Positions 1 to 64,000 of a stretch of 64,000 bases of DNA are shown here, one piece after another. Where the stretch lies: contig JAUCBJ010006747.1 of assembly GCA_032718475.1 (NCBI GenBank), positions 1 through 64,000 of the forward strand. Reading direction: 5' to 3'. Position 1 is the first letter of the stretch. Each line of letters opens with the position of its first letter. This DNA is from Nemertoderma westbladi (taxonomy: Eukaryota; Animalia; Xenacoelomorpha). The translations under genes were made by a program, and so were the position numbers. Under the pieces are notes generated by a model that was given only the letters and a program-made list of their open reading frames with translations, was not told the origin of the DNA and did not search any database.

Positions 1-3000
1 TAACGTCACCAGACAAGTTCTGGAATAAATCGGTGCCCATCTCAAATATTAATTATTTAATATTTGCAAATCTAATACGTCAAAATCTGTAAAATTCAGA
101 TCCTTCAACAATTCTAGTCAATTAAGATATCGTAGCATTTACCGATATTCTTAAAAAAGACAATTGTCATAGAATTAAAGATCTTGTGTCCCTAGACATG
201 TTCTAGAATCAAAATATGTCCATTTAATTATCAAATAATAAAATTTCAGGGATTAAATTTAAATTCATGCCTTTAATGAATTTAATAAATTGCCATTTTT
301 ACGCAATTTATAAAGTTCCCAAAATTTCATTAATTAATAGATCAAGGGAGCGGAGATTTATCTTATCATGCGTATGAGTGTACGAAAGTCTCCCAAACAT
401 AGTCAATAGCCGATAAAATTCATAAATTCATGTATAAAACCGAACATTGACTATTAAAGAATACTATTAAATAACATCCCAGATCTGTATGCATTGGAAC
501 TACCCTAATTCTACCGCTAGCTTTGCATAATGTCACCATAGCAACAACCACGCTAGAATTAGAATTGAGTTAACGAACAATAGAAAGCTTGTCCCATTGA
601 ATAGCATAGGGAATAAATAGTGCACTGATAGTATCCAAGGATACATAATAATACAGTGACATTCTGGAAGGCATTGACTAACGGACAAGTGACCCGAGTG
701 TGTGTAATTTGTGACAAGTTGTGTGTGTGGTATTTGTGAGTTTATAGGTGAATGTTACTGCTAAGGTGTGTTTACAGTAGCTAGTCGCAATCGTAAAAGT
801 AACCTAACTCTCCAAGGAAACCTGAAGTACATCTAAGCCTTTGGGACGGACAGTTGAGTGACTTGTGCCGGTTGTCGTTGTCGTTGTGCGGCTACGTCGT
901 TGGCGAAAGTACAGCGGCGACGACACATCGGCGCTGAGGATCTCGTACTGTCCGGGGTTGATTGAGGTAGGCAGCGACGCCCGCTCGCCTAAATATAAAC
1001 TCATTATAATATGGATAAACTCATATATAGCAGATATGACGGAGTTGATAGAAGATGGTCTTGTCATCCTATCGATTTACACAATACGGACTATGTCGAC
1101 TATATATCCTGCCCAGCGGAGTCGGAACCATAAACGGAAATTCGAATGCGAAATTTCTATTCGAAATCGACTCGAAAGAAAAGATACTTAAGAAACAAAT
1201 GGACGCGGTAACTCCAACGTATATTTGGAATTCTTGATAGAAGCATTGTAACAACAAATAAATATCACCCGCGTTTACCCTACCAGACGTGCGTCTTTGG
1301 TATTATTACGATAAATGCCCTAGACCCAACTAATAAACGGAAAGACATAAACATCCACGTAAACCGAAACTTGTTGACGTATCACCTATGCTCACTCGGC
1401 TCGAACGATCCTGGAGTAAACCTACGATCAGAGTCCCGGAATACTCGGTCAAACCTCCTCATTCCTTAGTTGGACCTCAGACCTGCGATCTTGGTGGTGT
1501 CGCGGATCCTCGCGGACTGTATTCACTGTTCAAAGATCTAGTGCTACCCTAACAATTAATCGGTAACACTCCGACAGTAATTTCTAGCTAGCCGCCCATC
1601 TTACCTAGCCGGATTGTGACGCGGACACCTAATATCACTATCCAACCGTATGGTCGTCCACGTTTAACGCGATACAACCCCTCATCAAAGGGAAGGAGAG
1701 CGTTGTACGAAACGAGTTAAACGCTATTTTATAAAGATCAAAAAGGAAACCTGCGTTTGTTCAGATAAACGTAAGTTATCACAGTGAGTCCAATCGATAC
1801 ACGAATTGGCCTTATCTCAATTCGATTGGGAAATCCAGAATCTCTAAGAAGTTATCGAACTTGGACGATCCTATTTTCTGTGAGAGTTTTTGGATGAACG
1901 TATCCAGCTACGAGCGGAGGAAAATCAGCTCGAGGAGAAGCATATCGAAACGGCAGATACCTCGACCACAATCCTACACCTTCTGATGCAATCATATTGC
2001 ACCCTTCACCCAGGAGTTATGGCCCTCCTAGTAAAGTGGCTCCCCCAAAGAGAAAAAGACTCTTGCTAGCCTCAAAAAACTGCGTAAACGCCGTCTGCGT
2101 AAGAAAGACTAACTGTTTAGAGTATCTTTATGTTTTAGAAACTGTGATTTTTATATTTTATAGACTGAAAATCCCATTTTCTGGGAGCGGTGTAAAAGCC
2201 TTTGCTGAATTGCCCCGTTATTTTTATTATCTTTTACATTAAAATACTCTGTAGTTGATTTAATAAGTGTAAGAGACCGTATTATTGCTGTATCGGTGTT
2301 TTTAGAGGATCTAAGACCTATTTCCTCCGTATGTGTACTGTGAAAGGCATATTTTATGATTCTATGGCAATTCGTGACGCAAAGGGGTGATAGCTACTCT
2401 TGAACAGTAGTTACTATGACTACGGTTAACAGCTGACATTCATACGTGTTGATTTCCTTTGTTCTACGGCGTCTCTCAGTTCAGTCAGCCAATTAGAGCG
2501 TTTTTGTGGCTCCTTGTACAGAAAATTTCCGAGAAATGACGCAATGCCTATGTGCAGTGTTTACATTCAGTCCTGAGCCAAAGAAAGAACGGCTTGGAAG
2601 TATTTTGTGCTTTACTGTTTTTTAGTCTTACACTAGTAGGTTTAATTATAAAGGGCATATATCCTTTAACCTAACGACTACTGATGACTGATCATACATC
2701 CTGACTGCTGAAACATTGCAAACTCATAACAATCAGTGTTCAGTTGTTGTTCTATACTGCTATTTACTGTCAGTTCTTCATAATATGGTTGATGAATTAT
2801 TATATTTGGAATAACGATAAATAACCCCGAAACCCAATATTCTTGATCCACTACCGAAGGTAAGAGAGAAAGGTTACCAATAACGATTGTGACTTATGTT
2901 AAAGTGGTTTGAAGTGAATCTAATGTTATTTGATAGACCCTACATGAGTCAGCCTGTGTTCCTTTTATATGTGACTAAAATCAGTGAAGATCGGCAGATT

Positions 3001-3574
3001 AGTGTGCAGTATTGTGCAGCATTGTGTATGAGTGAGTCTGTTAAAGAAGCAATTCCTAAAGAATGCGCCATATATGTGAATTATAATTAAGCCATATCGT
3101 TGTGAGTAGTTTAAGTCATAACTCTGTTTATATAGATAAAGCGCCACGTCCTAAAGGAACTGTTAATATTCCCGAAGGTGAATAATATTGTCAGAGATTA
3201 TATAATACTGTCAGTCGAATAATACATTAGGCTTACATAGCAATAAAATTAAACCGTCGAACCCAATCTCCCGGGAATATCCAGCGGGTGAATGGTCGCG
3301 CACGGATTGGTTTCGACTAGTGTAGTGAATCAAATACTTGTCATAGACTAAAAACTGATTTAATATCTAGAAGACATCTTAATTTGGTGGGTTAAACTGC
3401 CAAAGGTCTGAAAGCGCGAACAATCATGTAATTAGAAGCTAATTAATAAACAATTATTTAAAAGTAACAATTAAAACTGAATCTCACTTAAAAACAATTA
3501 CCTCTTTCTACAGTAGCATAACTTATCATCCCAGTAGTTTATTTAAACATATTTAAGTACCGGAAGTTATTCTC

Positions 3575-5029
3575 ATGATGGGAGATCAACATGGCCCTTC
3601 CAGAAAACAGTCTTCACTGAAGCGACATCTCCCTTGTGCATCAGATAGTGAGAGCGACAACGGCTTAGGACATAAACGTTATATCCCCGGTGGTGATAGC
3701 GAAGATGAAGTCATTGAGATCTCCAAAGAACTGCCAGATAACGAAGGGTCAACATCAACCCGATACCCTGATTGGGCAGCACTTCCACACGAACTTATTT
3801 CTAATTTGTTCAGCTATTTACCAGAATGCGAACGGTTGTCAGCCGGCGGAACTTGTCTCAAATGGAATGAGGCCCAGAAAGATGCGGGGCTTTGGAGAAC
3901 GAGAGATATTGCCATCAGTGGAGAACGGCATCACGATAAGAAAGAGATTGAAGTATTTAGACAATACGGAGTTCATATGGAAAAAGTTGCAATCCGTTGC
4001 TATGGGAGGCTAAGCAATAGACAACAGATGTTATGGCACCTCAGCCAATCAGTGGATCATCTTAAGGTATCCCAGCTAAAACAATTCCGTCTATGGATGG
4101 CTTCCCTCGGTATCTATGACACAACAATATCGCAGCATTTAAATGAATTCTTCCGGTCACAGAAAGAGTTAGAAGACGTGACACTAATAGATTTGCAAGT
4201 AAAGCCTTTAATTGACGGTGTTCGATTAATAGAAAGTTTGGTGAGACACAACCGCGGATCTTTAAGGAAGATCATAATCGAGGAATTAATTCATCCATCT
4301 GCCGCATCTACTGCGAGGCCCATATCATCTGCTATGGGACCGCTCACTTCATTGAAGGCGTTGACGAACCTGAATATCAATTATAACTACTTGAATCCAG
4401 ATATATTAGAAAGAATTCTGACTAACAGTCCCCATCTAATATTATTGGTACTCCGCCTAGATCTGACTAGATCTGATAATGTTTTACCTGTTGCTGATAA
4501 TAACAACAGCCCGTGGAGAAAAGCCAACCCCGAGCTCTCGGTTTATATGCTGTTCTACTTCGAGACAGTTGACGTTCATTCGCTGATTCGCTTGATAAAA
4601 GGACGACCTCCTCTGACGAATTTCTATTTATTTGTACCTTGGATGGAAACAGTCGACGGCATATCTATACTATTCCGCTATCTAGGTGATCACATGGACC
4701 AATGTCTGAAAGAGTTGGTAATGGAGTGCGGACAGGATGAAGAAATACGTGTTGACTTCGTTTCGATGGTAAGAGATTGTAAGAAGCTAGAGAGCATCAC
4801 AATTACGATGTCTCTCAAAATTGAAGTTGTAACTGATATCTGTGAGCTGAAGTTCCAGCAAGAAATTATTCCAGAATTAAAGAAGTGTCACATCGCCTTC
4901 ACGGGTGTGGATAATGGGGTTGAATTGAGTATCCTGAACCGTCAATGGAATGATAAGATAAAAGCTAGCGGAGTTGATTTCCGTTTCAATAAGTTCGGAG
5001 ATCCTATGGAGATGGTCACTGTCGGTTAA
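3575..5029 (+). CDS. F-box/LRR-like protein (484 aa, uninterrupted ORF)
   Basis: F-box motif DWAALPHELISNLFSYLPECERLSAGGTCLKWNEAQKDAGLWR followed by Leu-rich repeats (LKALTNLNINY, CKKLESITI); long ORF in an AT-rich background. Confidence 0.85.
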   Translation: MMGDQHGPSRKQSSLKRHLPCASDSESDNGLGHKRYIPGGDSEDEVIEISKELPDNEGSTSTRYPDWAALPHELISNLFSYLPECERLSAGGTCLKWNEAQKDAGLWRTRDIAISGERHHDKKEIEVFRQYGVHMEKVAIRCYGRLSNRQQMLWHLSQSVDHLKVSQLKQFRLWMASLGIYDTTISQHLNEFFRSQKELEDVTLIDLQVKPLIDGVRLIESLVRHNRGSLRKIIIEELIHPSAASTARPISSAMGPLTSLKALTNLNINYNYLNPDILERILTNSPHLILLVLRLDLTRSDNVLPVADNNNSPWRKANPELSVYMLFYFETVDVHSLIRLIKGRPPLTNFYLFVPWMETVDGISILFRYLGDHMDQCLKELVMECGQDEEIRVDFVSMVRDCKKLESITITMSLKIEVVTDICELKFQQEIIPELKKCHIAFTGVDNGVELSILNRQWNDKIKASGVDFRFNKFGDPMEMVTVG

Positions 5030-6928
5030 TTAGAAGATACTGGAGCTGAATGTCTTGGATGGTTAAATACAAGACGCTCACTAATTCACGCTCGCCGATT
5101 AGCTAATAATTATTAATCGTGTTTATATATTGTATATTCTTACATTATTGGTAACAAGTAACTAAAAATAGAGTCCTGCAATATTTTATATATTTATATA
5201 TATATTTGATACAGCACAACCCCCCCCCCCCCCCTCCCCACACATCACACTGTTATTTTCTTCTGATTGTGCTTGGCAATTATATTAAGATGACCTTGAT
5301 GAAAGTTACTCGTTTACAAAACATTGGGGTTCTAAAAACTGCTTAAATTAATAAGGTAACTATTTCATAGCATGAATCATTTTTTTTAATGTTTGTATTA
5401 ATTATGTACACTTGTACTGTACAGTCGGTCTATATTATTAGCATCAACTTTATAATGGAGAGCTTGACCTTCCTACTTGAATAATTCATAAGAAAATTTG
5501 TTGATTCTTTAATCCTAAGGCATCTAAAATTGGGATGTACCACTAAAGTTAGAGGCGGAGTAGCGTTACTATTAACTTCTAGTGCGACTTGGTGTTGTTT
5601 CAATACTCGCAGGGCAAGGGAACACGTTCGTGGGGCCTTCGCGCAGCACGAGGCCCAGTTATTAGATACAAATTAAAATTGAGCGACTGTATCACAAAAT
5701 CAGGTTTTGAGAAATTTACCCACACCACCAATCAATCAAAGAAAGGGGGACAGTACGTGTTCACCCCTTTTAATCCCCCCCCCACCCTTCTCAACCACCA
5801 ATACATAACCGCGACATCTACCACCCACGGAAGGGTAGCACGAACTTATTTCCAATCGCACGTTAAATATGCAAAGCTAGGTGGTTTATAGGAATATAAT
5901 AAACGCAGTACTCGTTTTCATCATAAGCCTCTTTGCGTTCGTCCTGTTTTGTATTTAAATATATTTCTTAAACGCAGGCTAGGACGATCTTTATAATAAT
6001 AATAACTAGGGATGCGATCAATATGTGAAGCCAGGTGGTTTATATAATAATTTAGTCAACGCAGTACTCGTCTTCATTATATGCCTCGTCGCTTGTCCGG
6101 TTTTGTCATAAAATATTTTTCCTAAACGCAGACTGACGATCTTTATACACCATGTCCCAGAATATAGTGTCGTAATTCAGTGACACGGCCCCCCCCCCCC
6201 CTAATTTTTCTACAAAATCTTAATGAGATTGCATGAAATTTAAAACAGAGATAGTTCCACCTCCCGACCACTGAGTGGGTGAGCCAGAATTTTTATTTTT
6301 GCTTTCAATCTTTAGCTACAAGCGTTTAAAAACAGTGTCTCCGGCGATATTACACCAGTTGTACTGCAGTTATTCTTCTACCTTATAGCAGTTTGTTGGT
6401 ACCAATGGAAAGCTGACCATGCCAGGATTCCAAATATGTACAAATATTTGAATTTGGTTGGGAAATAGCTGAGATATGGGCGTTCGAAAGTTGCATGTAT
6501 TTTCACCTCCAATGGGCTATTTTATTCTATTTTATAAATACACAGAATTCTGGAATATTTTATTTATATTCAAAAAACAGCAGCGCAAGTTCTGACTATC
6601 AAGGTATACTACAGATAATTGGTTTCCTCCGTTTAACTTGCATTTGTATTACTAATGCATTACTTATGAAATAAATAAAATATTGTTTTAGTGACTGTTT
6701 CAGTTCTAGTGACTGCGATTAGTTGTATATATGGATAAGTTCATCAATAATTTTTCATATGGATTTAAGTTCTCAATAATTTTGCATATGGATTTAAGTT
6801 CATCAATAATATTCCTAAACAATACAATGTTAAAGTGAATTATTAATTGGAGTTCAGATCGCCAATAAGTTGATATAACGTAACAAATTTTCGTACACCA
6901 TTTAAATATATTCAATTAGACATTTGCC

Positions 6929-6959
<31 letters not shown>

Positions 6960-7329
6960 TTTTTTATATGACTACTGTAATATTCTTTAATAAACGATTT
7001 CTTATATTACAACCTTTAAATATTGTATGAATTGCATTTAGTAACATAATATTTATTTAGTAGGTAGTTAATTTAGCACAAATGTTATAAAGTTATTATA
7101 AAGTTCGAATTAATGTCGGAAACCAGGGAACTTCCACGTCCTCTACATCCATCAGATGTCAGTGTCCGCATTGATTGGCCATGAGAATGGCTGCCTCTCG
7201 CGCAGCGGACTGGTCCATGGCGAGCGGTGCTTAGTTATAGAGTTAGTTATGCCAAGATAATACTTCTGTAATAGGCTGATAGGCTGGTGTGGTGTTGGTG
7301 TGGATAGCTTATACTATTTATATTAATCT

Positions 7330-8450
7330 ATTGTTGTTATTGGATGTTAATTGTAATTGTGATTCGGTTATTGATGGGTTGTTGAACCTCGGAGACCACC
7401 TCAGAGACACATTAGGCGAGCACGGGGGAGAGCGAAGCTCATTTCCCGAACGAACCCAGTGGACGCACTCCGAATAAGGTGTCTCGAGCTTCTCCCGACG
7501 AACCCAGCGGACGCACTCCGAATAAGGTGTCTCGAGCTTCTCCCGACGAACCCAGTGGACGCACTCCGAATAAGGTGTCTCGAGCTTCTCCCGACGAACC
7601 CAGCGGACGCACTCCGAATAAGGTGTCTCGAGCTTCTCCCGACGAACCCAGCGGACGCACTCCAAATAAGGTGTCTCGAGCTTCTCCCGACGAACCCAGC
7701 GGACGCACTCCGAATAAGGTGTCTCGAGCTTCTCCCGACGTACCAAGCGGACGCACTCCGAATAAGGTGTCTCGAGCTTCTCCCGACGAACCCAGCGGAC
7801 GCACTCCGAATAAGGTGTCTCGCGCTTCTCCCGACGTACCCAGCGGACGCACTCCGAATAAGGTGTCTCGAGCTTCTCCCGACGTACCAAGCGGACGCAC
7901 TCCGAATAAGGTGTCTCGAGCTTCTCCCGACGAACCCAGCGGACGCACTCCGAATAAGGTGTCTCGCGCTTCTCCCGACGTACCCAGCGGACGCACTCCG
8001 AATAAGGTGTCTCGCGCTTCTCCCGACGAACCCAGCGGACGCACTCCGAATAAGGTGTCTCGCGCTTCTCCCGACGAACCCAGCGGACGCACTCCAAATA
8101 AGGTGTCTCGAGCTTCTCCCGACGAACCCAGCGGACGCACTCCGAATAAGGTGTCTCGAGCTTCTCCCGACGTACCAAGCGGACGCACTCCGAATAAGGT
8201 GTCTCGAGCTTCTCCCGACGAACCCAGCGGACGCACTCCGAATAAGGTGTCTCGCGCTTCTCCCGACGTACCCAGCGGACGCACTCCGAATAAGGTGTCT
8301 CGAGCTTCTCCGACAGGAGGATACCAAGGCGCTTATTAAACTGGGACGTCGCCGTGGAGAGTCGGGGAGAAGAGAGGCGTGAAAGTGGCAAGCTCGATCT
8401 CACGTACCGCTCCTTGCAGTGGTTGCTCTTGCGGGCCTCATGGTGTAGGT
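7330..8450 (-). mobile_element. 3' fragment of a restriction-like-endonuclease (CRE-like) non-LTR retrotransposon
   Basis: Minus-strand translation QFNKRLGILLSEKLETPYSECVRWVR...EMSFALPRARLMCL..GS resembles the C-terminal motif (L..K...YS....W.R..LSFA..R....C.RGSR) of REL-clade elements. Confidence 0.6.
7447..8314. repeat. 48-bp minisatellite, ~18 copies
   Basis: Unit CCGACGAACCCAGCGGACGCACTCCGAATAAGGTGTCTCGAGCTTCTC repeated head-to-tail with few substitutions; 16-aa periodicity in the ORF track. Confidence 0.97.
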
Positions 8451-9009
8451 GGGCAGACTTGAGGGTCTTAAGACTTAGACACTATATTCCAGGACATAAT
8501 AAGTATGAATAATATGTGTGAAAGAGGAAAGATAAACAATTGTGAGAGTAAATTAATAATGAAAGGGGAAATATGGAATTTAATTATTTTTTTGGTTCAC
8601 TCGAGTCATGCTACCCCAATATAAATATCATAAATCTATTCTGCTTCAATATCAAGAGGCCAGATCTTCCAATTATCATACAGTATGCTTGTTTGTGGTC
8701 AGGATAGGTTCACTTTTTTCGAAATGGGTTAGTAATTCATAATTTATTCAATTATGAGAATACAACATTAATAATTGTTAATTGACATATGATATTACGG
8801 TGGCTGATTGCGGCCAAATATTTAAATTTTGTAATGTATTTCATCCGGGTAAAAAAAAGTTATCACATCACCCATTTATGGTGAGTTATCACCCTTTATA
8901 TAGCATTATAAAATCGATCAACCAAATCCACTATATCAACATACATGGCTTTCTAATAAATGATAAAATGCAGTTTGAAATGTTGATAGACTAGCTTTCT
9001 CCCATAGAA

Positions 9010-12000
9010 TGACGGCCTGTCCAAATTCCTATTATTGTATTAGTTTGCTAACTAACTAACTAACTAAAACTGAGAGACAAAATCTGGGTCGCTTTGCCCT
9101 CACAACCTTAATGATGACCGGTCCCCGGTCCTAGACTTCAATCAGCCCGACCCACAGTCACTAGCCTTGCCGGTCTAGCTACGCCTTCCTTTAGCCCTGC
9201 ATGCTAAAGCGAGCTGTTACCGTAACTGCGTAATAAAACATCAAACAGTCAGATAGTCTCGAAGAAACAAAGAATTGGTTGAGATTTATTACATTGTAGT
9301 GAATATAATTAACAATCAGAATAAATCAAGAATCAGTCCAAGCAATAATCAATTGCAAAGTCATATTTTTAGCAGAAAAGCAGCAAATTTAAAGTCCAAC
9401 GGAAGTGCAAATTCAACAAATTCAAGATGGCTAACACAAAACTAACAAGAATGACGCAATGTCTATTATTCTCACATGATCGGTCAGATCCAGGGTTCTC
9501 CCAGCTGGGCTCTTGACCAACCAGTGAGCAGAAATGCATAATCGCCCTAAATTAATTTGATCACTTTCGGTTTGGTCAGGGGTAGTCAAGACGTCCTCTT
9601 CTGTCTCTATGATCTCATTGCAAAGTTGGATCACTAAATTGCAAGTGTCAGGGTCTGTACTTGTCGGACCTTTTCGTTCTAATAGAGTTTTCGGGGAAGG
9701 CCCGGTACAGAACCATCCCACTCTCGTCCGACAGGCGTAGGCTGACATTGTTTCCGGATGTCTGGGTCATTTCCCCAGAATTTCTAAGGCCTCGGGTACA
9801 TTTTGGCCTATCAACATCTGTACGCCTGGGTAGTCTGGGGTGAAACGGGGAATATTATGATTACATACAAGGGCGTCATCATCCCAGTCGTAGGCCTTGG
9901 CTTGACTTTTGGCAAAATTCCTGATGACAACCATTTTGATGTTAGAGATCCTATCCCGGCCACTGGTATCTTGCGGGGTGGACAGGGTCGCCTCATAATA
10001 TTTTGTCTCAATGGTAGATTGCCAACGTTTCATTATCCCAGATAATGTTAGTTTCATGTTCCCTGGCGAACAAGGATTCGGCTAACTCTGCGTCTATGAA
10101 CGTGCCCGTACTTCCTGTGTCCATTAAGGCATTTACCACAACGCTACTACTGTACTTCCCGGACTCTCTGACTTTCTGACTCTCTGACTCCGGCATCCTA
10201 AAATGACCGGGTGTTGGGATTGTTCTCAATTTTGAGACAATCTTCTGCTACGGGTTCCTCATAGGTAAAGGCTTCATACACACGGACATGGTTACAGCAT
10301 TCATCGTCGTCGGTAAACTCTCCAGGGTAGAATGCATCCGGTCCTTCATCGGATGAGTCTGTCTCACAATCGGTGAAGTGTACACGTTGGTCTATCTCTC
10401 CCTTTGGGGCCTGGTCTAGGTGAAGCAAAGGGTGATGGGAGCCCTGACACACCAGACACGTTTTTACGTTTATTAGTCTACACTTACGTCGCAAATGTAC
10501 CGGTCTAAGACACAAGAAGCATGTCGACAAGTCAAAAGTCATCTGTCGTCTCTCCTTTAGTGTATTTTTTAAGAGGGCGTTGCATTTCGCAAGTGGATCT
10601 ATTTTACAAAGCCCAGGGCACTTAAGTTTGGTGGTGACGCTTGTCATTGTATTATAGGTCTTTGTGGTCGTCTTACGGTTATCCACATATGCTTTCTTGG
10701 GGGTGCTATTAGCCTTGGGAGGAGGTGTCATCCTATTTGGTTTGCCTTGGCCGCTGTAATTATTCTCACCTCTGGAGTTTATGTCACCGTAATATATGCT
10801 TTCGCATCCCTCTGTGTCTGAACCAGAGTGATCAGAGAGACACTCTTCATAGTTGGTGACATAAGCGTATCGCTTCTTGGTTGCTGTCTTGTCAGTGTTT
10901 TTTGTGTCCGAATGGGTGCTTCTTTCCCGGTTCACTGTGATAAGATACGTGGAGGTCTCAGCCTTCAGGAAACCTCTAAACGAGTCCATATTGGGGAAAC
11001 ATCCATGTTTAAGTTTGTAATTGTAAGTGTATCAATCCCATCTGGTCCCAGTGGAGCCCTTTGGAAGCGCACTGGAAACGAACTGTACTGTCATGGTTGT
11101 ATCGTACACTTGTTTCTGTCCTAGCCAATCAAGCTGGCGACAAATTTCCTCTACTTCATCTTTGAACTCTTTCAATCCCGTTTTGAGTGGATCTATTTTT
11201 AGAGATTAATCTGTCATACATGTTGCGTGCCAAGCTTTCTTCATTGCCACACTGCTCCTTTAGAGTATCCCTAAACAGTATTGATGCCGTCTACATGATG
11301 CCATCTGTTTAGGGGGTCCTTCCAGGCAACATTATTAAATATATAAGCTTCTCACGTTCACTCAATGGCGATTCTAGAATACTGTCTTTGCAGAACTCTG
11401 CAAAGGGTAACCATTTCAGTTCGTCGCCATCAAACTTTAAAATTTGACATGAGGAGACGCACTGTCAGGCTTCGTTTCTAGCCATATGTCTGGTGAGGTC
11501 GGTTTGGACTGCCGAAGAATTTAATAAAAGGTCGGTTAGATATGAACTTTGGTCATTCTGATGTACTGTATTCTTGGCATGAATACCACTCACATCAGAG
11601 GCACGTTTTAAAATTTGTACACCCTACAACGCAGCGTGTGAGTCGACTTTCTTATTGGTCAAGGCAAGATGGTCTTGTATCAAGGCCATTTGTTGCTCTA
11701 AGTCATCAGTTCTTTGTAATAAAGAATTGTTTTTTTGTGATAAGGAATCATTTCTTTGTAATAGAGAATCAATGATTTTATTTATTAATCAAGCACATTA
11801 AGTAAAAACCTTACCGGGAGGTATGTCAGTGCCAAAGTATGTAAAAAACTAAAAAGCAACAAGACCTAGATGTTGCATGCAATCAGTGATCAGCTGACAG
11901 CAGCCAGCTGATTGGTAGGTTTCGCCCCGCAACTGAAGGCATTCTCAGGAGGCCAAGCCTGGAAATGTAGAGAGAGTTTCCCAAAGGGGGACGGAACAGG

Positions 12001-13957
12001 TAACGAAATGAAGATATGTCTGTACTGTAACTAACCACTGGGAAGCAGCACTGTAAACTTGCGCCAGTCACGTTTCTGCTTGTTGATAATCGGCTTGCGT
12101 GTTTGGATGTAATACATTTCGAGCTTTTGCAAGACTGGCCGCAATTGTGTCTAGCAATTACACTGAAATGATTAAACAATTCACGCCAGTAAGTAAGCCA
12201 ACGTGTATTGGGCTCGCCGCGGTGCGTCATGATGTGGTTGTGCAGTCTTACCCTGTTCGCTCCCATCATTGGCTGTCCCATCCTGGTGCTGTCTAAGGCG
12301 TTTAAACAAGTGTTGGATGGTGTGTCCAATATATTCCCCCTTACAAGAGGGACAAGAGAAAAAGTAAACGACGTTAGACGCAAGGATTTCCGAGATGGGA
12401 ATTACTGGCGCAGTTTAGATGTTGTAAAAACAAACCGAACTGGCTGTGTGCAAGACCTGGGTATAAGACCACGTAACTTTCGAACAAACAGATCAGTTGC
12501 CCGACCTCGGTACTCGAACTTACAGATAATAGGCTTGGAATCATCACTGACATACCTACCGGTAAGGTTTTTTCTAACGGAGGTGCATAGGCCTCTGGAG
12601 GTGAACGAGGGTCACCTTGGGGGAATGCTTTTCCTGGGATGTGGCTTCATCTGACTCCACTTCTGGGGTAGGCTTCCCCTTGCAAGTTAGGGGGGACTGA
12701 CATCCGTCCGCCGGATGATAACAGCGTTCCTGGTCCCGGATGCCGTGTCCCCACTGGCGCCGACGCTGTTGCGGCTAAGTGGGCCGATCCGGGCGCCAGG
12801 TGCCTATCATCCAGTTGGTTTTGACAGTTGTAATATATCGTCGAGTGGGGATTCATTTCATCCCTCGATGTCCAATTATTATTGTTTCCTCCTTCGTTAC
12901 CATGTGGTAACGCATGTGATACCTTGGAATTTTTCCCAAGCTGGTGATTGGGGATATTCCAGTGCCGAATGACATCCTATCGTCCTTTGTCCTGGCTAAG
13001 GTACTAGACAGGTAGTTAGGTCTGGGGCGTTCTAGACAAGCTGTACGAAAGATATTATGGGAGTTTGGGACTTCATTGGGTATTTCTTTAGTTACAATTG
13101 GTGCCCCTAGTGGTGGTACAACATCTCTATTGCGGAAGGGGGTTGCTGTCATGGTCGGGTATGGAACTACTACTGGATCGATCGGCTCGGCTGATGTACC
13201 GCGCAATGGGGCTGCAACCAACTGAGGTGGTTCCCGTTCCCGTGGATCTATATAGATCTCGAACCCGGGATCGTTTGGCTCAACTTCCTCCTGTAACCTA
13301 CCCAGGGGGGGCCGCGAATCCAGCGTTCTTGGATGATCTAAATCCGTCTGCTTTGGGGGTATCCTGTTTCTATTATATGGAGGCAGGTCCGGCAGTGCCA
13401 CTCTAACAGCTCTCTTTTGTCTGCCTCGAGAGTGGCTACCACTTTCACTAGCGTCGGTGGAGTTTCCTTCATCCGACGAAGCATAAGTCCCTTTATTTGG
13501 CCCGTCTTGTCCTTTATTAAAACCTAACTTCTCTTTGCGCCGATTTTCGCTTATTCTTTTTAGCGCTATTTGGTCTCGCAAAGCTAATTTCTGCTGGTCA
13601 GCTTCCAACTGCAATCTAGCTGTTTCCTTAACCGTTTCCAACTGTAGTTTATTACGTCACTGATTTGCGTTTAACTGCAACTCCATTACCAAGATTTCCT
13701 TATCCGCCGTACGCCCTTCTGCTTGTGCTTGCCCATCACGCTCGGCTTCTATTCCTTCTAGAACTGCCATTGATTCAGGGCTAGAGGGGGCTAAACCCTT
13801 TAACCTCCTACGCAGTTTTGCCTCTCCTACTATGGATATATAGGGCTGTAGGTAACGTGATATCGCATCCATGTCCTCACCTTCTCCAGAATCCTCTGAG
13901 TCTGTGCGCAGATTGCTTGGTGCTATGGTTCCGGAACAGACTATGTCCACACCCGGG
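9010..13957 (-). mobile_element. Degenerate BEL/Pao LTR retrotransposon (gag-protease region)
   Basis: Triple Cys/His knuckle CPGLC..CFLCLRPVHLRRKC..CLVCQGSHHPLLH (10198-10989), aspartic protease motif ALMDTGSTGTFI (10008-10229), post-protease MLIGQNVP..TRVGWFCTGP, DUF1759-like KFDGDELKWLPF near 11400; multiple frameshifts. Boundaries approximate. Confidence 0.8.
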
Positions 13958-14661
13958 CATCAATGTTTATTGTTTATTTAAAAAAATTTTGTAAAATACA
14001 TCGTTTGCCAGTTGGGCCTAGTTTATTTAATACTGGGTTAATTTTTCGTTTGAGTTTTTATATTGTATTTCTTTGTATTTCTGCAGCCGTTGGCGGTGGT
14101 GGTGGTGCGGCTGCACCGGCAGCTTCTGCGTCCAACACCATGATGAATTTTGTGATGCCGGGAGCTGGGGGTAGAAAGCAACCTCAACAATCGAACCATG
14201 AGAAGGATTATGGATGTTGAAATGCGTTACAAATTCAAGTACCGGTACACTCTGGGGCGACGAAGTAAGCGGACTTAGCATACGGGTCCCGCTGTTTCAA
14301 CATTTGTCTGTCTGTCCATAACTGTCGGGTCGGTCAGTCTAAGTCTAACCTATCTGTCAACAAATCTTTGAAGACTAATAACTCAAGTCAATTTTTGATC
14401 AAATTAAACCAAACTGGGTAGGCCTATACAATATGTAGTCTATCGAAAGTCTGAAATATAAATTGCGTGGGAGGACTCAGCAGTTCTCCAGTCACCCGCT
14501 TGAGGGCCACTAGATAACGGTTGAAATAGTGGAACCCTGTATGATAAGGCTCCCACGAAGGTGTACTGTACATCACAGGCTATTGTTACAGTAGTTGTTG
14601 CATGTTTTTATCGGATACTGTAGGCATACCTTGTCTGCAGTAAGTTGTTATTTTAATATTA
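13958..14661 (+). pseudogene. Orphan duplicate of exon 2 and 3' UTR of the membrane-protein gene at 50384-55101
   Basis: Near-identical to 54748-55531 from CATCAATGTTTATTG to TAAGTTGTTATTTTAATATT, with deletions removing the QQYPP repeats and PPAY. Confidence 0.9.
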
Positions 14662-16739
14662 TTGCTGAAAACATTGTATACTGTTTGTTCTTCAGGTGCT
14701 TTATTAGTACTAGTTGGTGCTCGCAATTACCAATATTATTAATACAACGAAATATCACTGAATATCACTGATGGTCGGTCAACCGCCAAAAGATCCAATA
14801 GGAGTCTAGAAATTCACGAATTCACAAATTCTAGAAATGGCAGGCTACCAACCGACATTCAATACAACCCCCCTTCCCCCCACCCCCCCCCCCCCCCCCT
14901 CCCCCAACATGCCATACCGTTCCCTTACGTGCAAATACGTTCCCTTAAGTGCAAATGAATAAACACATCAGAAAATTATAAAAACATAATTGAATTAGGA
15001 CGGATGATAGAGGCCGACACGTGTTTGTCCTGGTTAATTTTTGCGCAAATTGAGCCTTTCAAATATGTCTGTACATTGTCCATTAGTTCTAGTGCGCTCT
15101 TTGTGGACAGTGCTACTAGTCCCTTTGTAATAGTATTAGTGTACCGATCCTTAGTAGTCCCTTTGTATTAGTATTAGTGTACCGAGAGAAAGCCGCCGCA
15201 ATATTACATTATTATAACAACATATCCATTGGGTAAGAAAGTGGAGGAGAGCCAGCCCGTCTCTTAATTTTTTACTTTATATTACGCGATCAATTTTCAC
15301 TCATCTCGTCATGAACCCAACATGTATGTAACCTTTTGTTAAATTTGTTGGCTATGCGTTTGCGGTTGTTTGGGCGGAGTGTGGTAGGCCTACACTTTTC
15401 ACACTTAAATATTTTGGTTGTTAAATGTTACAGGGCATAGCGATCTGAGATATTTCATTTATATTTTATTATGAGAGGAAGAAGAACATACAACGTTATT
15501 TACTATATATGTAACGAAATAATTGTTTTCGGGTTTAACTTGGAAGCCTCCAATGGAAGTTGATATACAATTATATATAAATTATTTCCATAGTCATGGC
15601 AGCATGGTCATTCACCCGTCTTTAGTTAGAAATTTGTTTGCATGAAAGACAGTTTAGTTTAGTTTTTACTGATTTATTATCTCTTATCTGGCTGGGGTAA
15701 TAATATAGGATAGGATAAATGGAAGCAAAGTGTGGCAGTGACAAATATTTCCCCGACACCCTAGCATGTCTTAAGTATATGATATCACAAAGGGGGAAGT
15801 TTGGATTCACTGCATAAATGCAGTTCACCAAACTTCCCCCGAATGCACACTGTAACTTCCCACTTCCCCCAAATATCCACTGTTGAATTAATTTGAAGCG
15901 ATATAATAAGTACAAAATTGTGCGAGTTTTTAATTGTGTGGTCCATTTGTTATTTGATCTCTATTTATTGTTTAAAGTGCTTTTAATATCACACTGGTTT
16001 TTAGAATATTAGAACCTTATGTTTTATTAATTTACCCAATTGAGCCCTTATAAGGGCCGGTTATTTGTACGCATATCCCTAATGCGCTCAGTATGGTCCA
16101 AACAACATATTAATATGAAAATAAAGTATCTGCAAAGAAAAGAACCCAATACTATATAATTTGACCTTATTAAAAAATTTGCACTTTTGCAAACTTATTT
16201 GTACAAGTGCACTTTAGCAGATCGTAATGGTGGCTCTTATTTAACAAACTTATGTTTATCCTCTATCGATCTACGATTGTGTATGATCAAGTGTCAGTCG
16301 CTAAAAGTGTCAAAAATACAATTTAATAAATCTCGACATTTGCGATTTTGGACCATATTCATGGACAATTTAAGTCACGTTATAGACATAAAAAAGTTAA
16401 ACACATGTTACGATTATAGTTAGAAATCACTCTAAATTACATTTTAATCCAAAAAATAACATTCTATGATGAATAGAACTGGAAATAATAATGTTTAAAA
16501 TGTATAAAAAATGTGCACTTTTTAAGTGCATTTTGCACTAAGTGCACATAAGTCTTTTCCCAAGTTGTATCCTATTTCACACACTACAATATATCCTCTA
16601 TCCAATGAAAAACGTTTCAGATTAAACGGCCCAGTAGAACCAAAGTTATTGATGTTTAAAAAGAGTCACTCGAAAATTTCAAATTCTCTTGTGGATATCA
16701 ATCACGTCAACGATACCTAAGTTCGCGGGTACGAAATCC

Positions 16740-18070
16740 AATATTGACCATTCTTATAGGGTTACAAACAAGGCCAAGTAAAATGGGGGTAACCACAATC
16801 TCCAGCAAAAACGCGGTCATGAAGATGAGGATGGGACGGTGTAGAATCGAAGCGATGACACCAGGGTGCGACTATGGGGCTACGTTCGAACCCATAAAAA
16901 TAATAGAGTCGATCAATATTAATGCCAGGCGACCTACAAAGATCGAGATCGAGCAATACCGGTACCTGGACGAGATCGACTACTCCGTACCTGAACTGGA
17001 CGCCCCGAAAGTGTCTCTCATAGTCGGCATGGATTGTCCGACAGCGCACGAGAGGCTAGAAACCATTTTCGGCAATGACAGAGAGCGAGACCCGATGGCC
17101 ATTCTCATGCTTTTTGGGTGGACGCTCACTGGCCCAATGAAGACGAGGGCCCCGTTGGCGTATCCGAAACATCTGGATGCATGCTGTCCAGTACCATGGA
17201 GGAAGGATATCAGAAGTCAAGGACGGGTGATGGGGAGGTCCCATATGAGAAGCAGCCCGGGAAAGGATATCAGGAGTCGGGGGTGGGTATGGATCTGGAT
17301 CCACGTATAGTGGAAAGGGTGGAGGACGAATCCGGAGAAGTACCATTGGTAGAGGAGACAGGACGACAAGTAACAGCAAGGGAGTGGGCGGAGGAGAATG
17401 GGTTCGATGCACAGGACCTAGAGGCGGTGGGATGGGACAAAGAAGTCCCTGGCGAGTATCGGTAAGGGAATGGGGAAGAGTGGATGGCGAGGTATCCGGA
17501 GAGATGTCTGGAAGAGACACCGATCTTAGAGGGTATAAAGAATATACCGATACTAAGGAGGTCGAATAAGAAGACAAGGTGGAAAGGGAGAGGAGCCGAT
17601 GATAAAGGGTAATGGAGATAGGAAAGTTAGAGGAGACGTGTTGCACACGGGGCTGGCAGAATGCGAGGGGGCATTAAATGGTAAGCCGTTTAATTTAAAG
17701 GATGACCAAGGGTCATCGGGGGCTTTAACGCCGGCGCACATATTGAGGGGGAGGCCAGCAGAGGTGGCATGTACCAATGATGATGACATGAAGGGCGGCA
17801 TTCTACCGCCAAGTGATGACAAGATGAAGGGTGGTGAGACGGGATGGGTGGAGGGTGGGAAGACAATGAGGAGTTCTGTGAGGAGATAGAAAGATCCGAT
17901 CTTAGGGTGGAGGAGAAGGGAAAGTCAGATCCAAGAGATTTGGAATCGATAAGGAGAGTGGGGCGGAGAATAAGAGGAACTACAGGGGGGCAGTGGAGAG
18001 TTGCCTGCTGGAGGAATCGCCCTTAGGTTGTTGAGTCGTCCAATATATTGGACTGAGGGGGGTGGGAATG
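16740..18070 (+). mobile_element. Degenerate BEL/Pao pol fragments
   Basis: SLIVGMDCP..PMAILMLFGWTLTGP (post-protease motif) and LHTGLAECEGALNGKPF..ALTPAHILRGRP (BEL integrase C-terminal motif EAILNSRPL..LTPAHFL.G). Confidence 0.7.
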
Positions 18071-18287
18071 AGGGCGAGACGCCCTTCCCACACACTAAAC
18101 AAAAATAAAATAAAAATAAAATAAAATAAGTAGTAAAACATTAGTAGCAAGGTACGCTGTAGGTAGACATTATGTACGTCTGATGGGTATGGACGTACCA
18201 ACGTACATAATACATAGGTGTAGGTAGTTACAATTACGTACGTCGGACGGGTGCAAAATGTACCAACGTACCTAATTTACATACGAA

Positions 18288-18640
18288 CTATTGTGGGCAC
18301 TGAGGGCGCCACATGAGGAGTTGAGGGGGGGTATGTACGCATACCGTAGTAGAAGGGTACGCAGTACCATAAGTACGTAACATGTACTATTGTGGGCACT
18401 GAGGGCGCCACGTGAGGAGTTGAGGGGGGTATGTACGCATACTGTAGTAGAAGGGTATGCAGTACCATAGTGAGGATTAGGAGGGGTATACATTGCGTAT
18501 GTCTGATGGGCACAATGTGCCAACAACGTATGTAATAAATACCAGCACAAGCCGGGTCAATGGGACCAATAATTATACATAATGCGTACAATAGTGGGCA
18601 TTGAGGGCGCCACGTGAGGAGATGAGGGGGATATGTAGGC
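18288..18640. repeat. Three dispersed/tandem copies of a ~55-bp core (first two ~101 bp apart)
   Basis: GTGGGCA(C/T)TGAGGGCGCCAC(A/G)TGAGGAG(T/A)TGAGGGGG at ~18293, ~18394 and ~18594. Confidence 0.8.
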
Positions 18641-19035
18641 ATGGTAGGATAGACTGTGTAGGCCGCACGAACTAGACTACTGTAGCGCATAGCCCGTAGT
18701 GCAGAGTTAGAACATTGCTACAGAGCCAGAAGGTTGTCTGGTAGGAAGCTAGTACAAGAGTAAGAAAATTGTAGCTAGTCTTCTCTGTAGACAAGTAGTG
18801 ATGAATTACTTACATAGTAATTGAGTAGTAGATAATGTAATAGAACGTCAATTGAGGTTGGGGAGTGAACACAGCACTGAAGAATCAGTGGTAAATTGGC
18901 ACATAGAGGACGATCACTCATACGAAACACTGGCAGAACGCAGATAGGAGGTAGACCATCACTGATTTAAACAAATTAAGACCATACTTCGTTATATCTT
19001 ACCCTACTGAGCCTTTCTAAGGCACCACCAGTCTG

Positions 19036-19458
19036 GTGAGAGAGGAGAATCGTGATGGCGGAGAAACTATGAAGGAGTTTATCGTATTCCATGGAGAGGG
19101 GCGGATATATATGGTCCCGGATGACGTGGAGACAGTAGAGAATGACGGTGGGACAAGAAAGGGGTCAGGAGGGTCGAGTAGAACTATATTGCTGCATTTA
19201 GTGGCGGTGAACGGAGATATTTTTCTATTTGATCTAGCGACCTATGGTAGAAAGACTGGGCCAAAGTTGAACCACCTACCGGATGCGATGCAGAAGCTAG
19301 TAAGGTCAAAGACTACGATCGAGATTGGATCGGTGATACGCGGCAATGTGGAGAGGATTATTGGACCGGGCACCCCAAATCTTCTGGCCATGCAGGTAGT
19401 CTGCATGGCTATGACGAAACCAGGTGGATTAGGATTGGTGGATAACACGGGACAATAG
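19036..19458 (+). pseudogene. DEDDy (RNase D/WRN-like) 3'-5' exonuclease remnant in the LTR element
   Basis: ILLHLVAVNGDIFLFDL..LPDAMQKLVRSKTTIEIGSVIRGNVERI resembles LLQLA..LFDL..LP..L..LL..IKVG..I..D; the catalytic acidic residues appear degenerate. Confidence 0.45.
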
Positions 19459-19725
19459 GGAGTCGTGGTCATGGGTCAGTTGATGGGGCTCATGCCGATG
19501 GAGTGGAACAAGTTCCGAGAGGAATACGGTGTGGGACTTGTGAATTCATTCAAGTGGGGGCGAGACGGGGAGAGACGAGTTATATCACTTCCGAAAGGGG
19601 GGCTTAAAACACGTCGTGTAGACGAATATATAATGTATAATATACATACTATAGTCAGATATAACCTTTTCCAATTAGCTACTGGGACTGGGGACTAATT
19701 GACTGGAACAGGAGGATAAGACGAG

Positions 19726-20135
19726 AGTAGTAGGAGAAGCAGTGTCCCCCTCATAGTCCTCCCTAGCTTGGGCTATGGGCATTCCATTCGGAGGGCTATT
19801 AAAAATGCCAATTTCCGGTGCTAAATTGTGGTGGGCGCCATATGTCACCATCGGCAGTTGCCATCAACCAATCGTAGCGTAGCCTAACCTCGCGATGCCC
19901 GCCTTACTCGACTACTGACTAACTACTAACCCTAATGTTATTCACCTTTTCGCCACGTTACCACCACTGTATACTGTATTTATGGTGACGACAACGACGA
20001 CGTGGCCGTCTACACGCATCACGCATATATTATATTATATCGATTGCCAACTCAACGATTTACCCACTGCCAAACCAACCAACCAGTATGATACATGAAA
20101 TTCCGCCACGTTCCAGCTACGCGTATACGAGCATT
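19726..20135 (+). repeat. Left TIR of the Maverick
   Basis: Reverse complement of 43338-43787; first ~240 bp almost identical, inner part has indels. Confidence 0.95.
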
Positions 20136-20381
20136 AGTGATTATTATTATTATTATTACGCAGAACCAAATAATTTTTGATTATACAGTAGTTCCCTACC
20201 AGCTAATCAACTAACCAATCAATAAACCGAATTTAGGCTATTTCTCAGTTTAAGACCTGTATTATTTTTGAAAATATCTTATATATAATCTCTTGCTTTA
20301 ATCACAATTAATCATTTGTAATGGTTTTAGTTTAAAAGTTTTTACTTTGTTTGTTTGATTTACAATAAAATAAATTAAATA

Positions 20382-20825
20382 ATGTCTTCTAATTCCGATA
20401 TGGTTATGCCAATAGTAAGGCATTCATTTTTTGCAGAAGATGGTGAAGCCTATATTGTTATTGATTATACAATTTACCGTCGGGGAGATGATAAATATAA
20501 AATTGAGTTTTCTGAAAAAGCCAGGAAAGTTTTAAGCTCAATTGATATTGATGCTTCTGATAATAGTATTCATCTCTTAGATTACAACCTGAAAGTTGAG
20601 CATGAGGGAAAATTAATCAATATCTTACTATTATCCATGATAGAGGGGTTAATTGTCATTACACAATACAACGAAGCTGGTGAAAAGTTTGAAATATGGC
20701 TAAATCGGCATAGCCCCTACGAAATTATGTCTTTCTTTATTGTAATGATTTCAAAAGAATCCTTTGTCGAAACTGAAGAATCAACAGATAATGTTGAATA
20801 TGTTGATAATATCATTGATTCTTGA
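20382..20825 (+). CDS. Maverick accessory ORF, unknown function (147 aa, acidic)
   Basis: Intact ATG-initiated ORF just inside the left TIR; no recognisable motif. Confidence 0.55.
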   Translation: MSSNSDMVMPIVRHSFFAEDGEAYIVIDYTIYRRGDDKYKIEFSEKARKVLSSIDIDASDNSIHLLDYNLKVEHEGKLINILLLSMIEGLIVITQYNEAGEKFEIWLNRHSPYEIMSFFIVMISKESFVETEESTDNVEYVDNIIDS

Positions 20826-21018
20826 CTTTTCCCGCTATATTATAAATATTTTATGATTATTTATAAAATTTTGATGTTTTTAATTATGAAAAAAAAAAAA
20901 AAAACATCAAATTTTAAATAATCAAAAATTGTAGTAGTAATTGTATATACAGTATAACAGATTTGTTTGTTGTTGTGTATTGAGGTAATTATTTTCAATT
21001 TACTTTAAAATTTGGAAA

Positions 21019-21468
21019 ATGGATATTTTAAATGAAAAATGTCCAGTTTGCTATTCTAAGTTATTGCAACATCGAGATTATTATAAATGTGAAAATAAAC
21101 ATGCAACTTGCGTACAATGTATTGTACAATATTCCGAAATGAATAATTATTGTTCTAAAATTTGTCCTATTTGTCGCGCACCCATATCTAAGTTTAATAT
21201 AAAGTTGGCAAGATACCAACCCTATTATTGGAAAGAGCTTCGAAATATAACTTATATTTCTGCGGAAAGTAATGATCCGGGAGATTTATTTACAATATTG
21301 GAGAATATTTTTTATAGAAATGTAGTACGACGGTGTTGCTACTATATTCCTTATTTTTTTAGCAGCGAACATAAAAAAATCATTAGCGCGAAATTCTCGG
21401 GAAGTGATTTCCAAACCGCCGATGTTACCTATCATTATTTCGCGTATAAAGATGCTCACCATGCTTGA
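21019..21468 (+). CDS. RING finger (C3HC4) protein, putative E3 ligase
   Basis: CPVC-x11-C-x3-HATCVQC-x14-CPICR. Confidence 0.8.
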   Translation: MDILNEKCPVCYSKLLQHRDYYKCENKHATCVQCIVQYSEMNNYCSKICPICRAPISKFNIKLARYQPYYWKELRNITYISAESNDPGDLFTILENIFYRNVVRRCCYYIPYFFSSEHKKIISAKFSGSDFQTADVTYHYFAYKDAHHA

Positions 21469-21690
21469 AATTACATTGAAAATGAGTCTATACTATAATT
21501 GGAAATAGCACCTTTTGTTGCAGCGAGCGTCACATACTGTAGTTGTGTCATATGTTAATTAAATATACAGTACTCTAATATTGTAATTGCATCAATTATT
21601 GTTATATACATAGTAATGGTGATGGTTTATTGATATTGATATTTATATTATATATATTATATTGTTGATATATCTTAATAATAATAATAA

Positions 21691-22353
21691 ATGGCTGACT
21701 TTAATTCAGGTCCATATAATTTAAACTTTCAAATGGGAACGAGTATGATAATTTCTGGCCCATCTGGTTCTGGAAAGTCAACATTTGTTAGCAATTTAAT
21801 TAAACACAAGAATGGTTGTTTCAACGAAGCCCCATTGCGAGTATTGTATTGTTACGGGAGCAATCCCCCAACTATTCCTGGTATTACTCACCTTTACAAA
21901 GGTTTGCCAGAAAATATAGATAGTTTAGTGAATAGTCGAGATTTATTAATTATAGTTATTAATATGATTTATTAACAGAAACTGAGTCCAGTACAGCTTT
22001 AACTGTATTGTTTACTAAGGTAGCTCATCATTCCAATATATTTATTTGTTTTATAACGCAAAACATGTTTTACGGTGGGAAGCATAACCGCACAAGATCA
22101 ATTAATAGCCATACTTTAGTATTAATGAAAAATCCGCGAGACAGTTTATCGGTTTTAAATTTCGCGAAGCAGATGTTACCAGGGCAGACCAAATTTTTAG
22201 TAGATTCCTATCAAGATGCGACTATTGAACCATTTTCGCATTTCTTAATTGATTTACGACAGGAAACACCCTAACATTTAAGATTTAGATCGGATATATT
22301 TCGTAATCATAATTGTTACATTAAAAATTACATTGACTATAAACGTAGCGATA
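21691..22353 (+). pseudogene. A32/FtsK-like genome packaging ATPase (disrupted)
   Basis: Walker A GPSGSGKS; Walker B LLIIDDL restored by removing an 8-bp insertion TTATTAAT (~21956-21963); HH.N...ITQN, KNPRD and IDL motifs; premature TAA at 22272. Confidence 0.9.
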
Positions 22354-22410
22354 ATAATAATAATAATAAATAATTAATATTTTATAACAATTTTCAATAA
22401 TGTTGCAACA

Positions 22411-22794
22411 ATGAATAGACTTGTGCAGAAATATCGTAACGAACTGGAATTTCTACGCAGCGCTACCCCTCAACAAAGAACTTATTTTATTAACCATACC
22501 GCGAGTAACGAATTAATACAGCTCATTGTAAATACTGCATTAAATGTTCTAAAAGGTAACGTACAATTGACCCCTCATTCATTTAGAAATATTCGCCACT
22601 ATAAAAAGGTATTGAAATCACTCAACCGTAAAACAAAAAATATATCAAGTTACAGAAAAAAGTTAAGCAATCAATCTGGAGGCATACTACCGTTTCTAAT
22701 ACCCTTACTCGGCATTGGTGCGAAACTCGCCGCGAGTGCCGGTGCTGCTGCCGCTGGAGCGGCTATTGCGAAAAAAATTAACCGTGGACGGTAA
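22411..22794 (+). CDS. Small basic virion protein with QSGG protease site and hydrophobic C-terminus
   Basis: K/R-rich N-terminal part, then NQSGG|ILPFLIPLLGIGAKLAASAGAAAAG; located between ATPase and integrase. Confidence 0.7.
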   Translation: MNRLVQKYRNELEFLRSATPQQRTYFINHTASNELIQLIVNTALNVLKGNVQLTPHSFRNIRHYKKVLKSLNRKTKNISSYRKKLSNQSGGILPFLIPLLGIGAKLAASAGAAAAGAAIAKKINRGR

Positions 22795-22796
22795 TA

Positions 22797-22967
22797 ATGG
22801 TTAAAACAGGAGTAACATTTAGAAAATTATATTTAGTATCGAGTAAACCGTTAGCTACTGATTTAAAACCTCAAGATATACCTAGAGTAAATACTACAAA
22901 AAGAAAACCCTTTAAAACATCAACTTCAAAGAAAATAATTAAAAAATTTCAGTTGTTTTTACGGTGA
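22797..22967 (+). CDS. Short lysine-rich ORF (56 aa)
   Basis: ATG 2 bp after the previous stop; MVKTGVTFRKLYLVSS...KKIIKKFQLFLR; below the ORF-track cutoff. Confidence 0.35.
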   Translation: MVKTGVTFRKLYLVSSKPLATDLKPQDIPRVNTTKRKPFKTSTSKKIIKKFQLFLR

Positions 22968-23018
22968 TGCCCTTTATAAGAGATTTGAATATACATATTA
23001 CTTGCGGTTGTCGAAAAG

Positions 23019-24108
23019 ATGCCACGCAAGATGAAACCGATTTTAAGCCGAAGCTTAGACAAAAAACTGTTAAGAATTTATTTAGATCCTTCATTCCCTG
23101 CGGGTTTGGCAAGTATCGCAAAATTAGCAAAAGCCGCAAACATCAAACCAGCTCAAGCCCAGAAATGGTTGAGCGGGCAAAAGACATACTCCCTTCACGC
23201 ACCATGTAGACATCATTATCCAACATCTAAAATATTTACGGGAGGCTTAAAAGATATATATATGATAGATCTGGTGGATATGCAGCAATATAAATCGCAA
23301 AATAATAATTATAACTATATATTAACATGTATTGATGCCTTTAGCCGGCTTGCTTTTGCCTATGGTATGAAAACAAAAAAGGGTATTGAAATTATTAGTA
23401 TATTGCAAAAAATATTCCAGAAAGGAAAACCAAACAGAATCGCAACTGATCAAGGGTCTGAGTTTCTAAATAAATCTGTAAGGAAATATTTAGATACTAT
23501 TGGTATACAGTATTATGTAATGTATTCTGTGAATAAGGCGGCTATTGTCGAGAGATTCAATAGAACATTAAAAACAAAGATGTTCAAAATTTTCACGCAA
23601 CGAGGAAATAATGTTTGGATAAAAATTTTACCGAAGCTCATTTATGCTTATAATAGGTCAGATCATAGGACAATAAAAATGACACCCATTGAAGTTAATA
23701 AATTTAATGAAACTGAATTAATGAATAGATTATATGGGAAATATAGACAGATTAATCACAAGAAAATAAAATTTAAAGTTGGAGATACAGTACGATTATC
23801 TATCGCTCGTACTGCTTTTGCTAAAGGCTATTGAGAACAATGGACACGTTAATTATTTATTATTCATCGGGTCAGATTGGATAGAGTACCAGCGGTAATG
23901 TTCGATATTAAGGACAGCGCTGGAGCTATAATAAATGGCTCATTTTATTCATACGAACTCCAAAAGGTCCACCCGAATAGTAATATTTATCTCCCGATTG
24001 ATAAAAATATTGGCAAACTTAAAGAACGTGTACGCAATGGGAAAAAATAATATTTAGTCCGATTCATCGGATCCAAGAAACAGTCGTGGGTACAGCATAT
24101 TCAATAAG
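23019..24108 (+). pseudogene. Retroviral-like (rve) integrase with C-terminal chromo-like tail, premature stops
   Basis: IDLVDM, CIDAFSR, TDQGSEF, KAAIVERFNRTLK (DDE core); FKVGDTVR..AKGY*EQWTR*LF; tail YELQKV..YLVRFIG..SWV. Confidence 0.92.
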
Positions 24109-24372
24109 TTTAGGTTTATACTGTATATTAATTCATTTTGGTCACATATGTCCGTAATTAATTAATCAATCAATATTAACTCGAATGATATTACTATACT
24201 ATAGTTCATTTGCTTTAAATAAAGCCAGTAAAATATTGATCCCTCGCATATACTGTAGAAGCGAAGCGGGAATGAACGTGGTCACCGATGTCTATAATTT
24301 AACATTATACCGTACTGTACTGTACTGTATGTACAAAGGAGTCAAGTAGAGAGAGCTTAAATAATAATAATA

Positions 24373-25254
24373 ATGGCTGTAGATACATATATCACTCTAC
24401 TTTCAGATAGCTCATTAAACACTTACCCCAATAATAACCCTAGCGAGTTTCCTGTTGATTTAGCCGAAGAATTATATATTGGTCCAAACGCTAAAATTGG
24501 ACTCGCGGAGATACAATACCAAGCAACATACAGTAATATTACTCTGCAAACTCAAATCTCGCTGTCAATCGGTGTAGATGCAAAAGATGCCAAATTATAT
24601 AGTTTATTTCCTGGTATGCATAGCTCTATTCAAGTCATTATTGATGATATAAATAAACTGTTTAATTCTGAAGCAAAATATAGAGATTTCGAATTCATTT
24701 TTAATACAAATAATTCTAGAATTAAATTTAAATTTCCTAAAAAGTTGAAAAAAATACAATTAAGTCTACGTGGTGATTTAATTCAAATTCTAGGCTTAAA
24801 ACCGTTATTGGATCAGAATCATCCGAGTATTCCGAATTGGGATATATACAGTACCACTACAGTGGATGAATTAAGCAATATAGAACAGCCGATATTAATT
24901 TTAAATTATAGTGGACCAAAAATTTCGGAAATTGGGATTTTAGATTTTCCAGCTCCCACAAATATTACTCGTAATAAAGATACTATCTTCATATATACAG
25001 ATATTATTAAGAGCTCATTTGTTGGTGACGCTTTAGCACCGCTCTTAAGAACCTGTCCTTTAACACAATTAAATCAAAAATATATTAATCACGAATACGA
25101 GAGCATTTGCTATTACCCGTTGTTGAATAAAAAACTAAAAACAATCTTAATTACTTTACGTGACGGTCAAGGTGAATTAATTAATTTCAACTGTGGTCGC
25201 ACTGTTATAACACTTAAGTTAATACGCGGTGGTGGTGGTGGTGGTGATGGATGA
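24373..25254 (+). CDS. Minor capsid protein (penton) 1
   Basis: N-terminal YITLLSDSS...YPNNNPSEF, GLAEIQY, IFIYTDII...VGD...PLLR, YYPL...I.I.LRD..GELINF..G..VITL typical of Polinton minor capsid proteins. Confidence 0.85.
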   Translation: MAVDTYITLLSDSSLNTYPNNNPSEFPVDLAEELYIGPNAKIGLAEIQYQATYSNITLQTQISLSIGVDAKDAKLYSLFPGMHSSIQVIIDDINKLFNSEAKYRDFEFIFNTNNSRIKFKFPKKLKKIQLSLRGDLIQILGLKPLLDQNHPSIPNWDIYSTTTVDELSNIEQPILILNYSGPKISEIGILDFPAPTNITRNKDTIFIYTDIIKSSFVGDALAPLLRTCPLTQLNQKYINHEYESICYYPLLNKKLKTILITLRDGQGELINFNCGRTVITLKLIRGGGGGGDG

Positions 25255-27377
25255 GTTCTACATTAGACTACCAAGTAACTCCTGTCCAATTGATTTTCCT
25301 CGTAATACTGGTAGTAATTATCAGATCAATTTCCATGGCGCCTTACCTATAAATCCAAACGAAAACTGGGTGGTAGGTATAAAAAGTATATTTTACTTAG
25401 CCACGTTACCGTCCATGTATAACTATGTACAGTCCCTATCTCATTCTAGATACCGTTTCTCAAACTGGGTACCTTTTCTCTTACCTCACTCTTACTAACT
25501 CAAACCTGTCTGGTTTACTCAAACCCAACTCAAACTCGCGTAACCACCCACTGTGCACTGTGTAGCATTCATACAACAAGCTGTCTGTGTTTAATGGCCC
25601 ACTTGCTTCTGTTATACTCTGCCTACGGGTTTGATGGTCTTCTGCTGTTATAACATTCCCTAAACTTGATTTGTTTGTGTGTAATTAACTCCAGTAGACA
25701 GTGAGAATTAAGTTGCAGACTCAGTGACTCAATTTATTTTTAAATTTCAGAATAAAAAAATTATATGCTAAATTATTAATTAATCTAAATCTCGAATAAA
25801 CTACTCGATCTACTAATTAAACTAAATTAATTTTTTATTGCATTTATTAAGTATTTATGACTCATAACATATTAACGTTATTTTACATTAAAATATAACC
25901 ATATAATATATAACCAACCAATTTTATAAATTTATTTTAATGTCGCGTATTTTCGCTAATGTTTCTAATGTTTAACTTTAATGTTTTACTAATGTTTAAT
26001 TCTCTATTACATCGTCAACACAATTATTCCCAATACATCCGGGTGTGGGCATACCGGGCAAAGGGGCCAGAGGAAACCTCTGTAATTATAGACAGGGCCA
26101 TATTTATGGGAGGGGGGTGGGGGGGGGGGGGGGGTGTTGCGAGGTCCCATATGCACTAATAATTCTTAATTAACAATTCGATTTTTAAACTGATATGTCT
26201 TGTAAGGCACCAATTGACATCAAACAGACAGACAACAGAGCACCAATTTCCCACAACAATATTCCCAGAATTAAAACTTTCTCTACAAACAGACCGAGCC
26301 AGTGTAGTTTAGTTAACAACATACATTTAGTAAAGCCCACAAAGGAACTGTGTGATTGACATGTCTTTTATGAGACACACGCAAGCCGGCCTGCCCAGCT
26401 TATGTAACTCAAGAGCCCAAGCAACACTAACAGACAGAGGCCCCTTCCCCATGTGGTGCCTCACTCAACCAGAGTAATTATCCATCCCGTACAGGAAGAG
26501 TAATGCTGAGTATGGCACAGTTGGAGGTCAACCTAACTCAAACCATGGTGCCAGACTCTAGTTTGAGTTAGATTGAGCTGGCTGCATCTTTCTGATTTCT
26601 CAACTCTTACCCCAGTCTTACCTACTGAAATTCTCCGTTGACTATCATTAGTAAACGGTTTGAGAAATGATACCCAGTTTGAGAAATAATATTCAGAATG
26701 AGATAGGGACTGTAGAGAATGTTATTTTATTAAAAAAAGGGAAAAAAAATTTTGAGGATACACTTCCATCCGGTTTGTTCTACAGTATCAATGACATTAT
26801 AGATTATTTTAACACTGGGGCGTTGAAAGATAAATTACAAATAGTTGAAAATACTCAGCAAAATAGGTTGCAATTTATTTTAGGGAAAACTGTACGAGAG
26901 TTATTTATAGGTCAACAATTAGCCTATTATTTTGGAATTACTGAAAATAATCTCGGCGCGAATTTAAATCCAAATTTTAAAATTATTTTGAAGACGAAAA
27001 ATAATATAAAGGGTTATTTAATAAAGGTTATCGGAAATGAAGAAAAAGCTTACCAGATGGTATTTTTATGCCCTCAACCACCCAATTCTATTCCAGAACC
27101 TAAATCGAACATGTACGTGACTACTAATATAATTGAAAATGAATATATTAATGACTTTGGTTTAGCCTTACTTCATCATGTCGCGATACCTGATGACGTG
27201 AAATATGGTAGTGTAATAAATAAAGAATTTGTCAAGGATACAATTCATTATATCCCTGTAAAAAAATCATATAAGATAACATACATTCATATTGAAATAA
27301 CAGACAAAGAAGGAAAAGATTTGAATTTTGAATACGGCACAACTTCAATTACCTTACACTTTAAAAAAATAAATTAA
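25247..27377 (+). pseudogene. Minor capsid protein (penton) 2, split by a MITE
   Basis: MDEFYIRLPSNS..FPRNT.SNY (25247-25429) joins in frame to ENVILL..MYVTTNII..YIPV..IHIEITDKEG..LNF..GTTSITLHFKK (26715-27377), giving 281 aa. Confidence 0.88.
25430..26712. mobile_element. Non-autonomous Tc1/mariner-like element (MITE)
   Basis: TIRs CAGTCCCTATCTCATTCT / AGAATGAGATAGGGACTG with inner TTCTCAAACTGGGTA match; TA duplication at 25428-29 and 26713-14. Confidence 0.9.
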
Positions 27378-27378
27378 A

Positions 27379-27945
27379 ATGGATTCCGATTTATTTCAAA
27401 GATACAGTAAACCTCAATATGGTGGTGCAGACTCTAATCTTGCTGTTGTTAAAGGTGGTAGAAGTACAAGAGGCTCGACGCAAGTTCCTGTTTTTCGAGG
27501 TGGTTCATATATTGACCCTTACGGACAACAAATTGGTGCATTTGGTCCAAACTTAAAACAACGTCGTTTTCAACGTTATCGTAGAGGTATGTTGCGAACA
27601 AATCAACACGGGGAAGGTATATTTACAGACGCTTTATCTACATTGAAAAAATTTGGTAAGCCATTAGCAAAAAAAGTGTTACAGAAAGCTTTACCATTTA
27701 CCACAAAATTTATGAGACAACACGTAATACCAAAAGGTAAGCGGGTCTTACATCAGCAGGCTAATACGGTTATTAATAAAGCATTAAATAAAATGAAACC
27801 ATCCACAAGATCGGTTGTAGAAAAAGTTTATAGAGACTTAAAGCGACGTACTAGACCAATGTCTATGAACATACATCATCGACGTAGTAAAAAGAGAAAA
27901 ATAAAAGGCAAACTGAAACACTGCGAAAAAAAGTATTTTTTAATA
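27379..27945 (+). CDS. Basic core (pVII-like) protein, currently in frame with the major capsid
   Basis: Very R/K-rich; Gly-Gly/GxG sites QYGG, VKGG, FRGG, QHGEG; precedes MSIIKELDLF. Confidence 0.6.
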
Positions 27946-29206
27946 ATGTCAATTATTAAGGAATTAGATTTATTTTCTACACAGCCAATACAGACTGAAT
28001 TTAAAGCAAAGCATTATGAAACAATTTACCCGGTATCCAATCTCAGAAGTGAGTCTAGGGAAGTCACGTTCCTTGTACCAAGATCCAATGAATTCTATAC
28101 GAAACTGCAAGATGCGTTATTAATTACAAAATGTACTGTACGGTGGGATAGACGACTTGAAAACTCCCATATTTATATGTTGAATTACCCCGCTGGAACT
28201 ATGTGGAGTGATATTAAAATAGACCTTAATGAGAAGCAGGTTGAAAATGGCAATAACCATTATTTCTACAAGTCGTACTTATCCAATTTACTATTTACAA
28301 CATACGAATCTAAAAATGGGCTACTGGGGGCGGGTGGATTTCATCAGCCTTTATCCGAACACGGAAATGAAATTGATCCTGGTGCGCATCCTATTGGCGA
28401 TGCCTTTAGTAAACAAATGCAATTTGTAAGTGGATTGACAATTGATTTTGATACTGAAACTAAAATAATACAACCCGGGTATGATTTAAGAATGCATTTT
28501 AGAAAAGTATCAAATTTGTTTATTTTTAAAATCACTCCAAACACAAACGCTGTGACAAATCTTCGGTTAGAATTAGATGAAGTAAAGATCCTAATCTCTA
28601 GAATGGAGGTTAATCCCGTAATAGAAAGCAGTCACCTAAAAGGTTTAGAGAGTTACGATATTGAATATCAATTCCAAAAAAAGGAGGTTACAACATTTAC
28701 TATTCCCGCACAAACCACAAATTACACCCAAACAAACATATTTGATGGTAAAAAACCCAAATTAGTTATTATCGGTTTTATAACAAATAATGCATTATTC
28801 GGGAGAATTAATTAGTAACCCCTTGAAATTTGAACATTTTAACCTTAGACGCGCGGAACTGATTGTAGACGGTCTTCCAGTAGGTGGTGTAATATACGAG
28901 CCTAATTTTACAGATGGAACATACATTTTTGAGTATACTCAATTAATGAAAAACATTAATACATATATTAACGGTTATGGAGGTAATAATATAGACCATG
29001 AAACCTACTTAGGTAATTGCCCACTCATATCCTGGGACCTAACCGCCGACGGCTATGTTAGAGATCCGTAACCATCGATATTTACTAACGGCCAATTAAA
29101 ATTAAGATTTGCCGAACCGTTGGTTGAGACCATAAATGTAATCGTTTTTATTATTTATGATCAATCATTAAGTTTAAATAGCAGGAAAGAAATACATATT
29201 GATTAA
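27946..29206 (+). pseudogene. Double jelly-roll major capsid protein (frameshift ~28805, in-frame stop 29069)
   Basis: ELDLF..PIQT, YFYKSYL..LL, IFDGKKPKLVIIGF, NPLKFEHFNL, WDLTAD, LKLRFAEPL.ETINVIV..YD motifs of Polinton MCP. Confidence 0.9.
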
Positions 29207-29208
29207 GT

Positions 29209-29661
29209 ATGTTATCTACAGAGGACCTTGATATGTTTCCAGTGGGTGGTCACTATTTGGGAGCGTTTCCATCTAACAAATTACCTAAATTAGATAATAA
29301 TAAGCGGAGAGATTATGGGTTAATAGTAAACACCGATAAACAGCATCTACCCGGGGTTCATTGGATAGCTATATATATACGAGATAATGAGGCTGAATTA
29401 TTTAATTCGTTCGGACCAAAATATCCAAACAGATGTATTGAAAAATGGCTTGAGAAAAATTCAGCAAGATGGCGTACTACCCAGAAACAATTTCAAGACC
29501 CCAGGAGGACCACATGTGGATTATACTGTCTTTATTACTTGGTAAATCGAATTCACACAAACTATCCAATGAGAGCGTTTACAAATAATGTCGAAATAAA
29601 TGAAATAATATTATATAAATGGCTTGTTAATTATTATAAAATAAACCAACAAGCGTTGTAA
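29209..29661 (+). CDS. Adenain-like cysteine maturation protease
   Basis: GAFPSNKLP, IVNTD..PGVHWIA, FNSFG, QFQ...TTCGLYC. Confidence 0.9.
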   Translation: MLSTEDLDMFPVGGHYLGAFPSNKLPKLDNNKRRDYGLIVNTDKQHLPGVHWIAIYIRDNEAELFNSFGPKYPNRCIEKWLEKNSARWRTTQKQFQDPRRTTCGLYCLYYLVNRIHTNYPMRAFTNNVEINEIILYKWLVNYYKINQQAL

Positions 29662-29692
29662 TTAATCATTTAACTTTTGTTTATCAGATAAA

Positions 29693-30298
29693 ATGGATAA
29701 TATTATTTTTGTTGATTTTCAATATTACAAGATAGACAATAAGGAATATCCAGTAGTATTTAAAGAATTTGCTATATTCGATTCTAATTACACCAAAACT
29801 AATGTAAAGACGTTTTTAATTAAAGGTCCACCTAATATTAAGTTATCAGCATTAGATAAAGCTCATGTAAACAATTTACGAGACATGACTTCGCATTTAC
29901 CTTGGGATTACTGTGACATTTCGCAAGATGACTTTAAAAAGTACATGAAGAGACATTTAAAATATAAAAGAAATATACATGTATTTGGGTTGATGAAGCG
30001 GGCAATATTAGTTTCCCAACTTGATGTTCTCGCACCAAATTCGATGGAGAAATTGTGGATATATCAATATCAGCAATATTACAATTATTTAACCCCCTGT
30101 CGCTTCCACGATCAATTTATTACACTAGAAAATAAATGTGCTTTCCACTTAAACACAAGGGATAACTGTCTGCGGTACTGCTCTGCAAAACGTGTTGGCG
30201 GGTTTGAATTGAAACGATTTTTCGTGAGAAAGCGTTTAACTGACACTGATGATAAACAGAAAGAAATAACTGCGGTGGAAGATGTACTCGTACATTAG
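29693..30298 (+). CDS. DnaQ/DEDD-fold nuclease-like protein with C-terminal Cys/His cluster
   Basis: IIFVDFQ..VFKEFAI, HLPWDY, VFG..K, C..H..C..H..C..CSAKRV; AATAAA downstream (~30348-30363). Confidence 0.5.
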   Translation: MDNIIFVDFQYYKIDNKEYPVVFKEFAIFDSNYTKTNVKTFLIKGPPNIKLSALDKAHVNNLRDMTSHLPWDYCDISQDDFKKYMKRHLKYKRNIHVFGLMKRAILVSQLDVLAPNSMEKLWIYQYQQYYNYLTPCRFHDQFITLENKCAFHLNTRDNCLRYCSAKRVGGFELKRFFVRKRLTDTDDKQKEITAVEDVLVH

Positions 30299-30786
30299 GT
30301 TTACTCTAAGCATGTAATGTGATGGGATAATATAATTGTTTTAATGTCAATAAAAATAATAAAAACATTAAAATCTATTTTTTTATATCTCAGTTTGACT
30401 GAAGGTGTAGGGCTTAAGTTTACACTCACAAACACACCGTACCTACCGGTAGCCGGCTGTTGTATCAGAGTTTAACTACCAGTAGCTGACTTTACACACA
30501 TACAGACATATAACAACAACGCTAAACTGTAGAACGGCAGAATGGGCAGAATGGCACCCCCAGCGCTTTAGCGTTACTTACTAAATAATAAAATTAAATT
30601 AACTCTGACATGGGGGTTCGTGAATGCAGCATTAGTGGGGCCCACCTAACAATAGGCCTACTGGTACCGGCGCTGTAGCACTCTTGTAACTGTATACTTG
30701 GATAGAGCAAGGGCATGCAGGTTTCTTTGATTTAAGGATTAGGCTATTACACTTGAATGCTTCCAATTTTCTGTTTACAACTTTAA

Positions 30787-31000
30787 TTGGTCTAATCTAT
30801 ATTACTGCGGGCTACTACTGTTGCATAGGCAAGCCTATACAGCTATAGTTAACTTTATGCGGCCCCCTTTTTCGAATGTTGACCCAATATGGTTGGTCTA
30901 ATCTACATTACTGTGGGCTACTACTGTTGCATAGGCAAGCCTATACAGCTATAGTTAACTTTATGTGGCCCCCTTTTTCGAATGTTGACCCAATATGGTT
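30787..31000. repeat. ~105-bp tandem duplication
   Basis: TTGGTCTAATCTA(T/C)ATTACTG...GACCCAATATGG occurs twice in direct succession. Confidence 0.9.
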
Positions 31001-31328
31001 TACGGTTAACCTTTAGAACTCACACTAGGCGCACCTTCATTCGGTTAGGCATATAGGCCTAATCACTACTCCTCGACTGAAAGCCTCCTAGCACATTGAT
31101 ACAATAGGTGTGGCTAGCAATATATAAAATTCACCGCGCCCAAGTTCATTCATTCACTTCATGTTGTAGGCCTATAGGCCTATAAAACATAATTAGTTTA
31201 TTTATGTATTCGCTTTTTTTTTAATTAGATATAAAATATAAAATACACAATACAATACAAAAACCTACTGATACCGGTAACACACGTGACTAATTATATA
31301 GGCCTATGAGTCTACTTGCTGTACGAGT

Positions 31329-31682
31329 CTACTGATGTATTCTCGGATCAGATGGAAGTAGTAGAGTTGGTGTTGGAACTGGAGCTGCTGCTATATCTTC
31401 ATGTTCATCCCAGTTCTCTCCCCTACTATAATTGTCTAGACTTATCTGATGCGCCGCTCCAGGTTGTACTCTAACGTTTAAATTGAAGTTTTTATTGGTC
31501 GTCAATGTGGTTTGGTGACCTTGGCTGCCGCTGGTTTTATTTTTAATCATTATTGTTATTTCACCGTTGTTGTTTTTTAAATGTAATTCAGTTACATTTA
31601 ATGATGTGAAATAAAGGTCGTCTCCATCAACATCAAATTTTAATAAACAGTCGTCGCTATTTTCAATGAAAGAAAATGCCAT
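31329..31682 (-). CDS. Unknown ORF (117 aa) inside the Maverick
   Basis: ATG-initiated ORF in a compositionally distinct interval; no motif recognised. Confidence 0.4.
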   Translation of the reverse strand: MAFSFIENSDDCLLKFDVDGDDLYFTSLNVTELHLKNNNGEITIMIKNKTSGSQGHQTTLTTNKNFNLNVRVQPGAAHQISLDNYSRGENWDEHEDIAAAPVPTPTLLLPSDPRIHQ

Positions 31683-32422
31683 CTTGGATGTCGGTGTTGG
31701 ATGTTGGATGTCGGAACGGATGTTGGTTGATTGATAGAGAAGGATTGTCGGAACTGAAGTTTGTTGAGGTTAGTTTTTTTTTTTTTTTCAAATATGAAGA
31801 TAAGTTAGGCCTAGTCTATACCGGTATTTATTTTTTTATTTTACGGTAGGGAAACAAAATTATAGTTCACTGTTAGAAAAATTGAGTTTATATATATTTT
31901 TGTATAGGGTCGCAGATGTTTAGATTACAAAATTCTCATAGTTAACAAAATGCACAACATAAACCTTTCCCATGCGGATTAGTTAGCGATATATGCTCTG
32001 TTCGTTGTTCTATTCTGAATGTAGGGAGATGCATAGCTGATGTTTTAATAATATGTACCGGTATACAGACTAGTAACAGATAGGAGGGCATCGTCTTTGA
32101 CTATGAATACCAGCGCATAGCCCTAATCTTTTCTCAACGAGCTTAGCGTTGCCTGCCGCACACATACACACTCATAAGTAACAGATGCGCTATTGTAGCT
32201 CACTCGTGAGCAGCGATGCTTAGTTAGCTAGCTAGCTAGCTACGGCCGCTGAGTAAACTATGCCTACTCGAGTGTTACAAGCAATCGCTCTACTGAAGTT
32301 AGTTAGTTAGTTGTTGATTTTAAAAAAATATTCATAAATTTTTTCCAACCAAATTTAATATATACTTTACAGTAAAAATCTCCACCACCAAACAGCAACA
32401 ACAACAACAACAACAATAAATT

Positions 32423-32985
32423 TCACTCGCACGAATTATATTTTACATCAAAAACCCTCGCACCAAACAATAATAAATTATTAACCAGTTTGTTGAATAT
32501 AGGATAATATATATGAAATTTAAACGGGGAACACATTAATGTACATTTACCAGTGTAGAAGCAGCAAACAACAACAATATTATTTATTCTGACTTTACAG
32601 TTATTGAATATTTCGGGCTCGTATTAAATTTCTAGTTTAACATTATCAAATATAACATAAAACCCGATATTGTTTATAAGTAACCTATAAATTACGGTAT
32701 CGATACTAAAAATATAAGTACACAAATTGATTGATTTAAAAATCAAATTAATGTTTGTTTTTTCGAATATATGCTTTTTCACTTTATTAAAATTATATTT
32801 TCTACCGAGAATTGTTATTCGTCCATTTGTAAACATTAATATGGTTGCACCAAATACCTTATATATAAACTGATTAGGTTTGAGTACAATTTTACCATTC
32901 AATTGATTTTTAATTCTTTTAAATTAAGTCCATAAATGATCTGCTTACAACTTATATTTTTATTTACTATTTGATAATTCATCAT
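32423..32985 (-). pseudogene. TATA-binding-protein-like gene (one frameshift, one in-frame stop)
   Basis: Reconstructed MNYQIVNKNISC..LNLKEL/NQLNG..KPNQFIYKVFGATILMFTNGRITILG..*YEPEIFNNCKVRINNIVVVCCFYTGKCTL; two TBP-like repeats (ATALIFSSGK.V..G and YEPELF..IF.SGKVVL). Confidence 0.62.
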
Positions 32986-35900
32986 CAACACCATCGTCTT
33001 TTGGTTCTTCATAAATTGGTATATTTGATATTTTTATAGGTTTTTTGAGGTTTGTTTTATAGTGCCCCCAAGGAAGTGATTGATTTTTATTAACCCAATA
33101 AAGTTTATCATCAAAGCTACTGAGTGCAAATTTATTTTGCTTTAAGGTATAAATACGATGTAATTTAGATTGAAATCTGTGTATGTTTTTTTTTATTTCT
33201 TCATTTGAGTTATATGCTTTTAAATATTCTTCATGTTCGATTCTTCATGTGTAATATTCGTTTCCACAATAGCTCTTGTAATACCTTTTGCTCTACGAAT
33301 ATTTTTGTTATTCCATTCCAAAATTGAATATAATTTTGGTCTTAAAAATACTGCTTGTTTAATTTCAAGTGAAGCTAGTTCATCTTTACAGTAATAAAGT
33401 CTCGATTTATTTTTATCGCTGTAGAGAGGGTGATCCTTAGGGTAATTGGATGTATCTAAAATATTATTTTTAATTAATGCTTTTAAAAAATTATTCTGCG
33501 ATGTATTATAGTAACATCCTATTAAAGAGTCTGTATCTGATGCAGCAATTTCAATACGGCAGTTTAATTCTTTCTCAATAGGTAGCAATTTATTATAAAA
33601 CAGCTCATACATATCCAATTTAGCCAAGTCCAACACAGTGCTACCAATAAATATAGGCTTATCGAGAGTTACAGAGTCTTTCACTAATAAATGTCCCGAT
33701 AATGTATTATTGTATATTATAAATTGTTCATGATTAATACGATTTACCAATTGGTCGCATTTATCATTGCTATTTGCAATACGAAAGTTACATCGATCTC
33801 TTATCTTTTCTATTGATTTGCCAAATAACGAATTATTAAGCAATTTCGCGACAGCTGTTTCAATGTAACTTTTTGCTAGTCGCCTTTGATTAATATTAAA
33901 ATCGATGTAATTTTTAAATACAAATTCTTGTTGAAAAGAATATAATTTATGTAGTTTAGTAACAATTAATCCATGTTTTATATAAAATTTTAACAGTTTC
34001 AAATGTAAATGATAAAACTCTTTATCAAATTGCGTCAGCAAGAGTTTTGGTATAGGCATCCTATATTTACGGGAGGTACCTCTTTGTATCGATAAGTTAT
34101 TAAATTGTTCCCTCATATAAGGCGAAAGCATTGATTCATTTATACTTAAATGCTCTGGAGCTAACGGTAATTGTAATGTTTGATCGTGAATAGCTTTGGG
34201 ATAATTTAAATCACATATTAAAAAATATCCAGTAGATCCATCAATTTCTAAATCTACCAAGTACTCGATTAGTTTTTCTGGAATTGCATTCTCTAAGTGT
34301 TTAATACTTACTTCTTTGAATTGTGAGGTGGGTAGTTTTTTACTTAAATTCCCAGAATATAAAGAGTTGAAATCAATATTAAAAATATGGCATTCTTCCT
34401 TAGTAGAATCATATGTACTTGTTCCTGGTATATTTGATTCTATATAATGCTTTCGACAAAATGAAACACCACCCCTAATTGATTTTTCAAAATCTCTATA
34501 TGTCTGATAATCCTTTATTAATTCTATTTTACATTTATTATATTTTAGTGCGCAATCATAGGTAAATGACGCGATACTACAGTAAAAAACCGCTTCTAAA
34601 TCGTAATTTTGTTTACAAACCTTCCTAAAATTCTCAAATATATCAGCAAGCAAACAAACATTGAGTTTTAAATAGGCTAAAAGATAATCTTTGAGATTCA
34701 CACAGTCGAATTGTACCCATGATAATTCCGCAAACCTATAATCTTCAATTGTGCATGTTTTTTGACTTAAGTTACTAAAAAAATTATTTATAGACGGCAA
34801 ACCAGTATCATTAAATTTATTTATATCTGTCAAGTACTCGTATGGAAATACTCCTTTCCGTTTAATTGTTGAGTTATTCAAGTTTGGATAAAAATATTTC
34901 ATTTCTTGTAGAGTAATAGGTAAAATTGAGCTTATATCATGACTCGCCACATCCTTTGTTGAACACTCAACTAAATTACTTAAAGAAAAGCTTAAAAATT
35001 GATATGTGTCTAAGAAACGTAACTCAATTTTCTTAGAAGTGTTTTTAATTGGGATAAATGTACTCAGTGAAATATATCGTTCTGTATTTCTCGGTATAAC
35101 CTTTATATCCCAATCTGTGTATTTCTTATCTCTAAATCCGGTTTGTAATATACAATGTATATCATAATTACTGGAATTATGCCCGCAAAGTACATACAGG
35201 TATCGTTTCAATGATAAACTTTGGTCACAACTATTACAGGCTGCCGCAATATATTTACCTGTAATATGTGAATGATGTCTGTTTTTCCCTACATTATTAT
35301 TTAAAGTAACATTACAATAGAAACAAAATTTTGCTTGTTCAAAATTTACAAAATCAATATTAGTAAATGACATAGTTTTATGAGTGTATATTTCTGACCA
35401 ACAACATAATTCAGTTAAATCAGTATATAATGAATCTAAGAAATCTTGAATACAATTATTATTATTTGACTTTACGAATGTTTTCAAATGACATTTTGGA
35501 GCATCAATTAATTCAGTATTAGGAACAATTAAATAACTCACAGCACACGGTATATGCTCCTGTATAATTTGATTATTAACTGAAGGTTGTAAGATACATT
35601 CTATATCAAAGTAGGTGACAAACAATGGGGTTAAGGTTCTATCTAAATTTGTAAAACTAATGTGTGTTCTTTTTTTATTAGGTAGTTTCTCTCGTTGACT
35701 TCTTCCTTGGTAGCATGCGAGACGGTGTCGATGAAGAACTTCCGCTCGAAAAAAGTGAGCCAAACACCTTTCACAATATTTCCTATTCCCGATATGAAGA
35801 GCTCTCGTATTCAGCAATCGATTCAAGTTAGTTATGCTAACATAATGATTCAGTTTAGGTACATTGTTATTTTTTACTACAAGTAATATATTTAATAACT

Positions 35901-36112
35901 GTTTATCAGGTGTAATTTTACTAAACGGAGGTTGTCTTAATATAGATACAGGGGTGCGTTTGTTGTCGTTATTCCAACATAGTAAATTAATTATATATTT
36001 TGAATTTTGTTTTTCAAAAAGTTTAATCGCTAACTGCCACTCTGTTGGATAATCATTTTTCCCGTTGTCAAAAATGAAATGACTCATATAATTTTTGTAC
36101 GACGAAGTAAGC

Positions 36113-38324
36113 TGATAAACAACCGCGACACCTATACTAACAGCAGAACTGTTGAACAGACCAATACCCGTTAATATCCTTCTGCCAACCTAATAAGTTC
36201 TCGTCTAACCAATAAGACACAAAGACTGCTCTACTGTTAAGTAAAGGGGATCAGGAGCGTGCTATTACTAAATTGTAAGGGTTGCTAAATACAAAACCGC
36301 TACTTACCGTTGGATGGCGCTAATCTGCCGTCCGCTAATATATTTTACTAAATTTACACAACTCCTGCAAAATCGCTTGTTCCTTTCTCTACCGATCGCT
36401 CGATAGAGAGCTAACTGTTCGAATCTATAAGCCACGCGGGAATAACCAAATCAATAAATCCGAGTCGGCTCCCTAAGCTTACTTAAGACGAGTACGAGGG
36501 GCTTTGCACTCAGAGTATATTCTTACGCCTAATTTTACTACTGAAATACGCTAATGCCTACGTCTTTTCTAATCGCGAATACTGGGGGTTCCCTAACGGA
36601 ATGTGTGAATGCGAGAATATTTAAATAAATCAAAATTGGTACAGTACAATGTCTTTCGTAGGTGTTACCGCTCTGGGTCTAAACTTGCCTGCAGCTGGCT
36701 TTAGGCCAGCAACTTACTAGTGTCTTGCGTACTAACTATTGCGATCTAGTTTATTGCCCGCTAATTCAAATAACCGCTCAGCGTGAATAGTTTACGGTAC
36801 TCTAATTATTACCTTAGCTACTCTCCGCTATGCTGCGTACTAATTCTTAATTTTACTAATTAATTACAGTCACAAATATGTAACAGCGCACTAATTACTA
36901 AGAGTTCCAGAATGCGTAATTCTAATTTATTACACAACAGGTTTCACTAGTAATAGCCTAAAATGCCGTATTACTTTGACCTAATCAGTAATTATTTGTT
37001 GTAACTAAGAAATAGAAATCAATCAAAAGGGAAAGGGTGCCTACCTAAGCATTCGTAATCACAGGCACACTTCAGTAACACACCAATCAGTGTCAGCAAT
37101 CACAGATCACAATAGCACGACTTGCAATTATACAATCTGCAATTATATAATTCGCAACTTACTTACGTACTTACCCACTTACTTACTGTAAGGTATGCAG
37201 GCCCCTCCCGGGTACATCTAGGCTTCCTAACTAACCCAATTCCTGCCCCCTAATACTAAATAGAGACAAAACCTTGGATCATCAGCCCCCTAATTACTGT
37301 ACCGGCGAGCGGTCTCCAACCCACAGTCCAAACTGCCCGACCGCAACGTTGACCCCCGCCAGCGTTGCCCGCTTTTGAATCCTCCGCTCTCCCTTAGTCG
37401 CCCAACCCCCCGATGTGCCCACCGCCCACTGGCGCCTTAGCCCTCCATTATGCTAATAGCTACCGTAGCGGCGCATGCAAATCACAAAGTCTGACAGTCT
37501 CAGAAATCCCTTAGGATTATTGCGCAGAAAGGAATCACGTAGAACCATTAATCAAAAGGTAGAAATCATAGTTCAGTTGTAATTAGCAGTAATCGACAGG
37601 AATTAATTGAGAAACACAAGCAAGAATAATCGCACTCGAATTATTTTAAGAAACTAATCAAAATTAGCAAATTGCAGAAAATCAGTCAAAAAATACATAG
37701 GGACAGCTCAGCAAGTACAACAGCAATAAGTGGGGTGTCACGTGGGGTTCTACCGGCACGCCGTCAATTTATAGGTGATCCGAGTGGGATGATGCAATAG
37801 GGTGACTCAATCGCTCTCCTATTGGCTCTCCAGTCCGTGCTAGCACTAGACCAACCTGGAAGCAGCTAGTCCAATAAGGAGGCCGGATTGTAGCCCTATG
37901 CCCTCAAATTATTACCATATATGGTAATGGTTCACGTCTCTGGCTGCTGAATGGCCAGGACAGCGTCCCTATATGCTAGCCCTACTAAAGCTAATATCAG
38001 CAAGCACGGAATCCAGGGTCCGAATAAACTTACCCTGGAACTATCTACATATAACCTAATACAAAATTACGTAGGTAGGGCTACATACTATACAAAATGA
38101 ATGGATTCAACTATATGGGTGTTCCGATTTCCCTATCTAAATATCATTGCGTCATTATGCCTTATCTAAAATATTATGCTGCACAACGGACTAATATTAC
38201 GTACAGTATAACGGACTAATATTGCATACTGCATAACGGACTAATATTGCATACTGCATAACGGACTAATATTGCATACTGCATGATGACTAATAATATG
38301 GATACAGCGCCATATACCGTAACA
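36113..38324. mobile_element. 2.2-kb TG...CA insertion, probable solo LTR
   Basis: Starts TGATAAAC, ends CGTAACA; TSD TAAGC at 36108-36112 and 38325-38329; removal restores PolB frame NNKQLTSSYKNYMSHF; 25-bp tandem repeats at ~38186-38285. Confidence 0.85.
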
Positions 38325-38847
38325 TAAGCTGTTTGTTGTTTTTCACTTTGCTACCAAATTTTGCGGTTATAATAGCCCATTTGAAACAGTCATTATCAGC
38401 CGTTTGTATATTTATTGTACAATTTTTACCTGATAGAACCTTAGGTAATTCCATATATCCATGCCCCTTATATAGTAACGACCTACACTTAGATTCAGCT
38501 AATTTAATTTCAACCCTTAATAAAGATTTAATACGCCACCCTGAACCACGTGTGTTAAAGATGGCTATTTTTTGTAATATATTTTCCACCACATACTCAA
38601 ACCATGTGTCAAAACTTTGTGATGAATCTACAGTATTAATAGCACCACCGGAAGAATTAAAATAAAAAGTTTCCAATTGCTCGCCTTCTGAAAAATGTGA
38701 TCTGTACATTAATACATTTAGACCTAACCACAGTCTAAGAACATTCATTTCTTTCAATCTATCTAATATTAACTGAAGAATATTACCTCGAATTTGCGTT
38801 AATGCTGTTTCTACATCGGGATAATCTCTAGAAGTTGGGAGGTCGTG

Positions 38848-40999
38848 CACTAGCGTAGCGAGGGTAGGGTCCCAGGGTCCCGGGACCCTACCGTGGAGAT
38901 TCCAACTTACATCGTCAAGTTCCGTTAAATTAAAAAAATTATAATGACAAGTGCAATAAACCGAATATTAGAAAATATTCGAAGTTGAAGTTGCTTTGGA
39001 AAGGAGCCCGACCCCAGACCAGATACAATCCACATTATCCCAGGCAGGTTGCCAAAGAAAATAAGTAGTAGAAAGGAGACCATATACCCCATCAAAGTGT
39101 TGTAGCCAGGCCTCCAGCCACACTACCAATAATTCCCTCAGGCACCCCCCCTCCCCCCCCCCCCCCCCCCCGCCCCCATGATAAGGCATCATAATATCAT
39201 ACAATGTTCTTAGAAAGCCAGCTTATTACTTAGGCCTATATTATATAATCTCTCAACCAGTTTAATAGTCTGTAATGTAAAGCAATGAAATGGAGCCCAA
39301 TTGACCACTGCAGGGGGGCGCCCACTGGCTCCTGCCTTGGTTTCTGTGCTTTGATTAGACGACGTCGCTGTGCCTTGCCTGTCAAGCAGGGTTCAATATA
39401 TACCAATGAAAGATAGCATAAATAAGATAGGCACTCTGACTCTGATGTAATATAATGAATTATGTAATTTTTTCTGGGCACACTGACCAACGTGATTGGA
39501 TATTGCGTAGCTTGTCTTGCCGAGTCACAACTAAATAACCTGTGGGTGGCTATGTATTTTAATTCAATATTATTATTAATACCATGAAAATTACTTTGAA
39601 ATGTAATTAATTAGAACATTAATTTTTTTTAACAAAAAAACGTTTTTTTTTTTACTTTCAATAAATCAAAAAAGTGTATTTAATAATGTACCGGTACCAT
39701 AATTAGTTCAATTTCAAAATGTGGCAGTTTATAAAATAATATACCATGGTGTGGGGTGGGGGATTGTTTCACGAAGCGACATTTAACTAAATGGAAATCG
39801 CCGATTTGTAAATAAGGTATTTAAAAAACGGAAGCACATTTAAATTTTACGTCCCTTAATTTAAATGACATGAATTGAAATTTGCCTACTGTCATTTTGC
39901 AATACTTTTATGTTATCAATACATGTTGTTATGATTCCATGGTAGTAGGGCCTATAGTACTAGTTTTTAAGAATAAGTTAACTGTTCTTAATAGAAATAT
40001 TATTAAATTTACTGAAAAGCCATGACAGCATGACGACCAGACCAGTTGCTATGCCGTATAACTATTATTATGTTAATGAGTTTAAATGACACATCATTAC
40101 GTAAATGATTTAAAGCTAAATGACAGGGGGATAAATGACACGCGAATAGCAGTTTCTTGAAACATAAAAACTTTCTGTTATAATTAAAGTATTATTTTTA
40201 ATCTTTCCAATTAAGCCAAATTAAATGACCGTATGTAAAACAGTCCCCTCAGTTTAATTATAATATTAATTTAATTTATTAATTCAATTTCATTTGTAAT
40301 TTCAGTAACTTACTTTATAACTATGATTTTATCATATTAATTCTTAATAGCGGATTTTCTAAATTACTCATCTTTACTGGGGGGGGGGGGGGGGGGGGGG
40401 GGGCTTTACTGGGGGAATGAACATGTACTGGTGCGCATTACTCAGAATGAGTAGTATACCGACTACTGTACTACAGGCTACAGGTTGGGTGCAACCTTCG
40501 CCCGAGTACAACCTTCGCCCGCGCCAATTTCGCCCGTCCACACTTCACCCCGGGGAAAACCTTCGCCCGCAAGGCAATCTTCCACCGCGAACAACCTTCG
40601 CCCAATAAGATTTGTGTTAGTAACCATTTTAGTTACCAATTAAGGGAAAGGAGCAGGTTACAGAGACGGCTTCTTCTAACCAAAACAATAAACGATGTTG
40701 TTACCAATTTAAGGTAAGGAGCAGGTTACAGAAACGGCTTTTTCTAACCAAAACAATAATTGTTTAGTTGGCGATGGTTGCTCGCGGAGAAGATTGTCTG
40801 CGGGCGAAGTTTGCTGCGTACCCTACTAAACATTACACATCACGTGTGGCGGGCATTTTGTTAAAATTCCAAACAATCACACCTGGACTACGCTGGGGGG
40901 GGGGGGGGGGCTCTTCCCCCACACCCACAACTACTATAAATATGAATTACAATTTGGGGTCTGGGACCCTACCGTAGGAAATTCCTGGCTACGCGGCTG
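38848..40999. mobile_element. Non-autonomous hAT-like element
   Basis: 8-bp TSD AGGTCGTG (38840-47; 41000-07); imperfect TIRs CACTAGCGTAGCGAGG / CCTGGCTACGCGGCTG; subterminal GGGACCCTACCGT at both ends; removal restores YVHDLPTS. Confidence 0.88.
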
Positions 41000-41605
41000 A
41001 GGTCGTGGACATAAATTTCAAGACGATTATCGTGAGCTTCTTGTTCCCGCGTAAAAATTGTTGCGCATGTACCAAGAGCCACCCTTAATTTTTTTCTAGA
41101 TAATATATTTTTATGTTGCGGAAATTTACGCTTTCTTGTGTAGTAACATTTCAAGTGACAATCGTGTCGTAAATAATTCTCATATGTATACTCTTTATTA
41201 CAGGTAGAACAAGTCAATTGATAGGTACGGAACTCCATTTCTTTACAACCAGTAGTTGATTCATGTCGTTTACAAATTTCGCTGCATGAAGTCACGACGT
41301 GACACTTAAAACAAGAATAACCTTCAAAATGTGACCGTAGGTGGCGTAAATAATTATGTCTAGTTACATTCATATGACAGAATGAACAACATATTGTTAT
41401 TTTATCCATGCTGAAGTTTGTTTAGATAAATAATAATAATAATAATAATAAAATATCTCCAAAGATTAAAATAAAATGAAATGAAATGATATTGACTATA
41501 TCTAAACATTTATATGCTAGCGAGTGAAATAATTTTAAACCAATCACCAAACACCAATCACCTATGGGTATTGGAAACCTCAAAGAGTTTAACTTATGAT
41601 CAGGT

Positions 41606-42670
41606 TTACATGTTAGGATAATAATCTGGTTTCCATGGAGAATTAGTAACTAGATCTACTGGAGCTGGGTTAACAGCAACTTTCTGTTTCTTTGCAGGTG
41701 ATGCGTTGGTAAATTTACTCGATGATCTTGGCTTCCGAGGTAATATTTCAGGAAAGACCTGTTGCGGTTGAGAGCAACTCTCTTCAACATCCGGATTAGG
41801 TGATGGGATCTCTACGAATGCTTTAGGTTTATCCAAAAGGACAAAACCATCTACATTGGCTTCAATAAGAGAAACGCCATCCATAGCCTCTTTGAGAAAA
41901 CTAATATGGGCTTTATCATTCAAGTAATGCAACTCAATAGAATTTCCACCTGCTCCTACTTCAGTAGAATTATCGGTGTTGGTGATAATAATTTTTTTAT
42001 TATTGGTTTTAATCATTTTGAGACGGTCTGATAATTGAATGATATTTTTATCAAAAAGATGCTTGTCTGGTTCATCAATTTGAGTGTCCCACTCTCGCAA
42101 CAAAACGGTTAGTTCCTGATTTGACAAATTGAAACCCGTATAATAGTTAAAACCAACACTATCAGCGTATCTGACGCTGATTTTCCATAAGCCAACATAG
42201 TTGGTTCCTTTAAAAGCTGTTACAAATCCAATAAACTCTGGATTTGATAATTCAATGTAGAATTGATCGCTAATAATCTCTAGCGGTGGAGAGAGAAATT
42301 GCAATAATTTCCCTCTGTATTGAATTAGAACTTCAGTAAAAGCTTTGTTGAGGACTTTACATTTGCCTTGTTTCTGAACGTAAACATCACCCGATGTGGG
42401 GTTGATAGAAATATTCAAATTTCCCCGCGCAAAACGAAGAGCGGCATATATCCTACCTGGTATAATTGCTGGTCTGGATTGATGTTGGTTGTTGGTTGTT
42501 GTTTCTAGAATGTCTAGCAAATAGCGGGTATCTTGATGGGAAAAACAAATTGATTCGTTGTCCTCCTGAGATTCCACAATAAAATACTTGCTGTGAACGA
42601 CGGTACAAGTATATTTATTGTAAGTAAATTTCCAGCTATTTGTTGCTCCGGTTTTTTGCGTTAAGGCCAT
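41606..42670 (-). CDS. PC4-like (ssDNA-binding/coactivator) domain protein, 354 aa
   Basis: IELSNPEFIGFVTAFKGTNYVGLWK..TGFNLSNQELTVLLREWDTQID resembles PC4 core VSVRDFKGKVLIDIRE..KGISLNPEQWSQL..DID; NLS-like PAKKQK near the C-terminus. Confidence 0.55.
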   Translation of the reverse strand: MALTQKTGATNSWKFTYNKYTCTVVHSKYFIVESQEDNESICFSHQDTRYLLDILETTTNNQHQSRPAIIPGRIYAALRFARGNLNISINPTSGDVYVQKQGKCKVLNKAFTEVLIQYRGKLLQFLSPPLEIISDQFYIELSNPEFIGFVTAFKGTNYVGLWKISVRYADSVGFNYYTGFNLSNQELTVLLREWDTQIDEPDKHLFDKNIIQLSDRLKMIKTNNKKIIITNTDNSTEVGAGGNSIELHYLNDKAHISFLKEAMDGVSLIEANVDGFVLLDKPKAFVEIPSPNPDVEESCSQPQQVFPEILPRKPRSSSKFTNASPAKKQKVAVNPAPVDLVTNSPWKPDYYPNM

Positions 42671-42727
42671 AATAATAATAATAAATACGAAAAATATTAC
42701 AAGTGATAAATTTTAAACCGTATCGCT

Positions 42728-43027
42728 GTAATAAATTGACACCATAGTTCTCACTCTAAAATTGTGATGGTCGGAAAACGACACCTAGAGAAAAATGATG
42801 CTGAGTTCGACATTAGGTATCGATCAAAAAACAAAAATCTGAGCAAGACACATAGCTCAGATTTTCGTTTTTTGATCGATACCCAATGCTGGAATCAGTA
42901 TCATTTTATGAGGTGTCGTTTTCCGACCAACGAATATACAACGAGTAAGATAATGTAGAAATTATTAAGGAAATAACAACAATTTCAGAGTGAGAACAAA
43001 AAATTAGATATGGTATCAATATATTAC
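42728..43027. repeat. ~300-bp imperfect palindrome bracketed by a 21-bp direct repeat
   Basis: Arms GGTCGGAAAACGACACCT..GTATCGATCAAAAAAC.AAAATCTGAGC / GCTCAGATTTT.GTTTTTTGATCGATAC..AGGTGTCGTTTTCCGACC; ATTACAAGTGAT(A/G)AATTTTAA at 42696 and 43035. Confidence 0.85.
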
Positions 43028-43337
43028 CATGAAGATTACAAGTGATGAATTTTAACAAAAACATTCAGTTATATATAAATTTTTGAATACGTGTGGATGT
43101 GGCATAATCAACGTAGAAGAGATGGGATGTGGCATAATCGACGAATAAGAAAAGAGATGGGTTGCAATGTGGATGAATGGTTGCGTGGATAGGAAATACG
43201 TGAAAGAATATGAATCATTGGGTTGTGCGTAATAATAATCAATAATTATAATAAAAACGCACAGTATAATGTTAGTAGTAGCCTTTCAATATGGCACAGA
43301 TGCTGAGGGATCGGTTAGGATGAGTAACTACTATGGA

Positions 43338-43787
43338 AATGCTCGTATACGCGTAGTTGACGCGTGGCGGAATTTCATGTATCATACTGGCTGGTTGGTT
43401 GGTTTGTTGGTTTGGCGACAGCAGTCGTTGAGTTGGCAATCGATATAATATAATATATAATATCGAGGGAGGGTATATGCATGATGCGTGTAGATGGCCA
43501 CGTCGTCACCATATACAGTATACAGTGGTGGTAACGTGGCTGGTGGTGGTGGTAACGTGGCGAAAAGGTGAATAACATTAGGGTTAGTAGTTAGTCAGTA
43601 GTCGAGTAAGGCGGGCATCGCGAGGTTAGGCTACGCTACGATTGGTTGATGGCAACTGCCGATGGTGACATATGGCGCGCACCGCAATTTAGCACCGGAA
43701 TTTGGCATTTTTAATAGCCCTCCGAATGGAATGCCCATAGCCCAAGCTAGGGAGGACTATGAGGGGGACACTGCTTCTCCTACTACT
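43338..43787 (-). repeat. Right TIR of the Maverick
   Basis: Reverse complement of 19726-20135. Confidence 0.95.
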
Positions 43788-44270
43788 GACGAGGGACTCA
43801 CTTATTATATACAACGTATACGTGTATGAGACCGTGGGAACCCAACAGAAAGAACTTAGAGAGTGAGAGTCAAGGGGTTGAGTATCAGGGGAACATGGGG
43901 AGAAGGTGCTAGAGTTAAGGGAGAAAAGTAAAGGGTGTGAGGTCCGAGTATGGGGAGCGAGCGGAGAAGAGGATGAGTCCTAAGGGACTAGTGAGAGAGG
44001 AAGGGACAACAAAGTCCGAGAGATAAAATTGTGTGATGAGTGAGGGCGATCGTCTAAAACAGAGACGCTGGATGCCTTGGTACAGCTTAGCTCGCAGATG
44101 TACCAAGGATGGGTAGTGAAAATAGACCCATGGGGACCGGCCTGGAAAGCTGACCCCGAGAAGAAAACCTCCACCCCACATCCAATCTTAGATTAGATTC
44201 CAGCGGAATTGAAGCGCTCTTAAGGTTTATGCTATCTTCTCACCGGGAAGATAGCATGGGGGGGGGGGGG

Positions 44271-44892
44271 TGTAAGCGGATTCAATTCCCTGCACTACCC
44301 AGCGGAAAATGGGCGAAGTGGCATTTTACCAATTATAGTTTGGAAGGTGACATTACCAATATTAATGTCACCTAATAACCAACTTAGGCGATACACATCG
44401 CCAGCCACAAAGAAAGATGAGAGGTCTTAAACCATCTCAGAGGGACAAAGGGGCTAGCAGGGCTAGCATGTGGGGATAGTGGCAGCAGGGAGTGGAGAGA
44501 TAGACATTAATCGGGTTAGCCAATGATGGGAGGGGAAAACAGGTGATTGGAACGCATCTACTGGCCAGGCCACTCAATACAGTAGCTGTGATTAATATGT
44601 GTTAATAATATATAACCGTTGTACTTATGGATTATGATTCAGTTGGTTTCTATACAGTTGTGAGACCGGAACGGTTTTTAACCGTCGTCATTACCGTGCT
44701 ATTATATTCTGACTGTGCTATTATTATGTAATGTGATTATAACAACTGACAGTAAAAACTCAGTTATTCCAACGGCCTTCGGCCTATTATATTTTATCCA
44801 GACCACAGCCTTTCAGCAGCCTACGGACGCGGCGACGCGTATATCACACACACTGGTCGGAGTTTAGCAACCAACTCCTAAATCCCGTCACA
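44271..44892 (+). mobile_element. Putative 3' LTR of the host LTR retrotransposon
   Basis: G13 polypurine tract immediately followed by TGTAAG; candidate end TCACA; no second copy found in the window. Confidence 0.45.
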
Positions 44893-45821
44893 TCCATTTA
44901 ATTTTTTTTTTTAAGTTTTTAATTATTTTCTAATATTATTATTCGTAGAAATTAATGAAAATATAACCTGAAAAAAAAACACCAAAACGAAAAAACGTAA
45001 AAAAAAGAAGCTATTAATATTTAAATAAAATTTTTCTAAAAGACTCGGAATGTGCAGCAAAGGACTCTTTGACGCATGCAGCATTACCGACCTGGATACA
45101 AACCCCTAAACGTTGACGGAGGTGTTCAATCGATTTTTTGTTGCCAGATACCTTCTCTATACGGTGCCCTAGCTCACGTAGGAATGTTATCGTAGAGGTA
45201 CCAAGACCTCCAGTGATTCGACAGCTACAGGTTGAATTATATAATTACGTGAGAGTTCGCCGTATTCCATTTAACCGTAGTCCATTTAATTATATTTTTA
45301 TATTTAATAATATCGGAAAAGTGCCCTTTCCAGCAAAGTAAATATTATAGTTACATTAGCAGCTAGAACAGTTAGGATTCACATTATCCCAGTGCCAATA
45401 ATGTGCTTTAAAAAGTACCCCACACATTTCGAATCGGGCTTCAGATCAACCAATCCCCCCCCCCCCCGCCCTATTCCTACCTTAATATGCTCTGACTAAA
45501 CCAATGGATATTTGTCATTATGTAAAAAATTTAAAAAGTACCCTTTTTTTTGAAAAAACGAACCGCTCTTTTAAAATCCTGGCTACGGGACTGTAAAACA
45601 TTCTCATAGTGTTGTTAGTGGGTGAAATATTAACTTACATCTGACGGTGCCTGAATTGTACTGTATTGAACAGCAAATAATGAGTGTTAGTCAGTCTGTA
45701 TGGATATGTAATTTCGTACGTATATAAAATGTAAAATATAAACAAATTATTTTTTATAGATTATATATGTAAAGATACATATAACAAAACAATATCATTT
45801 AACTAAAATGTTGGTTTTTGA

Positions 45822-46794
45822 TGAACCATTAACCTAAGTCGTGGAACCATTAACCCATGTCGTGGAACCATTAACCCATGCCATGGAACCATTAACCCAT
45901 GTCGTGGAACCATTAACCCATGTCGTAGAACCATTAACCCATGTTGTGGAACCATTAACCCATGTCGTAGAACCATTAACCCATGTCGTGGAACCATTAA
46001 CCCACGTCGTGGAACCATTAACCCATGTCGTGGAACCATTAACCCATGTCGTGGAACCATTAACCCATGTCGTGGAACCATTAACCCATGTCGTGGAACC
46101 ATTAACCCATGTCGTGGAACCATTAACCCATGTCGTGGAACCATTAACCCATGTCGTGGAACCATTAACCCATGTCGTGGAACCATTAACCCATGTCGTG
46201 GAACCATTAACCCATGTCGTGGAACCATTAACCCATGTCGTGGAACCATTAACCAATGTCGTGGAACCATTAACCCATGTCGTGGAACCATTAACCCATG
46301 TCGTGGAACCATTAACCAATGTCGTGGAACCATTAACCCATGTCGTGGAACCATTAACCCATGTCGTGGAACCATTAACCCATGTCGTGGAACCATTAAC
46401 CCATGTCGTGGAACCATTAACCAATGTCGTGGAACCATTAACCCATGTAGTGGAACCATTAACCCATGTCGTGGAACCATTAACCAATGTCGTGGAACCA
46501 TTAACCCATGTAGTGGAACCATTAACCCATGTCGTGGAACCATTAACCCATGTCGTGGAACCATTAACCCATGTCGTGGAACCATTAACCCAATGTCGTG
46601 GAACCATTAACCCATGTCGTGGAACCATTAACCCACGTCGTGGTACCATTAACCCACGTCGTGGAACCATTAACCCATGTCGCGGAACCATTAACCAATG
46701 TCGTAGAACCATTAACCCATGTCGTGGAACCATTAACCCATGTCGTGGAACCATTAACCAATGTCGTGGAACCATTAACCCATGTCGTGGAACC
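45822..46794. repeat. 21-bp minisatellite A, ~46 copies
   Basis: Unit GTCGTGGAACCATTAACCCAT. Confidence 0.97.
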
Positions 46795-47392
46795 TTTGAC
46801 TGTAATCGGTCCAATGATGAGGAACCACCACGCCACCACTGTCTGATTCGGTCCCTTTGTAACTCATGTATTCTTTGACTCTAATAAAAAAACGCTTGAT
46901 ATATAATAATAACAATGATTACATTATTTACTTTGTATGTTCTCTGTGCCGTTATCGCGCAAGACCTTTGTTAAATATTAGCAATAAATTGCGCAGTTAA
47001 ATAGGCCATTCTCCTATTCTGTCTAGACCTATATAATCGTGGTCTAGACACTTTATACTACTTTAAGTTCACTACTATCTCTGGTTCGCTGATAACTAAA
47101 CAAATAAGTTCCTTAGTTATAAAGACACGCAAATTGTATTATTGATATACCAAACTGCACAACTTGTAATATTTAATTTAAGATTATAATAACAATATAT
47201 AATAGTATTCATTATTATAATATAATAACCATAACCATAACCAACCGAGCAGTTCAAATCTATACATCGTAGAGTGTCGCGAATTTAGGTCTAATGGTAA
47301 CCAATTCAGTTCCAATGTAAATTTTTTAAAGCGAACTTATTTCCAATCGAAGCGACCTTAATTTCAATCCTCCTATATCAAAACGCGAAATT

Positions 47393-48317
47393 CGAATTTA
47401 GTTCCAATGCAAGCGAATTTAGTTCCAATGCATGCGAATTTAGTTCCAATGCATTCAAATTTTGTTCCAATGCATTAGAATCTAGTTACAATGCATGCGA
47501 ATTTAGTTCCAATGCATGCGAATTTAGTTCCAATGCATTCGAATTTTGTTCCAATGCATGCATTCGAGTTTAGTTCCAATGCATTCGAATTTAGTTCCAA
47601 TGCATGCGAATTTAGTTCCAATGCATTCGAATTTTGTTCCAATGCGTTCGAATTTTGTTCCAATGCATTAGAATCTAGTTCCAATGCATGCGAATTTAGT
47701 TCCAATGCATTCGAATTTTGTTCCAATGCATGCATTCGAGTTTAGTTCCAATGCATTCGAATTTAGTTCCAATGCATGCGAATTTAGTTCCAATGCATTA
47801 GAATTTAGTTACAATGCATGCGAATTTGGTTCCAATGCATTATAATTTAGTTCCAATGCATGCGAATTTAGTTCCAATGCATTAGAATTTAGTTACAATG
47901 CATGCGAATTTAGTTCCAATGCATTCGAATTTAGTTCCAATGCATTATAATTTAGTTACAATGCATGCGAATTTAGTTCCAATGCATGCGAATTTAGTTC
48001 CAATGCAAAAATTTAGTTCCAATGCATGCGAATTTAGTTCCAATGCATGCGAATTTAGTTCCAATGCAAAAATTTAGTTCCAATGCATGCGAATTTAGTT
48101 CCAATGCATGCGAATTTAGTTCCAATGCATGCGAATTTAGTTCCAATGCATTAGAATTTAGTTACAATGCATGCGAATTTAGTTCCAATGCATTAGAATT
48201 TAGTTCCAATGCATGCGAATTTAGTTCCAATGAATTCGAATTTAGTTCCAATGCATGATAATGTAGTTCCAATGCATACGAATTTAGTTCCAATGGGTAC
48301 GAACTTTGTTCCAATGT
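47393..48317. repeat. 21-bp minisatellite B, ~43 copies
   Basis: Unit GAATTTAGTTCCAATGCATGC with variants. Confidence 0.97.
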
Positions 48318-50383
48318 ATTTAAGCCAATACAAAAAATTACATCTCAAAATGAATTCTTCAGATAGAGCAAGTGAAATAAACATTTTAGTTTTGAAAATT
48401 AAACCGCAATTATCGAGGTATTGTACAAAGGTAGTCTGGCATAGTGAGTTAGTCGTCCTAACATTATGTTCTAAGGCAATGAGTGTGGAAACAAAATAAT
48501 AAGGAAAGGCATTCACAACAAATAAGAAAAATCGAAAATAAAATTGCGTTTGCTTAAGTACTATCCGAAGATATGCGGCCATGCTAATCCTGGCCTCCAT
48601 ACCGGGGTCGAACCCAATGCACCCAAGAGAAGTGAATGCAAGGTAAATGATTTAACCAATAAGAGGGGGGGTTATGAATTATCACAATCGCTAAATAAAA
48701 GTGAATATTATGCGTGTGGTATTAGAACACAATTCTTTAACGATGGCTTTAAAAGCATACACTACAGGCTGTTACTGTAGAACTGCCAATATGCTCAAAT
48801 TAACAATAAACACAACCTTGCAATGTGCACTTCTGTCTAATACTTAAACAAATTAACCTATCATAATTACCTCGGCCGCTGGTACGGCAACAGTGATTAT
48901 TCAGTTTAATTCGCTTCAGGTTATTATTTCCGTATATTACCTCTAGAACCTTGCAATAGTGTGAAGTATGTATAATACATATATTTATAACATGTATTTA
49001 CATACATTATATACATATATTTATCTATTTATTTGTTTCCCCTTTTTTACTTAAACATTTTAATATATCATTTTATTGCATTATTGTGAGATATAATAAT
49101 GAATAATTTAATAAATAATAATACATATATTTATATTGAGATTAGTGATATATCCTAATTATTTATTACCTTACCAGAACCCAAGGATTACTGACCACTA
49201 AATGGTACTGACCCACCCACTAATAGTGGCATTAGGAAGGGAATTCGGCTACAACATGGCTCGCCCCACTCTTTGAAACATTGGAACCCCCCCCCCCCCC
49301 CCCCATTCACATTCACATTTACTACTGTTCTATTGAAACCTCAGTCAGTGTTGGATTTAGAAGGATTCGTTTTTAGTCCCTAAAATATCTACTCGCTTCA
49401 CTCGTTGCTGTGTAATGAAATTGATGAAATTGTAGTCGTTTTGTAGTCGCTTTGATGAAATTGTAGACAATAATGGTGAATAGAGATGTTTTTCTAGAAA
49501 CGAAAATTGGGTACTTTGTGTTCTTTTACATAAAATATAGCCTATAATTTTCACCTAAAAACAATTTAGCTTCTTCCTTCAAGAAACTATAGAGAATAAC
49601 AGAGCGAAATTTTCTTAAAGAAAAGAACTGGCAAATACAAAGTAATAATTTAAAAATGCCGCCAAATTTTCAAGGTTGAATCCAAAAATAAATCGGATTT
49701 GATCATTTGATTCGCATAGAAATTAACTACAAACGTTTTTTGGGCAAAATCTTTCGAAATTCATTTTTCTTTGTCTTTCTTTGTCTTTCTTTGTCTACGG
49801 TACCGGCTTAATTATTTATTTTCTACAAAATAACTTGTTTCTTAAATAATCTGCAAATTGGTCCCAAGAAGATATTAGGCAAAATGTAAAATGCAGATTT
49901 TCTCTTCGAATTAAACTGTTAACCCCATCCCTACCCTACTTGTTACTTCGTTCCTCACCCCCAGCCCTGATCAATATCAAGGAACAATCACACTAACTGC
50001 CCAATGAAGTGATTGTTGGCCATCTTAACCCTTTTTAAACTCTTTATTAAATTAGTTCATCTTTATTATAAATAAATGATATATATATATCTTATTTCTT
50101 TTATTCTATAAACTATAATTTGATTTTTGTATTCTTTGCCTTAGTGTGTATCTCATATATAGTAATAGTACACTAGAAACCTCAACCCATTGTGGTACAA
50201 TAAAAGCCCTTATTTCATTTCGTTACTAAAGTTATAGAAAATAAGCCGATTAGCGAATATTCAGTACTTACGCTCTTAGTTAGAGCAACATATATTAGTT
50301 GTTGATGTACTAAAGTTTATTATTATAAACAACAATTAATTACATTGTACCGAAGCGTTAAAGAAGTATCTAACTCAAGAATA

Positions 50384-53300
50384 ATGGCGTTGAAAACATT
50401 GTATATATTTTGTTTCATCTTAATCTGCTTATCAAACTACGGCAGTTGCGACTCCCCCCACAATAAAGTTGTGATGTACATCGGGATTGGTAGCGGCGTT
50501 GGGTTCATCCTACTTATCCTCAGCTGCGTTCTCTGTTGCTATTGTTGTAAATGTTGTTGTTGGGCAAGTAGAGGTTACGTCGGAGGTGGAATCAATCAGA
50601 GCGTCCAAATAGTTGCCCGTAAGTAATTCGCTGACGACAAAAATTAGAGAAAAAAAAAGAAAAAAATGATGAATATAATTTTGGGTGTTGGTTTGGGGCA
50701 CTGTTGTCACCATATTGAATTACAGTATATTTTCAGCCAATAATGTGCAGACACACGTATTTTTCGGCTATAACGCATTACAACTCACACGGAAGTGGAA
50801 TGAGCATGACATTGCAGCCTCTTCAAGCACGGATATGACGTCACATCAAGGAAGTGTTATATCCGCAATACGTCAAGCAGTCCGGCTTCGCTTATGAAAA
50901 TTTTGTATATCATGCAAGGTGTACTAAATAACAGGTCATGCAGCGAGCGGATTGGTGAAATTAGCGTTGGCCTATCTTTTACCTATTTATGGCACTATTT
51001 TCATAATATTTCCTTAGAAACCTCTTATCTGCTACTTTAGCTACTTAGAGGATATGACTAAAGGTTCATATGACTCAGGTAAAATGTCTTTCTGTAATTT
51101 TAATAATGTTGTTATATAAGGAAACCGGGTGCAAAGTTAAAACTTTGAGCGCCTCTAATTCAAGACGACATGGGGCTACTATTATTTACTATTTTATATT
51201 ATATGCGCACTAACATGCCTGGGTCCTGTCCTTTTCTCTAATAATAATTGTTAACCGAAATTTAATATTCTGGAATGTCAAAATCATGCTATCACAAGAC
51301 TTGCTCTCTGATTGGACAGTTGTGTCACAAATCTTGCTTTGTGATTGGACAGTTGTGTTTATTGGCACTTATTGAGCTTTGTAAATATGATTCACAATTG
51401 ACGATTCTATCCCACAAATAAAACGTTGGCAAATTTAATTTATTATAATATTTAAACAGACAAACGGAAAAAAAATGTTGTTTTACAGAATTGGTAGACA
51501 ATTATTTAAATTTTTCATTATGAATGGGATAATCTTTTAGGCTCGTTAAGCCGAGGAATGCCTTCACCGCCATGGGTGATCTTTCACAGTAAACCCTTCC
51601 GCTCCTTCATTCAAATTTTTCATTATTCTTATTACCATGGCGACGGGAATGTAAAAAAATTCAAATGTAAAATATTTTGATAGTCTTTTATTCCCTTTAA
51701 TCACCTACCAAATCTCAAGAACAGAATCCATCGTAGTCTTGAAATACAGGCGCTCAAAGTTTTAACTTTGCACCCGGTTACGTTGGCAACAAACAACAAG
51801 ATAACAATTTTAGAAAGATATTTCATTACTTTCTATGAACCCTAGTCATCATATCAACCTAACAAAAGTTGGACATAAGAAGTTTGTTACAAAAGATGTT
51901 TTTCAGTTTAAGAAGGAAACATTATGAAAATAATATCATAAATAGGGAAACGATCGGCCTCCGCTAATTTCAACAATCCGCTCGCTGCATGACTCATGAG
52001 TCGATCATGATTTTTTCTTCTGTTGTTTAGTAGGCCTACAGAAGGATCTGTAGTACCATCTGAGTTGGAGTTATCGGCCAAGAGTTTGGCACTAGGCTAT
52101 CTTCTGTGAAAATTTTAGCTCAATTATTTTTTTTTGAAAAATTTATGGGGGTTTTAGTATGTTCGGGCTATCTTTCGAGCATCATATATTTTGAGATAGA
52201 TAAAGAGAAGCAGTTACATAATGGATCATAGAACATCGAAATGGACATGTTTTACATAACCAATACTCACGATTGTGGCCCTATAGAAGCTGAACATTTT
52301 GGTATATGTTTGAAAAAAATTGAGTGAAAAATAAAAAAGTAGTAGGGAATTTGCGGGAAATGTAAAACTTTCAGTTATATGTTCTGCTCAGTTCTTTTAA
52401 CGGTTATATATTGTATTTATTCTATTTGCCTGAAGAAGGACTATATAGTCAGAAGGCTAGTAGCATTTATACCATAACTTAATTCTGCTTAATATTTACT
52501 ATCCCCGCATTCCTGTCATGTTCTTCGCACATTTAATTTATGAACTTGCAACATACAAGAAAAATATAAAAGTTCTAGGGAATTTAGTGATAAAAAGTGT
52601 CAAACTGAGGAAAATGAGGTTTTATATAGAGAGTCATGAATATCAGCCATGAATACTGTTGCGGAAAATTACAGTTTTGTGGTCAAAAATCAATCAATTG
52701 TGAAAACCGATGTCAGCACATGAAAGCCCTTCTATCAAACCAGAAAATTAGAAGAAAATTTTTTTTTTTTAATTTTCAAAAATTTTAGATGGGTGATTTT
52801 CCTCTTAATTGTTACACAGTTACCAATGTAAGAGGCGTTACAATTAGTCTATAGTAACGGGTTTGATTGGCCAAAAAAATGTTAGCTAGAAGTAGTTCAA
52901 TCAGGGGTAAAAAAATAAATCGAAAAAATAAATAAAAAATAAAAAAAAAATCGAGTTGCGGGGTGTTGTATTAATTAAAACGTAGAGGAATAGCTATTTA
53001 GATAACAGTAGTAGAGATATCAGCTTTAACAATTCAGGTGGCAGTTTAGTTAAAAGGTGGACGGCTAAGTAATTTGATTTTTGATCCGAAATAATCGCTG
53101 TTGCCATGTTGATCGCATAAAAACGAAACACAAAGGAATTTATATTTATTATGAAAACAAATAAGGACAGAACATAATAATGCCGATAGTGGTAGTTTAT
53201 TTGAGAAGGAGGCATTTAATTATCCAACGGATATGTTGTTAAAAATAAATAAAATATATAAATAACTTTACATTAATTGATTAATAAAATTGTAATTTAA

Positions 53301-55101
53301 AAGTTTGTAAAACTTTTTTTGTGATTGTAATACCCTATTTTTTTAATATTGTACTTAATAATAATAAACAACATTGTATTTGATGGCTAAATACACCAAC
53401 CACAAAACAAGCACGATGGGTAAAAAGTTATTAAATAATAATAAAAACACTGATTGTATTTTATTACATAATACATAATTTGAATATTTGTTTCGAGTTA
53501 ATTAAAATGTATAGAATAGTGTGAAGGAAATTAAAATAATGGATGGAGGGAGAAGATAGGATTAAGGTGCCATGTTGGTCTTCCGGTAGCAGCGGTACTC
53601 GGTGAGGTTGAATGATTCCTTTATGCGGGAGGCATTCCCAGCTTGGATTGCAATCCTAAGGCGTTGACACAGGAATTGCGTAGACCTCTTGTTGCCGCTG
53701 ACCTTCTCCAAGCGGTGGCATAACTGGCAAAGGAATGGCTAGGATGAAGGGCCTATGCCACCAAATATGCCACGACAGCGATGAGCGTCTGGACTAAGTA
53801 GTCTTTGGCAAAGTTCGAATACTTCAACTTCAAGCTTCCGTCCTTCTGCCAATTCAGCGACTGATGACCCATCTAAGCATAAGCATGCGGCATTGAGTAT
53901 GAGGCGGCAAGGCGATGGGTGCAGGTAAAGTGCCACACGAGGGCTTTACCGTTTGACCAGGGGAGCAGAATGGCTCCATCGGGGCGCTTTAGGTCGTTGT
54001 CGTTGCTGAGCCCGACTGGTTCAAGGGTTGCGGATACCTCAGCGGATTGGAGAGCACGGTAGGTGGTGTCATTGCACAAGAGGTGTCGTGCGTGTCGGCT
54101 CGTGGCAAACTTGCAGACTAAGGCATGGCTGGCTGAAGAATCAACGACGGCGCCACACTCATAAGGGTGGGAAGTGCAAACAGGTGCGCCAAGACGGAGA
54201 GCAACAGCCACACCGAACTGTTCATCGGCAATGCGGAGGCCAAGGGTAGCAGAAGGGATGGCATTCAACCAATCACCAGAACCAGGTGCTTGGCAGCCCT
54301 TGAGGCGGAGTACAGAGCTACAGTGTTATCACTAGATGAAATTAGTGATGCCAGTTGGGATTTGTATACTGGGTCCTACCAAGATCTTTGGTAGCTTGGT
54401 GTCTCAAAAATATCAAAGGAAGGTGAGTACCATTCCCATAACTCGACGGCAGCTCGAAGGAACAAAGGTTCATCCAAGTTTCCAGTGATAGCAGAGGTTA
54501 GTTCCTGGTTACGGGGTGTACTGAGGCGAGGTAAGCACCTGGGGCTGTCAGCCTAACAGATGGTACTCCGAGGCCCCCGAACCGACAAGGGAGGCAAGCC
54601 TGCGTCCAGCAGTCAGGGGCTAAGGACGTGTTGGTCACATCTTGAAGTGTCTCCATAATGCAGTTGTCGATGCGCCCAATCAGGTCGGATAAGTAAAGGC
54701 TGGATACGTCCTGAGGGTACTATACATTAGACTACAACATTAGTGAACATCAATGTTTATTGTTTATTTAAAATAATTTGTAAATACATCGTTTGCCAGT
54801 TGGGCCTAGTTTATTTAATACTGGGTTAATTTTTCGTTTGAGTTTTTATATTGTATTTCTTTCTATTTCTGCAGCCGGTGGCGGTGGTGGTGGTGCGGCT
54901 GCACCGGCAGCTCCTGCGTCCAACACCATGATGAATTTTGTGATGCCGGGAGCTGGGGGTGGTGGACAACAACCCCAGCAATACCCACCCCAGCAGCAAT
55001 ACCCACCGCCTCAACAATCGTACCCGCAACAATACCCCCCGCCCGTGAACGCATCAGCATCCCAACCCCCTGCGTACCATGAGAAGGATTCTGGATGTTG
55101 A
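50384..55101 (+). CDS. Two-exon small type I membrane protein, Shisa/CYYR1/WBP1-like (153 aa; exons 50384-50618, 54875-55101)
   Basis: Signal peptide, TM helix, juxtamembrane Cys cluster CCYCCKCCC, donor C|GTAAGT, acceptor TTTCTGCAG|CC in matching phase 1, Pro/Gln tail with PPAY. Confidence 0.8.
50935..51993. mobile_element. Intronic foldback/MITE with long (~250 bp) imperfect TIRs
   Basis: GTCATGCAGCGAGCGGATTG / CAATCCGCTCGCTGCATGAC and AACCGGGTGCAAAGTTAAAACTTTGAGCGCC / GGCGCTCAAAGTTTTAACTTTGCACCCGGTT. Confidence 0.8.
53560..54715 (-). mobile_element. 5'-truncated CRE-like (REL) non-LTR retrotransposon in the intron
   Basis: AIPS..LGL..VALRLG..HALVC..RH..EP.GL..KRPDG..PW..GKALVW, ending QRLRIAIQAGNA. 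Confidence 0.8.
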
Positions 55102-55419
55102 AATGCGTTACAAATTCAAGTACCGGTACACTCTGGGGCGACGAAGTAAGCGGACTTAGCATACGGGTCCCGCTGTTTCAACATTTGTCTGTCTGTCCAT
55201 AACTGTCGGTCAGTCTAACCTATCTGTCAACAAATCTTTGAAGGCTAATAACTCAAGTCAATTTTTGATCAAATTAAACCAAACTGGTTAGGCCTATAGA
55301 ATATTGTAGTCTCTCGAAAGTCTGAAATATAACTTGCGTGGGATGACTCAGCAGTTCTCCAGTCACCCGCTTGAGGGCGACTAGTTAACGATTGAAATAG
55401 TGGCACCCGTATGATAAGG

Positions 55420-58400
55420 CTCCCACTAAGGTGTACTGTACATCACAGGCTATTGTTACAGTAGTTGTTGCATATTTTTATCGGATACTGTAGGCATAAC
55501 TTGCCTGCAGTAAGTTGTTATTTTAATATTAATGATCGATAATAATTAATAATTGTATTAATAATTTAATAGTCTAATAATTTAGAATTTATTATGGAAA
55601 CTGAAGCAGAGTGGCTGAACCTATTAAATAATAGGGTTTTCGAGGTCGCTGATCACGATAAAACTTGTTAAAAATATCTTTTGGAAAAGTAACCGTCATT
55701 TTTGGTGCTACTTTGTTCCCCTAGTATGAAAATTACAATACAAGTAAAAAAATATCAAACTAAATTGTGTTTGGTTTGATAATTCTGAACGTACCTGTTT
55801 TCGAGGTCTCTGATTACGATGAAACTAGTTATAAATATTTCTGGTAATGCAAACCCAATTTTAGTGCCATTCTAGTGCCCCAGAACCAAAATAACAAGTA
55901 GCACAAACATATAAACTATTAAATTTTGCCTTTGGTTTTGTAATTCTGTTGCTATACTGGTTTTCAAGGTAGTTGATCACGATACAACACATTACAAATC
56001 ATTCGTGGTGACGCAACTGTAAATTTTGGTGCTTGTCTGGTGGGACGAAAATTACAAGTAGCAAACATTTCAAATTGCAAAAAGCGAATTTGGTTGGATA
56101 AAACGATATTTTTGAGTGTCATATTCGTGATCAGCGTCCCAGAAAATCCATAATGTCTAAAAATCAGGTTGATTTGGTAATGATTTTTGGTTATCAAACT
56201 TTTGCAACCGGTACATGTATTTTTCGTGCCGCACATTGACACATATCAAAAAAAATGTTTTATTCGTGTTCAGCATTCCAAAAAAACCATATGGTTATAA
56301 AACAAATTTAATTTTGTGGTGATTTTTCATTATCATATTTACACTACGATTTTTTTTCGTGACCCAGAGGGCACATTCAAAATTACCAACAATTTTCTAG
56401 AATGTTGTATTTGAGTTCAATATTTGTGATCAGTGTACAAAAAAACCGCTATATAGCGCAAAAAAAATAATTTTAGTGAATTATAAAAACATTTGAAAAT
56501 TTTAGCACGAAAAATACCTGAGATGGACCAGAGAAAGGGACCACATCAAAAAATTAACATTGGTTGCGAGAAAAGGACCTGCGTTTTTAATTTTTTGTTT
56601 TTATTTAAACACTCCTAACTTTCAATATTTGTGATCAGTGTACAAAAAAACCGCTATATAGCGCAAAAAAATTAATTTTAGTGAATTATAAAAACATTTG
56701 AAAATTTTAGCACGAAAAATACCTGAGATGGACCAGAGAAAGGGACCACATCAAAAAATTAACATTGGTTGCGAGAAAAGGGACCTGCGTTTTTAATTTT
56801 TTGTTTTTATTTAAACACTCCTAACTTTCAATATTTGTGATCAGTGTACAAAAAAACCGCTATATAGCGCAAAAAAATTAATTTTAGTGAATTATAAAAA
56901 CATTTGAAAATTTTAGCACGAAAAATACCTGAGATGGACCAGAGAAAGGGACCACATCAAAAAATTAACATTGGTTGCGAGAAAAGGGACCTGCGTTTTT
57001 AATTTTTTGTTTTTATTTAAACACTCCTAACTTTTTAACTAAAAACGATATTAACGAAAACTGGCTCCATATTCGGAAAGCCCAGAAAATTCTGCATCTA
57101 ATAGGCCTAAAAACGCAAAATCGACCCCCAGGTCCCTTTTCTCGCAACCAGCCACCATCACCATCAGTGTCACAAAACGTCTATGATCACGGTAGATGGT
57201 CTGGTAAGCAATTATTGTTCGTGACTGGGGTTTGTGTGGGGATTAAATTTTACTCAAAACCAACCAAACACTGTAGACTGTAGGCATACTGTAGTTTCAC
57301 AACAATTACTGTAAGTAGAAGGTAATTAAAGTATTATTTCGGTCTGCTGAATACTGTAACAGGAAGTCGGGGTATTATATTCACTCGGTTGTGGTATTAT
57401 ATCTTATATTTAGTCCACTGAGACCCAATACTGTACTGGTTCCGGCTGTGGGAATTATAATTAAACAATACAGTCAACTGCTGCATGGTCTATTGAACAA
57501 AAGTATTACACAGTAGCATGAAGTTTAGTTTGAATTGATATATTACCTTAATTGAAAATAACAATGACACTAAACTGTAGTGGGGCCTTTGTGCAGCAAA
57601 AGCTACAAGATATCTTAGCGAACAATTATAAATTTACTATGGCTAGTTATATCTCTGGATTTCGACAATTATGACTTCCGACACACACTGACACACACAC
57701 CCGACCCCAGAGACTTTTAGAAAACGGCCATAATATAATTATAACATTTCGCTGATGGCTCGCAGTTTTGACTCGCCCCTCAAATTTGATATACAGTAGT
57801 TTCAAAGCTTAGGTTTGGTTTGATTTAAATATACGTGACTGCCCTGCAATCTGTGATGTTCTCATTGTAGTTTTAGGAACGAATTACCGGAAAGAAAAGA
57901 TGGACGGCTTTGAACTTTTTAAATCGAAACTTAAGAGTTGAAAATAAGTTTTAGCACCACAGGGTGTTTTCATGTAAATTTGGCGCTATAGAAATATACA
58001 AATTATAATAATACATAAAATTACTACATAGTTACTGTAGAGTGTATAGTTAATCATTGTAGCCGTGATGGTTCATGTTTAATATAAACTACCAACTGTC
58101 AGTGTCACCACCAAGTGTCAGACTTCCAACCGCGGTGGTCACCAGTTCGATCCCACCTGGACGTCATTGCCGTCTTTGCAAATACAAAAAAAATGAAGAG
58201 AGCTGCTGAGCTGAAGATTTAAGAAGACGGTTGAACCGAGCCCGAATTTCACGTCAGGCAAACGAGACTTACCGCTGCGCCGGTACTTCACTTTCCGTTC
58301 ACTAGTACCCAAGGTATTGTTCGTGGTAATTTCCTGCACATTTAAGGCCCGGGTTCTTACCTTGAATCAATCCTCGCGCCCACGCGCTCAGGCCCTTCGC

Positions 58401-61400
58401 GATTTCAGGTACGGCCCGCCCCCCCTACTCCACTCTGCTCGCTTCCTCTCCACTCCGATTTTCGCGTTTTTAGAATATTCGGTGACGGTTCTATTTAAAC
58501 ACTATTTTGTGATTAATGGAGATGTTTCTTAATTATGTGAATTAAAATGAAATTAAGATTGGTTTGCTTATGAAGTTATCGGTATTATTAATAGTTAATA
58601 TTGTTAATTGTTAATGTTAATTAAAATGAAATTAAGATTGGTTTGCTTATGAAGTTATCGGTATTATTAATAGTTAATATTGTTAATTGTTAATAACGGA
58701 AATATTGTTGTAAATTCGTTAAAGTGCATTGGTTGTAGGTATTCATACTTGGTATTCAAATTACGAGTTATTCATACTTGCACAGAATTTGACGGCTTTT
58801 GACAAGGAATTATTTGTTAGCAAGGCAAAATGAATCAGTTATCCCACAAAAGCTTTTACACCCACTAAGGTGTACTGTACATCACAGGCTATTGTTACAG
58901 TAGTTGTTGCATATTTTTATCGGATACTGTAGGCATAACTTGCCTGCAGTAAGTTGTTATTTTAATATTAATGATTGATAATAATTAATAATTGTATTAA
59001 TAATTTAATAGTCTAATAATTTAATTTTTTAATGTAGTTGATCACGATACAACCCATTACAAATCATTCGTGGTAACGCAACTGTAAATTTTGGTGCTTC
59101 TCTGGTGGGACGAAAATTACAAGTAGCAAACATTTCATATTGGAAAAAGCGAATTTGGTTGGATAATACGATATTTGAGTGTCATATTCGTGATCAGCGT
59201 CCCAGAAAATCTATAATGTCTAAAAATTAGGTTGATTTGGTAATTATTTTTGGTTATCAAACTTTTGCTACCGGTACATGTATTTTTCGTGCCGCACATT
59301 GACACATATCAAAAAAAATGTTTTATTTGTGTTCAGCATTCCAAAAAAACCATATGGTTATAAAACAAATTTAATTTTGTGGTGATTTTTCATTATCATA
59401 TTTGCACTACGATTATTTTCGTGACCCAGAGGGCACATTCAAAATTACCAACAATTTTCTAGAATGTTGTATTTGAGTTCAATATTTGTGATCAGTGTAC
59501 AAAAAAACCTCTATATAGCGCAAAAAAATTAATTTTAGTGAATTATAAAAACATTTGAAAATTTTAGCACGAAAAATACCTGAGATGGACCAGAGAAAGG
59601 GACCGCATCAAAAAATTAACATTGGTTGCGAGAAAAGGGACCTGCGTTTTTAATTTTTTGTTTTTATTTAAACACTCCTAACTTTTTAACGAAAAACGAT
59701 ATTAACGAAAACTGGCTCCATATTCGGAAAGCCCAGAAAATTCTGCATCTAATAGGCCTAAAAACGCAAAATCGACCCCCAGGTCCCTTTTCTCGCAACC
59801 AGCCACCATCACCATCAGTGTCACAAAACGTCTATGATCACGGTAGATGGTCTGGTAAGCAATTATTGTTCGTGACTGGGGTTTGTGTGGGGATTAAATT
59901 TTACTCAAAACCAACCAAACACTGTAGACTGTAGGCATACTGTAGTTTCACAACAATTACTGTAAGTAGAAGGTAATTAAAGTATTATTTCGGTCTGCTG
60001 AATACTGTAACAGGAAGTCGGGGTATTATATTCACTCGGTTGTGGTATTATATCTTATATTTAGTCCACTGAGACCCAATACTGTACTGGTTCCGGCTGT
60101 GGGAATTATAATTAAACAATACAGTCAACTGCTGCATGGTCTATTGAACAAAAGTATTACACAGTAGCATGAAGTTTAGTTTGAATTGATATATTACCTT
60201 AATTGAAAATAACAATGACACTAAACTGTAGTGGGGCCTTTGTGCAGCAAAAGCTACAAGATATCTTAGCGAACAATTATAAATTTACTATGGCTAGTTA
60301 TATCTCTGGATTTCGACAATTATGACTTCCGACACACACTGACACACACACCCGACCCCAGAGACTTTTAGAAAACGGCCATAATATAATTATAACATTT
60401 CGCTGATGGCTCGCAGTTTTGACTCGCCCCTCAAATTTGATATAGTTTCAAAGCTTAGGTTTGGTTTGATTTAAATATACGTGACTGCCCTGCAATCTGT
60501 GATGTTCTCATTGTAGTTTTAGGAACGAATTACCGGAAAGAAAAGATGGACGGCTTTGAACTTTTTAAATCGAAACTTAAGAGTTGAAAATAAGTTTTAG
60601 CACCACAGGGTGTTTTCATGTAAATTTGGCGCTATAGAAATATACAAATTATAATAATACATAAAATTATTACATAGTTACTGTAGAGTGTATAGTTAAT
60701 CATTGTAGCCGTGATGGTTCATGTTTAATATAAACTACCAACTGTCAGTGTCACCACCAAGTGTCAGACTTCCAACCGCGGTGGTCACCAGTTCGATCCC
60801 ACCTGGACGTCATTGCCGTCTTTGCAAATACAAAAAAAATGAAGAGAGCTGCTGAGCTGAAGATTTAAGAAGACGGTTGAACCGAGCCCGAATTTCACGT
60901 CAGGCAAACGAGACTTACCGCTGCGCCAGTACTTCACTTTCCGTTCACTAGTACCCAAGGTATTGTTCGTGGTAATTTCCTGCACATTTAAGGCCCGGGT
61001 TCTTACCTTGAATCAATCCTCGCGCCCACGCGCTCAGGCCCTTCGCGATTTCAGGTACGGCCCGCCCCCCCTACTCCACTCTGCTCGCTTCCTCTCCACT
61101 CCGATTTTCGCGTTTTTAGAATATTCGGTGACGGTTCTATTTAAACACTATTTTGTGATTAATGGAGATGTTTCTTAATTATATTTCAATATTTGACATT
61201 TTTTTATCAAATATACTAATTACTAAATATACTAATATACTAAGTAGATAGTCTGGTAAGCAATTATTGTTCGTGACTGGGGTTTGTGTGGGGATTAAAT
61301 TTTACTCAAAACCAACCAAACACTGTAGACTGTAGACATACTGTAGTTTCACAACAATTACTGTAAGTAGAAGGTAATTAAAGTATTATTTCGGTCTGCT

Positions 61401-64000
61401 GAATACTGTAACAGGTGTTTTCGAGGTCTCTGATTACGATGAAACTAGTTATAAATATTTTTGGTAATGCAAACCCAATTTTAGTGCCATTCTAGTGCCC
61501 CAGAACGAAAATTACAAGTAGCACAAACATATAAACTATTAAATTTTGCCTTTGGTTTTGTAATTCTGTTGCTATACTGGTTTTCAAGGTAGTTGATCAC
61601 GATACAACACATTACAAATCATTCGTGGTGACGCAACTGTAAATTTTGGTGCTTGTCTGGTGGGACGAAAATTACAAGTAGCAAACATTTCAAATTGCAA
61701 AAAGCGAATTTGGTTGGATAAAACGATATTTTTGAGTGTCATATTCGTGATCAGCGTCCCAGAAAATCCATAATGTCTAAAAATCAGGTTGATTTGGTAA
61801 TGATTTTTGGTTATCAAACTTTTGCAACCGGTACATGTATTTTTCGTGCCGCACATTGACACATATAAAAAAAAATGTTTTATTCGTGTTCAGCATTCCA
61901 AAAAAACCATATGGTTATAAAACAAATTTAATTTTGTGGTGATTTTTCATTATCATATTTACACTACGATTTTTTTTCGTGACCCAGAGGGCACATTCAA
62001 AATTACCAACAATTTTCTAGAATGTTGTATTTGAGTTCAATATTTGTGATCAGTGTCCAAAAAAACCGCTATATAGCGCAAAAAAATTAATTTTAGTGAA
62101 TTATAAAAACATTTGAAAATTTTAGCACGAAAAATACCTGAGATGGACCAGAGAAAGGGACCACATCAAAAAATTAACATTGGTTGCGAGAAAAGGGACC
62201 TGCGTTTTTAATTTTTTGTTTTTATTTAAACACTCCTAACTTTCAATATTTGTGATCAGTGTACAAAAAAACCGCTATATAGCGCAAAAAAATAAATTTT
62301 AGTGAATTATAAAAACATTTGAAAATTTTAGCACGAAAAATACCTGAGATGGACCAGAGAAAGGGACCACATCAAAAAATTAACATTGGTTGCGAGAAAA
62401 GGGACCTGCGTTTTTAATTTTTTGTTTTTATTTAAACACTCCTAACTTTTTAACGAAAAACGATATTAACGAAAACTGGCTCCATATTCGGAAAGCCCAG
62501 AAAATTCTGCATCTAATAGGCCTAAAAACGCAAAATCGACCCCCAGGTCCCTTTTCTCGCAACCAGCCACCATCACCATCAGTGTCACAAAACGTCTATG
62601 ATCACGGTAGATGGTCTGGTAAGCAATTATTGTTCGTGACTGGGGTTTGTGTGGGGATTAAATTTTACTCAAAACCAACCAAACACTGTAGACTGTAGGC
62701 ATACTGTAGTTTCACAACAATTACTGTAAGTAGAAGGTAATTAAAGTATTATTTCGGTCTGCTGAATACTGTAACAGGAAGTCGGGGTATTATATTCACT
62801 CGGTTGTGGTATTATATCTTATATTTAGTCCACTGAGACCCAATACTGTACTGGTTCCGGCTGTGGGAATTATAATTAAACAATACAGTCAACTGCTGCA
62901 TGGTCTATTGAACAAAAGTATTACACAGTAGCATGAAGTTTAGTTTGAATTGATATATTACCTTAATTGAAAATAACAATGACACTAAACTGTAGTGGGG
63001 CCTTTGTGCAGCAAAAGCTACAAGATATCTTAGCGAACAATTATAAATTTACTATGGCTAGTTATATCTCTGGATTTCGACAATTATGACTTCCGACACA
63101 CACTGACACACACACCCGACCCCAGAGACTTTTAGAAAACGGCCATAATATAATTATAACATTTCGCTGATGGCTCGCAGTTTTGACTCGCCCCTCAAAT
63201 TTGATATAGTTTCAAAGCTTAGGTTTGGTTTGATTTAAATATACGTGACTGCCCTGCAATCTGTGATGTTCTCATTGTAGTTTTAGGAACGAATTACCGG
63301 AAAGAAAAGATGGACGGCTTTGAACTTTTTAAATCGAAACTTAAGAGTTGAAAATAAGTTTTAGCACCACAGGGTGTTTTCATGTAAATTTGGCGCTATA
63401 GAAATATACAAATTATAATAATACATAAAATTATTACATAGTTACTGTAGAGTGTATAGTTAATCATTGTAGCCGTGATGGTTCATGTTTAATATAAACT
63501 ACCAACTGTCAGTGTCACCACCAAGTGTCAGACTTCCAACCGCGGTGGTCACCAGTTCGATCCCACCTGGACGTCATTGCCGTCTTTGCAAATACAAAAA
63601 AAATGAAGAGAGCTGCTGAGCTGAAGATTTAAGAAGGCGGTTGAACCGAGCCCGAATTTCACGTCAGGCAAACGAGACTTACCGCTGCGCCGGTACTTCA
63701 CTTTCCGTTCACTAGTACCCAAGGTATTGTTCGTGGTAATTTCCTGCACATTTAAGGCCCGGGTTCTTACCTTGAATCAATCCTCGCGCCCACGCGCTCA
63801 GGCCCTTCGCGATTTCAGGTACGGCCCGCCCCCCCTACTCCACTCTGCTCGCTTCCTCTCCACTCCGATTTTCGCGTTTTTAGAATATTCGGTGACGGTT
63901 CTATTTAAACACTATTTTGTGATTAATGGAGATGTTTCTTAATTATATTTCAATATTTGACATTTTTTTATCAAATATACTAATTACTAAATATACTAAT
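55420..64000. repeat. Three near-identical ~2.7-kb tandem units with rearranged junctions
   Basis: Identical markers at 56975/59626/62390 and 58317/60963/63727; internal ~205-bp subrepeat present 3, 1 and 2 times. Confidence 0.95.

What the first reader, a model, noticed from the sequence alone, without database searches (positions are those of the whole stretch)
32423..32985. Cryptic TBP-like gene coupled to the 3' end of the Maverick polymerase
Seen: extending the 92-aa ORF through one upstream frameshift (~32905) and one TAA (32624) gives a ~187-aa protein. It has two halves, each containing a F-x-x-G-[RK] strand motif (ATILMFTNGRITILG; CCFYTGKCTL), an N-terminal IVN..SC..LNLKEL and a YEPEIF motif. 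Its ATG overlaps the last codons of the reconstructed PolB. Established: these are hallmark motifs of the TBP saddle, and TBP homologues occur in large nucleocytoplasmic DNA viruses but are not part of the canonical Polinton gene set. Inference: this lineage encoded its own promoter-recognition factor.
Basis: partly seen in the sequence, partly recalled or inferred. Interest (0 to 1): 0.85.

Follow-up and report, generated by a model that had tools for sequence, protein, structure and literature searches.

The report
Broken Maverick copy of viral TBP
A 24-kb virus-like Maverick element carries, right behind its DNA polymerase gene, a now-broken but once-conserved relative of the cell's TATA-binding protein, which likely served to steer the host's RNA polymerase to the element's own genes.

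Summary
Observation confirmed. Read through its internal stop, the ORF hits Pfam TBP above the curated cut-off (E 4e-5). A profile of intact TBP-like genes from related Mavericks ranks its three pieces 1-3 of 1,430 window pieces, in order; 0 of 2,000 shuffles come near. Two intact relatives fold as full TBP saddles (Z 17.4 to human TBP). Sister copies mostly lack both breaks, and listed differences favour third codon positions (29 of 43, P 5e-6). So the gene was under selection and this copy is a pseudogene. It shares a family mark: Pro at the first intercalating Phe, in 51 of 51 relatives. Overlap with PolB occurs in 0 of 13 relatives. No shared promoter word was found in this element, though 5 of 7 relatives have one. 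Tree placement is unresolved (AU p 0.47). The scan noted Maverick TBPs before (38 findings, at least 5 genomes); in print I found only figure-legend labels. The function is inferred.

The parts
32899..32985 (-). TBP-like gene, piece 1: ATG and first strand/helix (holds the Asn matching yeast N69); ends at the frameshift
   Evidence: profile positions 10-28; weak alone, E 4.6
32624..32923 (-). TBP-like gene, piece 2: KP-x-Q stirrup, T-I-L-M-F-T-N-G-R strands, helix, first strand of repeat 2; ends at the internal TAA
   Evidence: E 2.4e-7 among 1,430 window pieces
32420..32623 (-). TBP-like gene, piece 3: YEPEIF acidic stirrup, F-Y-T-G-K strand, last helix, TGA
   Evidence: Pfam TBP E 0.073 alone; E 0.0012
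33032..33061 (-). Two canonical TATAAAA boxes 76 and 53 nt upstream of the TBP ATG, inside PolB coding sequence; candidate host-read promoter (inferred; the distal box lies on conserved PolB codons)
32960..33244 (-). PolB C-terminal piece; its last 26 nt overlap the TBP start
33220..36189 (-). PolB middle piece (989 codons); broken from the C-terminal piece near 33226
   Evidence: (up to 40% identical to PF03175-bearing proteins)
38290..38967 (-). PolB N-terminal piece, separated from the middle by about 2.2 kb of non-homologous DNA
19726..19967 (+). Left terminal inverted repeat (242 nt, starts AGTAGT; 6-bp target duplication at 19720-19725)
43546..43787 (-). Right terminal inverted repeat (99% complementary; target duplication at 43788-43793)
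21691..22274 (+). Packaging-ATPase-like gene in two pieces (Walker A visible; label from recall plus tblastn to relatives)
22989..23834 (+). rve integrase piece
   Evidence: PF00665, E 1e-10
24361..29071 (+). Putative minor capsid, PZ and major capsid block (labels recalled; only homology to relatives tested, no Pfam hit)
29203..29661 (+). Adenovirus-type protease
   Evidence: PF00770, E 6e-6

Best explanation
This is a decayed copy of a Maverick-encoded TATA-binding-protein relative that was kept by selection in the active element and likely acted as the virus's own promoter-reading factor. Shown: the TBP family match; a full two-lobed saddle predicted for two intact relatives; three of the four intercalating Phe sites and the acidic YEPE stirrup kept, with the first Phe site replaced by Pro; an open frame and third-position bias among sister copies. 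Inferred: the host's own TBP would read the TATAAAA box inside the PolB 3' end and make this protein early. The protein would then bind a non-standard TATA-like word in front of the packaging and capsid genes, use its acidic stirrup to recruit host TFIIB and RNA polymerase II, and switch on late genes. The overlap with PolB is likely local compaction, not translational coupling. The gene identity is about 95% secure; the stated confidence is for the mechanism.
For: Pfam TBP over cut-off. Three pieces rank 1-3 of 1,430 and are collinear; 0 of 2,000 shuffles reach the score. 11 of 11 aligned relatives hit PF00352, and their profile hits 35 PDB sequences, all TBPs, at E 1e-30 to 7e-18. Models of relatives: pLDDT 93 and 94; Foldseek top hits are TBPs, E 3e-10; Z 17.4, rmsd 2.9, 167 aligned to human TBP, with the next fold at Z 6.4. 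Sister contigs: all depth in 4 of 4 runs reads other letters at 32625, and the length difference at 32906 covers all depth in 3 of 4 runs. A contig 82% identical has 44 differences and 0 gaps over 247 nt; 19 of its 26 listed differences are third-position. 5 of 7 integrase-bearing TBP+ relatives have a shared upstream word with C or G (ATAAAC, CATAAAC, TTAAGC; at most 1 of 200 null sets). A TATA[AT]A lies 52-58 nt before the TBP start in 3 of 11 relatives, as here. Precedent: herpesvirus TBP mimic with the TATT box (PMC6541308, passages).
Against: No significant shared upstream word in this element: best 6 of 200 in 1 of 12 tests; 81 and 49 of 200. 4 of 14 loci without a detected TBP also have a shared word, though A/T-only. 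This copy lacks two residues nearly fixed in the family: the Pro after YEPE-x-F (50 of 51) and the final Gly (51 of 51); no sister difference is listed at those codons, but the tables are cut. The tree puts it on a 5.58 branch, and the AU test does not reject placement outside the Maverick family (p 0.47). There are no expression, binding or start-site data, and this copy itself was not folded.
Confidence: 0.55

Rival explanations
1. The TBP-fold protein works in replication or packaging: it binds the A/T-rich ends or single-stranded DNA with PolB rather than promoters.
For: It sits downstream of PolB on the same strand in 11 of 13 relatives and overlaps it here. One intercalating Phe is lost family-wide. 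Giardia TBP, which lacks three, prefers ssDNA (PMC12209930, passages). No promoter word was found in this element.
Against: The YEPE stirrup (TFIIB contact, recalled) is the best-kept motif: its two Glu and the Phe are in 51 of 51. Three Phe remain. The distance to PolB varies and 2 relatives carry the gene on the other strand.
Confidence: 0.15
2. It is a decoy or competitor: it soaks up host TFIIB or sits on host TATA boxes and dampens host transcription, without reading viral promoters.
For: The acidic stirrup is kept while DNA-face residues drift. No cognate word was found here.
Against: Lineage-specific upstream words occur in 5 of 7 TBP+ relatives. The central Asn and three Phe sites are kept.
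Confidence: 0.15
3. It is an independent capture of a host TBP or TRF paralogue by this lineage alone, not a member of the wider Maverick TBP family; it may still read promoters.
For: AU p 0.47; very long branch; no direct hits. No host or animal TBP/TRF sequence was available to test.
Against: It shares the short K-P-x-Q stirrup with Pro at the Phe site (51 of 51 family, 0 of 25 archaeal). It scores 43.6 bits against the Maverick profile and 14.4 against an archaeal one.
Confidence: 0.1
4. It is a passenger with no function, or a chance match.
For: Two breaks in this copy; marginal Pfam score; I/N/K-rich make-up flagged as odd.
Against: Shuffle control; breaks absent from most sister depth; third-position bias, P 5e-6.
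Confidence: 0.05

Closest known systems
Cellular TBP (Pfam PF00352; human 1cdw, yeast 1ytb, archaeal 2z8u)
   Same: Two-repeat saddle, F-x-x-G-K/R strands, YEPE-x-F stirrup, central Asn, three of four Phe sites.
   Different: First stirrup shortened with Pro at the Phe site; second central Asn replaced (Ser in most relatives, Thr here); about 21-28% identity for the folded relatives; encoded by a mobile element.
TBP-labelled gene in MELD viruses with adintovirus-like PolB (Starrett et al. 2021, PMC8502044; Fig. 5 legend passage read, figure not seen)
   Same: A TBP-like gene in an element with adintovirus/Maverick-type PolB.
   Different: Only a label there; no family, residue or promoter analysis in the passages seen; the section concerns non-animal datasets.
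Beta/gamma-herpesvirus TBP mimic (KSHV ORF24, EBV BcRF1, HCMV UL87; PMC6541308 passages, PMC12529657 abstract and outline)
   Same: A viral TBP fold proposed to direct host RNA polymerase II to late genes through a modified TATA box.
   Different: ORF24 is multidomain, binds Pol II directly, needs five partners and is described as incompatible with TFIIB binding (section heading). The Maverick protein is a bare saddle with the acidic stirrup kept, and no partner was found.
Giant-virus (Nucleocytoviricota) TBP homologues (BFVD hits: Heterosigma akashiwo virus, Aureococcus virus, ASFV B263R-like)
   Same: Same fold, virus-encoded.
   Different: Those viruses mostly encode their own RNA polymerase (recalled); none was seen in this 24-kb element, so it must rely on the host's.
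Mavericks/Polintons (PMC8097293, passages)
   Same: (AGT)2...(ACT)2 ends, long terminal inverted repeats, 6-bp target duplication, PolB, integrase, ATPase, protease, two gene modules.
   Different: TBP is not among the eight core genes listed there; 'TATA' occurs 0 times in that paper's main text.

Membership tests
TBP fold (PF00352) | Profile match over the curated cut-off | tested here: met
   23.8 bits vs 22.9, E 4e-5, two stretches
TBP fold (PF00352) | Two-repeat saddle structure | tested here: inconclusive
   Met for two intact relatives; this copy was not folded and is linked by profile only
Canonical TBP | Four intercalating phenylalanines | tested here: not met
   Three kept; first site is Pro here and in 51 of 51 relatives
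Canonical TBP | Acidic second stirrup (YEPE; TFIIB contact, recalled) | tested here: met
   YEPEIF; the following Pro is lost in this copy
Canonical TBP | Binds TATA DNA and recruits TFIIB | not testable with these tools
   Needs binding assays
Maverick TBP-like family | Short first stirrup K/R-P-x-Q/M | tested here: met
   KPNQ
Maverick TBP-like family | Groups with the family in a tree | tested here: inconclusive
   Inside on a 5.58 branch; outside placement not rejected, p 0.47; no animal TBP/TRF rows
Maverick TBP-like family | Shared non-standard word upstream of capsid-block genes (lead from earlier scan notes) | tested here: inconclusive
   Not found by exact k-mers in this decayed copy; found in 5 of 7 relatives
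Herpesvirus TBP mimic | Extra Pol II-binding and C-terminal domains; six-protein complex | tested here: not met
   About 187 codons, saddle only; no partner identified
Maverick/Polinton | Terminal inverted repeats with (AGT)2 ends and a 6-bp target duplication | tested here: met
Maverick/Polinton | PolB, rve integrase, protease, ATPase | tested here: met
   (ATPase by motif and tblastn only)
Maverick/Polinton | Jelly-roll capsid proteins | tested here: inconclusive
   Homology to relatives at the expected place; no Pfam hit, not folded

The most novel reading that the evidence does not exclude
A widespread Maverick clade runs a one-protein late-transcription switch: a bare TBP saddle with a rebuilt first stirrup that reads a lineage-specific TATA variant and borrows host TFIIB and Pol II. 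This element shows an extreme, fast-evolving version whose own host-read TATA promoter is embedded in the polymerase's coding end, giving a minimal early-to-late cascade in a 24-kb virus.
Probability: 0.4. Interest if true: 0.78.

Novelty: new variant of a known kind. Interest (0 to 1): 0.5.

Why it matters
How integrated Mavericks turn on their capsid genes is not known, and virions have not been observed for the vertebrate ones (PMC8097293, abstract start in listing). A self-encoded TBP would give a testable switch, and a natural series of TBP variants each paired with a different box (CATAAAC, TATAAAC, TTAAGC in relatives) for studying TBP specificity. This copy adds evidence of selection among sister copies and shows how far the family can drift. 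As a pseudogene without a detectable box, it is a weaker test case than the intact relatives.

Tried and rejected
No whole genome is held, so intact copies could only be seen as contig differences. Direct searches with this copy: PDB none relevant; 28 candidates, none significant; 0 of 1.84 billion; viral contigs none (PolB piece alone also none). No RNA holder is listed; run X5 is only guessed to be RNA and was not used for expression. Promoter-word search in this element was negative (one search timed out). A by-eye CTTAA word before four capsid-block genes was not significant (3 of 8 for the exact word) and was dropped. Translational coupling was rejected as a family feature (0 of 13 overlap). 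AATAAA at the PolB stop was not used, as the word occurs 2.1 times per kb. Splicing is not needed: sister contigs cross both breaks without a joint inside the gene. The careful tree did not finish; the quick tree was used. PF00352 search of five viral records: only 1 held, no match. A partner search failed: ORF368 has no Pfam or atlas hit. No complex prediction was run, as only a prokaryotic TFIIB stand-in was on offer. Earlier findings by place, relatives and narrower words gave nothing.

Full report
Setting. The finding lies in a Maverick/Polinton at 19726-43787. It has 242-nt terminal inverted repeats, 99% complementary, AGTAGT...ACTACT ends and a 6-bp target duplication. It carries an rve integrase and an adenovirus-type protease, a split ATPase-like gene, a putative capsid block (labels recalled; homology to relatives) and a PolB in three pieces. 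No whole genome is held.

Observation. On the minus strand an ATG at 32985 opens 28 codons; a second frame runs 32923-32423 with one TAA at 32626-32624. The ATG lies 26 nt inside the last PolB piece, in an acidic tail beyond the end of PolB homology at about 33040.

Identity. Read with X at the stop, the main frame hits only Pfam TBP: 23.8 bits against a cut-off of 22.9, E 4e-5. Alone it finds no relatives. I therefore fetched 99 loci with related PolB; 13 of 99 hold an intact TBP-like ORF. Many loci are short: the count is 7 of 19 among those with at least 5 kb past PolB, and 7 of 20 among those with an integrase hit. Eleven aligned relatives all hit PF00352; their profile finds 35 PDB sequences, all TBPs, and 429 proteins in the large collection. 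A 131-sequence profile without this copy ranks the three window pieces 1-3 of 1,430, at profile positions 10-28, 37-112 and 130-159; the first piece is weak alone. Eight of the 11 seeds were found with this copy as query, so the seed set is not fully independent. Even so, the best of 2,000 shuffles scores 7.8 bits against the real 43.6. Models of two intact relatives (pLDDT 93 and 94) match TBP saddles: Foldseek E 3e-10; Z 17.4, rmsd 2.9 over 167 residues against human TBP, with the next fold at Z 6.4. Viral structure hits are giant-virus and herpesvirus TBP-like proteins. This copy itself was not folded, so its fold rests on the profile link.

Was it a working gene? Five of 7 listed runs were laid; one may be the source sample. 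At the middle base of the internal stop, all depth in 4 of 4 runs reads other letters than this copy. At 32906 a length difference covers all depth in X3, X4 and X5 and 41,951 of 119,946 in X1. The PolB break near 33226 is likewise absent from most depth in X3, X4 and X5, but shows in little of X1's. Summed depth near 1e5 in X1 suggests many copies but is no copy number. A contig 82% identical aligns over 247 nt with 44 differences and no gap. Using only listed rows (40 of 92 and 40 of 52) and leaving out the break codon, 29 of 43 differing positions in the gene are third codon positions (P 5e-6); 19 of 26 for the diverged contig. The gene was under purifying selection, and this copy has decayed.

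Residues. Yeast numbers follow the offsets; the role of the four Phe is from PMC12209930 (passages); the TFIIB role of the acidic stirrup is recalled. Aligned with a canonical TBP and 25 archaeal TBPs, this copy keeps the F116, F190 and F207 sites, both F-x-x-G-K/R turns and YEPE. The N69 site is kept in piece 1 by the profile alignment (the multiple alignment misplaced this short piece). The F99 site is Pro here and in 51 of 51 relatives, against Phe in 25 of 25 archaea. The N159 site is Thr (Ser in most relatives). Unlike its family, this copy lacks the Pro after YEPE-x-F and the last Gly.

Origin. The quick tree separates Maverick TBPs from canonical ones (SH-aLRT 100) and puts this copy inside, on a 5.58 branch. 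The AU test does not reject an outside position (p 0.47). The shared Pro stirrup and 43.6 versus 14.4 bits favour membership. No animal TBP/TRF was available.

Coupling. In 11 relatives the gene is 401-5,547 nt behind PolB on the same strand, in 2 it is on the other strand, and none overlaps. Two TATAAAA boxes lie 76 and 53 nt before the ATG; 3 of 11 relatives have a TATA[AT]A at 52-58 nt. An X3 contig spans the proximal box, and its two differences both lie elsewhere. The distal box sits on conserved PolB codons, so it may be incidental. A separate host-read promoter is more likely than translational coupling; this is inference.

Target promoters. Earlier scan notes suggested a shared TATA-like word. 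I tested it. Five of 7 TBP+ relatives have one at no more than 1 of 200 null sets; 4 of 14 loci without detected TBP do too, but with A/T-only words. This element has none. Decay, uncertain starts or a degenerate word could hide it, but it counts against the mechanism here.

Mechanism. Most likely (0.55) an early viral TBP that reads late promoters and recruits host TFIIB and Pol II, by analogy with herpesvirus ORF24 and its TATT box (PMC6541308, passages; PMC12529657, abstract and outline). Rivals: a role in replication or ssDNA binding (0.15), a decoy (0.15), an independent capture (0.10), no function (0.05).

Prior knowledge. Six searches found, for Mavericks, only TBP labels in figure legends of Starrett et al. 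2021 (PMC8502044 and its preprint 10.1101/697771; passages). Term searches found no TATA in PMC8097293 and no TBP in 10.64898/2026.10.13.758929. Figures and supplements were not seen and may name such genes; subscription journals are not covered. The scan has 38 earlier findings in at least 5 genomes; these are leads, not support.

Verdict. A real, formerly selected, now broken TBP-like gene of a Maverick; a new variant of a known kind (viral TBP homologues); interest 0.5.

Noticed in passing
window 36030-38295: About 2.2 kb of non-homologous DNA, starting with a 25-nt tandem repeat, splits adjacent PolB residues; insertion or intron, not resolved.
   Followed up: partly
window 41609-42670 (-): 354-aa ORF with a stretch that resembles a PC4/Sub1 ssDNA-binding fold by eye (recalled); no Pfam or atlas hit.
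   Followed up: partly
window 20989-21468 (+): RING-finger-like accessory ORF near the left end (weak Pfam hits).
   Followed up: no
window 29693-30298 (+): 201-aa ORF after the protease with an exonuclease-like D-x-Q...KEFA start by eye (recalled); no relevant Pfam hit and no tblastn hit in the related loci.
   Followed up: partly
window 32907-33040: Some sister contigs in run X1 carry length differences in multiples of three (3 and 15 nt) in or near the PolB/TBP overlap, which keep both frames.
   Followed up: no
window 30653-31813 and 39231: The palindrome TAGGCCTA occurs 7 times in intergenic DNA of the element, far above the Markov expectation.
   Followed up: no
L014 10321-10764, L036 11333-11782: A subgroup of about 150-aa relatives lacks most of two helices yet still folds as a saddle.
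   Followed up: partly
L013/L015, L014/L036, L028/L031/L032: Upstream words track TBP subgroups: CATAAACA, NATAAACA and YTAAGC respectively.
   Followed up: partly
window 3557-5029 (+): Flanking F-box ORF outside the element.
   Followed up: no

What the first reader, a model, noticed from the sequence alone, without database searches (positions are those of the whole stretch)
41606..42670. Intact PC4-like ORF upstream of PolB; with the TBP-like gene it brackets the polymerase as a possible transcription/replication module
Seen: the minus-strand gene order from the right TIR is PC4-like, PolB, TBP-like, opposite the plus-strand virion genes. Residues ~135-200 match the PC4 pattern (FKG..V.L...G.NL...E...L), flanking segments may be degenerate extra repeats, and there is an NLS-like PAKKQK. 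Established: PC4/Sub1 binds ssDNA and acts with TBP/TFIIA in pre-initiation complexes, and protein-primed strand-displacement replication needs an SSB. Inference: this is the element's SSB and/or a coactivator partner of the TBP-like protein. It is also one of the longest ORFs still intact in a heavily decayed element.
Basis: partly seen in the sequence, partly recalled or inferred. Interest (0 to 1): 0.75.

Follow-up and report, generated by a model that had tools for sequence, protein, structure and literature searches.

The report
Maverick triple-PC4 DNA-binding protein
An intact gene just upstream of the DNA polymerase in a virus-like Maverick transposon encodes a protein predicted to carry three copies of the PC4/PUR fold that binds single-stranded nucleic acid, so it is likely the element's own replication helper rather than a partner of its TATA-binding protein.

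Summary
The 354-codon ORF is intact, and the minus-strand order from the right TIR is ORF, PolB, TBP-like. Sequence alone does not prove PC4: Pfam PF02229 and PDB sequence searches are blank, and only one homologue exists among 1.84 billion representatives. Two low-confidence models point to the PC4-like superfamily. Residues 9-129 match Pur-alpha repeats I-II (Z 9.5; top 7 VIA rows all PC4-like type I). Residues 132-199 rank PC4/MoSub1 first, with weak scores. The predicted layout is PURA-like: a paired domain, a third repeat and a disordered tail. The TBP-partner idea gains no support: in 109 related polymerase loci, PC4 hits (4 loci) and the TBP hit (1 locus) never coincided, though the loci are fragments. 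Best reading: the element's single-stranded-DNA-binding protein for protein-primed replication (about 55%). Staying intact is unremarkable (about 40% by chance). A MOSUB label and a TBP label already appear on published adintovirus/MELD maps. This scan also found PC4 plus TBP in other Mavericks before. The three-repeat form is the new part.

The parts
41606..42670 (-). Intact 354-aa ORF; predicted tandem PC4/PUR-like nucleic-acid-binding protein
42284..42646 (-). Residues 9-129: repeats 1+2, predicted type I PC4-like (PUR I-II/Whirly) domain; repeat 2 is basic (8 K/R, 2 D/E)
   Evidence: VIA Z 9.5, rmsd 4.4, 120 aligned to Pur-alpha 3k44; Foldseek PURA E 2.9e-3; pLDDT about 55-60; composition
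42071..42277 (-). Residues 132-200: repeat 3, PC4-like and aromatic-rich (13 F/W/Y); best-conserved stretch with P0001 (YVGLW; G-x-x-L-S-x-x-E)
   Evidence: Foldseek top rows 1pcf and 4bhm (E 0.27-0.30, prob 0.77); VIA top rows 5a4n Z 5.4 and PURA repeat III Z 4.8
41885..42064 (-). Residues 203-262: possible degenerate fourth repeat; fold not established
   Evidence: strands then a helix at pLDDT <35; barely tested by the fold searches
41609..41875 (-). Pro-rich, predicted disordered tail with NLS-like PAKKQK (41681-41698)
32960..41409 (-). Protein-primed PolB gene, broken by two inserts (about 36.1-38.3 kb and 38.8-41.0 kb) and a frameshift near its 3' end; 5' zinc-finger part at 40969-41409
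32449..32950 (-). TBP-like gene, broken (internal stop; frame break near its 5' end; start approximate)
   Evidence: Pfam PF00352 E 3.1e-5; tblastn with the L037 TBP E 9e-6
21691..29661 (+). Plus-strand module: packaging ATPase, integrase, minor capsid-like genes, major capsid, adenain-type protease (several broken)
19726..20135 (+). Left terminal inverted repeat
43338..43787 (-). Right terminal inverted repeat

Best explanation
This intact Maverick gene encodes a protein predicted to contain three PC4/PUR-type repeats plus a floppy tail, and it likely serves as the element's own single-stranded-DNA-binding protein during protein-primed replication. Shown: the open frame, its place 196 bp upstream of PolB on the same strand, and one distant full-length homologue. 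Predicted: repeats 1 and 2 fold together into a PUR I-II/Whirly-like domain, and repeat 3 is PC4-like. Inferred: the beta-sheets would coat the strand displaced by PolB and melt its hairpins. Repeat 3 would pair either with a second molecule (as PUR repeat III does) or with the degenerate segment 203-262. The tail would carry nuclear import and protein contacts. The TBP-like gene is likely a separately acquired promoter factor.
For: (1) Fold: of 48,161 chains, the top 7 VIA rows for residues ~9-130 are Pur-alpha (Z 9.5, rmsd 4.4, 120 aligned), 2nvn 8.2, 2it9 8.0, MRP1/2 6.7, SsgB 5.7, PBF-2 5.3 and StWhy2 5.2. All are classed as type I PC4-like in PMC7549692 (sections and supplement). The first unrelated row is at Z 4.9. 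Foldseek's top hit is PURA I-II. (2) A separate model of residues 126-275 ranks human PC4 and MoSub1 first and T5 PC4 fifth in Foldseek. VIA ranks a PC4 homologue and PURA repeat III first. (3) The gene is real: P0001 is 24% identical over 216 columns and keeps the repeat-3 core. Of 28 listed copy differences inside the ORF, 12 are synonymous against 21-28% expected (P 0.009-0.06; a selected subset). (4) It is co-oriented with and adjacent to PolB. (5) pPolB viruses often encode their own non-OB SSBs (PMC4889955 passage). A phage T5 PC4 homologue acts in replication (PMC7549692). (6) PC4-family genes occur in 4 of 109 related pPolB loci, none with a detectable TBP.
Against: Both models are poor (mean pLDDT 36 and 34; alignments of 2 sequences). 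No Foldseek PDB hit reaches E<=0.001, and the repeat-3 scores are within background (Z 5.4; E 0.27). Pfam, PDB-sequence and ESM Atlas searches found nothing. The fold does not fix the function: SsgB has it with an acidic surface thought not to bind nucleic acid, and MRP1/2 bind RNA. The ORF is net neutral (38 K/R, 38 D/E). No homologue of it was found beside any of the 109 related polymerases, so it is not a conserved replication gene. The other Maverick PC4 genes lie elsewhere (antisense, after the protease, in L021 and L066).
Confidence: 0.55

Rival explanations
1. PC4-like coactivator working with the element's TBP-like protein (and host TFIIA/Pol II) at viral promoters: the first reader's transcription module.
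For: Cellular PC4 stimulates transcription in a TFIIA-dependent way (PMC9409219 passages). Both genes flank PolB on one strand here. Earlier unchecked notes of this scan saw both genes in the same element in other genomes.
Against: 0 of 109 related loci carry both: 4 have PC4 hits only and 1 has TBP only (fragments, and Pfam is insensitive to this ORF). In L037 the TBP gene sits before the ATPase, away from PolB. The predicted layout resembles PURA more than the small PC4 coactivator. No shared promoter word stood out upstream of this element's genes.
Confidence: 0.15
2. PC4/PUR fold used as a sequence- or structure-specific factor: melting the terminal-repeat origin or the large upstream hairpin, or binding viral RNA, as Pur-alpha, Whirly and MRP1/2 do.
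For: The best structural match and the predicted I-II + III layout are those of Pur-alpha, which binds ssDNA, dsDNA and RNA and unwinds duplexes. A strong hairpin lies 100-260 bp upstream of the gene (z -16.5).
Against: No Pfam PurA hit. No target motif was identified. The hairpin may be an unrelated insert.
Confidence: 0.15
3. The PC4 resemblance is a modelling artefact of a generic sheet-plus-helix arrangement, and the protein is an unrelated accessory protein.
For: pLDDT never reaches 70. Z of 7-8 is typical background for models without a clear match (tool note). The sequence tests are not significant.
Against: One superfamily fills the top 7 rows for the N-terminal half and tops both searches for repeat 3 in a separately folded model. 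hhalign gives the same register.
Confidence: 0.15

Closest known systems
Pur-alpha/PURA (PDB 3k44, 8chv, 8chw; PMC7549692, sections read)
   Same: Predicted type I bbbba-linker-bbbba domain followed by a third repeat; best structural match of residues 9-129; repeat III second-best for residues 127-200.
   Different: 8-12% identity, no Pfam PurA hit, virus-borne. Dimerisation through repeat 3 is unproven, and a degenerate fourth repeat is possible. [quoted passage not shown]
PC4/Sub1 family, PF02229 (human 1pcf, MoSub1 4bhm, phage T5 4bg7, BPSL1147 5a4n)
   Same: Repeat 3 aligns in register and ranks these first by fold.
   Different: No Pfam hit; a multi-repeat protein of 354 aa rather than one ~60-residue repeat that homodimerises.
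PC4 genes of other Mavericks/adintoviruses (MOSUB label in Suppl. Fig. S2 of PMC8502044; L021, L046, L066, L104 here)
   Same: PC4-like gene carried by a pPolB element; tandem repeats in L046 (2 Pfam stretches).
   Different: Those are Pfam-detectable and shorter (107-251 aa), three with a C-terminal Cys cluster, and none has significant similarity to this ORF. That MOSUB means MoSub1/PC4 is my reading of the label; the supplement text held was cut and gave no definition.
SSBs of protein-primed replicons (PRD1 P12, PMC11886824 passages; adenovirus DBP and phi29 p5, recalled)
   Same: Likely role: coating the displaced strand; P12 also has a disordered C-terminal tail.
   Different: Different folds (P12 is OB-like).
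Maverick/Polinton elements of animals (PMC8097293 passages)
   Same: (AGT)2//(ACT)2 ends, two convergent gene modules, accessory regions near the ends, size within the reported 12.7-24.6 kb.
   Different: PC4, TBP and TATA do not occur in that paper's main text.

Membership tests
PC4/Sub1 family (PF02229) | Profile match above the gathering score (25 bits) | tested here: not met
   No Pfam family for the whole ORF (E<=1), for three slices (E<=10) or for P0001
PC4/Sub1 family (PF02229) | Single bbbba repeat that homodimerises (type II) | tested here: inconclusive
   Repeat 3 ranks PC4 first at weak scores, but the chain has further repeats; the pairing was not resolved
PC4-like superfamily (PUR/Whirly/MRP/PC4) | bbbba-linker-bbbba topology with swapped helices | tested here: met
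   Predicted only, at pLDDT about 55-60: Z 9.5 over 120 residues to Pur-alpha; top 7 rows all type I members. The first sheet of repeat 2 shows three strands in the model
PC4-like superfamily (PUR/Whirly/MRP/PC4) | Binding of single-stranded nucleic acid on the beta-sheets | not testable with these tools
   Composition only: repeat 2 basic, repeat 3 aromatic
PUR family (PurA) | PUR repeat sequence signature (Pfam PurA) | tested here: not met
   No Pfam hit; 8-12% identity in structural alignments
Maverick/Polinton | pPolB, integrase, ATPase, protease, capsid genes, TIRs with (AGT)2 ends, 6-bp target duplication | tested here: met
Element-encoded TBP+PC4 transcription module | Co-occurrence of the two genes across related elements | tested here: inconclusive
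   0 of 109 fragmentary loci with both; 4 PC4-only, 1 TBP-only; Pfam misses divergent members such as this ORF
Element-encoded TBP+PC4 transcription module | Physical interaction of the two proteins | not tested
   The TBP-like gene of this copy is broken; no co-fold was run

The most novel reading that the evidence does not exclude
Mavericks have independently evolved the PURA architecture (a paired PC4-like domain plus a third, dimerising repeat) and use it as a helix-destabilising SSB. That would be a second protein with this layout beside Pur-alpha, a new fold class of SSB for protein-primed replicons, and an answer to which protein coats the displaced strand in Polintons.
Probability: 0.25. 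Interest if true: 0.65.

Novelty: new variant of a known kind. Interest (0 to 1): 0.42.

Why it matters
Protein-primed replicons often encode their own SSB. I found no paper naming one for Polintons/Mavericks (searches; term look-ups; open-access library only). PC4-fold genes of at least two sequence-unrelated kinds in these elements would fill that gap and are easy to assay. This one is invisible to Pfam, so such genes are probably under-annotated. The interest is tempered: PC4-like and TBP-like labels are already on published maps, the scan has reported the pair in other Mavericks, and the function here is inferred from low-confidence models.

Tried and rejected
Blank or unhelpful searches:
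- Pfam.
- PDB by sequence: 0 hits for the protein; 3 at E 0.3-0.6 for the 2-sequence profile, two of them an SH3 protein sharing only YVGLW.
- Word-index homologue searches: none for the protein, only P0001 itself for the alignment; near lengths only, so fused or shorter forms were not searched.
- ESM Atlas twice.
- Metagenome scan with A1: 0 of 598 candidates confirmed.
- Viral scan with PolB alone: 0 of 3.
- BFVD Foldseek: 5 rows at E<=0.001, all unnamed or uncharacterised with rmsd >13.
- Family search by handle: only 6 of 29 viral records were held; 0 PC4 and 0 TBP.
- No whole genome was held.

Homodimer prediction of residues 126-275: score 0.00, verdict 'no answer'; not evidence either way.

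Expression: no RNA holder was listed. Run X5 is only guessed to be RNA, is another organism label, and also covers part of an insert, so it says nothing on expression.

Internal sequence repeats: none of 6 unit pairs beats shuffles.

A shared late-promoter word such as TAAGAA (lead from earlier notes): no TAAGAA or TAAGAG within 150 nt of the 14 starts I chose, apart from overlap with a TATAAG before the integrase. TATAAG stood before 3 of 14; no shuffle control, and some starts are approximate.

Domestication of this copy: rejected as unneeded, since intactness has about 40% chance.

Survey bookkeeping: 5016 stop-to-stop frames from 109 loci. Core-gene frames were removed and 520 accessory ORFs kept; 513 were scanned and 7 dropped (over 700 aa or with an ambiguous residue). 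The metagenome scan kept the best 80 of 570 confirmed stretches from 10 of 64 parts.

Full report
Setting. The ORF lies in a 24,062-bp Maverick/Polinton at 19726-43787. Its terminal 242 nt are 99% inverted repeats, its ends read AGTAGT...ACTACT, and GACGAG is duplicated on both sides. The plus strand carries a packaging ATPase, integrase, capsid genes and an adenain-type protease. The minus strand carries, from the right end, the 354-aa ORF, PolB, a TBP-like gene and a 117-aa ORF. PolB is in pieces. Contigs from other copies skip a 2.16-kb stretch (4 of 4 runs) and a 2.2-kb stretch (3 of 4 runs), so these are inserts in this copy. The zinc-finger ORF at 40969-41409 is therefore most likely the start of PolB, and the focal ORF ends 196 bp upstream of it. 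The TBP-like gene passes Pfam's cut-off when read with X at its stop and matches an intact TBP-like gene of locus L037.

Is it a gene? About 1e-8 open frames of this length are expected in the element by chance. One homologue was found among 1.84 billion representatives: P0001, 311 aa, E 1.4e-4, 24% identical over 216 columns, an unnamed protein on a 1497-bp contig. The ORF is covered by many related contigs in the DNA runs, some only 80-90% alike. Of the 40 differences that one search listed (85 found), 28 fall in the ORF. Twelve are synonymous, against 21-28% expected (P 0.009-0.06): a hint of purifying selection from a selected subset. Being intact means little. I count at least 13 breaks in about 14 kb of coding DNA, which leaves a 1.06-kb gene whole about 40% of the time (my estimate).

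Is it PC4? By sequence, not demonstrably. Pfam gives nothing for the protein, three slices or P0001. PDB sequence searches and the ESM Atlas are blank. An HMM from 7 PC4 units of other Mavericks scores it at -2.2 bits (133 of 1000 shuffles reach this) and P0001 at 1.7 bits (13 of 1000). hhalign puts residues 152-195 in PC4 register with P 0.015-0.05 but a probability of only 1-3%.

By predicted structure, probably yes. The full model is weak (mean pLDDT 36; about 55-60 over parts of residues 11-126) but shows repeated strands-then-helix units. Foldseek's best PDB hit is human PURA repeats I-II (E 2.9e-3). VIA over 48,161 chains gives Pur-alpha Z 9.5 (rmsd 4.4, 120 residues, model 9-129), then 2nvn, 2it9, MRP1/2, SsgB, PBF-2 and StWhy2. 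All seven are type I PC4-like folds in PMC7549692 (Results parts 1-2 and supplement passages). A second model of residues 126-275 (pLDDT 34) ranks human PC4 and MoSub1 first in Foldseek (E 0.27-0.30), and a bacterial PC4 homologue (Z 5.4) and PURA repeat III (Z 4.8) first in VIA. Those scores alone are background; the agreement between separate models and tools is the evidence. Residues 203-262 may be a fourth, degenerate repeat; this is unresolved. The tail is Pro-rich and predicted disordered. PAKKQK fits a K[KR]xK pattern found in 25% of shuffles, though P0001 has one in its tail too. I put the fold assignment at about 80-85%. The predicted layout, a paired domain plus a third repeat, is that of Pur-alpha, which the review calls the only reported factor with both domain types.

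Partner of TBP? I gathered 109 loci with related polymerases (29 viral, 80 metagenome) and scanned 513 of 520 accessory ORFs with Pfam. PC4 hits at E<=0.01 occurred in four loci: L046 (1.2e-14, two stretches, the only one over the cut-off), L066, L104 and L021. TBP occurred in one, L037 (2e-15). None had both. L037 has the best integrase match to this element. Its TBP gene sits before the ATPase, and no PC4 was seen in the 18.8 of 23 kb held. No homologue of the focal ORF was found in any of the 109 loci. The loci are fragments and Pfam misses this very ORF, so the test is weak, but nothing in it supports an obligate module. Earlier unchecked notes of this scan report TBP and PC4 together in Mavericks of other genomes and reach the same split reading. 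They are leads, not independent support; none matched this sequence.

Mechanism. Protein-primed polymerases displace a strand without a helicase, and viruses that use them often encode unusual SSBs (PMC4889955 passage). PRD1 P12 is one, with a disordered tail (PMC11886824 passages). PC4-like domains bind single-stranded nucleic acid and can melt duplexes, and phage T5 uses one in replication. A PC4-fold gene directly upstream of and co-oriented with PolB is therefore most simply the element's SSB (55%). Rivals: a PUR-like origin, hairpin or RNA factor (15%); a coactivator with the TBP-like protein, as cellular PC4 works with TFIIA (PMC9409219 passages) (15%); a wrong fold (15%). The fold does not guarantee binding: SsgB has it with an acidic surface.

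Prior art. Starrett et al. (PMC8502044; section 3.4 read, supplement passages) list TBP in the legend of Fig. 5 and show a MOSUB label on an adintovirus map in Suppl. Fig. S2. The supplement was cut when stored, and I saw no definition of the label. Term look-ups found no PC4 or TBP in the main texts of PMC8097293, PMC10748475, PMC11071308 and 10.1101/2024.03.25.586562; their supplements were not seen and may bear on this. Searches for Polinton with PC4, coactivator or ssDNA-binding gave only irrelevant hits.

Verdict. A real, intact accessory gene of an ordinary Maverick. It likely encodes a multi-repeat PC4/PUR-fold protein, unrelated in sequence to the PC4 genes of other Mavericks and most likely an SSB. 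The transcription-module reading is unsupported. New variant of a known kind; interest 0.42.

Noticed in passing
window 42768-42929: Near-perfect ~160-nt hairpin 100-260 bp upstream of the ORF start (DNA fold -67 kcal/mol, z -16.5); related contigs from other copies carry it too. Could be a small insert or a regulatory/origin element.
   Followed up: partly
L037 14633-15142, 11783-12643, 13037-13489, 17674-18141: A close relative has an intact TBP-like gene just before its ATPase, a KilA-N gene, and two similar-looking ~150-aa ORFs with no Pfam family; by eye these could be OB-fold SSB candidates, untested.
   Followed up: no
L046 6229-6849 (-), L021 11376-11885 (-), L066 13550-13870 (-) and 2298-2666 (-): A second Maverick PC4 family (two repeats in L046; C-terminal Cys cluster), mutually similar at E 1e-10 to 1e-32; antisense after the protease in L021 and L066. 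L046 also has a Bcl-2 family gene at 4778-5221.
   Followed up: partly
window 41609-41630 and the tail of P0001: Both homologues have D-Y-[YF]-P near the C-terminus, a possible short interaction motif; chance not excluded.
   Followed up: no
window 25428-26714: A 1.3-kb insert with 58-nt inverted ends splits what looks like a second minor-capsid-like gene.
   Followed up: partly
window 27379-28815: A basic ~190-aa region runs in frame into the major capsid gene, whose homology starts near 27955; true fusion or lost stop not resolved.
   Followed up: no
window 20989-21468 (+), 29693-30298 (+), 20379-20825 (+), 31329-31682 (-): Other open accessory ORFs: a RING-finger-like protein (Pfam E 0.001, below cut-off), a 201-aa ORF with an exonuclease-like D-x-Q start (by eye), and two ORFs with no significant Pfam family.
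   Followed up: no
window 45800-48600: Minisatellite arrays outside the element give repetitive ORFs on both strands.
   Followed up: no
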